IMG/VR virus record: IMGVR_UViG_3300029118_000008 | DNA: 53,152 nt | Direction: 5' to 3' (one strand) | Source of the DNA: a virus | In this document: positions 1 through 53,152 of the stretch, in pieces | Layout: every line of letters begins with the position of its first letter | Numbering within the stretch: the first letter of the stretch is position 1 | Translations under genes and position numbers: made by a program | Notes under the pieces: generated by a model | Databases searched by the model: none | What the model was told of the DNA's origin: nothing | Seen by the model: only the letters and a program-made list of their open reading frames with translations

Positions 1-99
1 GTTGCGTGAGGAAAGGAGAAACGCAATGAAGTATCTTCACGAACTTAAAGAAAAACTCTGCGAAGAGCTGCAAGAGATTGCGGAGAAGCAGGATATGTC
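1..99. repeat. 99-nt exact terminal duplication (1-99 = 53054-53152); the contig closes into a circle of ~53,053 bp
   Basis: Both ends read gttgcgtgaggaaaggagaaacgcaatgaag...gcaggatatgtc. The gene starting at 26 therefore directly follows the gene ending at 53062. Confidence 0.9.
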
Positions 100-403
100 G
101 GCGGGCGACCTCGAAGCCGTTCACAAGCTGACAGACACCATCAAAAACATCGACAAGATTGAGATGCTTGAATCGGACGGGTACAGCAATAATGGCGGCG
201 ACTGGGAAGCGCGTGGTAGCTATGACGGTATGTACCGCGATGACCGATACAGCCGCCGTGGACGCGATATGCGCGGACGGTACAGCCGCCACGACGGCAC
301 GGACAAGCGCCTGATGGACGAGCTGGAAGAGCTGATGCGTACCATCGAGCCGGGGAAGCGTGACGTGATTCGGCGGGCGCTGGAAGAACTGAAAGAAGCA
401 TAA
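26..403 (+). CDS. Hypothetical protein with coiled-coil ends and a central G/Y/R/D-rich low-complexity segment
   Basis: ATG at 26 lies 7 nt after AAAGGAGA. The ORF-track 2..403 frame begins upstream only because of the contig edge. Composition: RDDRYSRRGRDMRGRYSRHDG. Confidence 0.6.
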   Translation: MKYLHELKEKLCEELQEIAEKQDMSAGDLEAVHKLTDTIKNIDKIEMLESDGYSNNGGDWEARGSYDGMYRDDRYSRRGRDMRGRYSRHDGTDKRLMDELEELMRTIEPGKRDVIRRALEELKEA

Positions 404-422
404 AGGAAAGGGGGCTGGCTGC

Positions 423-767
423 GTGGTCACGCTGACGTGGATTGATGGGCAGATTGAGAAGGCAATCGAAGAGGGCAACAATCCTCAGAATATCCGCGAT
501 TTGGCGGCGCTGATTACAGTGCGTGAGTACCTCGCCACGCGGTCAGCCCCGAAAGCCGATGCACAAAGTGTGCAAGAATCCGCCGATGACAAGAAGCGCC
601 GGGACGCGGTTGTCCTTATGACGCACAGCGCGGATCTGGACACAGTGCCGACCATCCAGCAGGTGGAGACGGCACTGCATTCCATCAGCGTCAACACGCC
701 GGAGGAACGGAAGCGTGTACAAGATGCGAAGAAGTGGGCGCAAATCATCTCACAGAAAAACGCTTGA
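423..767 (+). CDS. Hypothetical protein (GTG start)
   Basis: 114-aa ORF immediately downstream of the previous gene. No recognisable motif. Confidence 0.45.
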   Translation: MVTLTWIDGQIEKAIEEGNNPQNIRDLAALITVREYLATRSAPKADAQSVQESADDKKRRDAVVLMTHSADLDTVPTIQQVETALHSISVNTPEERKRVQDAKKWAQIISQKNA

Positions 768-792
768 CAAAACGATTAGAAACGTTTATAAT
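764..792 (+). promoter_or_regulatory. Perfect sigma-A consensus promoter TTGACA-N17-TATAAT
   Basis: TTGACA at 764-769, 17-nt spacer, TATAAT at 787-792. It overlaps the stop codon of the 423..767 ORF. Confidence 0.5.
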
Positions 793-822
793 GATGTTGG
801 TCAAATGTTCCAGTTCCTTTCT

Positions 823-860
823 CCCTTCCATGCACAGCCCTGCATGGAGGGGCTTTTTTT
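823..860 (+). terminator. Rho-independent terminator
   Basis: 12-bp stem CCCTTCCATGCA / TGCATGGAGGGG with one G-U pair, a 6-nt loop, then C plus T7 (854-860). Confidence 0.75.
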
Positions 861-1095
861 GACCCCCGTTTTGACTACTTCGTGCGACGGAAAGAGAGTC
901 AAAATTGCGAATTTGGGGATTGCAAAAACCATGTGCGATAACAGCAGATTGAGCAATTACAAGGCATACGCAAGCGCAGAGTAGTGAAGAGAAAACCGCT
1001 TTCGCTTTCTTCCATGGAAAGCAAACAAAATCCGTAGAACTGTTGGATTCTCTATGGTTCTCAGCCCCTTGCAACGCTTCTGACTACCAGTTTGA

Positions 1096-2145
1096 CTACT
1101 TGGACACAGAAGTCAACATACTTTCGACCTTTCGGATGGCGTTTTCTTCCTTTTTTTCCGTGAGATGTGCATATATCCGCATTATCATCGTCTCATCCTC
1201 ATGCCCCATCCAGCGCGCGGCAGTTTTAATGTCAACATCCGCATTATAAAGCATCGTCGCAAAAGTATGTCTGCAATCGTGCTGCCTGATTACCACATTT
1301 CTCCCCGCAATTTTTGATAGATGATTTTGGTAACGCTTCCACGCATCGGTTACAGCACTGAAAGAAATAATTTTGTTATCTTTCGATATTATCACGCTTC
1401 CGTGTCGCCCTTGCAAGACATCCCGTAACGGCGGAAACAGCGGCACGTTACGAATACCAGCTTTGGTTTTGGGTACAGTGATAATATAGTCGGAACGTTC
1501 GCGTCGAATCGCCTTTCGGACGTGAATCACACCTTTCTCAAAATCAACATCATCATCAATATCGAGCGCAAGCGCTTCTCCACGCCTAAGCCCTGCATAC
1601 ACCATCACCATCGCGTAAATTCCCATTCTTTCGCTGTCACAAGTATCTCTGATTAGTTTTATTTCCCAATCATCAAGATTGCGGTGCGTCCCTACTTCTC
1701 CTTTCTTTCGCCTAACGTTCTCGCAGGGAGAAATTGCAACTATTCCATCATTTTTTGCAGCGCGGAAAACCGCTCTTGTTGCTTCGGCTATCTTTCTTCG
1801 CGTCCCTTCTCCGCGGTCGGCAAAAGCGTTATAAAGTCGCTGTACATCCGACGGCGTGATTAGTCGCATCTCTGTCTGCGGCAGGATTGATGCTATCTGG
1901 TTAAGGCGTGAGACATATGCATCATATACATTTATTGTCACCTCGCTCTTGTACGTCGGCAGCCACTCCGCCGCGTACTCCGCGAACGTGTACTTCTCCC
2001 GTGGCTTCCTGCCGTATTTTTCCTGTTTCTTGTACTCTTCGCGGGCTGAAAGGGCTTCGGACTGCGTTCGCCCGTAGAACGAGAATCCTTTATATTTGCA
2101 AACGTAACGCCCGTCTGGGCGCTTTTTTAGTGTCTGGCGTGGCAA
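1096..2145 (-). CDS. int: Tyrosine recombinase / phage integrase
   Basis: Catalytic signature LRRGEALAL ... HDCRHTFATML ... MGHEDETMIMRIYAHL (R-H-R-Y), with an N-terminal DGRYVCKY arm-binding-like domain. Probable TTG start at 2145, 8 nt after AAGGAG. The ORF track extends to 2253. Confidence 0.9.
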   Translation of the reverse strand: MPRQTLKKRPDGRYVCKYKGFSFYGRTQSEALSAREEYKKQEKYGRKPREKYTFAEYAAEWLPTYKSEVTINVYDAYVSRLNQIASILPQTEMRLITPSDVQRLYNAFADRGEGTRRKIAEATRAVFRAAKNDGIVAISPCENVRRKKGEVGTHRNLDDWEIKLIRDTCDSERMGIYAMVMVYAGLRRGEALALDIDDDVDFEKGVIHVRKAIRRERSDYIITVPKTKAGIRNVPLFPPLRDVLQGRHGSVIISKDNKIISFSAVTDAWKRYQNHLSKIAGRNVVIRQHDCRHTFATMLYNADVDIKTAARWMGHEDETMIMRIYAHLTEKKEENAIRKVESMLTSVSK

Positions 2146-2320
2146 GTGTATCACTCCTTTTTTCTCATTGTGCCGCAAATCGCAGCAAAGTGCCATCGTA
2201 ATTTGTGAACAAATTGAAAACATTTTGCAAACGCACAGAAAATTTTTTATCATATTTCGCTGTGCGTCAGCATATGGTATTGCGGTGGACGGTAAAAAAT
2301 ACGCGACGGGAGATGAAAAT

Positions 2321-2449
2321 ATGCCTATTTTTTATAAAAAGTTTGTTGTTAAAACGCTCGTCGAGAAGGTGAAGGAACTGCCGGATGACCTGCAAGCGGA
2401 ATTTTTTTCGTGGCTGGAAAAGAAAATTTCTACAAATGAAACGTTATGA
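2321..2449 (+). CDS. Small hypothetical protein (42 aa)
   Basis: ATG lies 8 nt after GGGAG. Sequence MPIFYKKFVVKTLVEKVKELPDDLQAEFFSWLEKKISTNETL. No motif found. Divergent from int. Confidence 0.3.
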   Translation: MPIFYKKFVVKTLVEKVKELPDDLQAEFFSWLEKKISTNETL

Positions 2450-2490
2450 ATATATAAACAATATGAACTGCGGAGAGCATCGAATCCGAA

Positions 2491-2547
2491 AGCAAACGGA
2501 AGCAAAGCAAAAGCAAACGAAAGCAAAATAAAGCAAAGCTAAGCAAA
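2491..2547. repeat. Eight AGCAAA direct repeats, mostly phased at 10-11 nt
   Basis: AGCAAA starts at 2491, 2501, 2506, 2512, 2522, 2532 and 2542 (plus an overlap copy). The region is non-coding. Confidence 0.85.
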
Positions 2548-2591
2548 GAAAAGCTGTGCTATCATTTGCTATTCTATTTTTCCGGATGCGA

Positions 2592-2638
2592 AAGTCAGGA
2601 AAGGTCAAACCACACCCATGAAGGTCAGGGAAAGTCAG
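2592..2638. repeat. Four A(A/G)GTCA(G) direct repeats spaced 10/20/10 nt
   Basis: aaAGTCAGGaaAGGTCAaac...gaAGGTCAGGgaAAGTCAGag. Confidence 0.8.
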
Positions 2639-2730
2639 AGTATGGCGTGTTTCATAATTTGCAAAAGCGCCTGAAATACAGTGATTGCAAGGCTTTGCGC
2701 CACGCTGACGCAAAAATCCGCAAAATGCGA

Positions 2731-2870
2731 TAGCTATGCTAAAAATAAAATAGCTTAGCTATTAAAAAAATAGCTGAATTATTTTTGCTATTAAAAAAAA
2801 TAGCACAGCTAAAAAATAAATAGCAGAATTATTTTTGCTATGCACATTTTTTTTGTGCTATTCGGCGCTA
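2731..2870. repeat. Helically phased A-tract + TAGC/GCTA array, including a ~50-bp duplicated unit
   Basis: TAGC starts at 2731, 2751, 2771, 2801 and 2821, each preceded by A5-A8. TAGC(T/A)GAATTATTTTTGCTA occurs at 2771-2790 and 2821-2840. Confidence 0.85.
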
Positions 2871-2905
2871 ATAATCTCCGCGTTTTACAAGTGGCGTTTG
2901 TTGTC

Positions 2906-3068
2906 TCGCGCGCGCGACATAGTTATATTATAATACATACTTGTGTGTAATATAATATATATTATCATACAGTATAATATAAGTTGCTATATAGTACAAG
3001 CATGGATATATAATAATATAAGCAGCTATATAACACAAGTATGTATATATAAATAATATATAATAAAA
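2906..3068. repeat. TCGCGCGCGCGA palindrome followed by a ~150-nt block made almost entirely of TA/TATA-type words
   Basis: tcgcgcgcgcga at 2906-2917, then atagttatattataatacatac...tatatataaataatatataataaaag. There is no credible ORF on either strand. Confidence 0.85.
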
Positions 3069-3237
3069 GACCACTACCACCACAAGAACACATACTCGAC
3101 AGAGTAGGGTAGGGGGATAATAGGGGGTATAGAGTAATAGGGGGTATGGGGGGAAGAGGGGAAAGGGGGGAAGAAGCGGGAGGGGAGAGGGACGGGCGGT
3201 GGTCTTGTGGTGGTGGCAGCGGCGGTGGTCTTTTTTT
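3065..3237 (+). repeat. G-run tract (more than ten runs of G3-G6) enclosed by a long-range stem and followed by T7
   Basis: 5' arm aaaagaccactaccaccacaagaac (3065-3089). G-runs at 3104-3197. 3' arms ggtggtcttgtggtggtgg (3198-3216) and ggcggtggtcttttttt (3221-3237). Confidence 0.8.
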
Positions 3238-3381
3238 ATCCAGCACCTTTCTGCGGGCATCCGCAGCATGGTCATCTTCGCGCCTTCGCAAAATTGATAG
3301 CCACGGGCAGACCATTTTCGCGGCATCACGCAAATGGTTCTCACAGCCATTTTTGCCCAACAAAAAAATCAGCAGGGGGGC

Positions 3382-3410
3382 TTGACAAGCGGGGCAATCT
3401 GGCATATAAT
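3382..3410 (+). promoter_or_regulatory. Perfect consensus promoter pointing into the 3' end of the minus-strand repressor gene (antisense)
   Basis: TTGACA at 3382-3387, N17, TATAAT at 3405-3410. The repressor CDS ends at 3497 on the opposite strand. Confidence 0.5.
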
Positions 3411-3496
3411 CATGGCATCTTGCTTCTTCGCTCTGCTCCTCTGCTGGTTCTCCTGCTTGTCCTCACGCGCTTGCCGCTCTCAGGCGTTCGGGGACA

Positions 3497-3910
3497 TCAC
3501 GGTTCGCCCTTTTCAGCATCCACCTTGTCCGCCATGCGCTTTAAGCTATCGCGTTCCCTGCGCTCCTGCCGCATCCGACGTTCCGCCTTCGCGGTGAGGT
3601 ACTCAACGTAGTTCATCGCTTCACGCACCACGTCATCCGGCGCGCCCATCAGCTTGGCGATAATCGCCTCGCAGGTTGCGTCGAGAATCGGGCGGTCAGA
3701 CGTTCCTTGCGGGTTGTCGGACAGTCCGCAAAGGTAGTCGGTTGTCACGCCGAGCGCTTCGGCGAACTTCACGATGCTGGTAATCTCCGGCGTGATGATT
3801 CCACGCTCATAGCACGAATACGTCGCTTGCGACACTCCAACGATGCTTGCCATTTCGGCTTGCGTCTTTTTTTTTGCCTTTCTCGCTTCCTTGAGCCTAT
3901 CTCCAAGCAT
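3497..3910 (-). CDS. CI-like XRE-family HTH repressor
   Basis: N-terminal LKEARKAKKKTQAEMASIVGVSQATYSCYERG HTH. C-terminal DDVVREAMNYVEYL tail shared with two paralogues. Divergent from a Cro-like gene. Confidence 0.8.
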   Translation of the reverse strand: MLGDRLKEARKAKKKTQAEMASIVGVSQATYSCYERGIITPEITSIVKFAEALGVTTDYLCGLSDNPQGTSDRPILDATCEAIIAKLMGAPDDVVREAMNYVEYLTAKAERRMRQERRERDSLKRMADKVDAEKGEP

Positions 3911-3943
3911 AAAAACACCTCAAAAATTTTTTCGCGTATTATC

Positions 3944-3972
3944 TTGACATATAAAATCGAGTGTGCTATTAT
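3944..3972 (+). promoter_or_regulatory. Early rightward promoter (TTGACA-N17-TATTAT) with the adjacent palindrome TTATTAgcattgaTAATAA
   Basis: Lies in the 92-nt divergent intergenic region between the repressor and the Cro-like gene. Confidence 0.55.
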
Positions 3973-4008
3973 TAGCATTGATAATAAGCACTGATTGGAG
4001 GGATGCGG

Positions 4009-4209
4009 ATGCAGAACCGCTTGCGTGAGTTCCGCGCAAAGAAGGGCTTGACGCAGATGCAGATTGCAGACGTGCTCAGATGTCAGCAGAGCCTTGTATC
4101 TCAGTATGAGAGGGGTGTACATACACCGTCACTGCATAACGCTATCCGCCTTGCCCGTGCGCTTGGAACGACGGTCGAAGCCCTTTTCGGGGGTGAGGTT
4201 GATGGCTGA
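4009..4209 (+). CDS. Cro-like XRE HTH protein
   Basis: LREFRAKKGLTQMQIADVLRCQQSLVSQYERG. The ATG at 4009 is 7 nt after GGAGGG. The ORF-track start at 4003 is too close to the SD. Confidence 0.75.
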   Translation: MQNRLREFRAKKGLTQMQIADVLRCQQSLVSQYERGVHTPSLHNAIRLARALGTTVEALFGGEVDG

Positions 4210-4741
4210 GAAGCTGCGGCACTTTCTCCACGTCGCCGGGGTTCGAGGAATCAGCGTCGCCGCGCTGTCCGAGAAGTCGGGCATCTCGAAGACGACTATT
4301 TACGGATACGCCAACGGACAGGGAAGCCCAACGGTTGACGCGATGAAGCTCATTGCCGAAGCCCTCGGATGCACAGTCCGAGAGGCGTTCCCGGAGGTTT
4401 ACAGCGAGAAGGTTGACGTGCCGACAGTAAACATCACGGACACGCAGCCCATCAGCACGGCAAAGCTGGCGATGCAGTACGGCATGACAACACGCGAGTT
4501 TAATCAGGCACTGTTCCGCGCTGGTATCCAGATACAGCGCGCCGATGGCACTTGGGTGGTCGCCGGGAACTTCGCCGACATGGCGACTTACAAGCCCGTC
4601 AAAACGGAGAACGGCACGGTGCGGCTGTTCGCAATGTGGACGCTGACGGCGCGAAAGGTGATTCAGTCCTTGCTGGCGGAGCAAGGGATAGTTCCGGCGG
4701 ACGGCGTGAACGTGGGGTCGTCGGATCGCCCGACGAGATAG
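4202..4741 (+). CDS. HTH + KilA-C/ANT-like antirepressor
   Basis: N-terminal HTH (ISVAALSEKSGISKTTIYGYANG). C-terminal AKLAMQYGMTTREFNQALFRAGIQIQRADGTWVV...TARK resembles the KilAC domain. The ATG overlaps the cro-like stop. Confidence 0.6.
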   Translation: MAEKLRHFLHVAGVRGISVAALSEKSGISKTTIYGYANGQGSPTVDAMKLIAEALGCTVREAFPEVYSEKVDVPTVNITDTQPISTAKLAMQYGMTTREFNQALFRAGIQIQRADGTWVVAGNFADMATYKPVKTENGTVRLFAMWTLTARKVIQSLLAEQGIVPADGVNVGSSDRPTR

Positions 4742-4905
4742 TCGAGCGACACGCCGTAGAAGTCGGCGAGGGCTATCAGGGCGGACAGAGGAATCTCACG
4801 TTCTCCGCGCTCATAGCGGCTGTAAAGCGGCTGTCCGCAGCTGATGATTCTTGCAACGTCGCTTTGCTGCAAGTGCCGTTCCAGCCGTAAGGCTTTCAGT
4901 CTCAA
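4663..4905 (-). CDS. XRE-family HTH repressor (second switch)
   Basis: LKALRLERHLQQSDVARIISCGQPLYSRYERGEREIP...LDYLVGRSDDP. Confidence 0.75.
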   Translation of the reverse strand: MRLKALRLERHLQQSDVARIISCGQPLYSRYERGEREIPLSALIALADFYGVSLDYLVGRSDDPTFTPSAGTIPCSASKD

Positions 4906-4936
4906 AAAAAATCACCTCAAAAGGCAATATGCCCTA

Positions 4937-4965
4937 TTGACATATATGCCAAATTGACATATAAT
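4937..4965 (+). promoter_or_regulatory. Perfect consensus promoter containing the direct repeat TTGACATATA x2
   Basis: TTGACA at 4937-4942, N17, TATAAT at 4960-4965. A second TTGACATATA starts at 4954. Confidence 0.55.
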
Positions 4966-4994
4966 ATAGTTACCAGCGCAGAGGGGGGCAAGAA

Positions 4995-5195
4995 ATGAGC
5001 AAGCTGGTCGATGCGCTTAATGCGCGCGGATGGACACAGAAGGAGCTTTCGCAGAGAACCGGCATCAGGCAAGACACGCTTTGCAAGTACGCTTCCGGTA
5101 AAAATACCCCCAGCGTTCTGGTAGCGATTCGTATCGCCGACGCGCTGGGGGTAGAAGACATCAGGGCGCTATTCTCAGGTAGCGGTAATCTTTGA
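4995..5195 (+). CDS. Cro-like XRE HTH protein (second switch)
   Basis: LNARGWTQKELSQRTGIRQDTLCKYASGKNTPSVLVAIRIADALGV. Confidence 0.75.
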   Translation: MSKLVDALNARGWTQKELSQRTGIRQDTLCKYASGKNTPSVLVAIRIADALGVEDIRALFSGSGNL

Positions 5196-5997
5196 CATAA
5201 TATTGCGCGTACCTTGAAGAATGCGAAAACTGGACGCAAGCGTAAACGTCAGAATCGCCATAAAGCCAGAGCGTGACGTATTTTGCGCCGGTTGCATTGG
5301 CGATTTCGCGGCAGTCGATAACATAGCGGTCTGGTGCGGACGGACAAGAAGCATTCGGATTATAGTTGTCCAGCATCTTCCTGCAGTATTCGCCGGACAC
5401 GCTAATGTCGATACTCGGCTTGTCGTAGGGTTCGATGGATGAAATGGAAATCGAAAGCAGATTGACGTTATCGCCGCTGAACTTATCAACGATGTACTGC
5501 AAGTCCTCTTCGGAGTATCGTTCATCTGCAACCCAGTACGAAGTTTGCGCATTCGACGCAAATCGACCGTTGACCTGATGCGGCGTTCCGCCCTTGGAAG
5601 AAAACGCACAATACGCGCCGGAGGACGCGATAGCACTGTGGAAGTACGTTAAGCGCAAGTAGTAGCTGTCACTGCCGACAGAGGTGCGCATAAGCGAATC
5701 GACGGACGAAAACAGCTCGAAAATGTGAGCAAGAAGCTCCTGATATTCTGGCGAATAACTCTTGTAGAGCGATTCCAGAAGCATATATTCGCCCTTGATA
5801 ACAAAGCAGTTCGTTTCCGTGTCGAGCGAAACGTCGTAGGAAATGCCATCTTCTGGTTTGCTTGAGAAGAACTCATTGATAAAGTGCAAGGCAAGCATTT
5901 CGCCGTCGGTGAGGTCGCGTTTCTCGGTCGCAAGGGCGGGGGCAATGGAGAGTGTAAGGCAGCAAAGAACAAGCAGGACGGAAACAAACTTCTTCAT
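5161..5997 (-). CDS. Secreted protein of unknown function (moron in the lysogeny region)
   Basis: N-terminal signal peptide MKKFVSVLLVLCCLTLSIAPALA|TEK. No catalytic motif recognised. Confidence 0.65.
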   Translation of the reverse strand: MKKFVSVLLVLCCLTLSIAPALATEKRDLTDGEMLALHFINEFFSSKPEDGISYDVSLDTETNCFVIKGEYMLLESLYKSYSPEYQELLAHIFELFSSVDSLMRTSVGSDSYYLRLTYFHSAIASSGAYCAFSSKGGTPHQVNGRFASNAQTSYWVADERYSEEDLQYIVDKFSGDNVNLLSISISSIEPYDKPSIDISVSGEYCRKMLDNYNPNASCPSAPDRYVIDCREIANATGAKYVTLWLYGDSDVYACVQFSHSSRYAQYYVKDYRYLRIAP

Positions 5998-6034
5998 CGT
6001 GATGATACCCCTTTCGTGTTTTGGAGGTGTGAAC

Positions 6035-6382
6035 GTGTATCAGAGAAAGCGGCAGTTGAAACAGCGGATTGAGGACTTGCAAGCAAAAGTCGAGATGCTG
6101 GAAAAGGAGAACTTCGCGCTTCGCGAGGAAACGTACATGAGCGACGGCGTTTTCAAGCACAATCCGCTTTTGAGCTGGTACAGCAAGGAGTTGTGCCTTG
6201 CGTTCGGGCGAATCCTCGTTGCTCCGCGCTATCTGAAGCTGGACTTCGACCAATATAGCAAGTATATGCGCGATGTGCTTGACTACTTGAAGGAGATTCG
6301 GCTACTTGAAGAGAGCTATCAGCGAGAGAATCAAGCTGACGGCGGAGATGCCGACGGGAAGCAGGAATCGCAAGCAACTTGA
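6035..6382 (+). CDS. Coiled-coil hypothetical protein
   Basis: GTG at 6035 lies 7 nt after GGAGG (6023-6027). Heptad-like RKRQLKQRIEDLQAKVEMLEKENFALREE. Confidence 0.5.
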   Translation: MYQRKRQLKQRIEDLQAKVEMLEKENFALREETYMSDGVFKHNPLLSWYSKELCLAFGRILVAPRYLKLDFDQYSKYMRDVLDYLKEIRLLEESYQRENQADGGDADGKQESQAT

Positions 6383-6578
6383 CTCGTACTGCTCCATTTC
6401 ATCCAGCGCGTGACGGTTCAGCTCCGGCACATAATCCGGAGGACGTGCATCAAGGTCGGATGGGTGCGGCGGCTGTGGCTCCAAGAAGCCAGATGAACGC
6501 AACCGCGCAAGCTGTTCCGCCGAAAGCTGTTTGCCGCGCTGAAAGTCACGGCAGAGACGATATTCCGACGCAAGCATG
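6302..6578 (-). CDS. Small tail-anchored membrane protein
   Basis: Internal ATG at 6578 after GGAGG. C-terminal TM segment LLPVGISAVSLILSLIALF. Co-oriented downstream of an RHH gene. Confidence 0.5.
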
Positions 6579-6622
6579 GCATACTCACCTCCATTCCTGC
6601 ATAGGATATGACTGCATAGCAA

Positions 6623-6841
6623 TCATTCCTGATTTTGAGGGAGGACGATTTCGCCGTGCTTGTCCTCATAGTCCGCGATATGCTGACGCATTAGCATCTC
6701 CAATTCGCGGTTGACGGTTCGCAGGTTTTTTTTCGCAACCACGCGGAACTTGTCAAGCGTCTGCTTGTCGGTGCGGAGCGTAAACTTCGGGAGGTCGGAC
6801 GGCAAGGGAATCACCACCTTCAAAAAAATTTCGGTCAGCAC
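6623..6841 (-). CDS. Ribbon-helix-helix (Arc/CopG-like) DNA-binding protein
   Basis: KFTLRTDKQTLDKFRVVAKKNLRTVNRELEMLMRQHI fits a beta-strand plus two-helix RHH pattern. The real start is probably the TTG at 6805, after AAGGTGG. Confidence 0.6.
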   Translation of the reverse strand: MLTEIFLKVVIPLPSDLPKFTLRTDKQTLDKFRVVAKKNLRTVNRELEMLMRQHIADYEDKHGEIVLPQNQE

Positions 6842-6842
6842 C

Positions 6843-6890
6843 TTGACAGCAAGGTGACGGCACTATATAATAAAAGAGAGGTGACGGCAC
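6843..6890 (+). promoter_or_regulatory. Perfect consensus promoter with two GGTGACGGCAC direct repeats (operator candidates)
   Basis: TTGACA at 6843-6848, N17, TATAAT at 6866-6871. GGTGACGGCAC at 6853-6863 (in the spacer) and at 6880-6890 (downstream of +1). Confidence 0.6.
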
Positions 6891-6891
6891 A

Positions 6892-7038
6892 ATGACGGCA
6901 GACAGCTGGAAAGTCACACTGCGAATGGGCGCGGGGCTTCATCGCAAGCTGCAAGTCCTTGCAGAGCGCGAAAACCGAAGCGTCAACCAGCAGATGATTC
7001 ACATCATCCAGCACGCCATTGAGGGGAGCGAGAAGTAG
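6892..7038 (+). CDS. Arc-like RHH protein, 48 aa (below the ORF-track size cut-off)
   Basis: My translation: MTADSWKVTLRMGAGLHRKLQVLAERENRSVNQQMIHIIQHAIEGSEK. Classic Arc/Mnt pattern (KVTLRM...LHRKL...AERENRSVN). Confidence 0.65.
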   Translation: MTADSWKVTLRMGAGLHRKLQVLAERENRSVNQQMIHIIQHAIEGSEK

Positions 7039-7142
7039 TGTACCATGTCAACCCGCCAGGCATCGAAAACCGGGTGAAGTACGCCATCACGACGCGGCGG
7101 AAGCGAAAAGAGCTTTGCGCGAAAGCAACGTCTAATTCGCAC

Positions 7143-7224
7143 AAAAACGCCCTCAGGAGCGCTTGCACGTCGTGACTGGTATTTCCTCGCCTGACGGGCT
7201 GGAAGCGCTCAGAACGCCGTTTTT
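7143..7224. terminator. Long imperfect inverted repeat between convergent units (bidirectional terminator candidate)
   Basis: aaaaacgccctcaggagcgctt (7143-7164) pairs with aagcgctcagaacgccgttttt (7203-7224). A-run upstream and T-run downstream. Confidence 0.5.
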
Positions 7225-7258
7225 GTCCTTGTAGAGTGTTGTCCAGCGCAAACGCGCA

Positions 7259-7570
7259 TCAGGAGCGCGATTTGATGAACTCGATGTACTTCATCACATC
7301 CGCACGCTGGAGCGCGGAAAGAGACTTCACCTGTTCCATTAGCGGGTCGAAGTCGGGCGGCGAGAACGCATTTTCATCACGTCCAACGAGCGTATCGAGC
7401 GAAACACCGAGAGCATCAGCGATTGCGAGAAGACGCGTCGGAACGGGGTTGCTTCTTCCAGATTCGTAGTTGCGGATTGTTATCTCTGCGACATTGGCAC
7501 GGTCTGCAAGTTGCTGCTGGGTCAGCCCGTTCGAGATCCGCAGCGCAAGCAGAATTTCCGGGAACGGCAC
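7259..7570 (-). CDS. XRE-family HTH protein, CI-type paralogue
   Basis: LLALRISNGLTQQQLADRANVAEITIRNYESG. The C-terminal ...ALQRADVMKYIEFIK tail is paralogous to 3497..3910 and 7582..7908. Confidence 0.75.
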   Translation of the reverse strand: MPFPEILLALRISNGLTQQQLADRANVAEITIRNYESGRSNPVPTRLLAIADALGVSLDTLVGRDENAFSPPDFDPLMEQVKSLSALQRADVMKYIEFIKSRS

Positions 7571-7581
7571 GGTGCATCACC

Positions 7582-7908
7582 TCACTTGCGCGGGTTCGCC
7601 CGGACATAGCGAGCGTACCGCATTACTTCCTCCCGGTCGGACGGAGCAAGCGCGGAAATCTCCAAGTAGAGCGTATCTGTTTCTTTGGGAGACGGCGCAT
7701 CATCGCATCCGGCAAGATAATCGTAGGAAACGCCGAAGAGGTCAGCGATTTTTCCGAACACCTCAACGCTGGGCGAACGCTGGCACTTCTCCAACTGCGT
7801 CACGGACGCGCCGGAGACACCAAGCGCATCACCAAGCGCCGCAACGGAAAGCCCCGCTTGCTTGCGTAGCACCAAAAGGCGGGAAGCAAATTTTTCTCGC
7901 GAAAACAT
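7582..7908 (-). CDS. XRE-family HTH repressor (third switch), CI-type paralogue
   Basis: ATG at 7908 after AAGAGG. LLVLRKQAGLSVAALGDALGVSGASVTQLEKC. C-terminal ...SDREEVMRYARYVR tail. Confidence 0.75.
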   Translation of the reverse strand: MFSREKFASRLLVLRKQAGLSVAALGDALGVSGASVTQLEKCQRSPSVEVFGKIADLFGVSYDYLAGCDDAPSPKETDTLYLEISALAPSDREEVMRYARYVRANPRK

Positions 7909-7918
7909 TGTAAACCTC

Positions 7919-7947
7919 TTGACATCAACGTAAAGTTGATGTATAAT
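7919..7947 (+). promoter_or_regulatory. Perfect consensus promoter with the palindrome CATCAAC-N5-GTTGATG in the spacer
   Basis: TTGACA at 7919-7924, N17, TATAAT at 7942-7947. The inverted repeat spans 7923-7941. Confidence 0.6.
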
Positions 7948-8000
7948 GTAAACAAGCAAGCGGAAAACACTTGCCGAGAGTTGATGAGAAGGGAGCAACA

Positions 8001-8195
8001 ATGAGAACCGCATTAAAGCGGGTCAGAGCCTTGCAATGCTGGTCGCAAGCCGATGTTGCAAAGCAACTCGGAATCACGGTACAGGCTTACAGTCTAATCG
8101 AGACTGGGAAGCGTGACCCGTCCTACAAAGTGTTGGTAGCGCTGGAGGACGTATTTCACACTTCCCACAGGGAATTGTTACGGAGAGAGGAGTGA
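8001..8195 (+). CDS. Cro-like XRE HTH protein (third switch)
   Basis: LKRVRALQCWSQADVAKQLGITVQAYSLIETGKRDP. ATG after GGGAG. Confidence 0.75.
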   Translation: MRTALKRVRALQCWSQADVAKQLGITVQAYSLIETGKRDPSYKVLVALEDVFHTSHRELLRREE

Positions 8196-8202
8196 CACGG
8201 AG

Positions 8203-8334
8203 ATGCCACACGCAGACCCGGCAGGATTCGTCTTTTTGGGACTGAGCATCGCACTCATCGCCGCGCTATGGCTGATTAACGAGGTAGCAACCTACATCAG
8301 CGTAGAGCGCGAGGGACGCAAGTCGCAGAGATGA
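8203..8334 (+). CDS. Small single-TM protein (43 aa; not in the ORF track)
   Basis: My translation: MPHADPAGFVFLGLSIALIAALWLINEVATYISVEREGRKSQR. Starts 8 nt after the previous stop. Confidence 0.35.
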   Translation: MPHADPAGFVFLGLSIALIAALWLINEVATYISVEREGRKSQR

Positions 8335-8464
8335 CAGAATCCTGCACACAAAGCATAACACAAGGCGATTGACAAAATCAAACGTCTATCCCCAAAGAAG
8401 AAGAAAAATCAAATTTTTTTAGCGGAAAACTTGACCGCCGGGCAAGTTAAGGAAAGGAGAAACG

Positions 8465-8647
8465 TTGGTAAACATTAGAAGCCTTGCAGAAAGCAGGGGG
8501 TTGAAGATGGCGGACATTGCGCGAATCACGGGCATTTCAGAATCAATGCTTTCGCGGATTGCGAATGGTGAACGCAACGTCACGCCGAAGGTTGCAAAGC
8601 AGCTTGCGCCGACTTTGGACGTGGACTGGTGGACACTCATCGACTAA
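8465..8647 (+). CDS. XRE-family HTH protein (TTG start)
   Basis: RGLKMADIARITGISESMLSRIANGERNVT. TTG at 8465 lies 5 nt after AAAGGAGA. Confidence 0.65.
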   Translation: MVNIRSLAESRGLKMADIARITGISESMLSRIANGERNVTPKVAKQLAPTLDVDWWTLID

Positions 8648-8684
8648 CAGCGCGAAAAGCGCAAAGATAGAAAGGGGTATCACA

Positions 8685-8975
8685 ATGAGCGATGAAGTTA
8701 TCAAGGTGCGAATCGCAAACCGTCTGCTGGACGAGTACGGCAAGGACATCCAGAGCCAGTGCATGGGCGGGTGTGTGTCGCGCGGTGACGCGAACAAGGC
8801 GATTTTCGCCATTCGCCAGAGTGCGCGGAAGCTGAAAGCCATGACGCGCGACGAGTTCGCGAAGCTGGGGAACTGGGACTATATCAGCGAGGCATACGGC
8901 GCGTATGAAGCCGTAATGGAAGCCCTGCTGTTGGCGGTTAAGTACGAGATGGACAAGACGGCGGTAGCCGTCTAA
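8685..8975 (+). CDS. Hypothetical protein
   Basis: ATG at 8685 after AAAGGGG, in the 8517..8975 frame. No motif found. Confidence 0.5.
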   Translation: MSDEVIKVRIANRLLDEYGKDIQSQCMGGCVSRGDANKAIFAIRQSARKLKAMTRDEFAKLGNWDYISEAYGAYEAVMEALLLAVKYEMDKTAVAV

Positions 8976-8990
8976 GGGAGGGAAAAGAAA

Positions 8991-9314
8991 ATGAAAATCC
9001 TGAATCTTGAGAAAATCGTGCCGGACGAGGAAGCCAGGAAGGAACTCTTTGAGCAGCACATGATGGAAACCACGCTGCGGCTCAATGCGCCGCGCATCAT
9101 CCGCGAACTCGACAACGCTTGCGATAGCAAGCGCACCGCCGACCGCATTTGGAAGATTATCTGGATGGACGTACGGAGCGGGAAGGTGAAGGACTACGGA
9201 GCCTTTCAGAAGGTTTTCCCCGGCGAATTTGATGCCTACGTTGTCTACGGAGACATCATGAATAAGCTGCTTGAAGAAATCAGCGACAAGATGGGGGCGC
9301 TTTGGAATGACTGA
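8991..9314 (+). CDS. Hypothetical protein
   Basis: 107-aa ORF with an SD (GGAGGGAAAAG). Co-oriented in the early operon. Confidence 0.55.
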   Translation: MKILNLEKIVPDEEARKELFEQHMMETTLRLNAPRIIRELDNACDSKRTADRIWKIIWMDVRSGKVKDYGAFQKVFPGEFDAYVVYGDIMNKLLEEISDKMGALWND

Positions 9315-9654
9315 CTTCCAGCGAGCAACCGGGGTAACGATGCAGCCGGAGGAAGGCAAGGGCTTGCGCTGGTGTCCAATCGACGCGGTAATCGTCAAGC
9401 AGATTCGGGCGCATCTGGGAGACAGCGCCGCAATGCGGATTGTCTACGACGCCGTCTGCAATATGGCGGGCATCAACACGCCGGACGACATCACCAAGCT
9501 GACGTTTGAGCGGGCGTATAGCCGCGCATTGTCCGAGACGGGGCGGTATCAGGCGGGGGAGATTGACGCACAGGGCAACTTTATCGCGGAAGTAATCGCG
9601 ACGGCTTTCGCCCTTGCACCTAATGAAATAATAACACAGAAAGAGGTGAAATAA
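9307..9654 (+). CDS. Hypothetical protein
   Basis: The ATG at 9307 overlaps the previous stop (ATGA). Confidence 0.5.
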   Translation: MTDFQRATGVTMQPEEGKGLRWCPIDAVIVKQIRAHLGDSAAMRIVYDAVCNMAGINTPDDITKLTFERAYSRALSETGRYQAGEIDAQGNFIAEVIATAFALAPNEIITQKEVK

Positions 9655-10107
9655 ATGACCGAGTTTGGAGGGAATGAGCTGCGGAAAGCACGAGAAAATG
9701 CAGGTATCCGGCAGTGGCAGATTGCAAGCGAAATCGGCGTTTGTGAAGCACTCGTCGGGCGCTGGGAGCGTGGCGAAGCGTTCCCGTCGCCAGACGACGT
9801 TGACCGACTGGAAATCGCCTACAAAGCGCCGGGATTGTGGCACAAGTGGATGCTATCCAACTGCGATAGCTACCGCCGACATTATCGCGGCGTAGATGAG
9901 ACAACGACGGCGGGGAGCGTTCTCCGAGGACGGTTTGCGATTGAGGACGTGATGTGCTTGCAAAGCGCAATTGAGCGCGACGTGTCGGAAGACGGGCGCA
10001 TTGATAACCCGATTAACCGAGATAAGTACGAGGAGGTTCTGCGAAAGGCAATCGCCTGTCTGACGGACACGCTTGCCCGAATCGAGAAAAGAGGTGGCGC
10101 GAAATGA
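9655..10107 (+). CDS. XRE HTH protein with a C-terminal extension
   Basis: LRKARENAGIRQWQIASEIGVCEALVGRWERGEAFP. Confidence 0.7.
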   Translation: MTEFGGNELRKARENAGIRQWQIASEIGVCEALVGRWERGEAFPSPDDVDRLEIAYKAPGLWHKWMLSNCDSYRRHYRGVDETTTAGSVLRGRFAIEDVMCLQSAIERDVSEDGRIDNPINRDKYEEVLRKAIACLTDTLARIEKRGGAK

Positions 10108-10388
10108 CGCAGTACCTCAACACCGAGCGCGTCGCCGAAATCCTCTGCATTAGCAAGGAGAGCGCCCGAAAATTTATGCGCGAAATGCCGCACATCTGCA
10201 TCGGCGGCAATGCGCACGAAACCATCCGCGTAACGGTCAGCGACTTTGAGCAGGAGCTGGAGCGCCGAAAGCGTTACCCGACGCAGGAGCAGGAGAACGA
10301 GGTCATCCGCCAGCGCAAGAAGCGCAACGACCTTGTTGCGCGTGGGCTGATGAACCCTGACGGCACAATTGCCCGGAGACGTGCATAA
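10104..10388 (+). CDS. Excisionase/MerR-type HTH protein
   Basis: LNTERVAEILCISKESARKFMREMPHI resembles the excisionase-family HTH. ATGA overlap with the upstream gene. Confidence 0.45.
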   Translation: MTQYLNTERVAEILCISKESARKFMREMPHICIGGNAHETIRVTVSDFEQELERRKRYPTQEQENEVIRQRKKRNDLVARGLMNPDGTIARRRA

Positions 10389-10498
10389 AAAAAGCGCCCG
10401 TGACGCGGGTACAAAGCGCGGCACGAGCAGACAGAAAGGGTAAGGGGCGGTTAAGCCACTTACATTCTAACACAAAAACGAAAGGAAGTCAACATATA

Positions 10499-11014
10499 AT
10501 GGAGCAGTTTATCAGCGAAATCGAGGAAAACGAGCAGGAAGAACGCGCTGGTTTTGTCATCGACAACGACCAGAAGGCGGATTGGGCGGTTCGCCGCATT
10601 GCGGAGTTGGAAGCCGACACGCAGAAGTGGAAGGACTACTACAAGGCACAGAGTGAGCGCGTGGCGCAGTCCAACCAGCAGAGCATTGACTACTTTACCG
10701 CCCTGCTGGAAAGCTACTTCGACACCGTTCCGCACAAGGCGACGAAGACCAGCGAGAAGTACAAGCTGCCGAGCGGCGTTCTGGTTCGCAAGGCGCAAGC
10801 GCCGGAGTACGAGCGCGACGATGCGCAGATTATCGCGTGGTGCGCCGAGAATGCGCCGTCCTGCGTGGAGAATGTGCCAAAGCTGAAATGGACTGCGCTG
10901 AAAGGGCTGATTACAGATAACAACGGACAGGCGATTGACGAAATTACGGGCGAAGTCGTTCCCGGCATCAAAATTGTTCCGCGCGACCCGGTTTTCGCGG
11001 TGCAAAAGGGGTGA
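10499..11014 (+). CDS. gam: Mu Gam-like host-nuclease inhibitor
   Basis: FVIDNDQKADWAVRRIAELEADTQKWKDYYKAQSERV... is typical of the Gam family. ATG at 10499 after AAAGGAAG. Confidence 0.65.
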   Translation: MEQFISEIEENEQEERAGFVIDNDQKADWAVRRIAELEADTQKWKDYYKAQSERVAQSNQQSIDYFTALLESYFDTVPHKATKTSEKYKLPSGVLVRKAQAPEYERDDAQIIAWCAENAPSCVENVPKLKWTALKGLITDNNGQAIDEITGEVVPGIKIVPRDPVFAVQKG

Positions 11015-11019
11015 GCAAA

Positions 11020-11217
11020 ATGGCAAGACGCTGCTGCCTGTGCGGGGCATATCTGGATAGCGGTGAGCACTGCGACTGCGGATGCAGTCAGACGGACGAA
11101 GTCCCGCGCGGGTGCAGGAAGCCCGTGCGGAGGGTTGATGAAGCAAGCCGAACTGGGGAAGATTGGCGCTGGGAGAAGTACATCAACGACCAGTATCAGA
11201 GATGGTACGAGTGCTGA
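11020..11217 (+). CDS. Small Cys-rich (zinc-binding?) protein
   Basis: MARRCCLCGAYLDSGEHCDCGC. ATG at 11020 lies 8 nt after AAGGGGTG. The ORF track starts at GTG 11011. Confidence 0.45.
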   Translation: MARRCCLCGAYLDSGEHCDCGCSQTDEVPRGCRKPVRRVDEASRTGEDWRWEKYINDQYQRWYEC

Positions 11218-11231
11218 TAGGAGGAACGAGC

Positions 11232-11912
11232 ATGGAAAACGGGCAGATTTACGCCGCAATCAGCGCGGCGATGGCGGACATTTCCGCAATCGGCAAGGAC
11301 AAGTACAACCAGCAGCAGGGTTTTAAGTTCCGCGGCATCGACGATGTGATGAACGCGCTGAAGCCAATTCTGACGAAGAACAAGATTTTCACCGTTCCGC
11401 AGGTTTTGGAGCAGACGCGAGAAATCAAGGTAACGGCGAAAGGTGGAGAACTGCGTTACAGCCTCCTCAAAATCGCGTTCCGCTTCTACACCACCGACGG
11501 GAGCTTTGTCGAGGCGGTGACGCTGGGCGAAGGCATGGACAGCGGCGACAAGGCAAGCAACAAGGCAATGGCGATTGCTTACAAGTACGCACTGTTTCAG
11601 GTCTTCTGCATTCCGACGGAAGAAATGACTGACCCGGACGGTGAAAGCTACGAAACAAAGCACGAGACGCAAAAAAAACCGGAGCAGCCGAAGCCGCAGA
11701 GCAAGCCAACAGAGAACCCGTCGGAAACGCCGACAAACTACATTATGCGCGAGTGCGGAAACATCGGCATGGATATGCAGGAGTTGGGCAGAGTTCGCGC
11801 CGCGCTTGTGGAAGCAAACATCGTCCGCAACATCCCGACGAAAGAAATGACGATGGCGGACGCAAAGGCGCTGATGGACGCGGTGAAGGCTAATTTCCGG
11901 GAGGCATCGTAA
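11232..11912 (+). CDS. erf: ERF-family single-strand annealing protein
   Basis: QQQGFKFRGIDDVMNALKPILTKNKIF...SNKAMAIAYKYALFQVFCIPT matches the ERF core. Confidence 0.8.
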   Translation: MENGQIYAAISAAMADISAIGKDKYNQQQGFKFRGIDDVMNALKPILTKNKIFTVPQVLEQTREIKVTAKGGELRYSLLKIAFRFYTTDGSFVEAVTLGEGMDSGDKASNKAMAIAYKYALFQVFCIPTEEMTDPDGESYETKHETQKKPEQPKPQSKPTENPSETPTNYIMRECGNIGMDMQELGRVRAALVEANIVRNIPTKEMTMADAKALMDAVKANFREAS

Positions 11913-12265
11913 TGAATCGAGCAGAACGCAGAAGAGCGGCGCGGGACATAAACCACGCCGCGCAGAGCATCATGAGGGCGCGGGGAGGCTACGAACGCGA
12001 GTATGAGCGCGGAGCGAAGGACGCAGAACGCCATGCAATCAAGATGATTTTCGCCGGGATGTGCCTTGCGATGAAAGAGGAGTTCGGTTTCGGCACAAGG
12101 CGGATTTATCGGATGCTGACGGCAACGCAAAAGTATCTTCAACCAGGCGCGTACTTCACAACGGCAGAATTGATTGATGAGGTGCTGGAAAAGACGGGCA
12201 TCCGACTGGATTTCGACGACCCGTTTGACATGGTGGAGCGAATCGAGAAAGGGGAAAAGCGATGA
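11912..12265 (+). CDS. Hypothetical protein
   Basis: 117-aa ORF. TAATG overlap with erf. Confidence 0.5.
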   Translation: MNRAERRRAARDINHAAQSIMRARGGYEREYERGAKDAERHAIKMIFAGMCLAMKEEFGFGTRRIYRMLTATQKYLQPGAYFTTAELIDEVLEKTGIRLDFDDPFDMVERIEKGEKR

Positions 12266-12840
12266 ATGTTGTTAGCAACGTCGAAATCATGGGGCTTGCG
12301 TCGAGCGTAAAGGCAAGCCGCTATCCGATGGCAACCGACACGGAGCAATGCAGCGCGGAAGTCACAGAGAGGACAATGGCGCTTGCCAACTGCCAGACAG
12401 GAAGCGGACACGACCAGTTTTTGACGGGAATTGTTGTGCAGTTCGACCTCACGTTCACCGTAAAGGCGTGGGTGGAAGCCGAGCGGTATCATTTTCTGGA
12501 TTTTGTATCGAGCCAGTCTACAATGCACCGCATAACAAGCATGGACATCGACGAGCAATGCATCGACTATGTGCGCCGGGAGACAATCGAGCTTGTGGAA
12601 AAGCTGGTTGCGGAGTACAAGGAAGCCCCAACGCCGGAACGGTATCTTGCAGTCCTTTACAACGTGCCTGTTGGCTTGCGGCTGACAGCGCGAATGACCA
12701 CCAACTACCGGCAGCTCAAAACGATTTACCAGCAGCGCAAGAATCACCGTCTGCCGGAATGGAGGGCGTTCTGCGCATGGATTGAGACGCTGCCGAGAGC
12801 AGAATTTATTACTGGAAAGCGAGTTGACGCGGATGGCTGA
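12262..12840 (+). CDS. ThyX-like (flavin-dependent thymidylate-synthase fold) protein with a degenerate active-site motif
   Basis: AERYHFLDFVSSQSTMH aligns where ThyX has RHRxxSxxxxSxRY. TNYRQLKTIYQQRKNHRLPEWRAF resembles the second ThyX motif. It is short at 192 aa. Confidence 0.4.
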   Translation: MNVVSNVEIMGLASSVKASRYPMATDTEQCSAEVTERTMALANCQTGSGHDQFLTGIVVQFDLTFTVKAWVEAERYHFLDFVSSQSTMHRITSMDIDEQCIDYVRRETIELVEKLVAEYKEAPTPERYLAVLYNVPVGLRLTARMTTNYRQLKTIYQQRKNHRLPEWRAFCAWIETLPRAEFITGKRVDADG

Positions 12841-13039
12841 ACGCGGGGAAGCATATCGCGAATATCAGCGGGCTTACTATCAAGCGCACAAAGAAGAGCT
12901 GCAAAAACGGCAGCGCGAATATTACTTAGCGAATATAGAAAAAATCCGTAAAGCTGCACGGGAACGTTATTACAAACATCAAGCAGACCGCATGGAGAAA
13001 GGGGCGGAAAAGCTGTGGGAGGGGGAAAAGAATGCCTAA
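12833..13039 (+). CDS. Hypothetical helical protein (Y/R/E-rich)
   Basis: The ATG at 12833 overlaps the upstream stop (ATGGCTGA). Confidence 0.4.
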   Translation: MAERGEAYREYQRAYYQAHKEELQKRQREYYLANIEKIRKAARERYYKHQADRMEKGAEKLWEGEKNA

Positions 13040-13187
13040 AGAAGAACTTATGCCGCGATGCCCGTACTGCGACGATGAAATGAAATACGTTGTACTCGAT
13101 ATGGTAAGAAGAACAGCGCGGCTTCATTGCCCGACGTGCGATTCAGAATTTCCGCCAAGGGAGGAAGAAAGTGACGATGACGACTAA
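13032..13187 (+). CDS. Small zinc-ribbon protein (51 aa; not in the ORF track)
   Basis: My translation: MPKEELMPRCPYCDDEMKYVVLDMVRRTARLHCPTCDSEFPPREEESDDDD. Two CxxC pairs. Confidence 0.45.
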   Translation: MPKEELMPRCPYCDDEMKYVVLDMVRRTARLHCPTCDSEFPPREEESDDDD

Positions 13188-13449
13188 GCAGCGAAACCGC
13201 GTTCTGACGTTTGCCGAAGCAATCACGCAGAACCAAAAGACGGCGCGTATTTGGGTGGAACTGCGCTACAATATTCCAATCTGCGCGTATTTCCTCGTGC
13301 GCACAAACAAAACGTGCCGAGTGATTCCGTACAATCCTGGTATTGGTAGCTTCGTCGTCGGAGAAGAGGACTACGGCACAAAGTGGCGGTGCTGGGAGAA
13401 AGAGCCGACACGCGAAGAAACCAAATGCGAGCCGTGGAGTGAGCAATGA
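13171..13449 (+). CDS. Hypothetical protein, paralogue of 16895..17164
   Basis: Shared NRVL(T/S)(F/L)AE...YG(T/E)xWRCWxKxPTxEExxxxPW(S/E)E ends. Confidence 0.55.
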   Translation: MTMTTKQRNRVLTFAEAITQNQKTARIWVELRYNIPICAYFLVRTNKTCRVIPYNPGIGSFVVGEEDYGTKWRCWEKEPTREETKCEPWSEQ

Positions 13450-14159
13450 TTGCGACAATCGGCAAAGTCATCGAGCAGCCGGGCAGCCTGACAATCCAGA
13501 CTGCCCGCCCCGATGCGGAAAACTTATCCGATACCGTCACGGTGCTTTGGCAGGACTGCCGCACAATCAGTCCAGAGCAACGGCGCAAGGCGTGGGCGCT
13601 GATTGGCGAGATTGCCGCCGCGACGGGATACATCGGGCAGGGCGACAAGAGCGACATCAACACGATGCTCAAGGCGGAGTTTCTGCGAGCGCGGATTGAC
13701 AAGCTGCAAGCGGAGGCAATCAAGGCATTCAGCCTTTCCGACGTGGATATGACAACCGCGCGGCTTTACATCGACTGGCTTGTTGAGTTCTGCGTGGTAA
13801 ACGACATCCCGACAAAACAGCCGCTTGTGGAGTATGCGGAGGACATCGACGCGTACATCTACGCTTGCGTGATGCACAAGCAGTGCGCCGTCTGCGGACG
13901 CAGACCGTCAGACCTCCATCACTGGGAGCGCGTCGGAATGGGCGCAGACCGCACAGAAATCAATCATATCGGGCTGACGTGTGAACCGCTTTGCCGGGTA
14001 CATCACACAGAGTGCCACACGATGGCACAGGCGGATTTTGATGCAAAGTACCACATCCAGCCCGTCAAAATCGACGAAAAAATAGCGAAGCTGTACAAAC
14101 TGGGGAGGAAAAGCAATGAACAAGCTGACAATCATCGGGAATCTGACGCGCGACGTTGA
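13446..14159 (+). CDS. Zn-finger/HNH-like phage replication-region protein (DUF968-like)
   Basis: CAVCGRRPSDLHHWERVGMG...CEPLCRVHHTECH. Confidence 0.45.
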   Translation: MIATIGKVIEQPGSLTIQTARPDAENLSDTVTVLWQDCRTISPEQRRKAWALIGEIAAATGYIGQGDKSDINTMLKAEFLRARIDKLQAEAIKAFSLSDVDMTTARLYIDWLVEFCVVNDIPTKQPLVEYAEDIDAYIYACVMHKQCAVCGRRPSDLHHWERVGMGADRTEINHIGLTCEPLCRVHHTECHTMAQADFDAKYHIQPVKIDEKIAKLYKLGRKSNEQADNHRESDARR

Positions 14160-14517
14160 GTTGCGCACGACGCAGAGCGGCAAGAGCGTCGCCAATTTCA
14201 CGATTGCGGTCAATCGCCGCGCGAAACCGGGTGAAAAGGCGGAAGCAGACTTCTTCCGCGTATCCGTCTGGGATAAGCAAGCGGAAACGTGCCAAAAGTA
14301 TCTTGCGAAGGGGCGCAAGGTGTGTGTGATTGGCAGCGTCAGCGTCAGCACATACAACGCCAACGACGGAAGCACACGCGCGACGCTGGAAGTATTTGCG
14401 CAGGATGTTGAGTTTATAGACAGCGCGAAGCAGGATGCACCGCAGACGGCGCATGAGGCGGCTCAACCGCCCGCGCAGAGTTACACCCCGGTATACAACG
14501 AGGATTTGCCGTTTTAA
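14116..14517 (+). CDS. ssb: Single-stranded DNA-binding protein
   Basis: OB-fold start MNKLTIIGNLTRDVELRTTQSGKSVANFTIAVNR and an acidic C-terminal tip NEDLPF. Confidence 0.9.
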   Translation: MNKLTIIGNLTRDVELRTTQSGKSVANFTIAVNRRAKPGEKAEADFFRVSVWDKQAETCQKYLAKGRKVCVIGSVSVSTYNANDGSTRATLEVFAQDVEFIDSAKQDAPQTAHEAAQPPAQSYTPVYNEDLPF

Positions 14518-14533
14518 CGGAGGGAGAAAGTAA

Positions 14534-15295
14534 ATGGAGCTTGAGTATGTGCCTGTGCAAGTAGCCATGCGCCGGGAAATCGCGAGACTTTCCGACGAAG
14601 AAACCGGACGTGCGCTTAAAGCCATTCTTGATTATATGGCGACGGGTGAGGATGTCGAGCCGGAAGGAAACGCGGCGTTTTTGTACCTTGCGCTGTTGCG
14701 AGAATGCGATAAAATCTGCAAGATTCACGAGGTGCGTTCCGCAGGTGGCAAGGCTGGCGGACGTGGTCGCCCGAAGAAAACAAAGTCAGAAGACATCCAG
14801 CAGCCCGAATCGGAACAGGCGCAGCTCAACCCCGAACCAGAGAAAAAGCCCGAAGCACATACACCTGCACCCTTCATTAGCGACAAGGAAGCCGTAGAAA
14901 TCCAGCAAGGCACAAACGATGTGCTGGACGAAGCGAAAAGGCAAGGATTCCCCGACACGACGGCGACGATGGAGACGCTCAACCAGCTTGTGGCGGACAA
15001 CGGCACGGAAGAAGTGCTGGAATGCGTCAAAATCGCCGGGGAATCCGGGAAGCCTAACATCCGATACCTCAAGGGTGTAATCAATGGACGCGCGAAAGAG
15101 AAACAGGAGAAAGAGCGACGAGAGCAAGCGCGGATTGAGGCGGAAAAGCACCCGATAAGGTTTATCAATAGCACGGACGAAATTGAAGTGCACGAACCGC
15201 CGAAAATCAAACAAAGAGATGTATTTATGAATAGCGTTGGGTATCCAGAGGTACGGACGAAGTTGGAAGAAATAGCGAAAAAATGGAGTAGTTAA
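14534..15295 (+). CDS. Replisome organiser / DnaD-like helicase loader
   Basis: N-terminal LSDEETGRALKAILDYMATGE and C-terminal ...GKPNIRYLKGVINGRAKE DnaD-like segment. Sits immediately upstream of the DnaB helicase. Confidence 0.6.
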   Translation: MELEYVPVQVAMRREIARLSDEETGRALKAILDYMATGEDVEPEGNAAFLYLALLRECDKICKIHEVRSAGGKAGGRGRPKKTKSEDIQQPESEQAQLNPEPEKKPEAHTPAPFISDKEAVEIQQGTNDVLDEAKRQGFPDTTATMETLNQLVADNGTEEVLECVKIAGESGKPNIRYLKGVINGRAKEKQEKERREQARIEAEKHPIRFINSTDEIEVHEPPKIKQRDVFMNSVGYPEVRTKLEEIAKKWSS

Positions 15296-15297
15296 AG

Positions 15298-16605
15298 ATG
15301 GACGCATACATCAACGAGGACGCGGAAAAGAGCCTGATTGGGCTTGCAATGCAAGACGCAATCGTGGCGCAGGAAGTTGCCGCACTGCCTGATGCACTCT
15401 TTGGCTTAAAGCAGATGCAAGCCTGTCAGCGCGGAATCATGCGACTTGTGAAGCAGGGGAAAAACGTTGACCTTGTGACGCTGGATGCAGAAGTGCAATG
15501 CGACTTCCAAGATACCGCACTCTTGATGCAATGCGTTCAAATGGGCATTTCACCCATCATGTCGCGGCAGTACATAGCGATTTTGGCGGAGTGCGCGAAA
15601 CGCCGCGAACTTGCGACGCTGGCGCGAAAAATCCTGCAAGATGTAGGAAATCCGGGCGTGTCGGTTGCAGCGCTGCAAGCGGATTGCGCGGCGGCGGCAC
15701 AGTCGTCAACCGCTGGCAACGACGGGGTGACGATGCACGAAGCGTCGCTCATGCTTGCGAATTCTTTCGACAAGAAAGATGGCGTGACATGCGGAATCGC
15801 AGACCTTGACGTAATGCTGGGCGGCTTCAAGCCGGGACAGCTAATCTACATCGGCGCACGTCCGGGTGTCGGCAAAACGTCGCTGGCTATCTGCATGGCG
15901 AAGTACGTTGCGGAGCACGGCGGCGGGGTGCTGCTTGTGTCGCTGGAAATGAACCCGGTTGAAATTGCGGCGCGTTTCATGGCGAACGAATCAGGCGTGG
16001 ACTTGCAGAAAATCTCCACAGGCAAGATGGAATTAGAGGATTTCGCGCAGATTTCGCCCTGCTATCAGGTGCTTGCAGATTTACCAGTCACCATCGAGGA
16101 AAGAGCGGTCACGCCATTGCAAATACGCAACGCGGCAGCGAAGATGAAGGCAAGCAAGCAGGGATTGAGCCTGATTGTGGTTGATTATATCCAACTCATG
16201 CGAGCCGACGAGAAATGCGGAAACCGCACGGAGGAGGTGACGCAAATCAGCCGCGAATTGAAGCTGATGGCGATGGATTTAGGCGTTCCGCTGTTGTGCA
16301 TGACGCAGTTCAACCGCGAGAGTGAGAAGGGATTCGGCAAATCGACAAGAAGCGAGCCGGATATGTCACAAGCGCGAGACAGCGGCGCGATTGAGCAGGA
16401 CGCGAACGTGTTTCTCATCCTACACGAGCCAGAAGAACCGCAGGACGCGAACAGCGACAGATGGCAGATGTACCACAATTGCCAAGCGAACGGGTTGACG
16501 TGGCAAACGTGCCGAATCAGGAAGAATCGAAACGGCGCAACGGGGCTTGTGCATCTGGGCTTCGACAAGCCGCACATGCGGTATACTTGCCTAAAAAAGG
16601 ACTAA
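15298..16605 (+). CDS. dnaB: Replicative DnaB-family helicase
   Basis: Walker A GARPGVGKTSLAICMA. DnaB C-terminal motifs LIVVDYIQLM, SRELKLMAMDLGVPLLCMTQFNRE and RDSGAIEQDANV. Confidence 0.9.
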   Translation: MDAYINEDAEKSLIGLAMQDAIVAQEVAALPDALFGLKQMQACQRGIMRLVKQGKNVDLVTLDAEVQCDFQDTALLMQCVQMGISPIMSRQYIAILAECAKRRELATLARKILQDVGNPGVSVAALQADCAAAAQSSTAGNDGVTMHEASLMLANSFDKKDGVTCGIADLDVMLGGFKPGQLIYIGARPGVGKTSLAICMAKYVAEHGGGVLLVSLEMNPVEIAARFMANESGVDLQKISTGKMELEDFAQISPCYQVLADLPVTIEERAVTPLQIRNAAAKMKASKQGLSLIVVDYIQLMRADEKCGNRTEEVTQISRELKLMAMDLGVPLLCMTQFNRESEKGFGKSTRSEPDMSQARDSGAIEQDANVFLILHEPEEPQDANSDRWQMYHNCQANGLTWQTCRIRKNRNGATGLVHLGFDKPHMRYTCLKKD

Positions 16606-16625
16606 GTTAAGGAGGAATAGGCGTA

Positions 16626-16820
16626 ATGCGAGAAAAACCAAAACCTTGCCCGAATTGCGGAGGTAAGTATGTGGAAATGTTGTGTGTATTCTTCGGCGGT
16701 AACGGTTTCGAGGTAAGATGCTCGGACTGTGGCTATATCGGTGAGCTTGGGAAAACAAGAGCCGCAGCCGTGAAAGCGTGGAACAACAACGAAGGGAGAA
16801 AGAAGAATGCAGGATTATAA
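16626..16820 (+). CDS. lar: Lar-family restriction-alleviation protein
   Basis: PKPCPNCGG...VRCSDCGY...TRAAAVKAWNN matches the Lar zinc-ribbon pattern. Confidence 0.6.
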   Translation: MREKPKPCPNCGGKYVEMLCVFFGGNGFEVRCSDCGYIGELGKTRAAAVKAWNNNEGRKKNAGL

Positions 16821-16898
16821 GTGGAAGGACGCTTCTGGCTGCGGAAGCCGACGAAAAACGAGCAGGAAAACACGCCGTGGGAGGACGAAGGAAGATGA
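16821..16898 (+). pseudogene. 25-codon remnant of the WxxKPTxxE...PWE tail, in frame directly after the lar TAA stop
   Basis: My translation: VEGRFWLRKPTKNEQENTPWEDEGR*. It matches the C-termini of 13171..13449 and 16895..17164. Its end supplies the SD and the ATGA for the next gene. Confidence 0.4.
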
Positions 16899-17164
16899 AT
16901 GAGAACAAAAACCGTGTGCTGTCCCTTGCAGAGCTTGCGGTAAGCGCAGGAACGCTCGTATGGATTGAAGATAATAACGGAGACGACGAGCCGTGCGTCC
17001 GTGCGCGAATGGTAACGTACTGGGAAAGTAAAAGCCACCGCATGTATTTCGACGGCGGACGCACGTGGTACGCCGATTACACCTACGGCGAGACGTGGCG
17101 CTGCTGGATGCGGAAGCCGACGGAGAAAGAAATGGCAAACGCACCGTGGGAGGAAAAGTCATGA
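16895..17164 (+). CDS. Hypothetical protein, paralogue of 13171..13449
   Basis: MNENKNRVLSLAEL...YGETWRCWMRKPTEKEMANAPWEEKS. Confidence 0.55.
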   Translation: MNENKNRVLSLAELAVSAGTLVWIEDNNGDDEPCVRARMVTYWESKSHRMYFDGGRTWYADYTYGETWRCWMRKPTEKEMANAPWEEKS

Positions 17165-18036
17165 GCAGAAAAACAAAGATAGATTGGGCAGACAGCACAT
17201 GGAATCCTGTAACTGGTTGCCGGCACAGCTGCGAATACTGCTATGCGCGAAAGATTGCGGAGCGGTTCGGCGGCGTGTATTACGAGGACGAGCTGCCAAA
17301 CCGCTGGGGTGAATATGAGTGCGAACGCCTACACGCAGATGGAGACTTACATGAGCTTGATTATCCGCTCAAGAATTACGGAAATAACAAAATAGCCCCG
17401 TATCCCTTTGAGTTCGACCCCACCTTCTACCGCTACAAGCTGGATGAGCCGCAGCGCTGGAAAAAGCCACGCACCATCTTTGTGTGCAGTATGGCAGACC
17501 TGTTCGGCGACTGGGTTCCAGATGAATGGATTGCGGAAGTATTCATGGCGTGCGAAGCCGCGCCGCAGCATCGGTATTTGTTCCTGACAAAAAATCCAGC
17601 CAGACTGTGCAAAATGGCGAGCGCCTATAAAGTAAAGCGCTGGAATGAAACGCATGGAGGGAAGACACATCCGCAGACGGCAGAATACGCGCATACGCTC
17701 GTTCTCCCAAGCCATGAAAACTGGTGGTTTGGAAGCACGCTGGACAACAAAAATGCCAGAAGATTCCAAGGGGATAACCATTTTCACACGTTTACGAGCA
17801 TTGAGCCGCTAACCGAGGACATGGACGTTGGGCTTGGTTCTTTCGGCTCGGACGAATGGGTAATCATCGGCGCAGAAACGGGCAATCGAAAAGGCAAGAT
17901 TACTCCAAAGCGCGAATGGGTTGAAAATATCGTCGAAGCCGCACAGATTACTGGCATGAAGGTGTTCATGAAAGAGAGCCTTCGCGAACTTATGGGAAAC
18001 GACTTCCGGCAGGAAACGCCCTGGGAGGGAAAATGA
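17161..18036 (+). CDS. Phage Gp37/Gp68 (DUF5131) radical-SAM-like protein
   Basis: Characteristic start KIDWADSTWNPVTGCRHSCEYCYARK with a CX3CX2C motif. ATGA overlaps on both sides. Confidence 0.7.
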   Translation: MSRKTKIDWADSTWNPVTGCRHSCEYCYARKIAERFGGVYYEDELPNRWGEYECERLHADGDLHELDYPLKNYGNNKIAPYPFEFDPTFYRYKLDEPQRWKKPRTIFVCSMADLFGDWVPDEWIAEVFMACEAAPQHRYLFLTKNPARLCKMASAYKVKRWNETHGGKTHPQTAEYAHTLVLPSHENWWFGSTLDNKNARRFQGDNHFHTFTSIEPLTEDMDVGLGSFGSDEWVIIGAETGNRKGKITPKREWVENIVEAAQITGMKVFMKESLRELMGNDFRQETPWEGK

Positions 18037-18758
18037 CGTTAGGCAGTCTTTTTGATGGGAGCGGAGGTTTTCCTCTTGCGGGGGCGCTCTCCGGAATCCG
18101 CCCGGTCTGGGCGGCGGAGGTGGAGCCGTACCCCATTGCGGTGACGCGCTCCCGCTTTCCCATGATGCAGCACCTCGGCAGCGTGACCGAGGTGCATGGC
18201 GACAAGGTACAGCCGGTGGATGTGATTACGTTCGGAAGCCCTTGCCAAGACCTTTCTGTTGCTGGCAAGCGCGCAGGCATCCATGACGGTCAGCGCTCGA
18301 ATCTGTTTTTTGAAGCAATCCGAATTATAAAGGAAATGAGGGCAGCAACTAATGGACGGTATCCAACTTTCGCTGTTTGGGAAAACGTGCCCGGAGCCTT
18401 CTCTTCAAACCAGGGAGAGGACTTCCGATGCGTCCTCCAAGAGTTTGTTGGAATCTGCGGGAACGGCACAGTACCTCGACCTGACAAAGGCAAATGGAAA
18501 TCAGCCGGAGAGGTCGTGGGCGACGGATACAGCGTCGCGTGGCGGCAACTCGACGCGCAATACTGGGGAGTGCCCCAGCGTCGCAAGAGAATCTACCTTG
18601 TGGCAGATTTTGCAGGCGGACGCGCCGGAAAAATACTATTTGAGCGCGAGGGCCTGCAAGGGCATCCTGCGGCGTGCGGAACGACGGGGCAAGGCGCTGC
18701 CGCCGATGCTCCTGGAAGCGCTGGAGGAAGCCGTGGCATTGAATGCTGGAAACGTTAA
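18033..18758 (+). CDS. dcm: DNA (cytosine-5) methyltransferase, N-terminal catalytic part (motifs I, IV, VI, VIII)
   Basis: LFDGSGG (I), GSPCQDLS (IV), WENVPG (VI), QRRKR (VIII). After ~18660 the frame decays into A/G-rich sequence and stops at 18758. Confidence 0.8.
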   Translation: MTLGSLFDGSGGFPLAGALSGIRPVWAAEVEPYPIAVTRSRFPMMQHLGSVTEVHGDKVQPVDVITFGSPCQDLSVAGKRAGIHDGQRSNLFFEAIRIIKEMRAATNGRYPTFAVWENVPGAFSSNQGEDFRCVLQEFVGICGNGTVPRPDKGKWKSAGEVVGDGYSVAWRQLDAQYWGVPQRRKRIYLVADFAGGRAGKILFEREGLQGHPAACGTTGQGAAADAPGSAGGSRGIECWKR

Positions 18759-19509
18759 AAGCGCGCAGCAGCCGAATTGCGTCTGCTATCCGCAGGTTGC
18801 CCGGACGCTGACGGCAGAAGCGGATGCGTCCACCTGCATCGACCGTGGCCAGAACGTTGTGTGCTACGACGCATGCGGGAACGGCGACGGGGCGCACTGC
18901 CAGACGTTGACCGGTGACCACGAGAACCGCGTGACGGATTACACGGCGGTCACAGTATATCGCAGCCCGAAAATTGGAGAGTATGCCGCTGATGGCACAG
19001 CATCCACAATGGCAGCGCGAGATTTCAAAAGTCCTCGCGATTTGGTTGTCGAACATACTCCCGTCTACGGCATGGACTGCCGAAACGCCGTATTGGACGA
19101 AGAAAAAACGCACACGCTGCAAGCCAAGGCGAATGGCGAACAAAGCCTGAACTGTACGCCCAGCGTTTTGATGGACGGAAGGCCGCCGCGCAAGTACATC
19201 ATCCGCCGCCTGACGCCGCTGGAATGCTGCCGCTTGCAGGGCTTCCCCGACGGGTGGGGCGTCCCCGACCACAAGGACAGGCTGTCAGAGGAAGAGCTGG
19301 CGTTCTGGCAAGGAGTGCGCGACACTTGCTCGCTCATCGCGGGCAAACCGTCCAAGAAATACAGCGCGGAAACGCTGACCAAGTGGTATAACGCCCTGCA
19401 CACGGATAGTGCAGAGTACAAAATGTGGGGCAACGGCATCGCACTTCCATGCGCGGCGTTCGTGTTGGGCGGCGTCGCCGAAACCCTGATGGAGGAAAAG
19501 CAAAAATGA
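18352..19509 (+). CDS. dcm: DNA (cytosine-5) methyltransferase, target-recognition + C-terminal part (motifs IX, X), in the +1 frame
   Basis: PEKYYLSARACKGILRRAERRGKALP, RRLTPLECCRLQGFPDGW (IX), WGNGIALP (X). The true N-terminus is unknown: a frameshift junction or a TTG start at 18598. Confidence 0.7.
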   Translation: MDGIQLSLFGKTCPEPSLQTRERTSDASSKSLLESAGTAQYLDLTKANGNQPERSWATDTASRGGNSTRNTGECPSVARESTLWQILQADAPEKYYLSARACKGILRRAERRGKALPPMLLEALEEAVALNAGNVKSAQQPNCVCYPQVARTLTAEADASTCIDRGQNVVCYDACGNGDGAHCQTLTGDHENRVTDYTAVTVYRSPKIGEYAADGTASTMAARDFKSPRDLVVEHTPVYGMDCRNAVLDEEKTHTLQAKANGEQSLNCTPSVLMDGRPPRKYIIRRLTPLECCRLQGFPDGWGVPDHKDRLSEEELAFWQGVRDTCSLIAGKPSKKYSAETLTKWYNALHTDSAEYKMWGNGIALPCAAFVLGGVAETLMEEKQK

Positions 19510-20048
19510 AAAAGTACGAACTGACAGGCGAAACAAAAGAAATCGGCGGAAAGATTCTGCATCGCATCCGTGCGCTGATTGATATTCCGGAGCACGACGT
19601 GAAGGCTGGTGACTTGGGCGGCTGGATTGAGGCGGAGAAAAATCTGTCGCAAAACGGCGCAGCGTGGGTAACTGGCGAGGCGTTGGTGATGGGTTCGGCG
19701 CGCGTGATGGATTCGGCGTGGGTGATGGGTTCGGCGCGCGTGATGGGTTCGGCGCGCGTGATGGATTCGGCGCGCGTGATGGATTCGGCGTGCGTGATGG
19801 GTTCGGCGCGCGTGATGAAGTCGTCTGACTGCATCACCATCGGAGCAATCGGAAGCCGTGACGGCACAACCACTTTTTACCGTTGCGAAGATGAGAAAAT
19901 ATACGTTTCCTGCGGATGCTTCAGCGGCTCGATTGACGACTTTGCCGCAAAAGTCAAGGCAGTCCACGCCGGGACGAAGCACGAAAGGACGTATCTGCTG
20001 GCAATCGAACTGGCGAAGGCGCAGCTTGGGACGACGGAGGAGGAGTGA
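19506..20048 (+). CDS. Hexapeptide-repeat (left-handed beta-helix / bactofilin-like) phage protein
   Basis: MKKYELTGETKEIGGKILHRIRAL..., then eight (G/D)SA(R/W/C)VM hexapeptides. Confidence 0.6.
   Translation: MKKYELTGETKEIGGKILHRIRALIDIPEHDVKAGDLGGWIEAEKNLSQNGAAWVTGEALVMGSARVMDSAWVMGSARVMGSARVMDSARVMDSACVMGSARVMKSSDCITIGAIGSRDGTTTFYRCEDEKIYVSCGCFSGSIDDFAAKVKAVHAGTKHERTYLLAIELAKAQLGTTEEE
19686..19817 (+). repeat. In-frame 18-nt tandem repeat (7 full units plus a partial one)
   Basis: gtgatgg(g/a)ttcggcg(c/t)g(c/g) units begin at 19686, 19704, 19722, 19740, 19758, 19776 and 19794. Confidence 0.9.
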
Positions 20049-20053
20049 TAATT

Positions 20054-20389
20054 ATGGGAAAATTGCAAGATGAGATTGTGACGGTTGTGTTTTCCGAACT
20101 TCTTCGAGCGCAGAAAGAGCATGGAGAGACGTTTAACTCCATGCCGGAGGCGTTTTCCGTCATCTGGGAGGAAATCGAGGAGGCGAATGAAGAGATGCAG
20201 CGTGTTCGGCAAAAGGCAAATGACGTGTGGCTGGCAAATCGCCGGGATGATGCAGATGCGTTTCAGGTACGCGCGAGCAAAACAGCAGCGGCAGCTACAC
20301 TGCTGGCTTGCGAAGCTGTGCAGGTTGCTGCTATGTGCATCAAGGCGCAGAGAGGAGGTGCAGCATGGTCGAAAGGCAAGAATGGCTGA
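20054..20389 (+). CDS. All-alpha hypothetical protein (possibly a MazG-like NTP pyrophosphohydrolase)
   Basis: EHGETFNSMPEAFSVIWEEIEEANEE resembles the EExxE metal-binding helix of MazG-type proteins. ATG at 20054 lies 8 nt after GGAGGAG. Confidence 0.35.
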   Translation: MGKLQDEIVTVVFSELLRAQKEHGETFNSMPEAFSVIWEEIEEANEEMQRVRQKANDVWLANRRDDADAFQVRASKTAAAATLLACEAVQVAAMCIKAQRGGAAWSKGKNG

Positions 20390-20523
20390 ACGCAATGACA
20401 ATTTGCCCGGTGTGCAACGCAGTGATGAAGCTATACACTACGATTGATGTTCAGGGAGGCGCATGGGTAAAATGTACAAATCCAAAGTGCGGACTACATG
20501 GCGTTCTATTTATGCCGATGTAA
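20365..20523 (+). CDS. Small zinc-ribbon protein
   Basis: CPVCNAVMKLY...VKCTNPKCGLHG. ATG after GGAGG. Confidence 0.4.
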   Translation: MVERQEWLNAMTICPVCNAVMKLYTTIDVQGGAWVKCTNPKCGLHGVLFMPM

Positions 20524-20882
20524 TCCCGACGGAGGATGAAGAGCAGGAAGCCCTTTTCCGCTGGGCGGAGGCTCAAAGCGCAACGAAGCCGTGGCTGAAA
20601 GGGATGTTCGCCATCCCGAACGGCGGTTATCGCGCCAAAGCAACCGCCGCGAGGATGAAGCGAACCGGGACGCGTGCAGGAGTGCCGGACATCTTCCTGC
20701 CCGTCTCCAACGGTCGCGAACACGGGCTTTTTATCGAAATGAAGCGGCGCAAGGGCGGGACGGTATCGACATCGCAGAAGGTGCGCATGAAGATGCTGAC
20801 TGCCGAGGGATACCGCTGCGTTGTGGCGAAGGGATGCCAAGAAGCGATTGATGCGATTATGCGATACATGAACGGAGAGTGA
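20463..20882 (+). CDS. VRR-NUC domain nuclease
   Basis: EEQEALFRWAE...FAIPNGG...GVPDIFLPV...GLFIEMKRRKGGTVSTSQKVRMKMLTAEGYRCVVAKG. Confidence 0.8.
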   Translation: MGKMYKSKVRTTWRSIYADVIPTEDEEQEALFRWAEAQSATKPWLKGMFAIPNGGYRAKATAARMKRTGTRAGVPDIFLPVSNGREHGLFIEMKRRKGGTVSTSQKVRMKMLTAEGYRCVVAKGCQEAIDAIMRYMNGE

Positions 20883-20886
20883 GACA

Positions 20887-21168
20887 ATGGTGGACACCGA
20901 CGACATCCGGTACTCTTTTTGGCTGGAGAAAGAGCTGGAAAAGAACGTCAAGCGGCTTGCAGGGAACGTTTCGCGCGGATGCAAAAGCCGCCACGATGCC
21001 TACAAAGTCAGGGCGACGCAGGACGCAATCAGGCGGCTAAACGGCGAAAAGGAGGCAAACGGAGCAATCGAGAAGGTACAAGATATGCTGTACACGGAGC
21101 TAATGAGCGGACAGATTCGCCCGGCGCTGTATACAGCGATTGTAAAGGCGTTTGAAGGGGTAAAATAA
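20887..21168 (+). CDS. Hypothetical protein
   Basis: 93-aa ORF co-oriented with its neighbours. No motif found. Confidence 0.45.
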   Translation: MVDTDDIRYSFWLEKELEKNVKRLAGNVSRGCKSRHDAYKVRATQDAIRRLNGEKEANGAIEKVQDMLYTELMSGQIRPALYTAIVKAFEGVK

Positions 21169-21194
21169 TCGTGTGGCGGTTGCGGGAGGGGAAA

Positions 21195-21590
21195 ATGGTT
21201 GACTTAAAGCGGATGCGGTATCTCATCAGGCGGTATCCTATGGCTTGCTTGCGAGCGGAGCAGGCGCGAATCCGGGCGCAGAAGCTGACGCGGACAATAA
21301 GCGACGCGCCGCGCGGGGGCGGGAGCATGAACAGCACGGAGGAAGGGCTGCTGTATCGCGTCGAGGCGCTTGAGCGCAAGAAAGCAATCTGGGACGAGTT
21401 GTGCAAGATGCGCGAAGAGCTTGCGCCGCTGGTGGATGCGCTGGAAAGTCCGTTGGAAGTGCAGTGCATGAGGATGCGATATCTGGAGGGAAGGAGTGTC
21501 CGGGAAATCAGCTACAATCTGGCGTATTCCGAGCAGCACGTCTTCCGCGTAATTGGTAACGCAGAGCGGGAAATCCAGAGCGCGGAATAA
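21195..21590 (+). CDS. Sigma-70 region-4-like late transcription regulator (ArpU/RinA-type)
   Basis: C-terminal RMRYLEGRSVREISYNLAYSEQHVFRVIGNAEREI resembles a sigma region-4 HTH. It is the last gene of the early/middle block. Confidence 0.55.
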   Translation: MVDLKRMRYLIRRYPMACLRAEQARIRAQKLTRTISDAPRGGGSMNSTEEGLLYRVEALERKKAIWDELCKMREELAPLVDALESPLEVQCMRMRYLEGRSVREISYNLAYSEQHVFRVIGNAEREIQSAE

Positions 21591-21595
21591 GGCGG

Positions 21596-21625
21596 TCGCG
21601 CATCGAAAGGTGCGCGATTTTCTTT
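21596..21625 (+). terminator. Rho-independent terminator
   Basis: TCGCGCA-tcgaaagg-TGCGCGA followed by TTTTCTTT. Confidence 0.7.
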
Positions 21626-21739
21626 GCAAAAATCGCAAAAAAATGTGATTTGCCCCTTGACATATACGGTAGTATATGCTATAATAAATAGTGTCAAGGG
21701 GCGGTAAAAAAGAACCCCGGACAGAAAGAGGTAAGAAAA
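21623..21739 (+). promoter_or_regulatory. Cassette copy 1: A-tract upstream element + perfect promoter + conserved 5' leader hairpin + SD
   Basis: tttgcaaaaatcgcaaaaaaatgtgatttgcc. TTGACA at 21657-62, N17 (containing CATATAC-N4-GTATATG), TATAAT at 21680-85. Leader atagtgtcaaggggcggtaaaaaagaaccccggacagaaagaggtaag. Confidence 0.7.
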
Positions 21740-22051
21740 ATGGAAAAAACTCGTAAGTTGGACGTAGAAAGTCAGTACGACCATTTCGTTGTGGAAATCG
21801 AAGTCGTTGACGGAGTTTGCGATGGCTATCGCAGTTTTATCGCCGCTTGTGACGGCGCTTATTACGACGGAAGTTCCTATAAATACGACGGAAGTTCCTA
21901 TAAAGAAGCAAAAGCGATGTATGATAAACTCGCCAAATACGAAGACGGCATACATGGTGCCGTTATTTTGATAGCGCACAACATCGAGTGCGATGATTGG
22001 GATACGCTGGAAACAAACGAAATCAATGATGTTTGTCAGGACGAAGAATAA
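21740..22051 (+). CDS. Small acidic orphan protein with an internal YDGSSYK duplication
   Basis: 103 aa, D/E-rich, ending ...CDDWDTLETNEINDVCQDEE. First gene behind cassette copy 1. Confidence 0.6.
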   Translation: MEKTRKLDVESQYDHFVVEIEVVDGVCDGYRSFIAACDGAYYDGSSYKYDGSSYKEAKAMYDKLAKYEDGIHGAVILIAHNIECDDWDTLETNEINDVCQDEE

Positions 22052-22140
22052 CCATGCACCCGCCCGGAGGTACGAGGGCAAAAGGAGGAAATGCGCAATG
22101 CTTTGCAACCAGAAGGATTTTGTAAACCTGCGTAGACTAT

Positions 22141-22223
22141 TTGACATATACGGCAGTATATGCTATAATAATAGTGTCAGAAGGGCGGTACAAAAAAAGC
22201 CCCCGACAGAAAGAGGTAAGACA
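22141..22223 (+). promoter_or_regulatory. Cassette copy 2: perfect promoter + conserved leader
   Basis: TTGACA at 22141-46, N17 (CATATACGGCAGTATATG), TATAAT at 22164-69. Leader aatagtgtcagaagggcggtacaaaaaaagcccccgacagaaagaggtaag. Confidence 0.7.
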
Positions 22224-22649
22224 ATGACTGATAAAGCAAAAAGCGCGGCGCTGTTTGAACAGCACCGCCAAATGACCAAGGCGTGGGAAGCGCAAATGGA
22301 CGCACTCGCCAAAGAAGAAAGCATCACCGACGAGGAATACGAACAGAAGCTCATGGAGCTTTACAATCAACACAAAGAAAAAGCGGATGCGGTTTGGCTG
22401 AAAGCGTTTGCACTGCGATTTCCGAAGCGCAAGGGCTGGTTCGCGGACGTTTTCGCGCCTTCGTTCGGGATTTGCGAAAACAAGAAACTTTCGCCGAAGC
22501 AAACACAAGTGTTCATCGACTACTGCATCAGTGATGCGGATACATGGCGGAATGGCAATACGTACTGCCGGTTTGGAGACAAGCTGGTAACGCTCACTCG
22601 CCCGCGTTACGCAAATGGATGCGGGTACGTTACAATAAGGCAACTGTAA
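22224..22649 (+). CDS. Orphan protein (141 aa)
   Basis: ATG at 22224 lies 6 nt after the conserved AGAGGTAAG. The longer ORF-track reading (from 21993) would run through the promoter. Confidence 0.6.
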   Translation: MTDKAKSAALFEQHRQMTKAWEAQMDALAKEESITDEEYEQKLMELYNQHKEKADAVWLKAFALRFPKRKGWFADVFAPSFGICENKKLSPKQTQVFIDYCISDADTWRNGNTYCRFGDKLVTLTRPRYANGCGYVTIRQL

Positions 22650-22841
22650 ATGAATGGAAGGGAAAACACAGTGATGCTGACGCTGACGAAGGAAGAATAC
22701 AGAGAGCTTAAAAAGCATGGTCATCTTGAAAAAAATGGTTTCGTGTACAGCCACATTGCAACGCTGGACGGGAAAATGGTCGCAGTCTGCGAAAGAGCAA
22801 ATGATTTGGACTACATCGTAGAGGTGAAGCGTGAAAAGTAA
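22650..22841 (+). CDS. Small hypothetical protein (63 aa)
   Basis: Starts immediately after the previous stop. Confidence 0.45.
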   Translation: MNGRENTVMLTLTKEEYRELKKHGHLEKNGFVYSHIATLDGKMVAVCERANDLDYIVEVKREK

Positions 22842-22896
22842 CAGCTTGCAAAATCAACCATCATATGCTACAATATCCCCGAAAGGGGTTGTGGCA

Positions 22897-23115
22897 ATGC
22901 GTAAAGAGTATTACCAAGGGGACATTTCCGTCCGCGCGATGAAGAAGTACCGCGAAAAAGAAGGAATCAAGACGGTGCGCTTCGACGTTCGCGCTGGGAG
23001 CAAAGAGGCGCTGGAAGAAGAAGCAAAGCGCCGCGGTATCTCGGTGGCGCAGCTAATCGTTGATTCCGTAAACGCTTATGTCGGGCGTGCGATAATTACC
23101 AACAGAAAACAATAA
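22897..23115 (+). CDS. RHH-like small DNA-binding protein (Aca-like position)
   Basis: KTVRFDVRAGSKEALEEEAKRRGISVAQLIVDSVNAYV fits a strand-helix-helix pattern. It has its own TTGCAA-N17-TACAAT promoter upstream and a terminator follows. Confidence 0.45.
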   Translation: MRKEYYQGDISVRAMKKYREKEGIKTVRFDVRAGSKEALEEEAKRRGISVAQLIVDSVNAYVGRAIITNRKQ

Positions 23116-23123
23116 TAGCATGG

Positions 23124-23150
23124 GGCGCATCCGCTGGGGTGCGCCTTTTT
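23124..23150 (+). terminator. Rho-independent terminator
   Basis: GGCGCA-tccgctgggg-TGCGCC followed by TTTTT. Confidence 0.7.
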
Positions 23151-23164
23151 CGTTGCGCAAAAAG

Positions 23165-23284
23165 TTTGCAAAAATCGCAAAAAAAATGTGATTTGCCTCT
23201 TGACATATACGGCAGTATATGCTATAATAATAGTGTCAGGAGGGCGGTACAAATAAAAGCCCCCGACAGAAAGAGGTAAGAATT
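23165..23284 (+). promoter_or_regulatory. Cassette copy 3: upstream element + perfect promoter + conserved leader
   Basis: tttgcaaaaatcgcaaaaaaaatgtgatttgcc. TTGACA at 23200-05, N17, TATAAT at 23223-28. Leader aatagtgtcaggagggcggtacaaataaaagcccccgacagaaagaggtaag. Confidence 0.7.
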
Positions 23285-23494
23285 ATGAAGTTCGCGAGCA
23301 TCAAGAAGGGCATCCGCATCACCGAGGAAATGAAAAAGAAGCTGGCAGCCAATTGGTTCTGCGAAACGAAAACGTACTGCTACGAGTTGCAGTACGGGGA
23401 CGAAACGATGGATGGCGACTACGAGCGCAGCATCGTTCGCTGGAAGAAAGGCGAAGAGTACAAGCCTTCCGAAGTCGTTGCAACGCTGGCGTGA
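23285..23494 (+). CDS. Small orphan protein (69 aa)
   Basis: First gene behind cassette copy 3. Confidence 0.55.
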   Translation: MKFASIKKGIRITEEMKKKLAANWFCETKTYCYELQYGDETMDGDYERSIVRWKKGEEYKPSEVVATLA

Positions 23495-23516
23495 ACAGGA
23501 AGGAGGAGCAAGCACC

Positions 23517-23828
23517 ATGTCAAACGAAGAAATCATCGCCAAGTCCGCCATCAGCGCGGGCATCTTCTCCGAAGAGGAAGCCGCAGCCTACATCATGAAC
23601 GGGTTGCGCCTCCCGATTCACACCTTCGCCGAGTGGAAGAATCACGGGTACATGGTTAAAAAGGGCGAACACGCCGCGCTGGTCGTGAGCATCTGGAAGC
23701 CCAAGACGCGCAAGCAGAAGAAGGACGACGAAAAGAACGTTGACGCAAAGGAAGAAAATAGCGGGTTCTTCATGACGACCGCCTACTTGTTCACCAAGCA
23801 GCAGGTGGAAGCAATCAAGCCCGCATAA
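23517..23828 (+). CDS. ArdC-N-terminal-like (ssDNA-binding, anti-restriction-type) protein
   Basis: PIHTFAEWKNHGYMVKKGEHAALVVSIWK resembles the (T/W)FxQWxxxGxxVxKGEK core of the ArdC N-domain. ATG after AGGAAGGAGGAG. Confidence 0.35.
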   Translation: MSNEEIIAKSAISAGIFSEEEAAAYIMNGLRLPIHTFAEWKNHGYMVKKGEHAALVVSIWKPKTRKQKKDDEKNVDAKEENSGFFMTTAYLFTKQQVEAIKPA

Positions 23829-23838
23829 TCGCAACAAA

Positions 23839-23875
23839 ATGCCGCCTGAGAGACGCCGGAGCAATCAGGCGGCAT
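23839..23875 (+). terminator. Perfect 11-bp hairpin (weak U-tail) after the island I operon
   Basis: ATGCCGCCTGA-N15-TCAGGCGGCAT. Confidence 0.35.
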
Positions 23876-24024
23876 AATTATAAGCAAAAACAAGCAAGCC
23901 GTTAGAACACGAAATAGGCGGCATTGCTGGCAATGGCAAAGAAACAAAAACATATAGAAATAAAAAAATGAGAGTTATGAGAGTAATTTCCGTGATATAA
24001 TGTAAAATGTAAAAGCAGCAAGAA

Positions 24025-24056
24025 AGACGCAAGCAGTGATGCAAGCGTCTTTTTTG
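24025..24056 (+). terminator. Hairpin + T-run, near-identical to the terminator after the intron HEG
   Basis: AGACGC-N14-GCGTCT + TTTTT. The string gcgtcttttttgttggaag recurs at 38358-38376. Confidence 0.55.
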
Positions 24057-24169
24057 TTGGAAGAGGCGACTATGGAAGTGCTGCTCTTGCCTCTTCAGCG
24101 GCGGGATTTATGCGCGATGCGCTTTGTTGCGTTGGTGGGGACGCGACGGAAGAAGAGGAGGGAAAACCA

Positions 24170-24679
24170 TTGCTTGACTGGAACGGCATCAAAATCGTCG
24201 AAACGGATTGTATGCTGCCGATTGACCGCGTGAAACCATACGCGAGAAACGCAAAGCGGCATCCGCAGGAGCAAATCGACGAAATCAAGGCAAGCATCAA
24301 GCGGTTCGGAATGGACGACCCCATCGGCATCTGGGGCAAGGAAAACCTGATTGTAGAGGGTCACGGGCGGATGGAAGCGTGCAAGCAGCTCGGCATCCCC
24401 ACAGTGCCGTGCATTCGCCTTGACCACCTGACGAAGGAAGAGCGCAAGGCGTACACACTGGCGCACAACAAAACCAACATGGACAGCGGCTGGGACTTTA
24501 CGGCGCTCGACCAAGAGCTGGCGGAAATCGTTGATATTGACATGAGCGAGTTCGGTTTCGGTGCTTCCGTGGGGGGGCAAGAAGTCAACATTGACGAGCT
24601 GTTTGCGGCAAATGGAGAAGAGAAAAAGAAAACCAAAACTATAACATGTCCTCATTGCGGGCAAACTTTCGAGCCATAA
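24170..24679 (+). CDS. ParB/Srx N-terminal-domain protein with a C-terminal zinc ribbon (DpdB-like position)
   Basis: LPIDRVKPYARNAKRHPQEQIDEIKASIKRFGMDDPI...IVEGHGRMEACKQLG is a ParBc-type pattern. C-terminal ITCPHCGQ. TTG at 24170 after GAGGAGGG. Confidence 0.65.
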   Translation: MLDWNGIKIVETDCMLPIDRVKPYARNAKRHPQEQIDEIKASIKRFGMDDPIGIWGKENLIVEGHGRMEACKQLGIPTVPCIRLDHLTKEERKAYTLAHNKTNMDSGWDFTALDQELAEIVDIDMSEFGFGASVGGQEVNIDELFAANGEEKKKTKTITCPHCGQTFEP

Positions 24680-25518
24680 TGCGAATTTTTCTAGCTGGGG
24701 GGGTATCTGGGAATCTCAAACCGCTATGGGATGATGTTGCAGAAGGGAAAGACTTATCGGAAGCGATGAATGTTTTTTTAGCTGGGAATGCTCCTTATAG
24801 GAATGAAGGCTTATACGATACAACAATCACAACAAACCGCCCATATATTCTCGAATCGTTCTATTACGCAGATGCAACAACAGAAAAGCTCATTCCATAT
24901 TACGGCGACTTTCTATTGGACAGCGGAGCTTTCACATTTATGATGGGAAGCAAAAATTGCAAAACGTTAAAATGGAACGAATATGCTGATAAATACGCTG
25001 ACTTTATTAAGCGAAATAACGCAAAAAAGTACTTCGAGCTTGACATAGACAGCATCGTTGGATATGAGCAAGTAAAAATCCTGCGAAATCGCTTGCAAAA
25101 AACTACTGGCATTCAGCCGATACCCGTATGGCATAAAAGCCGCGGGAAAGACGAATTTTTGCGGATGGTTGACGAGTACAAGTACGTCGCACTCGGTGGA
25201 ATCGTCAGCAAAGAATGGAGCAAAGATGAACACAAATTCTTTCCGTGGTTCATCAATGAAGCGCATAAGCGCAATGCCAAAATCCACGGTTTGGGTTACA
25301 CAAGCCTCGAAGGATTGAAGAAATATCATTTTGATAGCGTAGATTCGACAGCATGGACGACTGGAAATAGATTTGGGTACATTTACAAATTTGATGGTTC
25401 GACTATGAAGAAATATGATGCTCCGCAAGGGCATAGATTAGCAGATTCACGCAAAGCCGCGCTAATTAACTTTGGCGAATGGGTGAAATTTCAAAAATAT
25501 GCGGAGGTGCATTTGTGA
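24679..25518 (+). CDS. dpdA: DpdA-family (tRNA-guanine-transglycosylase-like) DNA 7-deazaguanine transglycosylase
   Basis: FLLDSGAFTFM (TGT catalytic-Asp motif xDSGGF), YVALGGIVS (LGGL-like) and HFDSVDSTAW (FDCV-like). TAATG overlap with the ParB-like gene. Confidence 0.65.
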   Translation: MRIFLAGGVSGNLKPLWDDVAEGKDLSEAMNVFLAGNAPYRNEGLYDTTITTNRPYILESFYYADATTEKLIPYYGDFLLDSGAFTFMMGSKNCKTLKWNEYADKYADFIKRNNAKKYFELDIDSIVGYEQVKILRNRLQKTTGIQPIPVWHKSRGKDEFLRMVDEYKYVALGGIVSKEWSKDEHKFFPWFINEAHKRNAKIHGLGYTSLEGLKKYHFDSVDSTAWTTGNRFGYIYKFDGSTMKKYDAPQGHRLADSRKAALINFGEWVKFQKYAEVHL

Positions 25519-25751
25519 ATTATGAAATCGTCGGAATCATAGCCACCATTGTGGTTTTGCTTTCCTTCACAAAGACAAAATGTGAAAGAATCAGAATCGT
25601 AAATATGGTTGGTGCGGCAATATATTGCCTGTATGGGCATCTAATCAAGTCACCAAGCACGATAATCCTGAACGGTGCATTGATAGCTATACATACATTT
25701 TTTCTCGTTAAGAAAGTGAGGGAACCACATGAAAAACCACAAGACTTCTGA
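25515..25751 (+). CDS. Small 3-TM membrane protein (SemiSWEET/YgjV-like topology)
   Basis: Three hydrophobic helices in 78 aa. GTG at 25515 lies 7 nt after GGAGG and overlaps the dpdA stop (GTGA). Confidence 0.45.
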   Translation: MNYEIVGIIATIVVLLSFTKTKCERIRIVNMVGAAIYCLYGHLIKSPSTIILNGALIAIHTFFLVKKVREPHEKPQDF

Positions 25752-26373
25752 ACTCCAAACGGTTCTTACCGTTACTTTTGTTGCTTGTTTCTTGATTGCA
25801 AACATTCTTGCAGGGAAACAGTTCCAATTGCCATTCGGCATCACGATGACGGGTGCAGTAATAATCTTTCCGATGACGTATATTCTTTCGGATATATTTT
25901 CAGAGGTGTACGGTTATCGGTGGAGCAGATTAACGTGTTACATGGCATTCGGGGCAAATATCCTGATGGCTATTGTATTTGCCATTGCTATCGCGCTTCC
26001 TGCTGCGCCATTCTGGATGAACCAAGAAGGATTTTCCGCGACGTTAGGCAACGCGCCGCGAATCCTGCTTGCGTCGCTGGCGGGATATGTCGTCGGTGAT
26101 TACGCAAACGATATTGTGTTCCAGATAATGAAAAAAAAGCACGAAAACACAATTAAGGGGTTCGGCAGCAGGGCAATTCTTTCAAGCGTTATCGGTGAAC
26201 TCGCAGATAGCACAATTTTCATCCCGATTGCGTTTGCCGGAGAAATGCCTATCGAATCAATGCTTATCATGGGTGCAACACAGGTTATTCTAAAAGTCGC
26301 CTATGAAATCATCATTCTACCACTGACAAATTTTGTTGTCAAGAGGGTATCCGTGCATGAAGCAAGAGCCTGA
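25729..26373 (+). CDS. yhhQ: YhhQ/VUT-family queuosine-precursor (preQ0/preQ1) transporter
   Basis: Polytopic membrane protein. IANILAGKQF...GAVIIFPMTYILSDIFSEVYGYRWSR and ...SSVIGELADSTIFIPIAF match the DUF165/YhhQ family pattern. Confidence 0.7.
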   Translation: MKNHKTSELQTVLTVTFVACFLIANILAGKQFQLPFGITMTGAVIIFPMTYILSDIFSEVYGYRWSRLTCYMAFGANILMAIVFAIAIALPAAPFWMNQEGFSATLGNAPRILLASLAGYVVGDYANDIVFQIMKKKHENTIKGFGSRAILSSVIGELADSTIFIPIAFAGEMPIESMLIMGATQVILKVAYEIIILPLTNFVVKRVSVHEARA

Positions 26374-27106
26374 TTTTAACCTCGACATCCCGGAAATCCA
26401 CCTCCCAGACACAATCGAGCTTGACGACGATATAGACTTCTCCGTCGCTGACTTCTCCATCGTAGACGATGAAGAGCAGACGCGCATCATAAAGCCCAAG
26501 ATGGCAAAGTCGGCAATCTACAACAAGGCGGATTTTCAGCACGCACGCGACCTTGCCGCAAAAATTTGTCTGGAACGCAATGCACGGACTACCTGCATCG
26601 TTCCGGGCAATTTCATTTTTGGCGACTTGCCGGAAGCACTTGTAATGTATCGCGGCATCGACCTCAAAACAATCTACTGCTCAACGTTGTCACTGTCGGA
26701 AAACAACGTGGACAGCTTCAAAAACCTGCTGCTTTTCCGCAACGTGGAGAAAATCAATCTGATGCTATCCGGATACTTCTACAGCCACTACAAAACGGAT
26801 TTAATTCCGTACTTGTATGAGGAATTGGACATAGACAACAAATTGCAAGTGGCGTTCACCAACACACACATGAAAATCCTGCTGATGGAAACGCACAAGG
26901 GGAATCATTATGTGCTGACGGGGAGCGCGAATTTGCGGAGCGCGTCTTGCCTGGAACAATTCGACTTCGAGGAGAACGCGGAGCTGTTCAACTTCTACCG
27001 GGAAGCGTTCGACAACCTCATTGACAAGTACAAAACAATCAACTACACGAAACCAAAAATCGTAAGGGGGAATAAAGCATGGCAAGCGGTTCGGGGCGAG
27101 CGCTAA
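26357..27106 (+). CDS. PLD-superfamily (HKD-motif) protein with an acidic N-terminal tail
   Basis: A single HxK...GSxN motif: HMKILLMETHKGNHYVLTGSANLRS. The N-terminus is D/E-rich. Confidence 0.55.
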   Translation: MKQEPDFNLDIPEIHLPDTIELDDDIDFSVADFSIVDDEEQTRIIKPKMAKSAIYNKADFQHARDLAAKICLERNARTTCIVPGNFIFGDLPEALVMYRGIDLKTIYCSTLSLSENNVDSFKNLLLFRNVEKINLMLSGYFYSHYKTDLIPYLYEELDIDNKLQVAFTNTHMKILLMETHKGNHYVLTGSANLRSASCLEQFDFEENAELFNFYREAFDNLIDKYKTINYTKPKIVRGNKAWQAVRGER

Positions 27107-27213
27107 GAAACGGTTCTGCGCTGGCGAAGAAATCATCTGGCGCATACCAGCGCCGAGTAGCATACACCATCAACCGGCAGACAGGCGAAATCCGCAGGCA
27201 GCCCAAGAGGTGA
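27079..27213 (+). CDS. Possible small basic protein (44 aa; not in the ORF track)
   Basis: My translation: MASGSGRALRNGSALAKKSSGAYQRRVAYTINRQTGEIRRQPKR. ATG lies 8 nt after GGGGG. Confidence 0.25.
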   Translation: MASGSGRALRNGSALAKKSSGAYQRRVAYTINRQTGEIRRQPKR

Positions 27214-27218
27214 CATGA

Positions 27219-27602
27219 ATGCCGAGAGGAACTCATCCTAATAGCCTTGCAAACCTGCAAAAGGGGAAAAGGTTCGGGAGCGGGAAGGACGGGGCGACGA
27301 GTGACGCGAGGAAAGCGCACGAAAAAGCAACGCAGGCGCGCAAAGCAAATTTTACCGTCAAGGAGCTGATGCTCAATCTGCTTGACGAGCCGTTGCAAAA
27401 TGGCGGGACGTTGCGAGAAGCACTTGTGAAACGCACCGTCAAAATGGCAGCAGACGGGAATTTACCCGCTTTTCAGTATATCATGCGGATTATCGGGGAA
27501 GACCCCGGAGACGTTGTGACCGTCAAAGCGCCGCAGTTGTCCGAGGACGCGAAAGCAGACATTGACAAGCTGCTGAAAGAAACGCGGGGAGAAGTAAAAT
27601 GA
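27219..27602 (+). CDS. terS: Terminase small subunit
   Basis: MPRGTHPNSLANLQKGKRFGSG... is a typical TerS N-terminus. Directly upstream of terL with an ATGA overlap. Confidence 0.7.
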   Translation: MPRGTHPNSLANLQKGKRFGSGKDGATSDARKAHEKATQARKANFTVKELMLNLLDEPLQNGGTLREALVKRTVKMAADGNLPAFQYIMRIIGEDPGDVVTVKAPQLSEDAKADIDKLLKETRGEVK

Positions 27603-28870
27603 CGACGCTGACGCGGGATGAAGTGTGGAACATTTGGCGATACCATCCCGCCGCCGTCGGAAGAATGTGCGGATTCCGTGACTTAACGGACGAGCTTCAC
27701 GGACGCTGGATGCAGCACATCATCTTCGGAGCGGACGATTACACGCTTCAAGCGCACCGCCTGTCCTACAAGTCTTCCTGCCTTTCCGTCGCTTTGGCAA
27801 TGTGGTGCGTTCTCAACCACGGAAAAAACGCGATTTTTATGCGAAAAACCGACAGCGACGTTGTGGAGAGCATCGCACAGGCGAAAAAGGTATTCGCGAA
27901 CGAGGCTTTTTGCTACATGGCGCAAATCCTCATGCAGCAGGACGTGACGCTGCTGAAATCTGGCGGCAACTGTATGACGGTGAGCGTGTACGATTCGCCG
28001 CGCGGCGCTGACCAGCTAATCGGCATCGGCTGCGGTTCGTCCATGACGGGCAAGCACGCGGATTTGATTGTATGTGACGACGTTGTAAACCTCAACGACC
28101 GCATCAGCCGCGCAGAACGAGAGCGCACAAAGGGAGTTATCCAGGAGCTGCGAAACATCGTCACCCGCGACGGGCGAATCGTCTTTATCGGCACACCGTG
28201 GCACATCGAGGACGCGTTCACGATGGTTGCACCGCCGGAAAAGCACGACTGCTATTCCACCGGGTTGATTTCGCCGGAGAAGCTGGAAGAGCTGCGGAAA
28301 TCAATGTCGCCGTCGCTGTTTGCCGCGAACTACGAGTTGCGCCACATCGCCGCCGAAAACGCGCTGTTCGACACGCCGCCGACGTTCACGCCGGAGGCGG
28401 AAAAGCTGCGGGACGGCATCGCGCACGTTGATGCTGCCTATGGCGGCGAGGACTACACCGCGCTGACGTGCGCCAAGAGGGACGGTGACACGCTGTACTT
28501 GTACGGGCGTTTGTGGCGCAAGCACGTTGATACGCTGATGGACGCACTGCAATCGGAGACGGATCGCCTCATGTGCGCCCCGATTTACTGCGAGACAAAC
28601 GGCGACAAGGGGTATTTGGCGCGGGAATTGCGCCGCCGAAACATGGCGGTACGCGCGTACCCGGAGAAAATGAACAAGTACCTAAAAATCAGCACATACC
28701 TCAAAAAGTGGTGGGGGAATATCGTGTTTTTGGAAGGAACAGACAGGGACTATATCGCGCAGATTATGGACTACACAGAGGACGCGGAACACGACGACGC
28801 GCCGGACAGCGCCGCGTGCTGCTGCCGGATTCTCGACAGGAGCGGCGCGAGTTTGTATGTTGGGGGGTGA
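27599..28870 (+). CDS. terL: Terminase large subunit
   Basis: Size and position fit. ATPase-like ...KSSCLSVALAMW / ADLIVCDDVVN and a nuclease half IVFIGTPWHIEDAF. Confidence 0.8.
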   Translation: MTTLTRDEVWNIWRYHPAAVGRMCGFRDLTDELHGRWMQHIIFGADDYTLQAHRLSYKSSCLSVALAMWCVLNHGKNAIFMRKTDSDVVESIAQAKKVFANEAFCYMAQILMQQDVTLLKSGGNCMTVSVYDSPRGADQLIGIGCGSSMTGKHADLIVCDDVVNLNDRISRAERERTKGVIQELRNIVTRDGRIVFIGTPWHIEDAFTMVAPPEKHDCYSTGLISPEKLEELRKSMSPSLFAANYELRHIAAENALFDTPPTFTPEAEKLRDGIAHVDAAYGGEDYTALTCAKRDGDTLYLYGRLWRKHVDTLMDALQSETDRLMCAPIYCETNGDKGYLARELRRRNMAVRAYPEKMNKYLKISTYLKKWWGNIVFLEGTDRDYIAQIMDYTEDAEHDDAPDSAACCCRILDRSGASLYVGG

Positions 28871-28875
28871 TATAG

Positions 28876-30348
28876 ATGTTCACAAAAATCACATGGCAGG
28901 ACTGGCAGAACGAGCCGGACAAGGGAAAGGCGACGCTGGCGGTTATTGGTGCATACAAGCACAGCGAGGACTTCGACAAGGCAGGAATCGCGCAACGATA
29001 CTACGAGGCGCGGAACGATACTGTTTCCGCGAAAGTCGTGCTACAAGCGACTACATCGGAGACGGAGCAGATAACCGCCGACGGGAAGAAGGTAAAGAAG
29101 AAAGCGACGGCAACGCAAGCAATCCCCGGACAGCGCATATACAGCGACTTTTTCCGCCGCTTTACAATGCAACAGGCTAATTATCTGCTGGGTAATGGCG
29201 TGGAGCTGGAAAACGACGAGATGAAGGGCAAGCTGGGCGTCGGATTTGATACGACGCTTGCGAAAATCGGACTGTATGCGCTGGTACACGGCGTCTGTTG
29301 GGGGTACTGGAATCTTGACCACGTTGAGATTTTGCGTGCGTACACGGATAAAAACAGCGGATTTGTGGCGCTGCTGGACGAGCTGACGGGCGAACCGATG
29401 GTTGGGGTGCAGTTCTGGCAGATTGGCGACGACAAGCCGCTGATGGCGCGTGTATTCGAGCCGGACGGCGTGACGGTGTACAAAACGCGCGAAAACGCCT
29501 CTGATTTGGAGGTGGCGCAGGAGAAACGCGCCTATAAACGGACATACGCGAGGGACATAACGGGAGAACGCCTTGTGTCCGAGGAAAATTATAGCGCACT
29601 GCCGATTGTGCCGCTGTACGCGAACGACAAGAAGCAGACGGAACTGACGCTGGCGATTCGTTCCAAAATCGACCTGTATGACATCGTACTTTCCGACTTT
29701 GGAAACAATCTGGAGAAAGCGAACGATGTTTACTGGGTGCTGAACAACTTCGGGGGCAACTTCGACGAGGTTGCGCTGATGCTGGAACAGATTCACCGCC
29801 TGAAAGCAATTGCAAACATTTCGGACGGCACGTCATCCAGCACAGTAACGCCGGAGACGTTTGAAGTTCCGTATGCAGCGCGTCAAACCGCGCTGGAATT
29901 GCTGGAACGGCAGCTATATCGCGATTATATGGCGCTGGATGTGTCTGAGCTGACGGGCGGCAGCCTGACGAACGTCGCCATCCGCGCGAGCATGGCTAAC
30001 CTCGATCTCAAGGCGAACGCCTACGAATGGCAGTGCTTTGATTTCGTGCAGAAGTTGCTTCGGATTCTGGGCATTGAGACGGAGACAATCCGTTTTAAGC
30101 GGCAGACGATTGCCAACGAGAGCGAAATCATCCAGAACATCTACACCGCGCAAGGGGATTTGGACAAGGAGACGCGCCTGAAACTCAATCCGATGATTCT
30201 GTCGGAGGAAATCGACGACATCATGAAGCGCGGGGAGGAAGAATCGCTTTTGGGTATGCGTATGGCGCAACAGGCGATGCAGAAGACAGGCGAGGAGGAA
30301 GAAGATGCTGTATCTGATGGTGATTCTTCAAGCGCTGGCGGCGAATAA
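28876..30348 (+). CDS. Portal protein (SPP1 gp6-like)
   Basis: 490 aa immediately after terL, with an acidic C-terminal tail. Confidence 0.75.
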   Translation: MFTKITWQDWQNEPDKGKATLAVIGAYKHSEDFDKAGIAQRYYEARNDTVSAKVVLQATTSETEQITADGKKVKKKATATQAIPGQRIYSDFFRRFTMQQANYLLGNGVELENDEMKGKLGVGFDTTLAKIGLYALVHGVCWGYWNLDHVEILRAYTDKNSGFVALLDELTGEPMVGVQFWQIGDDKPLMARVFEPDGVTVYKTRENASDLEVAQEKRAYKRTYARDITGERLVSEENYSALPIVPLYANDKKQTELTLAIRSKIDLYDIVLSDFGNNLEKANDVYWVLNNFGGNFDEVALMLEQIHRLKAIANISDGTSSSTVTPETFEVPYAARQTALELLERQLYRDYMALDVSELTGGSLTNVAIRASMANLDLKANAYEWQCFDFVQKLLRILGIETETIRFKRQTIANESEIIQNIYTAQGDLDKETRLKLNPMILSEEIDDIMKRGEEESLLGMRMAQQAMQKTGEEEEDAVSDGDSSSAGGE

Positions 30349-30460
30349 CGTCATCGTTCCGGACTGGCTCTTGTGCATCGGCTGGTGGATTGTAGCGGTT
30401 CGACTTGTCTTGCGCATCCTGATTGCATTTTTTGACGCTGGGGAGACGGGCAAGCCGTGA
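30305..30460 (+). CDS. Possible small membrane protein (51 aa; not in the ORF track)
   Basis: My translation: MLYLMVILQALAANNVIVPDWLLCIGWWIVAVRLVLRILIAFFDAGETGKP. Bridges the portal and MuF-like genes. Confidence 0.3.
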   Translation: MLYLMVILQALAANNVIVPDWLLCIGWWIVAVRLVLRILIAFFDAGETGKP

Positions 30461-31371
30461 CGGACGTGGAGCGCAACGATTTGCGCGAAGCCGCGCTGCA
30501 AATGCGCATAAAGGCGATGTACCAAGAGGCGCTTGACATCGCCACGGAGCGCCTGAAAGACTTCTTGCGGAAAAAGCAGCAAGTGGATGAAGGCAAGATA
30601 AAGCCGCCCGCGTACTACGACACGCCGGAAAAGGTGGAGCGGTGGAAAGCGGGTTTTGTCCGCGAACTCATCCGCCAATACCGGGTGGAAGAAGTCATCA
30701 TGGAGGAAATCTGCAAGGCAGGGAACCGGGCAACCGACGACATCCGGAACACGATGGGCGACGTGTACGCCGATAGTTTAGGCGAGGCGCAAACCGTCAT
30801 CGAGGCGCAGGCAGACCGCGCGGGTGTAAAGGTGTCGTTCGCGCAGCCCAACAAGCGCGAAATCAAAGCGATTTTCGCCGCGAACGAAACAGCATTCACG
30901 AAGCTGGCGTACAAGAATTTAGGACAGAACACCGAGATTCGCCACAAACTGCAAAACGCGCTGGCGCTGTCATCCACGCTGGGCGAGGACAGGAAGAAAC
31001 TGATGAACCGCATCAGCGACATCACAGGACAGAGCGAGTGGCAAGCGCGGCGCGTGGCGCAGACAGAGCGGACGCGGTCACAGAGCCAAGCGAGTTACGC
31101 CGCGTCGCAGGAGGCAGCAGACCAAGGTGTAACGGTTTACAACAAGTGGTTCTGCCGATTCCAGAATAGCCGTGAAGCGCATATGGCGCGACATGGCAAG
31201 ATGGCAAAACAAGGCGAGTGTTTTCCGAACAGCAACATCCGCTTTCCGGGCGACCCGAACGGCAGCGCAGCGGAAACAATCAATTGCTACTGCATGATTA
31301 TGCCGAAAGTCATCCTGTCCACCGAGTATGTGGACGCAGACGGCAACATCCGAAAGAAGGAAAAGAAATGA
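30457..31371 (+). CDS. Minor head / head-morphogenesis protein (Mu F / SPP1 gp7-like)
   Basis: RVAQTERTRSQSQASY...NSREAHMARHGK... pattern, positioned after the portal gene. Confidence 0.7.
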   Translation: MTDVERNDLREAALQMRIKAMYQEALDIATERLKDFLRKKQQVDEGKIKPPAYYDTPEKVERWKAGFVRELIRQYRVEEVIMEEICKAGNRATDDIRNTMGDVYADSLGEAQTVIEAQADRAGVKVSFAQPNKREIKAIFAANETAFTKLAYKNLGQNTEIRHKLQNALALSSTLGEDRKKLMNRISDITGQSEWQARRVAQTERTRSQSQASYAASQEAADQGVTVYNKWFCRFQNSREAHMARHGKMAKQGECFPNSNIRFPGDPNGSAAETINCYCMIMPKVILSTEYVDADGNIRKKEKK

Positions 31372-31787
31372 GCGGGTTCGTAGACCACACACCGGAAATC
31401 AATCAAAAGCTGGAACAGGCAATGTTTGTCGGACTTTTGGCGGTCGGGCAAGAAGCCGTCGGCATGGTACGCGAGAAGATGGTTACTGGCTATGAGCACA
31501 AGGTCTACGACACTGGCAATCTGGCGCGAAGCATTTCCGCCGACATCGACCAGGACAACAACGAAGTAACAATCGGCACAAACGTTGAGTACGCGCATTA
31601 TGTGCACGATGGACACGCCGGACACGCCGTTTTCTTTCCCAAGCTGGGCGACAAAGGCGAGTTCCGCGTCATGCCGGGAGGATACACCCCCGGCAGACCG
31701 TTTATGACGGACACGTTCGCGGATTCCGCAAACACGGAACGCCTTGTGGACATCATGGCGGACACAATCAAGCAGAATATGGACTAA
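31368..31787 (+). CDS. HK97 gp10-like virion protein
   Basis: DTGNLARSISADIDQDNNEVTIGTNVEYAHYVHDG matches the gp10-family signature. Confidence 0.5.
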   Translation: MSGFVDHTPEINQKLEQAMFVGLLAVGQEAVGMVREKMVTGYEHKVYDTGNLARSISADIDQDNNEVTIGTNVEYAHYVHDGHAGHAVFFPKLGDKGEFRVMPGGYTPGRPFMTDTFADSANTERLVDIMADTIKQNMD

Positions 31788-31808
31788 TTACAGCAATATC
31801 AGCGCATG

Positions 31809-31894
31809 GCAAAGCACCGCCGTGCGCTGTTTGCATATACGCGGAAAAGCAAAGCACCGCTTAACCGCAAACAATCAAAGGCGCAAAGCACCGC
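31809..31894 (+). repeat. Three exact copies of GCAAAGCACCGC in the scaffold-upstream intergenic region
   Basis: Copies at 31809-31820, 31849-31860 and 31883-31894, plus a partial AGCAAAGG at 31902. Confidence 0.9.
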
Positions 31895-31919
31895 GCCCCG
31901 AAGCAAAGGAGATTGAATC

Positions 31920-32516
31920 ATGAATATCCTCACCCGAAAAAACCTGAAAGCCCTGAATGTGCCTGATGAGGCGATTGACGCAATTGTGGAAGCACACAGC
32001 GACGCAATCAACGACATCAAGGCGGAGCGTGACAAGTACGCGGAACAGGCGAAGCAGATTGCAGCGCTGACCACGGAGCGCGACACGCTCAAGCAGCAGC
32101 TTGCCGACGCGAAGAAGAGCGGCGGCGACGCGCAGAAGATCCAGGAGGCGTTCGACGCCTACAAGCAGCAGGTGGAAACGGAGAAAAAAACCGCGACGTT
32201 GACAACCGCCGCAAGAAAGCTGCTGACAAGCAAGGGGATGCAGGAGAAACTTGCCGACCTTGTAATGGCAAAGCGCGGACTGGATGGCATCGAACTCGAC
32301 GACAAGGGCGCAATCAAGGACGGCGACAAGCTGATTGACGCGCTAAAGGGCGAGTACGGCGACCTTTTCTCCACGCAGCAGCAGCAGGGTACACCTACCA
32401 CAACCCCGCCGAGCGGCAGCAATGCCACGCACGGCAGCGGACGCGCCGCAGCACTGGCGGCGAAGTACGCGCAAGATATGTATGGCGCAGTTGCGCCGGA
32501 AGGAGCAAATAAATGA
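31920..32516 (+). CDS. Scaffolding protein
   Basis: Long coiled coil with a charged centre, positioned before the capsid gene. Confidence 0.65.
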   Translation: MNILTRKNLKALNVPDEAIDAIVEAHSDAINDIKAERDKYAEQAKQIAALTTERDTLKQQLADAKKSGGDAQKIQEAFDAYKQQVETEKKTATLTTAARKLLTSKGMQEKLADLVMAKRGLDGIELDDKGAIKDGDKLIDALKGEYGDLFSTQQQQGTPTTTPPSGSNATHGSGRAAALAAKYAQDMYGAVAPEGANK

Positions 32517-32872
32517 GCTTTACCAGCAATGCAACCGGGACTGTTTACCAGCCCGGTTATTTCCTCAAAAACGCGGAAGATGCAATCCGCGAAACCAAGC
32601 AGATTAAGCAGTCGGGCGCTACCACCGCCGAAAACGGCGCGAAGTACGTCAGGATGGGGACTGTTTACCCCGCGAACGACGGCACTGCCGTCGGCATCGT
32701 GTACGAGGACGTGGACGTTACCAGCGGCGACATGCCCGGCAGCGTCGTGACGCGCGGCACGGTTTACGAGAGCCGTCTCCCCGCCGCAATCAACAGCACC
32801 GCCAAGAGCGCGCTGACGGCAAAGGGCTTCTACTTCATCGCCGCCGAAGCCGCGACGGTGCGTCCGTACTGA
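32513..32872 (+). CDS. Head decoration-like / small capsid-associated protein
   Basis: 119 aa between the scaffold and major capsid genes. ATGA overlap. Confidence 0.4.
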   Translation: MSFTSNATGTVYQPGYFLKNAEDAIRETKQIKQSGATTAENGAKYVRMGTVYPANDGTAVGIVYEDVDVTSGDMPGSVVTRGTVYESRLPAAINSTAKSALTAKGFYFIAAEAATVRPY

Positions 32873-32887
32873 CGAAAGGAGAATACC

Positions 32888-34246
32888 ATGCAGATTCCAT
32901 CTTTTGAGAACAATATTTTCGGTCTTATCCCCAAGGAAGAGTGGCTGGACGTTGGCTTTAACGTCAGCCGCCCGAATGACCCGGTTGACGCGCTGTTTCC
33001 CGACGAGTACAGCGAAAATCTCGTGGCTAAGTGGCAGGAGATTGCCAACCAGTACCAGCTTCCCGTGATGGCTGACTTCCACAGCTTCGATAGCCGGACG
33101 AACATCGCCACCCGCATCCCCGTCGATACCCACAGCATCGAAAAGGGACTGATTAAAGTAAAGATTAACCAGTCCGAGCGTATGCGTGCGCTGCTGCGTT
33201 CCGGCGTGCAGAATGACGCTATGTACGACTACGTTATCCGTGACGGCATCATGCTTGCCGACCAAGTTGTGACGCGCACTAAGGTTGCGAAGAACGAGGT
33301 TCTGGCGACTGGCAAAATGACCATCAAGGAAAACGACCTCGACCTGACCATCGACTACGGCGTGAAGCCGGAACAGACGGAATTCACGTTCGATTTCAGC
33401 GAGGACGCGGACATCCCTGCACAGATTCAGTTCGTGGTTGATACCGCGCTGGACGCTGGCACGACGCTGGACACCATCGTAACGAGCCGAAAGGTTATCA
33501 ACAAGATTCGCGCGAACAGCGCAGTCCAGAAGCGCATCAACGGCACGTTGAGCGAGGGCGCGTATGTGAGCAATGCCGCGCTGAATACGTTCCTTTCCAC
33601 CGAGTACGGCATTAACCGCGTTATTACTAACGATTTGCAGTACGCCATTGACGGCGGCATCGGTGCGGACGGGCGACCGATTCGCACCACGAAGCGCTAT
33701 TTCCCGCAGGACAAGATGACGTTCCTCGGCACTGGCAGCGCCATGACGCGCATCGGCGCGGGCTTGTGGGGACAGACCCCGGAAGAGACGGTAAATACCG
33801 CAAACACCGGGCTTAACGTCAATCAGTCCGGGCAGCACCGCTATGTGATGGTGTCGCAGTGGGTGGAAAATGACCCCGTTGTGCTGTGGACGCGGGCATC
33901 CGGCTTGTTCATGCCGGTTATCTTCAATCCGCAGAGCATCTGGATTGCGACCATCACGGACGCGGCGACGGGTCAGTTGACGGTTTCCTCTGCCGCTGGC
34001 ACGGGCAAGGGCAACACGAAGCTGACTGTCAGCCCCGCGAAAGAATCCAGCTCCAATTTGTATAAGGTGAAGGCTGGCGCGACCGCGCCGACTGCGACCT
34101 ATGGGCAGAATGTCCGTACTTGGAGCAACTGGGACGGCACGTCTGACCTTGCGATTGCAACCGGGCAGAAGGTGACGGTTGCGGAATGCACCAGCGACTA
34201 CCGCGTGATTCGCTCCGGCAGCGCGACGGTGACGGCAGCGAACTAA
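32888..34246 (+). CDS. Major capsid protein with a C-terminal Ig-like domain
   Basis: 452 aa after the scaffold gene. The C-terminal ~100 aa (LTVSSAAGTGKGNTKLTVSP...KVTVAECTSDYRVIRSGSATVTA) looks like a Big/Ig-like beta-sandwich. Confidence 0.75.
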   Translation: MQIPSFENNIFGLIPKEEWLDVGFNVSRPNDPVDALFPDEYSENLVAKWQEIANQYQLPVMADFHSFDSRTNIATRIPVDTHSIEKGLIKVKINQSERMRALLRSGVQNDAMYDYVIRDGIMLADQVVTRTKVAKNEVLATGKMTIKENDLDLTIDYGVKPEQTEFTFDFSEDADIPAQIQFVVDTALDAGTTLDTIVTSRKVINKIRANSAVQKRINGTLSEGAYVSNAALNTFLSTEYGINRVITNDLQYAIDGGIGADGRPIRTTKRYFPQDKMTFLGTGSAMTRIGAGLWGQTPEETVNTANTGLNVNQSGQHRYVMVSQWVENDPVVLWTRASGLFMPVIFNPQSIWIATITDAATGQLTVSSAAGTGKGNTKLTVSPAKESSSNLYKVKAGATAPTATYGQNVRTWSNWDGTSDLAIATGQKVTVAECTSDYRVIRSGSATVTAAN

Positions 34247-34259
34247 TGGAGGTGGAAAC

Positions 34260-34688
34260 ATGGCTGTGACGCTGGAAATGGCAATGCGCGAGTGTAACAA
34301 CTTTTTTGAGCGCTGCAAGTACGCAGGAGAGATTCGCATTGCGGGCGGTAAAATCGTTCCGGATGTAGGTTCGCCCTATGTGTACATCAGCGGCAGCGCG
34401 CGAAACGACGGCGTTCACAGCCTTGTTTCTGGCGCAATGGAGGACGCAGACGGGGAGGAAACTTTCGACGGCACGTTGTGGTTTCTTTACCCGCCGCGCC
34501 CGTTTATCGAGATTGTAAAAGAATGCGCGGAGTACGAGACGAAAAACCCAACGGGGGCATACACCTCGGAATCGTTCGGGCATTACAGCTATTCGCGGGC
34601 GACTGGCAGCAACGGCGTTGTAACGTGGCAAGCGGCATTCGCGGACAAGCTGCGACCGTATCGCCATATGTACACGGAGGTGGGCTGA
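34260..34688 (+). CDS. Head-tail connector/adaptor (putative)
   Basis: Assigned by position after the capsid gene. 142 aa. Confidence 0.4.
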   Translation: MAVTLEMAMRECNNFFERCKYAGEIRIAGGKIVPDVGSPYVYISGSARNDGVHSLVSGAMEDADGEETFDGTLWFLYPPRPFIEIVKECAEYETKNPTGAYTSESFGHYSYSRATGSNGVVTWQAAFADKLRPYRHMYTEVG

Positions 34689-35029
34689 TGGCATGGACAG
34701 ACTTTCTGGATGACGCTTGTATGATGGACAAGCGCACGGAATCTGACGGCATGGGCGGCATCGTTGTCACATGGACAGACGGCGCGCCGTTTCGTGCCGG
34801 ATTCATCCGCAACAGCAGCACGGAAGCCCGGATTGCATACCAGAACGGCATCCGCGAACTGTTTACAATCGTGTTTTCCGATATGCTGGTACTCTTGCCG
34901 AACGACCGCGTGAAGCGGATTTCCGACGGCAAAGTCTTCCGAATCACGTCGGATTCGCGGGATATGACAACGCCGGAGCAGAGCGATATGCACTTCCGGG
35001 AGGCGGACGCGGAGGTGGTGACGACGTGA
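34688..35029 (+). CDS. Head closure / head-tail adaptor (putative)
   Basis: ATG overlaps the upstream stop (TGATG). Size and position typical of an SPP1 gp16-like protein. Confidence 0.45.
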   Translation: MAWTDFLDDACMMDKRTESDGMGGIVVTWTDGAPFRAGFIRNSSTEARIAYQNGIRELFTIVFSDMLVLLPNDRVKRISDGKVFRITSDSRDMTTPEQSDMHFREADAEVVTT

Positions 35030-35424
35030 TTGACTTGCAGCGGAAACTATACAAGTTTTGGAACAGTTTCACCTACGAGGGCAAGCCCATCCCTGCATAC
35101 ATCGAGGACGCAGTGCCGGAGGAAGCGTCTTTTCCCTATTTCGCGTTTCAAGTGCAAGAAGGGGACGCATTCGGAAAATCTGCAATGATTTGCACGCTGT
35201 GCTGTCAGGCGGAAAGTGGAAGCAACGTAAACTTGCAGCGCGCGGCAATCCTCGACGAGGTTCGCCGCGCCATTCCGCCGGAGGGAACTGCAATCTATTG
35301 CGACGATGGCTTTATCACGCTATACCGCAACAATAGCAACTTTTTCCGCCTCGAAGTGGACACGACGCTTAAAAGCGTCTGTTACGGGCGAATTTACTAT
35401 GAAATCGTGACTTATTACACCTAA
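35026..35424 (+). CDS. Tail completion / tail terminator-like protein (GTG start)
   Basis: GTGA overlap. 132 aa immediately upstream of the major tail protein. Confidence 0.45.
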   Translation: MIDLQRKLYKFWNSFTYEGKPIPAYIEDAVPEEASFPYFAFQVQEGDAFGKSAMICTLCCQAESGSNVNLQRAAILDEVRRAIPPEGTAIYCDDGFITLYRNNSNFFRLEVDTTLKSVCYGRIYYEIVTYYT

Positions 35425-35438
35425 TAGGAGGTAACAAA

Positions 35439-36044
35439 ATGACGACTGGTCTTCGGGCAAGCACATTTGAGAACTTGCAGCTCAATGCCGGAATGTTTCT
35501 TGCAAACTTTGACTATTCCACCGCCACGGACGCGGCGACGCTGGGCGCGCTGCTGAAAACGGAGCGCGAAAAGACAAGCGGCTCTGCGCTGATTGGCGCA
35601 ACGCGCGGCGGCGGCACGTTCGTCTGCACGCCCAACACGCGCAGCATCGAAGCGGACGGCAAGCGCGAGGAATGGAAAGGCAGCAGCGTCAATGATGGCT
35701 GGACTATCAAGCTGACGACTACCCTGCTCGAAATCAATGCCGACAACCTTAAGCGTTCTTTCGGCACTGCCGACGTAACGGACACGGAGAAGAAGCACAC
35801 CATCAAGATTCGCACCGACATCAAGGATGCGGATTATATTGATAGCCTTGTTTGGGTTGGCGACACCTCGAAGGGCTATGTGCTGATTGCCATCAAAAAC
35901 GCGCTGAACACGGCGGGCGCAACGCTGACGTGGACGGACAAGGGCGAGGGCACTATCCCGGTGGAGTTTACCGCGCATCAGGATGGGCTTGAAACCGACG
36001 GATATGCACCTTGCGAGGTCATTTTCTTCGACCCTGCCGCCTAA
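35439..36044 (+). CDS. Major tail protein
   Basis: 201 aa, positioned before the chaperone pair and the tape measure gene. Confidence 0.65.
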   Translation: MTTGLRASTFENLQLNAGMFLANFDYSTATDAATLGALLKTEREKTSGSALIGATRGGGTFVCTPNTRSIEADGKREEWKGSSVNDGWTIKLTTTLLEINADNLKRSFGTADVTDTEKKHTIKIRTDIKDADYIDSLVWVGDTSKGYVLIAIKNALNTAGATLTWTDKGEGTIPVEFTAHQDGLETDGYAPCEVIFFDPAA

Positions 36045-36098
36045 CAACACGCGGCAGGGTTCGCGCCCTGCCGCACTTAATTTTGAGGAGGAAAACGC

Positions 36099-36425
36099 AT
36101 GAATACCGCAACCGCATTTGAGCAGATGGCGAACGCTATTCCCTACATCGACAAGTTGGTAAACAGCAAGGAAATGAAAGCCTTTGTAGAAGAAAAGAGC
36201 AAGGGCGATGTTGTCGGACGCGACATCCTGATGAAGATGCTGCCGATTCTGTACGCCAAGCATCCCAAGGAAACGATGGGCATTCTCGGCGCCATGCACG
36301 GCAAGACGGCGGAGGAAGTCGCAGAAATGGACTTCACGGAAACCGCCGCCATGATGGACAAGGACACGCTCGATTCGCTGTTTGCTTTTTTTACCTTTGC
36401 GCTTCGTCTGGGGTGCATCATGTAA
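36099..36425 (+). CDS. Tail assembly chaperone (G-like)
   Basis: 108 aa, acidic, directly upstream of the tape measure gene. Contains the T7 slippery run. Confidence 0.7.
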   Translation: MNTATAFEQMANAIPYIDKLVNSKEMKAFVEEKSKGDVVGRDILMKMLPILYAKHPKETMGILGAMHGKTAEEVAEMDFTETAAMMDKDTLDSLFAFFTFALRLGCIM

Positions 36426-36712
36426 TCCCTGCGCTGTACAAATACCGCCCGCAAAACGTGCACGCGCTGGGGGTGCTTCTGGCGCACGAAACGCAGGAGG
36501 AAGCAAAACGTTGCTACATGGCTAATATGGCGTGGATGACGGTGCTTGCTATTTCGTCGTTCGGCGGCGCGAATCTGGAAATTCCGTCATACAGCGACGT
36601 TTTCGGCGAAGAGAAACATGAAACAAAGCAAAAAACAGCAGAGGAAATCTGCGACGATATTATAAACGGATTAATGGCGAGGGGAGGTGCAGAAGATGGC
36701 GGAAGCATTTGA
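36099..36712 (+). CDS. Tail assembly chaperone -1 frameshift product (GT-like)
   Basis: T7 run at 36386-36392. The -1 frame is open from there to 36712 and overlaps the tape measure start. Confidence 0.6.
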
Positions 36713-37413
36713 GTTGTACGCAAGTTTCAAGATTGATACAAGCGGCTACACGCAAGAGCTGAATAAAATCCGGCAGGAAATGCAGCAGTTTCAGCAGGAA
36801 CTCAACAGCCTTGCTATTCATCCGACGTTTGACGGCGGACGTTTCCAAATGGAATTGCAGCAAGCACAGCAGCAGTCCACGCAAGCGGCGGAGGAAATCC
36901 AGCGTTTGCAGCAGCAAATCCAGTCTTTGCAGCAAGCCGCAGACGGCGGCGGTTCTGGCGATTCGGGCGGCGGTGTGCTTAGCGGATTTTTGAGCCAACT
37001 CGATGTTATAGGTGATATTGCAAGCGGGCAGTTCCTTGCCAATATGGCAGTGAATGGCATCAATAGCATTATCGACGGCGTCACGGGTTCAATTAGCGAA
37101 TCAATCGGACTTGCGTCTGACCTTGTGGAGACGCAGAACGTTGTTGATGTGACGTTTGAGGATTCCGCGTCCACCATCAATAAGTGGGCGCAGGAGGCGC
37201 TGAACGCATACGGCATCACGGAAACCAAGGCTAAACAGTATTCGTCCACGCTGGGCGCTATGCTGAAATCCATGGGCATAGCGGATGACCAAGTTCTCCA
37301 AATGTCTATGGATATGGCGGGGCTGGCGGCGGATATGGCGTCTTTTTACAACCTCGACCACGACACGGCATTTGAGAAAATCCGCTCCGGCATTTCCGGG
37401 GAAACAGAACCGT
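36696..37413 (+). CDS. Tape measure protein, exon 1
   Basis: ...HDTAFEKIRSGISGETEP(L) is the conserved TMP core and breaks off at 37413. ATG at 36696 lies 8 nt after GGGGAGG. Confidence 0.8.
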
Positions 37414-38495
37414 TGATTTTAGCGGCTTAATGGAGAAATCCATTCTGAAACTGCTGGTGAACGCAAGCAAAAGCGGTGTGCATGAAAATGCGCTAACGGT
37501 AAAACTCTAAACTTGTTGAAAAGTTTGTGGATTTGTGATATAATACCTTTGAGGTGAAAAATTTGAAAGGTGTTATCTATCGCTATAATTCCCCAAGCGG
37601 AAAAATCTATGTAGGGCAAACAATGATTCTCGAAAGAAAGCGAATCGACAAGCATAAATTCGAGGCGTATACAAAGAAATGCAATACGCCGTTTGGAAAT
37701 GCGATTCGCAAGTATGGATGGGAAACAATCAGGGCAACATACGCAGTAATTGAACATGTCGAAGGGATAGACAAAAAGGACTTAAAAGCTAAACTGACGG
37801 AACGCGAAAACTATTGGATTCAAGAGCTTGATACATTCGTTCCCAACGGTTACAATGTAAAGCTGACAAATCAGCACACATTAGGCGAGTACCGGAATAA
37901 AGAAGCCATGTATAAGAAAATCAGCAACACGCTGAAAGGAAAATACATGAACCAGCCGTCTACGAGCAAACCAGTTATTGATGCAACCACAGGGATAACG
38001 TATCCGTCAATCAGCGAAGCAAGCCGCAGCACGGGCATATTCGTTCAATCAATATGCGGAGTGCTTAAAGGGAGATACCTTCACGCGGGCGGGCATCGTT
38101 TCTGCTACATAAAGGACGATGGAACACCCGACACGTCAAATCTTCGACAGAAAAGAAGAAAGCAACTGCCAGTGTATTGCCCCGAATTGGATAAATCGTT
38201 TGTTTCAGCCTATGAAGCAGCTAAGTATATTGGGCATCCGGACGGGAAAAACAACATACGCACTGCCGCGCAGACTGGTAAACAACGATATGGACTTACA
38301 TGGGTTTATAGCAAGCAAGACAATACCGTGCCAAGCCAACAATCATGACGCAGAAATGCGTCTTTTTTGTTGGAAGGTGTAACGACTAATTGTAGCGTCG
38401 AGATTAGCACGACGCGAAGTGCCAGCCGCCCCCCCGAAAGGGCGAAGAGATAGTCTAATCCCCTACAAAATATCGGGAAACCGAGGGTATAAATG
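37414..38495 (+). mobile_element. Group I intron (IA2/td-like core) carrying a GIY-YIG homing endonuclease
   Basis: U37413 pairs with G37422 (U-G) in P1 (ccgu/gcgg). P10 is gauuuua (37415-21) against uaaaauc (38496-502). The terminal nucleotide is G38495. P7-like gacua (38384-88) / uaguc (38451-55). Splicing restores ...EPLKSLGINMS... in frame. Confidence 0.8.
37554..38348 (+). CDS. GIY-YIG homing endonuclease (I-TevI-like) with two NUMOD/IENR-type HTH repeats
   Basis: GVIYRYNSPSGKIYVGQT...RIDKHK...ENYWIQELDTFVPNGYN. The start is probably the TTG at 37563, 6 nt after GAGGTG. Confidence 0.85.
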   Translation: MKNLKGVIYRYNSPSGKIYVGQTMILERKRIDKHKFEAYTKKCNTPFGNAIRKYGWETIRATYAVIEHVEGIDKKDLKAKLTERENYWIQELDTFVPNGYNVKLTNQHTLGEYRNKEAMYKKISNTLKGKYMNQPSTSKPVIDATTGITYPSISEASRSTGIFVQSICGVLKGRYLHAGGHRFCYIKDDGTPDTSNLRQKRRKQLPVYCPELDKSFVSAYEAAKYIGHPDGKNNIRTAAQTGKQRYGLTWVYSKQDNTVPSQQS

Positions 38496-41089
38496 TAAAA
38501 TCTTTGGGCATCAATATGTCCGTTGCGAACCTGAACGCCTTTGCCCTCGAAAAGGGCATGAACAAGGCGTTTGACAAAATGTCGCAGGCGGAACAAGCGA
38601 CGTTGCGCTATCAGTATCTGCTGGAAGCCACGAAGGACGCGCAGGGCGACTTTGCGCGAACCGGGGACAGCTTTTCCAACGAGATGCGCAAGCTGCAAAC
38701 CAACCTCGACCGCATCAAGACGGAGTTTGGCAAGGGGCTGCTGGGCGTTGTAACGCCCGCGATTTCGCTGCTTAACAACGTGCTGTCTGACAAGTCATAC
38801 CAGCAAACGGCAATCGAGAAAATCTATTCCGAACGCGACGAATCGCTGTTTGCTGCAGAAGTGGCATACCAGCGTTCGCTCACAATCGTTGATTCCATGC
38901 GGAGTATAGAGGATGAGAGCGGCGACGCAGTAAAATCCACGGAGGAATGGCGCGCCGCGCTGGAAGCCTTGAAAGACGTTATGCCGGGGTTGTCACAGTA
39001 CGTCGACCTTACAACTGATGCAATCATCGGCAACGATGAAGCCATACAGAATTACGTTGACACATTGCATGGTGTAACGAAATACAACAGCTACGACCAA
39101 GCGGTATCCGATGCGCAGAAAACGTATGATGATTTGCAGACGCAAATCGCGGAGACAGAAGCGGATATTGCAAAAAGGGAATTGCTCATTCAAAGCAGCG
39201 ACGAACTACAAAAACTATACGATAAGCGCGTAGAAGATGCATGGCGTACATACGCACAACGATATGGCTACGAGCCTGACTACCAAACGGCTCGTAATAT
39301 GCCATCAAGCGATGTGCGAAGTTATGCCTATGCAACCAGCACCGAAAATCCGTACGCCAATCTGGGAGGACTTGCCACAGGGCTGAACGCTGAACAAATT
39401 TACTATTTCGACCTTTTTAGAAACGCACAGAACGCCGCGAAAGACCCGCTTGCACAAGAAAAAGCGGAGCTTGAAAGCGAAAAGGAAGAACTTGCAGAGC
39501 TTGTTCCGCAAGCCGAAGCAGCGGCAGTCGCGCTGGACGATGTAAAGAAAAGCCGGGAGGAATATGTAAATAGCCCGGAAGGGCGCAAGGCAAAACTAAA
39601 TTCCGACTTCAAAGCCGCCGTTGACGCAGAGAAGAAAGCCCTCGAAGACCTTAAAACCACGCTGAAAGACGTGGATACCTACCGCGCGGACACGCTGAAA
39701 AAGGCGCAGGAAGCCTACAAGGGCGTTGCGTCTGGCATGGGCTACATGGTAACGCACACGCAGGAGGAAATGAAGAAGCTCCTCGATACCGATTACAGCA
39801 AGGAAAACGTGCTTAGTTGGTACGGCACGAATGCGGATGCGCTACACGCCTATAATGATGCTTTGCAGCAAGCCGAAGCTGCTGGCGTTGACGTTGGCAT
39901 CTTGTCAGGGCTTACTACATACTCCCGCGACAACGATGCGTACCTTTCGCGTCTGCTGAACCTAACGCCGGACGAAATCAAGCAGCTAAATGCAGACTAC
40001 CAGCGCGCCCGCGACGAAGAAAACGCGATGGCGGAAACCAAAACGCGGTATACGCTGGCGGACGATGAGACGTATCAGGCGATGCTGGAAACCGTGCAAA
40101 AGTCGCTCGAAGCGTTTGAGCAAAAGGACGCAATCGCGGCATACATGGCGGAAAATAACAGCGCGGTTTTGGCTGGCATCAACACAATGCGCAAGACGCT
40201 GGAAGCAGAAATTCCGGGCATCAATGCGCTTCTCGAACAGTTGGGGTTAAAGCAAATTGATTACGAACTGAAAGATAAGCCGTGGATATCCGATTACTTC
40301 GTTCGCGGAGATGCTGACCAGCGAGAAGAAGATATTGCGCACGAAAAAACAGCCCCGACGCTAAAAGAGCAAGCGCAATCACGCCGCGCCCGCGAACAGG
40401 CACGAGCGCGAAGCGGCTATGCGGACATGATTGAAGATGGGCTAATGCCCGACGACATCAAAGCCCGCGCGCAGCGGTGGAATCGGCTTGTCGAGATGAA
40501 GACGCAGGAGATGAACGACATCGTTGATATTTTGGAACAGCGCATGGAGGAAAACCAGCGTCAGCGTGAAGCCGCAGAAGCGGAGCAGTGGAATAATCGA
40601 GCAACAAAAGACATGCCGCCACTGTATATGATGGACACGATTATTGCCAACGAAGCGCACCCTAAATTTGTGCCGAATACATACATCGGCGCACCTTCGA
40701 GCGAACAGCAAGAAAAAACAACGGGCGGCAATTTTTTCTCCGCCATCGAAAGCGCCATTGATGCTGCAAAAGAAATCGAAAGTAGAACGATACAGGAAGG
40801 ATTTGTAACGCAGTCTATCTTCAATACACTTGGAGAAATGATGGAGAACTACAAGGAAAGCCTAAAAAACAACAGCGCACCAAACATCTTCAGCAATGGC
40901 GACGGCGTTCTTTTTGTGCAAGTAACAAACCCGGACGAAATTGCGAACGCTGTTTCTGGGCTTCCGCCAACAACCATCAATAACACATTCAGCGTTGACG
41001 GCAAAACCGTCGCAACGGCGGTTGCACCTATCGTCAACAAAATAATCGGCAGGGGCATCCGTGGAAATCTGATGGAGGTGGCGCGATAA
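38496..41089 (+). CDS. Tape measure protein, exon 2
   Basis: (L)KSLGINMSVANLNAFALEKGMNKAFDKMSQAEQATLRYQYLLEATKDAQGDFARTGDSFSNE continues the TMP core. Exon 1 plus exon 2 total 3312 nt, or 1103 codons plus stop. Confidence 0.8.
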
Positions 41090-41854
41090 ATGGTAACGCG
41101 ATACCGCGCGTGGATGGGGGAAGAAGCGCTGGAAGACCTCGACCCGTCCATCATCATCATCGACATTTCGGAGGACGCGCCGAAGGAAGCAGTGACAACC
41201 GAAGCACGCCCGGGCGGGGGGATGTACCTCACCGGGCAGCTTCGGCAGTCCATCACGGTAACAATTGCCGTTGAGATTCACGAAGCAAACACCATCCACA
41301 GGCAGCTTGTTCTCAGTAAAATCATGCGCTGGGGCAACGGTGGACAGTACCTGCGCACGTCATACCGCCCGGAACAGCGATTATACATCGACAGCATCGA
41401 GGCAGCGAGTGTTTCCGCGCTCAAATGGACGGACACGCTGGCAATCAAGTTGACGGCATATCAGCGTCCGTGGTGGGAGGAAGCAACTGTTTCCAAAATG
41501 GAAACAGTTGAAGCAAGCAAAAGTGGCATCCTGACGGTTTACAATCGCGGGGACGTGGCGTGTCCGCTTGAAGCGGTTTTTGTGGCAATCGACACGCTGA
41601 CAAACGTTGAAATCAGTTGCGGCAACGAAAAAATCGCGCTGACGAACATCAGCGTGAAAACAGGCGAGGAAATCCGCATAGGACACGACGATAACGGCAT
41701 CCAGCAAATCACGGCGGCAGGGCAATCCGCAATGGGAAACCGAAACGGGCAGTCCGCCGACGAAATCACGCTAAAACCCGGAATCAATAAGGTGTCGTTC
41801 AGCGGCGACGGGCTTTTGTCGCTGACAGTCACTGCGAGGGGGCGAAAATATTAA
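41090..41854 (+). CDS. Distal tail protein (Dit-like)
   Basis: 254 aa immediately after the TMP (TAAATG). Confidence 0.6.
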   Translation: MVTRYRAWMGEEALEDLDPSIIIIDISEDAPKEAVTTEARPGGGMYLTGQLRQSITVTIAVEIHEANTIHRQLVLSKIMRWGNGGQYLRTSYRPEQRLYIDSIEAASVSALKWTDTLAIKLTAYQRPWWEEATVSKMETVEASKSGILTVYNRGDVACPLEAVFVAIDTLTNVEISCGNEKIALTNISVKTGEEIRIGHDDNGIQQITAAGQSAMGNRNGQSADEITLKPGINKVSFSGDGLLSLTVTARGRKY

Positions 41855-41930
41855 CTACAAAGCATATGGCACACCGCAGGAAGTAACCCTAACGTCCAAA
41901 ATAAAATGCCGTCTTGAGGTAAACCCTGAT

Positions 41931-43385
41931 GTGGAAAATCCCACTGGTTGGCAGATGGAGGTCGGCTATCCAACAATCGGGAGAACAAAGGTCACTTTTC
42001 CGGTTGTTCTTCCAGCCGACGCAGTAATCACCTCCGCACGAGTACACGCAGATTTTCGGCGCGACCTTTGGGGCAATCAACAAAAGCAGGACGTAAACGA
42101 TGTACACGTTGACGAGGCAGGATTCGCAACAGTAACACTTCCTGACGGGGCAAGCACCGTATCCCTTATTGTAACACTATCCTTTCAAATGTGGGAAAAA
42201 GTTTACACTGATACGGTTGAACGGACTTTTAACGTAGACGTCCGCGACATCTACCTCACAATCGACTATGTTTCCGGCATCATCCCCGACCCAGACGCAA
42301 GCAAAGCATACACCAACAACGTCCGTTTGCCGCGTCTTCTGGACAAAAATCTGCGAGAAATCAAGCGCTTGCGCCCGTCTTCGCTTTCTTTGTCGCTAAC
42401 AATCGACGACATCTCCACCGCAAGCATGACGCTCGTGGACGGCACATGGATGGACGCAACGCAGTTTGTGGAACTGTACCACATCGGCGGCAGCGTCGGC
42501 ATCTTCCGCTTGCGCTCTGACACACAGACTTATAGAAATTACGCGACGCAGGAAGTCAACCTCGACCATGCCATTTCAACACTGATGGACGGGCTTCTCC
42601 CGGAGCAGCTAAAAATCGGCAGCGCATCCGTTGACGCGGTTGACGTGCTGGCGCAACTTCTCACCTACCAGCCGGAAACGCGCTGGCAGATGGGAACGTG
42701 CGAGCTATCGCAGCATCTCACATACGATTTCGACGCAGGGACGAACATCTGGACAGCAATCAACAACGTCAAGAACTTGTCGCCCGCAGAAATGATGTGG
42801 CAGTACGACTTTTCCACTCATCCGTGGACGCTCAACCTCGTTAATATGCCAAATACCGTCTCCTGCGAAGCGCGTTTTAACGGCGCGCTAACCAGCGCAA
42901 CTGTCAGCACCGACCGCGACGACCTTGTGACCCGGATGTACGCATACGGCAAAAACGGCATCACCGTTGGCACTGTAAACGATGGCAAGGACTACATCGA
43001 CGCGGACACCATCGAAGAGTGGGGCATCGTATGCGGCAAATACTCCGATAACAGCATCACGGACAAGGAAACGCTGTTGGAAAACGCAAAGAAGGAACTG
43101 GCGAAAAAGAAAACCCCGCCGATTTCCATCGACGTTTCCCTTGTGGAGCTTTCCGCCATAACAGGATTGCCCTACGACCATTTCCGGCTTGGGAGCATCT
43201 GCCGGGTTGCAATGCCTAAATTCGGGCGCTGCTATGATGAGCGCATTCTCACGCTTAACGCGGACAACGTACTGCTTGAGCCGCAAAAGGTACAAGTCAC
43301 CATGTCCACGGAGGGCAAGAGCGTCAGCGGCATCATCGAGGCGCTGGGCGGCAAGAGTGGACTTATTTCCGCAGGAACGGAATAA
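41931..43385 (+). CDS. Tail tip / tail-associated protein (Tal-like)
   Basis: 484 aa after Dit. GTG start is uncertain because the frame is open upstream to ~41841. Confidence 0.6.
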   Translation: MENPTGWQMEVGYPTIGRTKVTFPVVLPADAVITSARVHADFRRDLWGNQQKQDVNDVHVDEAGFATVTLPDGASTVSLIVTLSFQMWEKVYTDTVERTFNVDVRDIYLTIDYVSGIIPDPDASKAYTNNVRLPRLLDKNLREIKRLRPSSLSLSLTIDDISTASMTLVDGTWMDATQFVELYHIGGSVGIFRLRSDTQTYRNYATQEVNLDHAISTLMDGLLPEQLKIGSASVDAVDVLAQLLTYQPETRWQMGTCELSQHLTYDFDAGTNIWTAINNVKNLSPAEMMWQYDFSTHPWTLNLVNMPNTVSCEARFNGALTSATVSTDRDDLVTRMYAYGKNGITVGTVNDGKDYIDADTIEEWGIVCGKYSDNSITDKETLLENAKKELAKKKTPPISIDVSLVELSAITGLPYDHFRLGSICRVAMPKFGRCYDERILTLNADNVLLEPQKVQVTMSTEGKSVSGIIEALGGKSGLISAGTE

Positions 43386-43394
43386 GGAGGACGC

Positions 43395-44357
43395 ATGAAT
43401 GAGTTAAATTACACCTGCAACTTGTCTGCTGGGTTGCGGATGACACCGCTCAAAGCGGCGCTTGTGCAAGGCGAAGCAAACGCCCACACGCTGAAAATCG
43501 CGTTTGAGAAGGATGGCGCACCGTACAGCATGGATTCGGGCGCAACGATTGTCGGCAGCTTTATCAGGCTGGACAGCGTTGCAAGCACGGACGAAAACCC
43601 GACGATTCTGCTGCAAGGCGCAGTTAGCGACGGCGTGGCATCCGTGACGCTTTCCTCTGCTTGTTACGCGGTTGTTGGGCGTTTCCGCCTGATGGTCACG
43701 GCGACGGTCGGCGAGGACACGACGGCTATCTTGTGGCTTGAGGGGCGCGTCGCGGCGGGGGCAACCGGGACAGTGTATGACCCGGACAACGCCATCCCCG
43801 ACATCACAACGGTGCTTGCGAAGGTGGAGGACTGCAAAAATGCCGCAGCAAACGCGAATGCGGCAGCGGAAAGTGCAACATCCGCAGCGCAGCAGTTTCT
43901 GGGAAAGTATATCACGGATGAGGAAAAATTGTTACTGCTGGAACTGCTGCAAATGGGTGCATATCGCTCAAACACTGCCGCACAAAATTATAGCAAGCTA
44001 TACGCAGCGTGGAAGGATGATGTATCAGCGCTTGAGGCACAGCGCCCGCGAATCGTCAGCGTTGAGGCGGACAAAACGACAATCGCCGTCGGAGAAAGCG
44101 TGACGTTCACGGTGACGCAGAAGAACGCGGCATCAATCCGCTTCCTTGTGGACGGCGCAGTAAACGAGCGCATTTACGACGTTCAGCAGGAAACGATAAC
44201 GTTCATAAAGCAGTTTCAATCTACCGGCAGCGGAACGCGGATTGTTGCATTCCAGGCGGTTGACGCGAGCAGCAACGTCGGGCTGGAATCGGATAGTATC
44301 ATCATCACAATTAAGGAGGCGGCACAAAATGGCGTGGAATCTAATCCGCAGGAATAA
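43395..44357 (+). CDS. Baseplate upper / receptor-binding-complex protein with a C-terminal Ig-like domain
   Basis: BppU-N-like start, an Ala-rich coiled coil (AAANANAAAESATSAAQQF), and a C-terminal beta-rich domain. Confidence 0.45.
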   Translation: MNELNYTCNLSAGLRMTPLKAALVQGEANAHTLKIAFEKDGAPYSMDSGATIVGSFIRLDSVASTDENPTILLQGAVSDGVASVTLSSACYAVVGRFRLMVTATVGEDTTAILWLEGRVAAGATGTVYDPDNAIPDITTVLAKVEDCKNAAANANAAAESATSAAQQFLGKYITDEEKLLLLELLQMGAYRSNTAAQNYSKLYAAWKDDVSALEAQRPRIVSVEADKTTIAVGESVTFTVTQKNAASIRFLVDGAVNERIYDVQQETITFIKQFQSTGSGTRIVAFQAVDASSNVGLESDSIIITIKEAAQNGVESNPQE

Positions 44358-44544
44358 CGGCGAGACTATCCACACGGACTATGTTGAGTGGATGTTGGAT
44401 AACGCCGCCGACATCTCCAATGGCACAGAGCCGGGGAAGTCTGGAAGCATCGGCAGTCTGGCGTACACCGCCGGATTCGGGGCGATGTGGCAGAAGGACG
44501 CGCAGGGCGCGTGGGTGAAGATTGGAGGTAGCAAAAATGGTTGA
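44329..44544 (+). CDS. Small tail-fibre-associated protein
   Basis: ATG at 44329 after AAGGAGG. 71 aa. Confidence 0.4.
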   Translation: MAWNLIRRNNGETIHTDYVEWMLDNAADISNGTEPGKSGSIGSLAYTAGFGAMWQKDAQGAWVKIGGSKNG

Positions 44545-45505
44545 TGCAAGCACGCTTGGTGTGATTCTGTCGCTTTATGGCGCAGACGAGAATGGCGGTA
44601 TTCCTACGGTGCTTGTGACGGACAAAACGCTGGCGCTGGAGAACCGCGCGGCGGACGCGAAATCTGCTGGCGACGCTATCCGCGCGGTTACGAATACCGC
44701 CAACACGCTTTCCGCGCGCGCGAACGTTTTGTCTGGCAGTGTGTCCGGCGCGTCGATTACTGCGACGGATTCTTTTGCCGCGCCTTTTGTCGGCTTGCGC
44801 GTCTGCGGCAAAAGCACGCAGGACGGTACGCCGCTCCCGACTGCGCCCGTGCCGATTGTCAGCGCGGGTGACGGCGGAACGGTAGTGGTCACGGTGTCGG
44901 ACGGCGCGAACAAGTCGCAGACGCTGACACTGCAAACGCCGAACGCGCTGCCGGGCATCCCGGTCACATCCGGCGGAAACTACACGGACGAGAACGGGCA
45001 GCAGTGGGTCTGCGATGAGGTAGATTTGGCGCGCGGGGTGTATGTGCAGCGCGTCACCAAAATCAAGGTGACGTCTTCGCTCAACTGGCAGACGTCTGGA
45101 CAAAAGGTTGATAGATACTTTGCTTGGTTCGCTGGTACTTCTGCGACAAATGTTCTTTGTACGCACTTTTCCACCACCGTAGGTTCGGAAGTTGTCGGCG
45201 GCGCTATCGCAAATCAAAACAACCTCATCGGCTTTGCCTATGCGCAAAAAGGCACATCAACACTTGATGAGTTCAAAGCATTCCTCGACGCGAAAGAGGT
45301 GTATGTTTTGACATCGCTTGCAACACCCGTCGAAACCGCCCTTTCCGCTGCTGAAATTGCCGCGTACAAAGCGCTGACCACCTACGCCCCGACGACCGTC
45401 ATCAGCACAAGCGGCGGCGCTGGCGCGACGGCAACGTATCAGCGAGACGTGACCATTGTAATCAAAAATCTTGAGGATGCGATTGCGTCCATGACGCAGA
45501 ATTAA
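44537..45505 (+). CDS. Tail fibre / receptor-binding protein
   Basis: 322 aa, the last large structural gene before the lysis cassette. Confidence 0.5.
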   Translation: MVDASTLGVILSLYGADENGGIPTVLVTDKTLALENRAADAKSAGDAIRAVTNTANTLSARANVLSGSVSGASITATDSFAAPFVGLRVCGKSTQDGTPLPTAPVPIVSAGDGGTVVVTVSDGANKSQTLTLQTPNALPGIPVTSGGNYTDENGQQWVCDEVDLARGVYVQRVTKIKVTSSLNWQTSGQKVDRYFAWFAGTSATNVLCTHFSTTVGSEVVGGAIANQNNLIGFAYAQKGTSTLDEFKAFLDAKEVYVLTSLATPVETALSAAEIAAYKALTTYAPTTVISTSGGAGATATYQRDVTIVIKNLEDAIASMTQN

Positions 45506-45517
45506 GGAGGTATCTTT

Positions 45518-45736
45518 GTGGCAATTAACAGCAAAGCTCGGCACGACCTGACGCTGCGCGCGATTAAGCGCGAGATTTCCGCTGGACGTGATGTGGCATT
45601 TTGGCTCGATAAGGCTTACACGCACCTCGACAACGGGCTGTTTAATGAGGACGACATTGCGGAAATCGAGAAGCTGGCGCAGACGTACTATGATTCGCTG
45701 GACGCGGCGGAAAATGGTAGAGAAAACACAATCTAA
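45518..45736 (+). CDS. Small hypothetical protein (XkdX-like position)
   Basis: 72 aa between the fibre and lysis genes. GTG start after AGGAGG. Confidence 0.4.
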   Translation: MAINSKARHDLTLRAIKREISAGRDVAFWLDKAYTHLDNGLFNEDDIAEIEKLAQTYYDSLDAAENGRENTI

Positions 45737-45855
45737 GTTGCAATTAAGTTGCAATCTTGCTGCTCAGCGTTTCGCAAATGCCGATTTTTCGGCATTTTTA
45801 AGTTGCACGCAAGTTGCAAGTTAGTACCAAGTTAGTACCAAGTTAGTACCAAGTT
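45735..45855 (+). repeat. AAGTTGCA(A) x4 plus an 11-nt tandem AAGTTAGTACC x3.4 upstream of the endolysin gene
   Basis: AAGTTGCAA at 45735, 45746 and 45811. AAGTTGCAC at 45800. AAGTTAGTACC units at 45818, 45829 and 45840, plus AAGTT at 45851. Confidence 0.9.
45779..45799 (+). terminator. Short hairpin + T-run inside the repeat region
   Basis: GCCGA-tttt-TCGGC followed by ATTTTT. Confidence 0.45.
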
Positions 45856-45870
45856 TTAGGAGGTGTCATC

Positions 45871-46647
45871 ATGCCCAAAATCGCAGTATCCGACATTCTG
45901 GGCGACTTCCAGCGGATGCTTGCCGAGCACTGGACGTATACGGAAGGCGCGGCGCAGAAAGGCAATGTGGACTGTTCCGGCGCGTTCGTGTACGCCTTCC
46001 GGCAACACGGGCTCTACATTTATCACGGCAGCAACCGCATTGCTCGGACGGAAATTGTTGAGCTTGTCCCGATTTCCGCCGCAAAGCCCGGAATGGCGGT
46101 TTTTAAGTGCCGGAATCCGGGTGATTCGCGGTATGCCTTGCCGTCAGGCTATAAACAGGGTAGCAAATACTACAACGGCGACTTGAGGGATTTTTACCAC
46201 ATCGGGCTGATGGGTGAGGACGGCAAGGTTCTTAATGCGCAGAGCAGCGCAACGGGCTTCGTCGCTTCACCCGTCAAATCGTGGACGTGTGCAGGATACC
46301 TCAAAAAGGTCGAATATAAGGAGGATACACCAATGGAGAATGATAACACCGAGGTTATTTGCGTCGGACGTGTGACAGCGCAGAGCGGCAGCACGGTCAA
46401 TCTTCGTGCAGAGCCGAGCAAATCCGCAAAGGTGCTGGAAAAAGTCAAAATCGGCACTTCTGTCAACGTCATCGGGAATAGTGGCGGTTGGCTGCACATC
46501 GAGACGGAGACGAATCAGGGCTATATGATGGAGGAGTTTGTCGATGTGGGTGTTTCCAAATCGGAAACACCCACGTTCTCTGAGATTGCGGAACGCATCG
46601 AAAAGCTGGAGGAACGTGTCGCCGCGTTGGAAGGCGGTGTAGGCTGA
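45871..46647 (+). CDS. Endolysin: NlpC/P60-type cysteine peptidase + SH3b-like wall-binding domain
   Basis: Catalytic NVDCSGAFVYAF and FYHIGLM. SH3b-like GRVTAQSGSTVNLRAEPSKSAKVLEKVKIGTSVNVIGNSGGWLHIE. Confidence 0.75.
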   Translation: MPKIAVSDILGDFQRMLAEHWTYTEGAAQKGNVDCSGAFVYAFRQHGLYIYHGSNRIARTEIVELVPISAAKPGMAVFKCRNPGDSRYALPSGYKQGSKYYNGDLRDFYHIGLMGEDGKVLNAQSSATGFVASPVKSWTCAGYLKKVEYKEDTPMENDNTEVICVGRVTAQSGSTVNLRAEPSKSAKVLEKVKIGTSVNVIGNSGGWLHIETETNQGYMMEEFVDVGVSKSETPTFSEIAERIEKLEERVAALEGGVG

Positions 46648-46648
46648 C

Positions 46649-47023
46649 ATGGAAAGCCTCACCGCTGATAAACTGATTCTGGCGCTGGGCGTGATCCTCG
46701 TCCTGCTGGGAGCATACAACACATTTTACACCGCGCGGAAAAATGCGCGAGATGAACGCAAGAGACAGGAGCAGCCAACAAACGCGCTGGCATCCAGCGT
46801 ATCAGACATCAATCGCAAGCTGGACACAGACAAACGCCGCCTTGATGGGCACGAAGAGCGCATCGGCGGCTTGCGTGACGGACTGATGGTAACGTGCGCC
46901 GGAGTACAGGCACTTTTGGAGCATGAGTTACACAACGGCAACGCCGACGAAATGACGGCGGCAAGCAGGGAAATTGATAATTGGTTGAGGGGCAACGCCC
47001 TAAAGGGAGGAAATGCAAAATGA
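46649..47023 (+). CDS. Lysis-associated membrane protein (N-terminal TM + coiled coil)
   Basis: LILALGVILVLLGAYNTFY TM segment followed by a charged helix. Lies between the endolysin and holin genes. Confidence 0.45.
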   Translation: MESLTADKLILALGVILVLLGAYNTFYTARKNARDERKRQEQPTNALASSVSDINRKLDTDKRRLDGHEERIGGLRDGLMVTCAGVQALLEHELHNGNADEMTAASREIDNWLRGNALKGGNAK

Positions 47024-47241
47024 GTGAGAATTTGAAGCGCAAGCTGACAAGCCGCAAGTTCTGGGCGGCAGTTGTATCCTTTGTAACCATGCTGATTATG
47101 GCGTTCGGCGTTGCGGATGAAACCGCAACACAGGTCGGCAGCATCATCATGGCGGGTGCTACGGTTATCGCCTACATCATCGGTGAGGGCATGACGGACG
47201 CGGCGGCGGTCACAGAGGGCAAGGACAAACCGAAGGAGTAA
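47020..47241 (+). CDS. Holin
   Basis: 73 aa, KLTSRKFWAAVVSFVTMLIMAF...IIMAGATVIAYIIGEG. Two TM segments and a charged C-terminus. ATGA overlap. Confidence 0.65.
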   Translation: MSENLKRKLTSRKFWAAVVSFVTMLIMAFGVADETATQVGSIIMAGATVIAYIIGEGMTDAAAVTEGKDKPKE

Positions 47242-47244
47242 CGT

Positions 47245-47496
47245 ATGAGCCGCGAAGTCGTATGGACAAAAGCGGTTGTAGATGCTTTTGTGGATGAAGC
47301 CTGTTTGTCGGATGAAGAAGAGCTGATTATCAGGTCGCGGGCAAAAGGCTGGACACGCACAAAGCAGTCGATGCAGTACAATATGAGCATTCGCAAGATT
47401 GACTATATTATACACACGCTAAAAACCAAGTACGACGAGGCGCAAAAATACTCCGAAATTTTACCCAAAAGGAATATAAAGAAAGCCGGGACGTAA
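47245..47496 (+). CDS. Small sigma-region-4/LuxR-type HTH protein
   Basis: SDEEELIIRSRAKGWTRTKQSMQYNMSIRKIDYIIHTLKTK. Confidence 0.45.
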   Translation: MSREVVWTKAVVDAFVDEACLSDEEELIIRSRAKGWTRTKQSMQYNMSIRKIDYIIHTLKTKYDEAQKYSEILPKRNIKKAGT

Positions 47497-47512
47497 TGTC
47501 CCGGTATTTTTT
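47486..47512. terminator. Bidirectional rho-independent terminator between the late operon and minus-strand island II
   Basis: CCGGGAC-gtaat-GTCCCGG followed by TATTTTTT, with an A-rich 5' flank. Confidence 0.7.
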
Positions 47513-47520
47513 GTTGCGCA

Positions 47521-48114
47521 CTATTCTTGAGCCTGACGCTTGCACTCAACGTCAAGTTCTGGATATACCCCTGCGATTTTCGCAAGGGTTTCGCTTTTTA
47601 GGCGATGGTACAGCTCTTCCTTGCCGACAAGCCAGAACAGGTCAAGCAATTTGTCGTCATATTCACAGAGGTTATGGCGGATGAAATTAACCATCCAGCG
47701 TTCCAGCGTCTCGGTGTTCGGGGACAATATATCCACATTGCCATGCTCCAAATACCATTCTTGCTTTGCGTTCAGCGTCGCCTCTTCCAGAACGGACATA
47801 TCCCAGCGCGTAACGTGGATGGAAGCAATGAGGTCATCGGCAATAGCTTCGGCGTTCTTTCGCTTCGTTTCGACGGCTTTTGCGGACGCTGCTTTTCGTG
47901 CGGCTGCTTTTGCCGCCATCGTCTGGAACTCCTGCGTCTCCATGGCGGAACGTACATCTTCCTCGCGCCATAACTTCATGGGCGCGGCGGATGCGTAGCG
48001 CGGATTCCGTTTGAGGACGGGCGGCGGCAGCAGCTTTTCTATCATGGACTTGGTGAAGCCCATGGACAGAACTGCCGATTGCGAAATAAGCTGTTCCTTC
48101 TGCTTTTCCGGCAT
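47521..48114 (-). CDS. Hypothetical protein (197 aa)
   Basis: ATG after AAGGGGG. Last gene of a minus-strand operon. Confidence 0.55.
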   Translation of the reverse strand: MPEKQKEQLISQSAVLSMGFTKSMIEKLLPPPVLKRNPRYASAAPMKLWREEDVRSAMETQEFQTMAAKAAARKAASAKAVETKRKNAEAIADDLIASIHVTRWDMSVLEEATLNAKQEWYLEHGNVDILSPNTETLERWMVNFIRHNLCEYDDKLLDLFWLVGKEELYHRLKSETLAKIAGVYPELDVECKRQAQE

Positions 48115-48148
48115 GGTGTCCCCCTTGTGTTGACTTTATTGCAGGATG

Positions 48149-48967
48149 CTATTTTTTGTTTATTTTTAATACCTCGTCTATTGCCGCACGACTTTCGTCA
48201 GAAACCTTCTTCCCATTTTCGTAATTTCGTATTGTTCTTTCGGATAAATGCACGATTTCCGATAGCCGTGCAACGGTAAAGCCCGCTGCAATTCGCGCCT
48301 TGCTTGCTTCTGTTTTCTCTTTTCGATACTTTCTCGGCTTTTCAAGCGAACCGTGTTGCTTCTTTGCTGGCAGATTAGAGGCTTTAAGCGCCTTTGCATC
48401 CGCGCAAGCATCGGAACAATATACTCTGTGCGCTTTATTGGGCGTAAATATCTTTCCGCAAGTTGGGCATAAACGAACGCGTATTTCCGCCATCTTCTTT
48501 TGCGTCTCACCACGCGATTCTTTCCGCCTCTGATTTGTCTTCTCAGCGTTTTTTTTATAGTAATCCAGCGCGCGCTTGCGCGTTTGCTCTGCCGCGCAAT
48601 CTGGACACATTACTTGCTTTCCACTGTTTATAATATACGGTTTTCCGCAAATCTCGCAGTAGGCAGTTCCGCCGATTACACGACTTTTCCCATTTTTCTT
48701 TCGTTCTTCATACTCTTTTTTCCTTTTTTTCTTCGCCGCCACGTTGCAAGTCGGACAACGCTTTGAGCGCGGATAACCCATGTATTTTGCGCCGCAATCC
48801 TCGCAGACCTTCTCCTTTATTGTTTCGTGTATATTAAAATGCCCTTTTCCTAATAAGGCATTTGCTTCTTTTGATTCCTTCTTTTTCATCTCAATAGCGC
48901 ATTGCGGGCAGCAGAAGTACTCCTGCTGCCCGGATAATGGTTTCCCACAGTTTTCGCAAAGCCTCAC
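48149..48967 (-). CDS. Multi-zinc-ribbon protein with a C-terminal XRE-type HTH
   Basis: At least five CxxC...CxxC pairs (CENCGK..CCPQC, CEDCGA..CPTC, CEICGK..CPDC, CPTCGK..CSDAC), then FTVARLSEIVHLSERTIRNYENG. Confidence 0.6.
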   Translation of the reverse strand: MRLCENCGKPLSGQQEYFCCPQCAIEMKKKESKEANALLGKGHFNIHETIKEKVCEDCGAKYMGYPRSKRCPTCNVAAKKKRKKEYEERKKNGKSRVIGGTAYCEICGKPYIINSGKQVMCPDCAAEQTRKRALDYYKKNAEKTNQRRKESRGETQKKMAEIRVRLCPTCGKIFTPNKAHRVYCSDACADAKALKASNLPAKKQHGSLEKPRKYRKEKTEASKARIAAGFTVARLSEIVHLSERTIRNYENGKKVSDESRAAIDEVLKINKK

Positions 48968-49263
48968 TCTTTAAGCCCCCACATCTCCAGCGTATCGTCG
49001 ATATACTCGGTGTCGCTTTCGTTGCATTCCTTCCAAGGGGTTCTGGGGTCGCCGATAATCGCTTCGATTTTAGCGATTGTCTCTTCTGCCCATTTGCTAC
49101 CATCCTCTTCAAGGTCATTCAGCGCGACAGGATTCCCTTCCGTCGTGAGAATCCACTCACCATAGACGGGTTCGACACCCACATACAGCGTGTAGGTGAG
49201 ACCTTCTTCAGAGCCACAGAACTCGTAGATTTCGGTGTTCTCGTTAACAATAACCTTCTTCAT
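48964..49263 (-). CDS. Small acidic orphan protein (99 aa)
   Basis: ATG at 49263 behind cassette copy 4. By my count, 24 D/E against 7 K/R. Confidence 0.6.
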   Translation of the reverse strand: MKKVIVNENTEIYEFCGSEEGLTYTLYVGVEPVYGEWILTTEGNPVALNDLEEDGSKWAEETIAKIEAIIGDPRTPWKECNESDTEYIDDTLEMWGLKE

Positions 49264-49390
49264 AATGCTTACCTCTTTCTGTCCGGAGCTTTTATTTTGC
49301 ATCGCCCCTTGACACTATGTATTATAGCACAAGATATATACTTTGTCAATATCTTTTTGGGGTTTTCCGCAAGTTTTTTGCAACTTCCAC
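49264..49390 (-). promoter_or_regulatory. Cassette copy 4 (minus strand): upstream A-tract element + perfect promoter + conserved leader
   Basis: Read on the minus strand: gttgcaaaaaacttgcggaaaaccccaaaaagata-TTGACA(49349-44)-N17-TATAAT(49326-21)-acatagtgtcaaggggcgatgcaaaataaaagctccggacagaaagaggtaagcatt-ATG. Confidence 0.7.
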
Positions 49391-49392
49391 TC

Positions 49393-49554
49393 CTATTCCT
49401 TCCGCACTCTTTCCGCCAGCCACTCCGAGATTGCAAGCCGAATGACAGCCGAATCGTTCAGGCTTAACTTTTTTGCTACGTCCTTAATCTGCGCATTCTG
49501 CTCTTTCGTCAGAATTACGCACTTTGCAACCTTGTTACCGTTTTCACTAATCAT
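49393..49554 (-). CDS. RHH (CopG/Arc-like) protein, 53 aa (not in the ORF track)
   Basis: My translation: MISENGNKVAKCVILTKEQNAQIKDVAKKLSLNDSAVIRLAISEWLAERVRKE. ATG lies 8 nt after GGAGGAG. Confidence 0.6.
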   Translation of the reverse strand: MISENGNKVAKCVILTKEQNAQIKDVAKKLSLNDSAVIRLAISEWLAERVRKE

Positions 49555-49561
49555 CTTCTTG

Positions 49562-49993
49562 TTACTCCTCCTTTCTGGGGCTGCCGTAAATCGGCTTACA
49601 CCAATTGCCCATGCTTCCGACCACCACCTGCGGCAAGTAACCGCCTGTGGTGCGGTCGTAGTGCATCAGCGTCAGCTCAATGCCGCGATACACGCAGCCA
49701 CGGATAACCGCCGCCACGCAAGCGGTCAGTCCCGTGACGTAGACGACCAGCGGGTGATTGCCCGTTGTCACCTCGATGTCCGCGTACTCGTTGTCGTTGA
49801 ATCGAGTACCATAATTGGACAAATGTGTCCCCACACGATTGTCAAGGAACGCGTCGACCGTCCGCGACATAGCGCGGAAGTCCGTGGGGTCTACCTCCAT
49901 TTGGAAGATAAACTCGTCCACGGGCATGTCGTGCCGCCCAGCACACAGACCGACGACGACGGCATTGGAAGGAATTTGAAAAGTAAAGTCCAT
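49562..49993 (-). CDS. Orphan alpha/beta-looking protein (143 aa)
   Basis: ATG at 49993 after AGAGGA. VVVGLCAGRHDMP...LVVYVTGLTACVAAVIRG...HYDRTTGGY. No family recognised. Confidence 0.55.
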   Translation of the reverse strand: MDFTFQIPSNAVVVGLCAGRHDMPVDEFIFQMEVDPTDFRAMSRTVDAFLDNRVGTHLSNYGTRFNDNEYADIEVTTGNHPLVVYVTGLTACVAAVIRGCVYRGIELTLMHYDRTTGGYLPQVVVGSMGNWCKPIYGSPRKEE

Positions 49994-50085
49994 AATATTT
50001 CCTCTCGCTTTCTGCCCTCGTAACCTCCGGGGCGGGTGCATGGTTATTCTTCGTCCGGGGGCCTTTTTGTACACTATGTATTATA
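49994..50085 (-). promoter_or_regulatory. Cassette remnant (copy 5): -10 box and truncated leader without a -35, plus a 55-nt segment repeated at 22039-22091
   Basis: Read on the minus strand: TATAAT(50085-80)-acatagtgtacaaaaaggcccccggacgaagaataaccatgcacccgccccggaggttacgagggcagaaagcgagaggaaatatt-ATG. Confidence 0.5.
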
Positions 50086-50119
50086 GCACAAGCATTCTGC
50101 CGGGCGTGCGCCCGGAGCA

Positions 50120-50497
50120 TCAAAGCTCTGCAAGCCAGCGGGTTGCACCGAAGCCGAAGTCACGTTCCAGCTCTTCACGCAGGCAGTACTGCTCTGCGTC
50201 CTCATCTGCCTCCAACCACTCCGTGTCATCCAGCAGTTCCGCTGGAACATTGCGGTCGTCGGTTAGGTACTGCTCCAGCCACATTTCTTGCCCCAGAATA
50301 GCCTCCTTCATGCCACTGTCGGGCTCCAGCATTTCATCCCAACTATCGAAGAATAAGGGGTCGCCGTTCGTTTCGACACACACGCTTCCCGTCGCCGTGT
50401 CGAGGAGGATGTGTCCTCCTTCTTCCCAATTCCCATCGTAGTCCTCGTAGTGGTACGCAGTCACGCGCACCCGCTGCTTCAAAATCGTCTTTTCCAT
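50120..50497 (-). CDS. Strongly acidic orphan protein (125 aa; DNA-mimic-like composition)
   Basis: By my count, 33 D/E against 9 K/R. First gene behind cassette copy 6. Confidence 0.6.
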   Translation of the reverse strand: MEKTILKQRVRVTAYHYEDYDGNWEEGGHILLDTATGSVCVETNGDPLFFDSWDEMLEPDSGMKEAILGQEMWLEQYLTDDRNVPAELLDDTEWLEADEDAEQYCLREELERDFGFGATRWLAEL

Positions 50498-50625
50498 ACG
50501 TTACCTCTTTCTGTCGGGGGCTTTATTTTTTTTGCACCGCCCCTTGACACTATTATTATATCACAAGATATATACTTTGTCAATACCTTTTTGAGGTTTT
50601 CCGCAAGTTTTTTTGCAACTTTCCA
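50498..50625 (-). promoter_or_regulatory. Cassette copy 6 (minus strand): upstream element + perfect promoter + conserved leader
   Basis: Read on the minus strand: gttgcaaaaaaacttgcggaaaacctcaaaaaggta-TTGACA(50583-78)-N17-TATAAT(50560-55)-aatagtgtcaaggggcggtgcaaaaaaaataaagcccccgacagaaagaggtaacgt-ATG. Confidence 0.7.
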
Positions 50626-50689
50626 GCGTTTTGTCTGCATTTCCCAACCGCCAGAATCGCCTATACTATAATCAGTAGGAGGTGGTGCG

Positions 50690-51067
50690 GTGTATATCCA
50701 CTACAACCCTAATCCGCACGGCTTGCGTGTCGGGGATTGCGCTGTCCGCGCAGCATCCAAGGCAGCAGGGAAAACGTGGGGAAGCGCCTATGCGGCACTC
50801 TGTGCGCTGGGTTATGACTGCGGAGACATGCCAAACGCCAACCACGTTTGGGGACGTTACTTGCATGAGCGCGGATTCACGCGCCACGCCCTGCCGGATA
50901 CTTGTCCAATCTGCTATACTGTCGCGGATTTCTGCCGTGAACATCCGCGCGGGGTGTACGTCCTCGGCATCGGCGACCACGTTGTGTGTGCCGTAGACGG
51001 TGACTGGTACGACGCATGGGATAGCGGCGCGGAAATACCAGCGTATTACTGGAAGAGGGGGAACTGA
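50690..51067 (+). CDS. Small papain-like (Cys-His) peptidase-fold protein
   Basis: GDCAVRAASKA (candidate nucleophile Cys) and GIGDHVVCAVDGDWYDAWD (candidate His/Asp). GTG after AGGAGGTGG. Confidence 0.4.
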   Translation: MYIHYNPNPHGLRVGDCAVRAASKAAGKTWGSAYAALCALGYDCGDMPNANHVWGRYLHERGFTRHALPDTCPICYTVADFCREHPRGVYVLGIGDHVVCAVDGDWYDAWDSGAEIPAYYWKRGN

Positions 51068-51070
51068 TGT

Positions 51071-51511
51071 ATGGCGTATGGTTATCCACAATATTATCCA
51101 CAGATTCCGTATTATAACGCGCAGCAGACGGCAATGCCAGACCAGCTTGCGCAGCTTCGAGCAGCACAGCAGCCGATGATGCAGCAGCCATCGCAGCCAT
51201 CAAGCAACGGACTGATTTGGGTGCAGGGGGAAGCCGGAGCGAAAAGTTACCTTGTCGCCAACGGTTCGAGCGTTCTCTTGATGGATAGCGAGAAGCAGAC
51301 GTTTTACATCAAGTCAGCGGACGCGGCAGGAATGCCGTCCATGCGCACGTTTGATTATACGGAGCGCAACGCATCCGTAAAGCCATCCAGCAGCGCGCAG
51401 GACGCGCCGGAGTACGTGACGCGGGACGAACTCAACACGCTTACAAAGCGCCTTGAAGCCCTTGAGGGGCGCAAGAAGAAGGGGGTAACGCAGGATGAAC
51501 CCACTGTTTAA
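51071..51511 (+). CDS. Protein with a Y/P/Q-rich N-terminus, a small beta domain and a C-terminal coiled coil
   Basis: MAYGYPQYYPQIPYYNAQQ...QQPMMQQPSQP, then GLIWVQGEAGAKSYLVANGSSVLLMD. Confidence 0.5.
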   Translation: MAYGYPQYYPQIPYYNAQQTAMPDQLAQLRAAQQPMMQQPSQPSSNGLIWVQGEAGAKSYLVANGSSVLLMDSEKQTFYIKSADAAGMPSMRTFDYTERNASVKPSSSAQDAPEYVTRDELNTLTKRLEALEGRKKKGVTQDEPTV

Positions 51512-51713
51512 CGCACTCGGCGGCGGGCAGATGCCCGGAGCTATTGGCGACTTCCAGCGGATGATGCAGCAGTTTCAGCAGTTTCGCGCGACGTTTCAGG
51601 GCGACCCTGAGCAGGAGGTTCGCAAACTGATTGCATCTGGAAAAATCTCGCAAAACCAGCTTAATCAGCTTCAACAGGCGGCGCAGATGTTTCAATCGTT
51701 CCTCGGTTCTTAA
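51495..51713 (+). CDS. Small Q-rich helical protein
   Basis: FQRMMQQFQQFRATFQ...QNQLNQLQQAAQMFQ. Confidence 0.45.
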   Translation: MNPLFNALGGGQMPGAIGDFQRMMQQFQQFRATFQGDPEQEVRKLIASGKISQNQLNQLQQAAQMFQSFLGS

Positions 51714-51776
51714 CTTTGGCTATCATTGTTGCGCAACAATTTAGCATAAACTTCAAATTCCGAAAGGAGAAAAACA

Positions 51777-52529
51777 ATGAGTATGACCTCGGAACTCTCC
51801 GCTTCTGACGTGGCTCTGCTTTCCGGCAGAAACAGCAACCAGAACGGCGACGGCTTCTTTGGTGGCAATGGCGCATACTGGATTATTATCCTCTTCCTCT
51901 TCGTCTTCTGCGGATGGGGCAATAACGGATGGGGTGGCTTTGGCAATCGCAACGGTGGACAGGGTTCTGTCATGGACGGTTACGTCCTCACCTCCGACTT
52001 CGCCAATATCGAGCGGAAAATCGACAACGTGAACAGCGGCTTGTGTGATGGATTCTATGCACAGGCGCAGCTCACCAATGGCGTACAGATGCAGATGGCA
52101 AACGGCTTTGCGCAGGCGGAACTCTCGCGCGCCAATCAGCAGACCGCGCTGATGCAGCAGCTTAACGCGATGCAGGCACAGGCGGCGGATTGCTGCTGCA
52201 AGACGCAGACGGCAATCCAGGGCGTGAACTACAACCTTGCCACTCAGGCTTGCGACACTCGCAACACCATTCAGAGCGGCGTTCGCGACATTTTGGACAA
52301 CGCCAACGCTAACGCCCGAGCGGTGATTGACGCACTGACGGCACAGCGCATCGAGGCGAAGGACGAGAAGATTGCGGCGCAGAATCAGCAGATTTTCGGC
52401 TTGCAGCTTGCCGCGTCTCAGGCGGCGCAGAATCAGTATCTTGTAAATACGATTCGTCCTTGCCCTGTCCCGGCGTACACGGTAGCCAATCCGTTCTGTT
52501 GCAATCAGGCGCAGTATTGCGCTGGTTAA
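51777..52529 (+). CDS. Membrane protein with a G/N/W-rich juxtamembrane region, a Q/A/N-rich coiled coil and Cys clusters
   Basis: TM segment AYWIIILFLFVFCGW flanked by GNNGWGGFGNRNGGQG. Cys clusters: CCCK, CPVP and FCCNQAQYC. Confidence 0.55.
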   Translation: MSMTSELSASDVALLSGRNSNQNGDGFFGGNGAYWIIILFLFVFCGWGNNGWGGFGNRNGGQGSVMDGYVLTSDFANIERKIDNVNSGLCDGFYAQAQLTNGVQMQMANGFAQAELSRANQQTALMQQLNAMQAQAADCCCKTQTAIQGVNYNLATQACDTRNTIQSGVRDILDNANANARAVIDALTAQRIEAKDEKIAAQNQQIFGLQLAASQAAQNQYLVNTIRPCPVPAYTVANPFCCNQAQYCAG

Positions 52530-52636
52530 GCTCCAGACAGCTTCCTGCTGCCTGTGCAGGATGATCCGACAAACGGCAACTGAAAAAGCGGCGGGGCGTT
52601 GATTGATTCGCGCCCTGCCGCTGAAAGGAGAAAATC

Positions 52637-53062
52637 ATGGCTGAATATACTGCGGCGGCGGCTCAAACCGTCGCCAATGGCAACAACGTCCTTTTTACTG
52701 CAACGCCCGTCTGCGCAACGCGCTGCATCGTCCATCGTGAGGGGTCTGGCATCGTGACACTGCGAGGCATCACCAACGGACAGTGCCGCGCACGTTTCCG
52801 CGTCAATTTTGGCGGCAATATCGCCATTCCGACGGGCGGCACTGCCGGAGCTATCTCTGTCGCGCTTGCAATCGCGGGTGAGGTGCTTCCGGCTTCTACC
52901 GCCATCGTCACCCCTGCGGCGGCGGCACAATACCAGAACGTCAGCGTCGACACCTTTGTTGACGTTCCGGCGGGGTGCTGCACGACCATCAGCGTCAAAA
53001 ATACCGCTGGCGTGGATATTGACGTGCAGAATGCCAACCTGATTGTCACGCGCGTTGCGTGA
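52637..53062 (+). CDS. TNF/C1q-like all-beta protein resembling exosporium BclA-C-terminal / BxpB (ExsF)-type domains
   Basis: IVTLRGI...ARFRVNFGGNIAIPTGGTAGAISVALAI...TTISVKNTAGVDIDVQNANLIVTRVA. There are no collagen repeats. Confidence 0.35.
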   Translation: MAEYTAAAAQTVANGNNVLFTATPVCATRCIVHREGSGIVTLRGITNGQCRARFRVNFGGNIAIPTGGTAGAISVALAIAGEVLPASTAIVTPAAAAQYQNVSVDTFVDVPAGCCTTISVKNTAGVDIDVQNANLIVTRVA

Positions 53063-53152
53063 GGAAAGGAGAAACGCAATGAAGTATCTTCACGAACTTA
53101 AAGAAAAACTCTGCGAAGAGCTGCAAGAGATTGCGGAGAAGCAGGATATGTC

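Follow-up and report, generated by a model that had tools for sequence, protein, structure and literature searches.

The window, a stretch of 53,152 nucleotides from a virus (IMGVR_UViG_3300029118_000008), comes from a temperate, siphovirus-like gut phage whose host is probably a member of the Firmicutes, since one relative of its B143 protein is annotated from an Oscillospiraceae genome. Island II comprises six genes, all on the minus strand (as are the features below unless marked otherwise), in two operons: A125 (50120–50497, 125 aa), B143 (49562–49993, 143 aa) and RHH53 (49393–49554, 53 aa), then A99 (48964–49263, 99 aa), Zn272 (48149–48967, 272 aa) and O197 (47521–48114, 197 aa). The first-pass annotation had drawn the same six ORFs with the same boundaries, and its description of the surroundings also holds: a holin (47020–47241) and an endolysin-like gene border it at one end, and an integrase (1096–2253) is reached across the circular junction.

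Transcription of the island runs opposite to that of the late genes. The only terminator of the two operons lies after O197, a bidirectional intrinsic terminator (47485–47505, both strands) with a 9-bp stem, six GC pairs and T-runs on either strand, placed between O197 and a convergent 83-aa gene (47245–47496, plus strand). Every gene call starts at ATG behind a GAAAGAGG ribosome-binding site and is served by a consensus promoter. With the in-frame indels of A125 homologues and the dN/dS values (0.09–0.36 for A125, 0.09–0.19 for A99), these signals establish the Island II genes as real; A125 and A99 are both under purifying selection.

Anatomy of the promoter cassettes

Each cassette is a composite of a curved A-tract upstream region, a sigma-70 promoter, a palindrome in the promoter spacer, a stem-loop leader and a strong ribosome-binding site. 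The window holds five full copies and one partial copy. Island II has two, possibly three, self-contained expression cassettes, the first gene of each full one encoding a small, very acidic protein (A125 or A99).

The promoter of the first operon, P_A125 (50555–50583), agrees with the consensus at 12 of 12 positions (TTGACA, 17 nt, TG-n-TATAAT, hence an extended −10) and is among the ten exact TTGACA-N17-TATAAT sites found genome-wide. Upstream lie the phased A-tracts TTGCAAAAAAAC, TTGCGGAAAACC and TCAAAAAGG (50584–50630), a putative UP-element-like enhancer; this region is kept in every Island II cassette of 23 related loci, whichever RHH allele they carry. The P_A125 spacer contains an 18-bp imperfect palindrome, ACAAAGTATATATCTTGT (50563–50580), which we propose as the operator of RHH53. 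In the 5′ leader (50512–50549) a stem-loop (UGUC..GGGGC / GCCCC..GACA; −13.2 kcal/mol, z −1.9) is followed by the GAAAGAGG ribosome-binding site.

P_A99 (49321–49349) repeats this architecture, with 12/12 consensus positions, an extended −10, a second copy of the 18-bp palindrome in its spacer (49329–49346) and a leader stem-loop (49280–49314; −11.6 kcal/mol, z −2.1) again preceding GAAAGAGG. The leader hairpin is common to all cassettes, with folding energies of −9.4 to −13.2 kcal/mol, and may stabilise the mRNA. Before B143, a partial cassette (50071–50088) retains the extended −10 TGCTATAAT and the start of the leader, without a −35; it is possibly a recombination scar and might also serve as an internal promoter. 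The A125–B spacer of about 40 nt in loci L001, L003 and L004 yielded no promoter-like site.

Cargo exchange and matched operators

A variable accessory hotspot had been suggested at this position, and cargo differences among 25 related loci bear this out. The flanking genes (g146, P3754 and g83) are at least 95% identical over these loci, as is the holin except in L014 (73%). A125 is present in some loci and absent from others; alternative cargo includes a DUF3560 gene, zinc-ribbon proteins and other acidic proteins, and L001 carries type I HsdM/HsdS. In L011, Island II holds the 103-aa acidic gene of Island I, the crossover falling exactly at the shared −10/leader core. From these sequence comparisons, the promoter-leader cassette of about 120 bp is a site of homologous recombination at that core, through which cargo passes from one island to the other within a genome and also among related phages. 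In Island II the operator keeps its match with whichever RHH allele is present. Island I adjoins replication genes and includes, behind the same cassette type, a gene with an ArdC-N anti-restriction-type domain; a C5 methylase also occurs in the lineage.

The nearest precedent for such a module is the PeSL cassette of T4-type phages, where a repeated promoter-plus-stem-loop unit likewise flanks variable genes of unknown function and doubles as a recombination site for modular shuffling (PMC2839356, PMC4122927), comparable to the L011 crossover inside the cassette. The title of the 2014 paper of these two speaks of composite promoter-terminator motifs. Island II differs in belonging to a temperate phage with an integrase rather than a T4-type phage, in placing the stem-loop within the 5′ leader downstream of the promoter and without a T-run, and in adding a putative repressor operator.

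RHH53, the last gene of the A125–B143–RHH unit, encodes a ribbon-helix-helix-like protein. Its profile matches are RHH_3 (E=0.0055, full length) and RHH_1 (E=0.009–0.018), both below curated cut-offs, with further sub-threshold matches to NCBIfam ORF56 (E=6e-5) and the CopG-like PHROG phrog_7325 (E=0.0095); RHH-type matches agree across alleles, each below threshold. The gene is kept in 23 of 23 loci covering the region, even where cargo has been swapped.

Two Island II alleles, of 53 and 57 residues, are about 52% identical. The 53-aa allele (5 loci) accompanies ACAAAGTATATATCTTGT-type palindromes in 9 of 9 promoters and the 57-aa allele (18 loci) ACAAGTTGCRCAACTTGT-type palindromes in 34 of 34. 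Palindrome type thus tracks RHH allele in 43/43 promoters of the 23 loci, a count in which many loci are close relatives and cassette copies may also be homogenised by gene conversion (Fisher p 1.8e-9, uncorrected for relatedness). Linkage confounds this co-variation, since fewer than 100 nt separate P_A99 from the RHH gene. A125 behind the first promoter is 93–100% identical in both operator classes. Island I has its own 94-aa RHH-like protein, with a matching operator in 100 of 105 promoters (p 6e-15); the five mismatched promoters (in L134, L158 and L159) indicate that matching is not obligatory. Allele differences in the Island I protein cluster in its N-terminal strand, and the Island II alleles differ in this strand too. 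It is the N-terminal strand with which RHH proteins read DNA.

These patterns suggest that RHH53 most likely represses both Island II promoters in the manner of an Aca regulator. An acr-aca-like layout with inhibitors and regulators had been put forward for the island; its RHH half finds good comparative support in the spacer palindromes and the co-switching of allele and operator. Its other half, with Zn272 as a cassette regulator, is not supported, as Zn272 is 93–100% identical under either operator type.

The closest described regulator is Aca14, an RHH protein that represses its own and a neighbouring operon via inverted repeats in their promoters (PMC13551039). As in acr-aca/Aca14 loci, Island II has small proteins of unknown function behind a strong promoter and the gene of a small regulator last or nearly last in the operon, with an inverted repeat embedded in the promoter and a regulator of RHH rather than HTH type. 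The likeness of RHH53 to Aca14 is one of regulator type and layout. In both systems the repeat recurs at a neighbouring operon, so one regulator would control two units. Of the attributes of an Aca operon, Island II has the regulator gene within the operon and an inverted-repeat operator in P_A125, repeated at P_A99; a known Acr or other anti-defence gene was not found in it, the ArdC-N gene lying in Island I only. Further differences are the position of the operator in the −35/−10 spacer, its two allelic specificities and the extra HTH-type DNA-binding gene, Zn272.

Lambdoid immunity regions offer a second parallel, as alternative repressor alleles are paired there with alternative operators in otherwise near-identical genomes. 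The RHH alleles of Island II are likewise paired with alternative operators, but would govern accessory cassettes rather than a lysis-lysogeny switch, and the proposed repressor is an RHH protein of about 55 aa. Two islands, each with two proposed natural RHH/operator specificity pairs in otherwise identical perfect promoters, make a tractable system, and would bring gut phages of the Firmicutes type into the range of the recently reported RHH-type Aca regulators.

Acidic first genes and the B143 family

A recount of A125 (33 D/E, 9 K/R) and A99 (24 D/E, 7 K/R) reproduces exactly the numbers first reported. Net charges are −24 and −17 (both pI 4.05), or −0.19 per residue for A125 and −0.17 for A99 from its true start (−0.14 as a 112-aa ORF), far beyond the other ORFs of the genome, the next most acidic of which reaches −0.08. 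The genes for both, like that for the 103-aa protein of Island I (25 D/E, 9 K/R), come first after a cassette promoter. The first-pass annotation had every acidic protein followed by a DNA-binding protein; this fits A99, whose stop codon overlaps the Zn272 start (GTGA), and not A125, which B143 separates from the RHH gene.

A125 is predicted to form a five-stranded β region followed by acidic C-terminal helices, the helical last 52 residues holding half of its acidic residues. A Foldseek search of the confident A125 model (pLDDT 83.5) against 350,542 PDB chains, a library containing solved DNA mimics such as ArdA (PMC2731889), gave nothing significant (best E 0.25, TM ≤0.36), and the sole viral match is an uncharacterised protein. 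A125 has no sequence match in Pfam, PHROG, PADLOC, NCBIfam or the PDB; A99 has no sequence or profile match in the libraries searched, Pfam and NCBIfam among them.

DNA mimicry of the Ocr/ArdA type had been raised for these proteins, with the remark that no similarity to Ocr or ArdA was visible, and our searches agree that neither has a sequence or profile match to DNA mimics. The case is one of composition: both are small, strongly negative proteins rich in Asp and Glu, as DNA mimics are. At 33 acidic and 9 basic residues in 125, A125 resembles Ocr (T7 gp0.3; 34 and 6 in 116 aa, PMC4872106), and both Island II proteins share with Ocr and ArdA a length of about 100–125 aa, an extreme excess of Asp/Glu over Lys/Arg and a leading position behind a strong mobile-element promoter, from which early expression would follow. 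That promoter is, on our proposal, under repressor control. The half of the acidic residues that lies in the A125 helices also favours mimicry, as do other anti-restriction features of the lineage (the ArdC-N domain, the C5 methylase and HsdM/HsdS in L001). Nevertheless, neither protein resembles any DNA mimic or anti-defence family in sequence or profile, the two share no relationship, and acidity is widespread among the small accessory proteins of phages, genes next to members of the B family frequently encoding products with net charges of −8 to −17. The predicted β-sheet-plus-helix fold of A125 matches no solved structure, which counts little either way as known mimics vary in fold. We therefore regard it as unlikely that both are true DNA mimics.

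B143 carries the motifs GLCAGRHDMP, VYVTGLT and LTLMHYDRxTGxYxPQ on a predicted small α/β fold. It had been called unclassifiable, which stands insofar as it belongs to no named family; it is no orphan, a profile search gathering 1,536 clusters at 50% identity. These form a large, uncharacterised phage family that reaches into jumbo phages, and in many phages its genes occupy arrays of small uncharacterised genes, in one case near an AcrVA2-like gene. B alleles among the related loci are 37% to 100% identical. No Pfam, NCBIfam or PDB profile fits the 83 family members searched or their R-H / TGLT / H / Y / Q motif set, and we know of no ring-nuclease family with this set. The best named Foldseek match is Cam1 (8t65; probability 0.60, TM 0.37), with Csm6, Sso2081, Sis0455 and Can2 below it; CARF or ring-nuclease proteins make up nine of the best 50 matches, none significant (E ≥0.24 throughout).

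B143 resembles Csx16, Csx20, Crn1 and viral AcrIII-1 (PMC12409355) in being a small (about 90–145 aa) α/β protein, and CARF-like ring nucleases in having conserved loops after two β-strands. It is also phage-borne, and an RHH regulator gene comes directly after it, the order in which csx20 precedes aca14. It differs from ring nucleases in its prediction with two helices only, in its non-significant fold matches (E ≥0.24, TM ≤0.37) and in matching none by sequence or profile. B143 could be an enzyme or a sponge that binds nucleotides or phosphates.

Proposed role of Island II and alternatives

We think it probable that Island II is a highly variable accessory region of RHH-regulated, recombining cassettes whose cargo would comprise early inhibitors of host proteins. 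Host RNA polymerase would fire the cassette promoters once phage DNA is available, so that one unit delivers A125, B143 and RHH53 in a burst and the other A99, Zn272 and O197. An RHH dimer would next bind the palindrome in both promoters and turn expression down, following the negative-feedback logic of Aca regulators, of which Aca14 is closest. A125 and A99, being acidic, would bind host proteins that themselves bind nucleic acids, strict DNA mimicry being one possibility among their actions. The most likely cargo class is early-acting inhibitors of host proteins, serving anti-defence or host take-over. The layout is typical of phage counter-defence loci, and an anti-defence role is plausible; none of the Island II proteins matches a known anti-defence family by sequence, nor A125 or B143 by fold, and no counter-defence family is recognisable in any library searched.

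Alternatively, the genes could be prophage-expressed morons acting in superinfection exclusion, lysogenic conversion or host modulation, with the RHH protein merely setting a steady low expression in the lysogen. A temperate phage encoding an integrase, an island between lysis and integrase-side genes, transcription against the late genes with its own terminator (a classic moron layout) and host sigma-70-type promoters all accord with this. Exclusion often relies on membrane or surface proteins, yet the cargo sequences, inspected by eye, have no obvious long hydrophobic stretch. Island I, with the same cassette type, sits beside replication genes and has the ArdC-N-type gene, and a perfect consensus with tight autorepression would better fit a burst followed by shut-off than constitutive low expression. 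Morons are an unlikely explanation, and we retain that of early, RHH-regulated inhibitors.

Within that favoured reading, a more ambitious version is that A125 and A99 are acidic inhibitors of new fold and B143 a binder or cleaver of an immune signal, all under swapped RHH pairs and all new counter-defence families; we hold this joint proposal to be decidedly improbable. If true, A125 and A99 would block host nucleic-acid-binding defence proteins, possibly as DNA mimics, and B143, acting as a miniature CARF domain or ring nuclease that binds or cleaves a phosphate-containing immune signal, would stand as the founding member of a very large phage family (about 1,500 clusters). A125, A99, the Island I 103-aa protein and the B143 family are candidates for anti-defence screens. 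As the cassette is the recombination site for cargo, a simple rule is to inspect the first gene behind each cassette, which should find further accessory or counter-defence candidates in this lineage.

The A99 operon admits a separate reading, that A99 and Zn272 make up a pair sufficient to itself, the acidic protein targeting its basic DNA-binding partner; this would be an anti-repressor or chaperone system or a toxin-antitoxin like MqsRA, rather than a host inhibitor with a regulator. Zn272 (17 Cys, net charge +32) has Lys/Arg-rich linkers between its zinc ribbons and a C-terminal XRE-type HTH. At least five ribbons had been proposed; we count four CxxC...CxxC units (C4/7/19-23, C55/58/71/74, C104/107/121/124 and C167/170/185/189). 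The HTH holds up, several models converging on residues ~223–258, HTH_3 at 21.3 bits against a Pfam threshold of 23. The GTGA overlap points to coupled translation, the two net charges have opposite signs (−17 vs +32), the genes are always inherited together (25 loci), and Zn272 is weakly like the zinc-ribbon-plus-HTH antitoxin MqsA (TIGR03830, E=0.013) and HipB-type HTH domains. However, A99 is intact in L029, where a natural in-frame deletion leaves just MRLCENCG and the HTH of Zn272, and in L005, where Zn272 is frameshifted; A99 is therefore independent of the zinc-ribbon part, and we consider such a pair very unlikely. Its MqsRA-like form is rejected: the TIGR03830 score is 15.3 bits against a cut-off of 61.8, and MqsR is a basic RelE-like RNase, whereas A99 is acidic and matches no toxin family.

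O197, the last gene of the A99 operon, had been called an orphan, and library searches indeed give no family match. It is found in 25 of 25 relatives at 75–96% identity (dN/dS 0.16–0.19), and is frameshifted in L001, L004 and L024.

Gene content and setting of Island II

The genome is circular and complete, with bases 1–99 recurring at 53054–53152, and encodes an integrase (1096–2253), a DnaB-type helicase and, at 45.9–47.2 kb, a holin and an endolysin-like gene. Island II occupies the minus strand from ~50630 to 47486, with plus-strand genes on both flanks; its composition skew, opposite to that of most of the genome, fits this orientation. All six ORFs reported in the first-pass annotation are present: A125 (50120–50497), B143 (49562–49993) and RHH53 (49393–49554) in one unit, and A99 (48964–49263), Zn272 (48149–48967) and O197 (47521–48114) in a second. 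The island holds up as first described, with corrections—Zn272 contains four zinc ribbons rather than five or more, and A125 does not directly precede a DNA-binding protein, the next gene being B143. A blastn search found no relatives of the island among GenBank phages.

Recounting reproduced the reported charges of the two acidic proteins, A125 (125 aa; 33 D/E, 9 K/R; net charge −24) and A99 (99 aa; 24 D/E, 7 K/R; net charge −17), both of pI 4.05. Their per-residue acidity lies far above that of every other ORF in the genome, a distribution that serves as rough background only because greedy ORF calling chose a spurious antisense ORF (50040–50441, plus strand) over A125. At 133 aa this frame exceeds A125 in length, so that gene calling by length would be misled; it lacks both a promoter and a ribosome-binding site, and the pattern of conservation favours the minus-strand frame. 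Three observations show A125 and A99 to be genuine genes: both begin with ATG behind a promoter and a GAAAGAGG ribosome-binding site, in-frame indels distinguish A125 homologues, and dN/dS against relatives is low (0.09–0.36 for A125, 0.09–0.19 for A99); values for Zn272 and O197 are 0.09–0.25 and 0.16–0.19.

Conserved plus-strand genes (50690–53062; PHROGs 3754, 21718, 22984, 16490 and 20016) separate the island from the integrase side. One product, of 250 aa, is Gly/Asn/Gln-rich, its N-terminal half comprising a hydrophobic segment and then a glycine-rich stretch. Next to the integrase gene, at 2723–2841, direct repeats of the AAATAGCTxAGCTA type form an AT-rich cluster that may represent attP or a region resembling an origin.

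Promoter cassettes and proposed RHH operators

Both units start from a perfect minus-strand sigma-70 promoter (TTGACA, 17 nt, TG-n-TATAAT), P_A125 at 50583–50555 and P_A99 at 49349–49321, and a bidirectional terminator follows O197 (47485–47505). The promoters are parts of a ~120 bp module with three further plus-strand copies at 21.6–23.3 kb (Island I). Each module runs from a phased A-tract upstream region through the promoter and a leader with a 5′ stem-loop to a GACAGAAAGAGGTAA ribosome-binding region; the stem-loop is conserved (−9.4 to −13.2 kcal/mol, z −1.4 to −2.1) and the ribosome-binding region invariant among copies. A partial cassette, retaining the extended −10 only, lies upstream of B143. 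Cassettes account for five of the ten exact TTGACA-N17-TATAAT sites in the genome, the others lying at 764, 3382, 4937, 6843 and 7919 on the plus strand.

The spacer of both Island II promoters is filled by an 18-bp imperfect palindrome, ACAAAGTATATATCTTGT, and Island I promoters carry a different one, CATATAC-N4-GTATATG. At least one non-cassette promoter (7919–7947) also holds a perfect inverted repeat in its spacer (CATCAAC-N5-GTTGATG), so this phage may generally embed operators in promoter spacers.

We collected 25 related Island II loci, of which 22 have a readable RHH region; with the window, this gives 23 typed loci. The 53-aa RHH allele occurs in five, the window included, and a TATATA-type palindrome is found in 9/9 of their promoters. 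The remaining 18 encode a 57-aa allele (RHH57, ~52% identical to RHH53) and have ACAAGTTGCRCAACTTGT in 34/34 promoters. The association is strong (Fisher P = 1.8e-9, for loci that are related to one another), with a contribution from linkage because P_A99 adjoins the RHH gene. A125, behind the first promoter, is 93–100% identical across both palindrome classes. Gene conversion could homogenize the cassette copies. ACAAAGTATATATCTTGT and ACAAGTTGCACAACTTGT are the predicted cognate operators of RHH53 and RHH57, respectively.

Island I repeats the pattern. Two alleles of its 94-aa RHH-like protein (RHH94) pair with two palindromes, matching at 100/105 promoters (P = 6e-15), and the allele differences are concentrated in the N-terminal strand, the DNA-reading element of RHH proteins. 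The five mismatched promoters are spread over three loci (L134, L158 and L159, one or two in each), which may be recent recombinants; cross-regulation by another factor could also account for them.

Such allele–palindrome pairing is the classical signature of repressor–operator specificity pairs. The RHH fold call itself derives from consistent profile matches, all below threshold. The pattern agrees with what has been published for Aca14, an RHH protein that acts through inverted repeats in promoters to repress both the operon encoding it and an adjacent one (PMC13551039). Zn272 is rejected as an operator-specific regulator since its sequence does not change with operator type (93–100% identity in both classes). 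The acr–aca-like arrangement proposed earlier is supported as regards the RHH protein and the nature of the locus as a hotspot, and is not supported for Zn272.

Products of Island II

Sequence and profile searches of A125, A99, B143 and O197 against Pfam, PHROGs, PADLOC, NCBIfam and the PDB returned nothing significant. A125 has nine homologues only, each at least 55% identical. Its AlphaFold model is confident (pLDDT 83.5, pTM 0.78) and places a β region before acidic helices. Searches with this fold returned nothing significant from the PDB (best E 0.25) and one structure from BFVD, that of an uncharacterised protein of a phage (TM 0.70). A99 has close homologues only and no match among PDB sequences. 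The two are not paralogues (BLASTP E = 3, hhalign probability 3.8%). The DNA mimicry first suggested for them is a possibility raised by their composition, which resembles that of Ocr (PMC4872106).

The family of B143 comprises 1,536 clusters and has no entry in Pfam, PHROGs, NCBIfam or the PDB. It is widespread in IMG/VR phages, jumbo phages included, with unconserved neighbours; GTDB genomes yielded two distant matches only, both in MAGs. R20 and G88 are invariant, and G15, L16, H21, P24, Y85, T87, L89, H111, Y119 and Q122 nearly so. The B143 model (pLDDT 88.2) is a small α/β fold with weak Rossmann-like and CARF matches in the PDB, none significant; CARF and ring-nuclease proteins recur among these, a likeness we treat as a lead only. 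The only domain fusions found in the family involve HTH and zinc-ribbon domains and are uninformative; some members among L076, L079, L092, L101, P0053, P0061, P0062, P0130 and P0174 have zinc ribbons at the N or C terminus, or an HTH fusion. Minimal members of ~90–96 aa dispense with the central insert.

Zn272 is a basic protein of net charge +32 whose start codon overlaps the stop codon of A99. Its HTH falls slightly below the Pfam threshold, many HTH models matching the same segment. An in-frame deletion leaves one relative with the HTH only, and another carries a frameshift. No Zn272 relatives were found in GTDB genomes. O197 gave no family matches in sequence or profile searches.

Cargo exchange and Island I

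Related loci share the flanking genes g146, P3754 and g83 at 95% identity or more, and likewise the holin except in L014 (73%). Between these flanks the cargo varies. A125 is missing from L002, L020 and L029, and B143 is swapped for alleles of 37–48% identity or missing. Insertions in some related phages encode zinc-ribbon proteins (158 or 165 aa) or further acidic proteins (88 and 98 aa). In L014 (2316–3320), L016, L020 and L028, a gene for a DUF3560 protein of 334 aa (Pfam E 3.5e-9) separates the B-family gene from that of the RHH protein; it is truncated in L017, L018, L026 and L029. A conserved A125–B143–RHH triad is ruled out: A125 occurs without B143 in L011, L017 and L018, a B-family gene without A125 in L020 and L029, and the genes next to B-family members in other phages are unrelated.

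In L011, Island II holds the 103-aa acidic gene of Island I. The alignment follows Island II through the −10 element and Island I from the leader on, placing the crossover within the shared core. This shuffling parallels the PeSL cassettes of T4-type phages (PMC2839356, PMC4122927), which differ in architecture and phage type. Overall, the locus is best classed as a new case of an Aca-like accessory island under probable RHH control, assembled from mobile promoter cassettes. The related phage L001 encodes, at 344–1945 and 1–354, a type I RM modification enzyme (HsdM) and its specificity subunit (HsdS), both on the island's integrase side; neither was seen in the window.

Island I (21657–23830, plus strand) encodes the very acidic 103-aa protein (21740–22051; 25 D/E, 9 K/R), RHH94 (22831–23115) and a second 103-aa protein with an ArdC N-terminal anti-restriction-type domain (23517–23828; Pfam E 6e-7, above threshold). 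Its other cassette-driven genes encode proteins of 141, 63 and 69 aa.

Elsewhere, a C5 DNA methylase domain is encoded at 18352–19509, and an 18-nt tandem repeat of ~8 copies (GCGCGCGTGATGGRTTCG) spans 19644–19841, GC-rich and with overlapping ORFs on both strands. At 24110–26373 (plus strand), a ParB-N-like protein, a 290-aa protein lacking a Pfam match and a Vut_1/YhhQ-type transporter (Pfam E 1e-40) are grouped, and may form a queuosine-precursor/7-deazaguanine DNA-modification module.

Follow-up and report, generated by a model that had tools for sequence, protein, structure and literature searches.

A shared -10-to-Shine-Dalgarno block links two putative operator families to unrelated small genes in a temperate gut Clostridia phage

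This locus poses the question of why unrelated small genes, lying in two islands on opposite strands of one phage genome, are preceded by nearly the same stretch of DNA. The window, i.e. the whole 53,152-nt stretch analysed, comes from a temperate gut Clostridia phage and holds five units (c1 to c5) and a sixth, decayed copy (c6). The common block is about 60 bases long and spans the -10 box to the Shine-Dalgarno (SD) sequence. The units, with their promoters and upstream elements, are:

21594–21739, plus strand: c1 unit, with a terminator (21594–21619), an A-tract element, a class A promoter (21657–21685) and the leader (21686–21739)
22141–22223, plus strand: c2 unit, with a class A promoter and leader
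23160–23284, plus strand: c3 unit, with an A-tract element, a class A promoter (23200–23228) and leader
49390–49264, minus strand: c4 copy, as read in the sequence
49350–49390, minus strand: c4 upstream A-tract element
49321–49349, minus strand: c4 promoter, with a class B operator in the spacer (palindrome core 49330–49345)
about 50619–50498, minus strand: c5 copy, as read in the sequence
50584–50625, minus strand: c5 upstream element with roughly phased A-tracts (GTTGCAAAAAAACTTGCGGAAAACCTCAAAAAGGTA), UP-element-like and conserved in class B and C units
50555–50583, minus strand: c5 promoter, TTGACA-17-TATAAT with TG before the -10, and a class B operator (palindrome core 50564–50579)

On the minus strand, c4 and c5 carry the motif described in the initial annotation, GTTGCAAAAAA(A)CTTGCGGAAAACC(C/T)CAAAAAG(A/G)TA, TTGACA, AAGTATATATCTTGTG(C/A) and TATAAT, and behind it the leader that was said to recur from island I, namely (A)ATAGTGTCAAGGGGCG, an A-rich stretch, GC(T/C)CC(G/C)GACAGAAAGAGGTAA and, after 3–5 nt, ATG. 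The exact 15-mer GACAGAAAGAGGTAA occurs five times, at 21720, 22205 and 23265 on the plus strand and at 49269–49283 and 50501–50515 on the minus strand. When up to three mismatches were allowed, 7 matches were observed against 0.98 expected, a number reached in 0/100 shuffles. A repeat finder independently recovered the direct pairs D2, D5, D6 and D9 and the inverted pairs I1–I4. Copies of the block share 79–92% identity, and their flanks are at the background level of 44–56%. From the -10 to the ATG, identity is 83–92% within islands and 79–86% between them, and comparison of one island with the other gives background values (44–56%) for the spacer, for 40 nt of upstream sequence and for the opening 60 nt of the genes. 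The leader copies are not assembly chimeras, as had initially been considered, since island II recurs, with c4 and c5 unchanged in sequence, in independent ENA, Logan and JGI assemblies (L128–L135), and some of these contigs are integrated prophages. The decayed copy c6 is 99.6% identical in two more contigs, L029 and L065.

All five promoters have the form TTGACA-17-TATAAT, with 12/12 positions in each, and a TG before the -10 makes them extended -10 promoters. The 17-nt spacer holds an 18-bp palindrome, here regarded as a putative operator. There are two palindrome families with two alleles each, A and D in island I and B and C in island II, and the palindromes were found at these promoters only. 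Upstream of the -35, the A-tract elements are conserved within each island type, and class B and class C units all retain theirs whichever operator allele is present. The front end of island II, initially described as a second promoter class, is indeed distinct, but is better called a second operator family that would serve a second ribbon-helix-helix (RHH)-like repressor. Promoter-like and terminator-like matches on the antisense strand inside the leader were attributed to the AT-rich -10 and the G/C arms.

As RNA, the leader is predicted to form a hairpin with a two-part stem, in the minus strand copies as follows:

50498–50554, minus strand: c5 leader, with UGUC (50549–50546), GGGGC (50543–50539), GCCCC (50521–50517) and GACA (50515–50512)
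49264–49320, minus strand: c4 leader, with UGUC (49314–49311), GGGGC (49308–49304), GCUCC (49289–49285) and GACA (49283–49280), then the SD

In c5 the predicted fold has a 17-nt A-rich loop, a minimum free energy (MFE) of -13.2 kcal/mol and an unpaired purine SD, GAAAGAGGTAA, after the hairpin; in c4 the loop is 14 nt and the MFE -11.6 kcal/mol. The c4 3' arm is GCTCC (GCUCC in RNA) and pairs through one G-U pair, in agreement with the earlier description. The same fold was obtained for 5/5 leader copies (-9.4 to -13.9 kcal/mol) with the SD free, and a strong SD, AGAAAGAGG or AGAAAGGGA, is unpaired in every one. The hairpin starts 5–6 nt past the -10, which is the predicted RNA +1. Folding z-scores are modest (-1.2 to -3.0). 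Covariation gives the fold no proof; there was no usable signal, as nearly all hairpin pairs are invariant, only one pair changes on both sides, and 94.5% of cells are able to pair compared with 93.0% in shuffles. The distance from arm to arm varies from 28 to 36 nt, with indels confined to the A-rich loop, which fits a loop and not a fixed site in double-stranded DNA. The 5' half of the loop, CGGU(A/G)CAAAA, is conserved as strongly as the stems, more than a pure stabiliser would need, and GAC(A/G)GAAAG is invariant between the hairpin and the SD. The 3' part of the leader differs between gene families. With a threshold as permissive as E = 1, no Rfam covariance model matched the leaders, and the sole Rfam match in the window, c-di-GMP-I-UAU at 47005–47085, is at chance level. 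A mini-ORF in the leader was rejected as a feature, as the in-frame ATG is present in c4 only and is not conserved.

When related phages were examined, the block was found 181 times in about 60 viral contigs, and 181/181 copies start at the -10 box, with none internal to an operon. By spacer, 68 of the copies belong to class A, 14 to D, 27 to B and 54 to C, and there is one further front end without a -35. The proposal that the leader is the conserved unit and that different front ends are attached to it is borne out by these four palindromic spacer classes and the -35-less type, and so is the expectation that the leader would be retained in relatives while the genes behind it differ, as about 28 gene families follow it. 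The relatives are very close, with many proteins 90–98% identical, so conservation between the phages says little on constraint.

A blastn search of GenBank phages with island II returned no match. An 18-mer searched against 185,579 representative bacterial genomes gave 21 matches, none with the leader, and all are therefore attributed to chance. An integrated copy of the phage was located, and the flanking malic enzyme is 88–89% identical to proteins of Clostridia MAGs; the predicted host is a member of the Clostridia. The phage carries an integrase, CI and Cro, and its TerL is closest to terminases of Enterococcus and Lactococcus phages, at identities below 50%.

The genes that follow the leader in the window, and those further downstream, include:

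21740–22092, plus strand: gene behind c1, encoding a 103-aa acidic ORFan (pI 4.24), and its 3' flank; in relatives this family is in island II
50120–50497, minus strand: gene behind c5, encoding a very acidic 125-aa ORFan (pI 4.05)
49562–49993, minus strand: gene for a 143-aa ORFan downstream of the c6 scar
48964–49263, minus strand: gene behind c4, encoding a very acidic 99-aa ORFan (pI 4.05)
47521–48967, minus strand: rest of the c4 operon, with genes for a 272-aa zinc-ribbon and HTH protein (48149–48967) and a 197-aa ORFan (47521–48114)

The ORFans associated with the leader, including that behind c5, have no Pfam match. The c4 operon ends at a bidirectional terminator (47485–47505).

Exchange of cassettes, which had been suggested from the repeats, is evident from gene families found behind more than one front end. 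MKPEN is behind classes A and B, and MARAI behind A, B and C; MEETR is behind B and C in relatives, and MEKTR is behind A in the window. Leader subtypes have sometimes moved together with the gene and sometimes together with the front end. In the window, c1 is a chimera with its junction at the -10/leader. Positions 21600–21676 match island I of relatives, and from 21677 onward, to approximately 22092, the sequence is of island II type (97% identical to L002). The 3' junction of this insertion (22086–22140) has no homologue in any retrieved locus.

The decayed copy c6 has these parts:

50080–50115, minus strand: c6 front end without a -35, with a hairpin, CCGGGCGCACGCCCGG (50115–50100), and an extended -10, TGTGCTATAAT (50090–50080)
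49994–50079, minus strand: c6 scar, made up of three pieces

After TATAAT at 50085–50080, c6 continues with ACATAGTGT, lacks the 5' arm of the hairpin, and resumes with GGCCCCCGGAC / GAAGAATAA. A decayed copy that has lost this arm is thus present as initially reported, but it has not simply lost its -35. Its front end is a type of its own, 100% identical over 130 nt in L002, where it stands before an intact leader and gene. The first piece of the scar is a leader remnant without the 11-nt 5' arm (50079–50053), the second what is left of a deleted MEETRK-type gene, its last codons GAAGAATAA (50052–50044), and the third the 3' intergenic segment of the deleted gene, CCATGCACCCGCCCCGGAGGTTACGAGGGCA..., which matches positions 22039–22092 of the window. 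In L080 the intact gene occupies the position of the scar. The c6 copy is the deletion scar of a member of the family found behind c1, in which it was the leader and the gene that decayed.

The same inverted copies had been put forward as sites at which the 27-kb structural block between the islands could invert, giving genome isomers. Inverted arms do exist (I1–I4; 38–42 nt, 74–93% complementarity), but swapped flanks were found in 0 of approximately 190 unit contexts from relatives, where class A and D front ends are always bordered by island I sequence and those of classes B and C always by island II sequence. The c3 and c4 gene families are never behind the front end of the other island (MKFAS is confined to classes A and D, MKKVI to B and C). 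The only class A promoter in island II, in L015, is bordered on either side by island II sequence, which indicates replacement rather than inversion. We consider inversion extremely improbable.

Each island encodes one candidate regulator for its spacer palindromes:

22897–23115, plus strand: RHH1, a 72-aa RHH-like protein and candidate repressor of class A and D operators; last gene of the c2 operon
49393–49554, minus strand: RHH2, a 53-aa RHH-like protein and candidate repressor of class B and C operators; last gene of the c5 operon

Both genes are downstream of an operator-bearing promoter, that of c2 for RHH1, which ends just before the terminator at 23122–23147, and that of c5 for RHH2. 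The operators overlap the promoters, as the palindromes fill the spacer, and the regulator genes are inside the unit that would be regulated. RHH1 is at least 90% identical in the 34 loci with class A only and 59–65% identical in the eight with class D only; the two loci with both classes include one of each kind (L094, 93%; L003, 62.5%). The differences are concentrated at residues 24–32, which read IKTVRFDVR with class A and MQKITIEVQ with class D, and the genes flanking RHH1 are approximately 97% identical regardless of operator class. In RHH2, the predicted strand reads K-C-[IV]-I with class B operators and K-N-[VI]-I with class C, and this Cys/Asn rule at position 12 holds even where the remaining protein resembles that of the other class. 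In both proteins the co-varying residues are in the predicted N-terminal strand, just before two helices. As the strand co-varies with operator class and the rest of the protein and its neighbours do not, the correlation suggests that the N-terminal strand sets DNA specificity.

Assignment of the two proteins to the RHH group comes from several weak matches. The match to RHH_1 has E = 0.007 and falls short of the curated cut-off, the top PDB profile matches are RHH proteins at E = 0.03–0.08, and the sequence and fold matches include RHH_1, ORF56, CopG, VapB26, ParG and Arc. The predicted layout is strand-helix-helix in single-sequence models of low to moderate confidence (pLDDT 70 and 62), for which Foldseek matches were not significant (E above 1). 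Close relatives were named ParG and CopG by their depositors. Other candidates were rejected. CI was discarded as the binder of leader or operators, since its alleles (72–100% identity) do not follow operator class and all go with the same leader. Neither of the downstream c4-operon proteins, the zinc-ribbon/HTH protein or the 197-aa ORFan (g48114), co-varies with operator class, and nor do g50690, the ArpU-like protein or g20887.

From these observations we propose that each copy is probably a modular cassette made up of a repressor-controlled front end, an RNA-stabilising leader and a recombination joint. The repeat architecture, the operator classes, the co-variation of protein and operator and the recombinant junctions can be read directly in the DNA; what we infer is where transcription starts, that the RHH-like proteins bind and repress, that the RNA is stabilised and when the genes are expressed. 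The front end would combine roughly phased A-tracts with a perfect sigma-A promoter, an extended -10 and the 18-bp palindromic operator in the spacer, and each operator family is most likely bound by the RHH-like protein encoded last in an operon of the same island. With one such protein per island and its strand co-varying with the operator, each island resembles an autorepressed regulon expressed in a burst. The promoters would be highly active when the DNA first enters the cell, until a product of their own silences them, in the manner of Reg576-controlled plasmid establishment genes or acr-aca operons. The leader would be a 5' UTR of approximately 55 nt in which UGUC opens the hairpin at the predicted RNA 5' end, and most likely guards that end from 5'-dependent decay and loads ribosomes efficiently. 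The mRNAs for the accessory proteins, which are small and often very acidic, would as a result be stable and efficiently translated. In keeping with this, a promoter at 7919 of the window that is unrelated to these units has the same layout with a different sequence. As the -10 and leader are the only homology between otherwise unrelated units, they would act as an exchange joint, at which genes and front ends may be swapped between the two islands and between phages.

Other readings of the leader can be set against this one. It could be a cis-acting site, in RNA or DNA, for one common trans factor (a translational repressor, an sRNA or a host protein) acting over both islands on top of the island-specific repressors, with the loop or GACAGAAAG, apart from the stem and SD, as the candidate site. 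Conservation does reach the loop bases and GAC(A/G)GAAAG, exceeding what stem and SD need, and the leader is unchanged across phages with differing CI and RHH alleles, so any binder must be a conserved factor. A conserved zinc-ribbon and HTH protein is encoded in island II, and a candidate sRNA of approximately 65 nt with a CU-rich single-stranded stretch lies at 799 to about 860. However, that sRNA pairs with the leader over only about 6 contiguous bases (by eye), no candidate binder was identified, the relatives are too close for conservation to be equated with constraint, and the 3' part of the leader varies with gene family. We regard a common factor as unlikely. Its fullest form, in which the leader is a dedicated cis-regulatory RNA and one conserved factor joins both islands into a post-transcriptional regulon of anti-defence-like genes, is quite unlikely; the factor might be a protein of phage or host origin, or a phage sRNA (the one at 799–860, for example), and the recognition site could be the conserved loop bases and GAC(A/G)GAAAG.

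Alternatively, the leader may have no function of its own beyond the SD, its copies being alike through duplication and recombination or gene conversion, as a hitch-hiking patch of homology. The clear recombinant junctions in the leader and the lack of covariation in the hairpin agree with this, as do other strong promoters of the same genome that lack the leader; two further perfect promoters, at 4937 and 6843, are followed by short leaders that lack a hairpin, and a hairpin is therefore not required for expression in the host. Yet the block is sharply bounded, with 79–92% identity against background around it, 94.5% of cells still have the potential to pair in the hairpin, indels being restricted to the A-rich loop, and c6, which lost its gene, also lost a hairpin arm, as expected if the arm is maintained only in use. 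This explanation we think rather doubtful. The stem-loop could also be a terminator or insulator of the PeSL type, directed against transcription from upstream. The stem has G-runs then C-runs as in PeSLs, of which one subclass has the stem-loop just past the -10 (PMC2839356), but no U-tract follows the stem, the loop is 12–17 nt, a terminator scan of the sense strand did not call it, and canonical terminators are already present upstream of c1 (21594–21619) and c3 (23122–23147). A terminator is thus very improbable.

The cassette, as we favour it, is a variant of known phage regulatory cassettes and not a new mechanism. PeSLs of T4-like phages consist of an AT-rich upstream region, a sigma-70-type consensus promoter, a G-run/C-run stem-loop, an SD and a start codon, and recombination between copies leads to insertions, deletions and replacements (PMC2839356; PMC4122927). 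Like them, this is a repeated composite motif, mostly before ORFans in plastic regions, whose copies recombine (PMC2839356; PMC4122927). Here the corresponding parts are 12/12 promoters, upstream A-tracts, the GGGGC/GCCCC and UGUC/GACA stem, and the SD and ATG, and the shuffling of ORFans is paralleled by the approximately 28 families, chimera c1 and scar c6. The differences are that the stem-loop is predicted always to be inside the 5' UTR and is not terminator-like, that the spacers carry palindromic operators with allelic specificities, and that there are 5–6 copies per genome in two islands, compared with about 50, in a temperate, integrase-bearing Clostridia phage and not a T4-like myovirus.

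SAS/ESAS elements of Cluster K mycobacteriophages have the consensus GGGATAGGAGCCC 3–7 bp before the start codon; a part in translation was suggested for them, without proof of function (PMC3203893). They too are conserved, asymmetric, SD-containing sequences near the ATG of many unrelated non-structural genes (PMC3203893), in many cases with a variable-spacer inverted repeat directly upstream of the SD motif (here 28–36 nt arm to arm). Only the layout is alike, as the sequence here is GAC(A/G)GAAAG and SD rather than GGGATAGGAGCCC, and SAS are found in another host phylum and are not tied to promoters, unlike the present copies, all of which start at a -10 box. The likeness to Gram-positive 5' mRNA stabilisers (aprE, ermC and cryIIIA leaders and the SP82 polypurine element; PMC3997798) is in the predicted 5' stem-loop with a strong purine-rich SD and in a leader length of about 55–60 nt (PMC3997798). 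Elements of the aprE/ermC type are single-gene leaders for which RNA stabilisation was shown by experiment; the present leader is a repeated, shuffled module for which such an effect is predicted.

For regulation, the closest parallels involve Reg576 of p576 (PMC6294495), where several strong extended -10 sigma-A promoters precede establishment or anti-defence genes in a Gram-positive host. A small RHH protein there represses these promoters and its own synthesis, giving a transient burst after DNA entry (PMC6294495), which by analogy may happen here. The acr-aca operons (PMC6765145, PMC9410906) and P22 Arc/Mnt follow the same logic. However, Reg576 operators are pairs of direct heptamers, not 18-bp palindromes inside the spacer, this phage has two putative repressor/operator families with two alleles each, recognised from sequence, and characterised Aca proteins are mostly HTH while the candidates here are RHH-like. 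In archaeal viruses (PMC11065993), highly similar regulatory sequences that contain a strong promoter stand before many small, unrelated early anti-defence genes, which are clustered near genome ends and include a small repressor (PMC11065993), but the promoters are BRE/TATA, there is no conserved 5' UTR hairpin, and the regulator is a wHTH protein (PMC11065993).

Current views are not overturned by this locus, and ideas from PeSL, SAS and Aca/Reg576 systems are extended to a new phage group. If the proposed cassette is correct, conserved regulatory DNA in human gut phages doubles as a recombination joint that moves accessory genes and promoter specificities, and RHH-like repressors and operators appear to co-switch specificity via very few strand residues, with a single Cys/Asn position tracking two operator cores. 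The leader would also be a search handle, giving access to about 28 protein families whose members are small and often very acidic and would be good candidates for early host-takeover or anti-defence roles in uncultured Clostridia phages.

There are exactly five occurrences of the 15-mer GACAGAAAGAGGTAA in the window, far more than expected by chance: three on the plus strand in island I (copies c1, c2 and c3) and two on the minus strand in island II (c4 and c5). The two full leader copies and the decayed copy (c6) that the initial annotation placed in island II were all found. The conserved block begins with the -10 box, stops shortly before the ATG and is 79–92% identical between any two copies, whereas between islands the promoter spacer, the upstream 40 nt and the coding sequence over its first 60 nt share only background identity. 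The leader is therefore the conserved unit, as had been proposed. Independent assemblies from several samples contain the same island II, without any difference in c4 or c5, and the leader copies are therefore not assembly chimeras.

When an 18-mer from the leader was used as the query, 106 stretches of IMG/VR contigs were matched, mostly in contigs of 43–58 kb that often carry several copies each, on both strands. Across 185,579 representative bacterial genomes, the same 18-mer matched only 21 times, and the leader was absent from every match. Because the 3′ 15-mer served as a search pattern, its invariance in the set retrieved with it is a search artefact, and a leader profile was built to search all of the fetched DNA. 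This recovered 181 good leader copies (93 distinct leader sequences), including variants with other SD parts (GACAGAAAGGGAAAG, GACAGAAAGAAGGTAT and GACGGAAAGAGGTAA). The part constant across copies is ATAGTGTC..GGGGC..loop..GCCCC..GAC(A/G)GAAAG. Each of the 181 copies begins with the -10 box, and none lies inside an operon.

Each of the five leader promoters is a perfect TTGACA-17-TATAAT in which TG precedes the -10; five further perfect promoters in the window (764, 3382, 4937, 6843 and 7919) have no leader. The spacers of the leader promoters fall into two families of two alleles, the alleles of one family having common outer arms.

Operator classes in the promoter spacers
Class A, island I type: CATATAC-GGCA-GTATATG, 68 copies
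Class D, island I type: CATATT-GCCGGG-AATATG, 14 copies
Class B, island II type: ACAAGGTATATACCTTGT, 27 copies
Class C, island II type: ACAAGTTGCGCAACTTGT, 54 copies

The window contains three class A and two imperfect class B operators, and a search for class A and B palindromes across it found none outside the leader promoters. The roughly phased A-tracts 5′ of the -35 are conserved per island type, independent of the operator allele. A fifth front end lacks a -35 and consists of a hairpin and an extended -10 (TGTGCTATAAT). It belongs to c6 and, in the related viral locus L002, drives an intact leader and gene. Thus, different front ends are indeed attached to the leader, and the two initially described expand to two operator families with two alleles each plus the type without a -35.

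In the region 7919–8000 (plus strand), a perfect promoter has a palindromic spacer, CATCAAC GTAAA GTTGATG. Its transcript is predicted to start with a 5′-proximal hairpin (GCAAG CGGAAAACA CTTGC), after which comes a purine-rich SD, the design of the leader units in unrelated sequence; promoters 4937 and 6843 do not have it. The perfect promoter at 764–792 (plus strand) is followed from approximately 799 by GGTCAAATGTTCCAGTTCCTTTCTCCCTTCCATGCACAGCCCTGCATGGAGGGGCTTTTTTT, with a 12 bp GC-rich hairpin and a U-run. The region 764–860, between gene 423–767 and the integrase gene and near the presumed attP, may encode a phage sRNA of approximately 65 nt in which a CU-rich (anti-SD-like) stretch is single-stranded; it has no Rfam match.

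By its matches, copy c1 is a chimera. From 21600 to 21676 (terminator, A-tracts, -35 and most of the class A operator) it matches island I of relatives, and from 21677 (TGCTATAAT) to approximately 22092 it matches their island II units (97% over 390 nt in L002; 85% in L080 and others). The c1 gene (MEKTRK...) is found behind class B or C promoters in relatives. Copy c6 is a deletion scar, positioned exactly where L080 has a MEKTRK-type gene, directly 5′ of the homologue of 49562–49993. The -10 and ATAGTGT are still there in c6, 11 nt of the 5′ arm are gone, and ...CCCCGGAC is joined directly to GAAGAATAA and to the 3′ intergenic segment of the gene, which matches 22039–22092. L029 and L065 share this scar at 99.6% identity. 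The decayed copy was thus correctly recognised, and the loss of a MEKTRK-type gene and the distinct front end without a -35 complete its description. A second common intergenic segment, CCATGCACCCGCCC(C)GGAGGT(T)ACGAGGGCA, is found at 22052–22092 (plus strand) and 50043–49997 (minus strand), with 90% identity over 60 nt. It lies 3′ of the MEKTRK-type gene in island I and of the scar in island II, and moves with the gene in relatives.

In some cases leader subtypes move with the gene (MKPEN family, AGGAGG behind class B; c1, AAGG behind class A), and in other cases they follow the front end (MKTIK and MKFAS families, AAGG behind class D and AGGAGG behind class A), and crossovers have therefore occurred on both sides of the hairpin; the SD type goes with the gene. 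Such behaviour has been described for the PeSLs of T4-like phages (PMC2839356, PMC4122927). Together with c1 and c6, the subtypes bear out the suggestion of cassette exchange. The only class A operator-promoter inside an island II is in L015 (IMGVR_UViG_3300045988_031082; 18-mer match at 9965–9982, minus strand), which has island II flanks on both sides and is a front-end replacement in the direction opposite to the c1 event.

The initial annotation also saw in the inverted copies a substrate for inversion of the 27 kb block, which is unsupported. Without exception, class A and D front ends are flanked by the ArpU-like gene upstream and by g23412, ParB or DpdA downstream, and class B and C front ends by the divergent g50690 on the upstream side and by the zinc-ribbon/HTH protein or g48114 on the downstream side. 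The flanks of the relatives' front ends show no sign of an inverted isomer, and the L015 class A promoter also keeps its island II flanks.

All five leader copies adopt one predicted fold, with an outer stem (UGUC/GACA), an inner stem (GGGGC/GCCCC; GCUCC in c4) and a 12–17 nt A-rich loop, at -9.4 to -13.9 kcal/mol and with the SD unpaired. The stem begins 5–6 nt past the -10, at the predicted start site. The arm-to-arm distance takes nine values (28–36 nt), which is natural for an RNA loop and fits poorly with a dimeric protein binding a double-stranded site of fixed geometry. A covariation test gave no proof of the hairpin, as almost all pairs are invariant, though 94.5% of cells can pair; folding z-scores are modest, and no Rfam family matches the leader. 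A leader of approximately 55 nt that combines a 5′-terminal structure with a strong purine-rich SD has the layout of Gram-positive 5′ stabilisers such as the aprE, ermC and cryIIIA leaders. Given this likeness and the fold, the leader is best read as a putative stabilising, ribosome-loading 5′ UTR. The 5′ half of the loop is conserved as strongly as the stems, and it is conceivable that the leader is bound by a sequence-specific partner.

Each island encodes a small ribbon-helix-helix (RHH)-like protein, a candidate repressor.

22897–23115: RHH1, small basic protein, last gene of a leader-driven operon in island I
49393–49554: RHH2, small basic protein, last gene of a leader-driven operon in island II

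Sequence and fold evidence for the RHH fold is weak but consistent, and close relatives carry the depositors' structure-based names ParG and CopG. RHH1 identity is at least 90% in 34 loci with only class A operators and 59–65% in eight with only class D; two loci have both (L094, 93%; L003, 62.5%). The adjoining ArpU-like gene and g20887 are approximately 97% identical in both groups alike. Almost all RHH1 differences fall in residues 24–32 (IKTVRFDVR with class A, MQKITIEVQ with class D). RHH2 has K-C-[IV]-I-[LV]-T with class B operators and K-N-[VI]-I-V-T with class C, and the match persists in proteins otherwise of the other class's type. As one KNIIVTR protein occurs with class C operators, it is the Cys/Asn position that tracks operator class. 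In predicted models, the class-tracking residues of both proteins form the strand before two helices. From these correlations we infer that RHH1 and RHH2 probably repress the A/D and B/C operators, respectively, so that each island would be self-repressed. Operator class was not tracked by the zinc-ribbon/HTH protein, g48114, g50690, CI or Cro.

Experiments on plasmid p576 provide a parallel: its RHH protein Reg576 represses the four strong sigma-A promoters of establishment genes along with its own gene, giving a transient burst following DNA entry (PMC6294495). The acr-aca operons follow the same autorepression logic (PMC6765145, PMC9410906). The element works like PeSL and SAS/ESAS (PMC3203893), coupled to a Reg576/Aca-like circuit. 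We conclude that it nevertheless belongs to none of these systems: its stem-loop lacks the appearance of a terminator, it has no sequence relationship to them, it occurs in a different phage group and Rfam has no match.

The cassette-driven genes encode small proteins with no Pfam match, three of them very acidic (pI 4.05, 4.05 and 4.24). The c3 transcript is predicted to run on into genes for a weakly ArdA-like protein, a ParB-like protein and a DpdA-like DNA-modification enzyme; the last two suggest that a 7-deazaguanine-type DNA modification may be expressed from a leader promoter. Gene content and autorepressed strong promoters lead us to guess at early host-takeover or anti-defence functions. 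In L131 and L132, a called 140 aa gene starts 10 nt past the RHH2 stop, where the window has a 99 aa gene. Both relatives retain the c4-type leader and the MKKVIV start (L131, 10231; L132, 7169), and the longer call probably reflects an in-frame start further upstream, as in the 112 aa ORF of the window, whose start lies in the leader loop.

The window is a complete phage genome of approximately 53.05 kb plus a 99 nt terminal repeat (1–99 = 53054–53152), with 53% G+C.

1096–2253, minus strand: integrase
3497–3910, minus strand: CI-like repressor
4003–4209: Cro-like protein
21171–21590: ArpU/RinA-like regulator
24110–25518, plus strand: ParB-like protein and DpdA-like (queuine tRNA-ribosyltransferase) transglycosylase, 3′ of the c3 unit
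27599–28870: large terminase

The closest GenBank-phage relatives of the large terminase are those of Enterococcus and Lactococcus phages (<50% identity). Window proteins are present in nr under an uncultured human-gut Caudoviricetes MAG, and integrated copies of the phage were found beside BioY, malic enzyme and CinA genes, the malic enzyme being 88–89% identical to 'Clostridia bacterium' MAG proteins. With the integrase, CI and Cro genes, this identifies the element as a temperate phage whose host is an uncultured member of the gut Clostridia.

At 19644–19841 (plus strand), the 18 nt unit GCG(C/T)G(C/G)GTGATGG(G/A)TTCG is repeated in tandem at least eight times, presumably encoding a 6-residue repeat within a coding region. 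At 47005–47085 (plus strand), the Rfam model of the c-di-GMP-I-UAU riboswitch is matched weakly (24 bits, gathering score 65.9; E = 0.69), most likely by chance. Between the integrase and CI genes, the unusual region 2720–3250 contains AAATAGC-type A/T-rich repeats (2723–2841), a long TATA-rich tract (2930–3070) and a G-rich tract (approximately 3100–3200), and could be an origin, attachment site or regulatory region.
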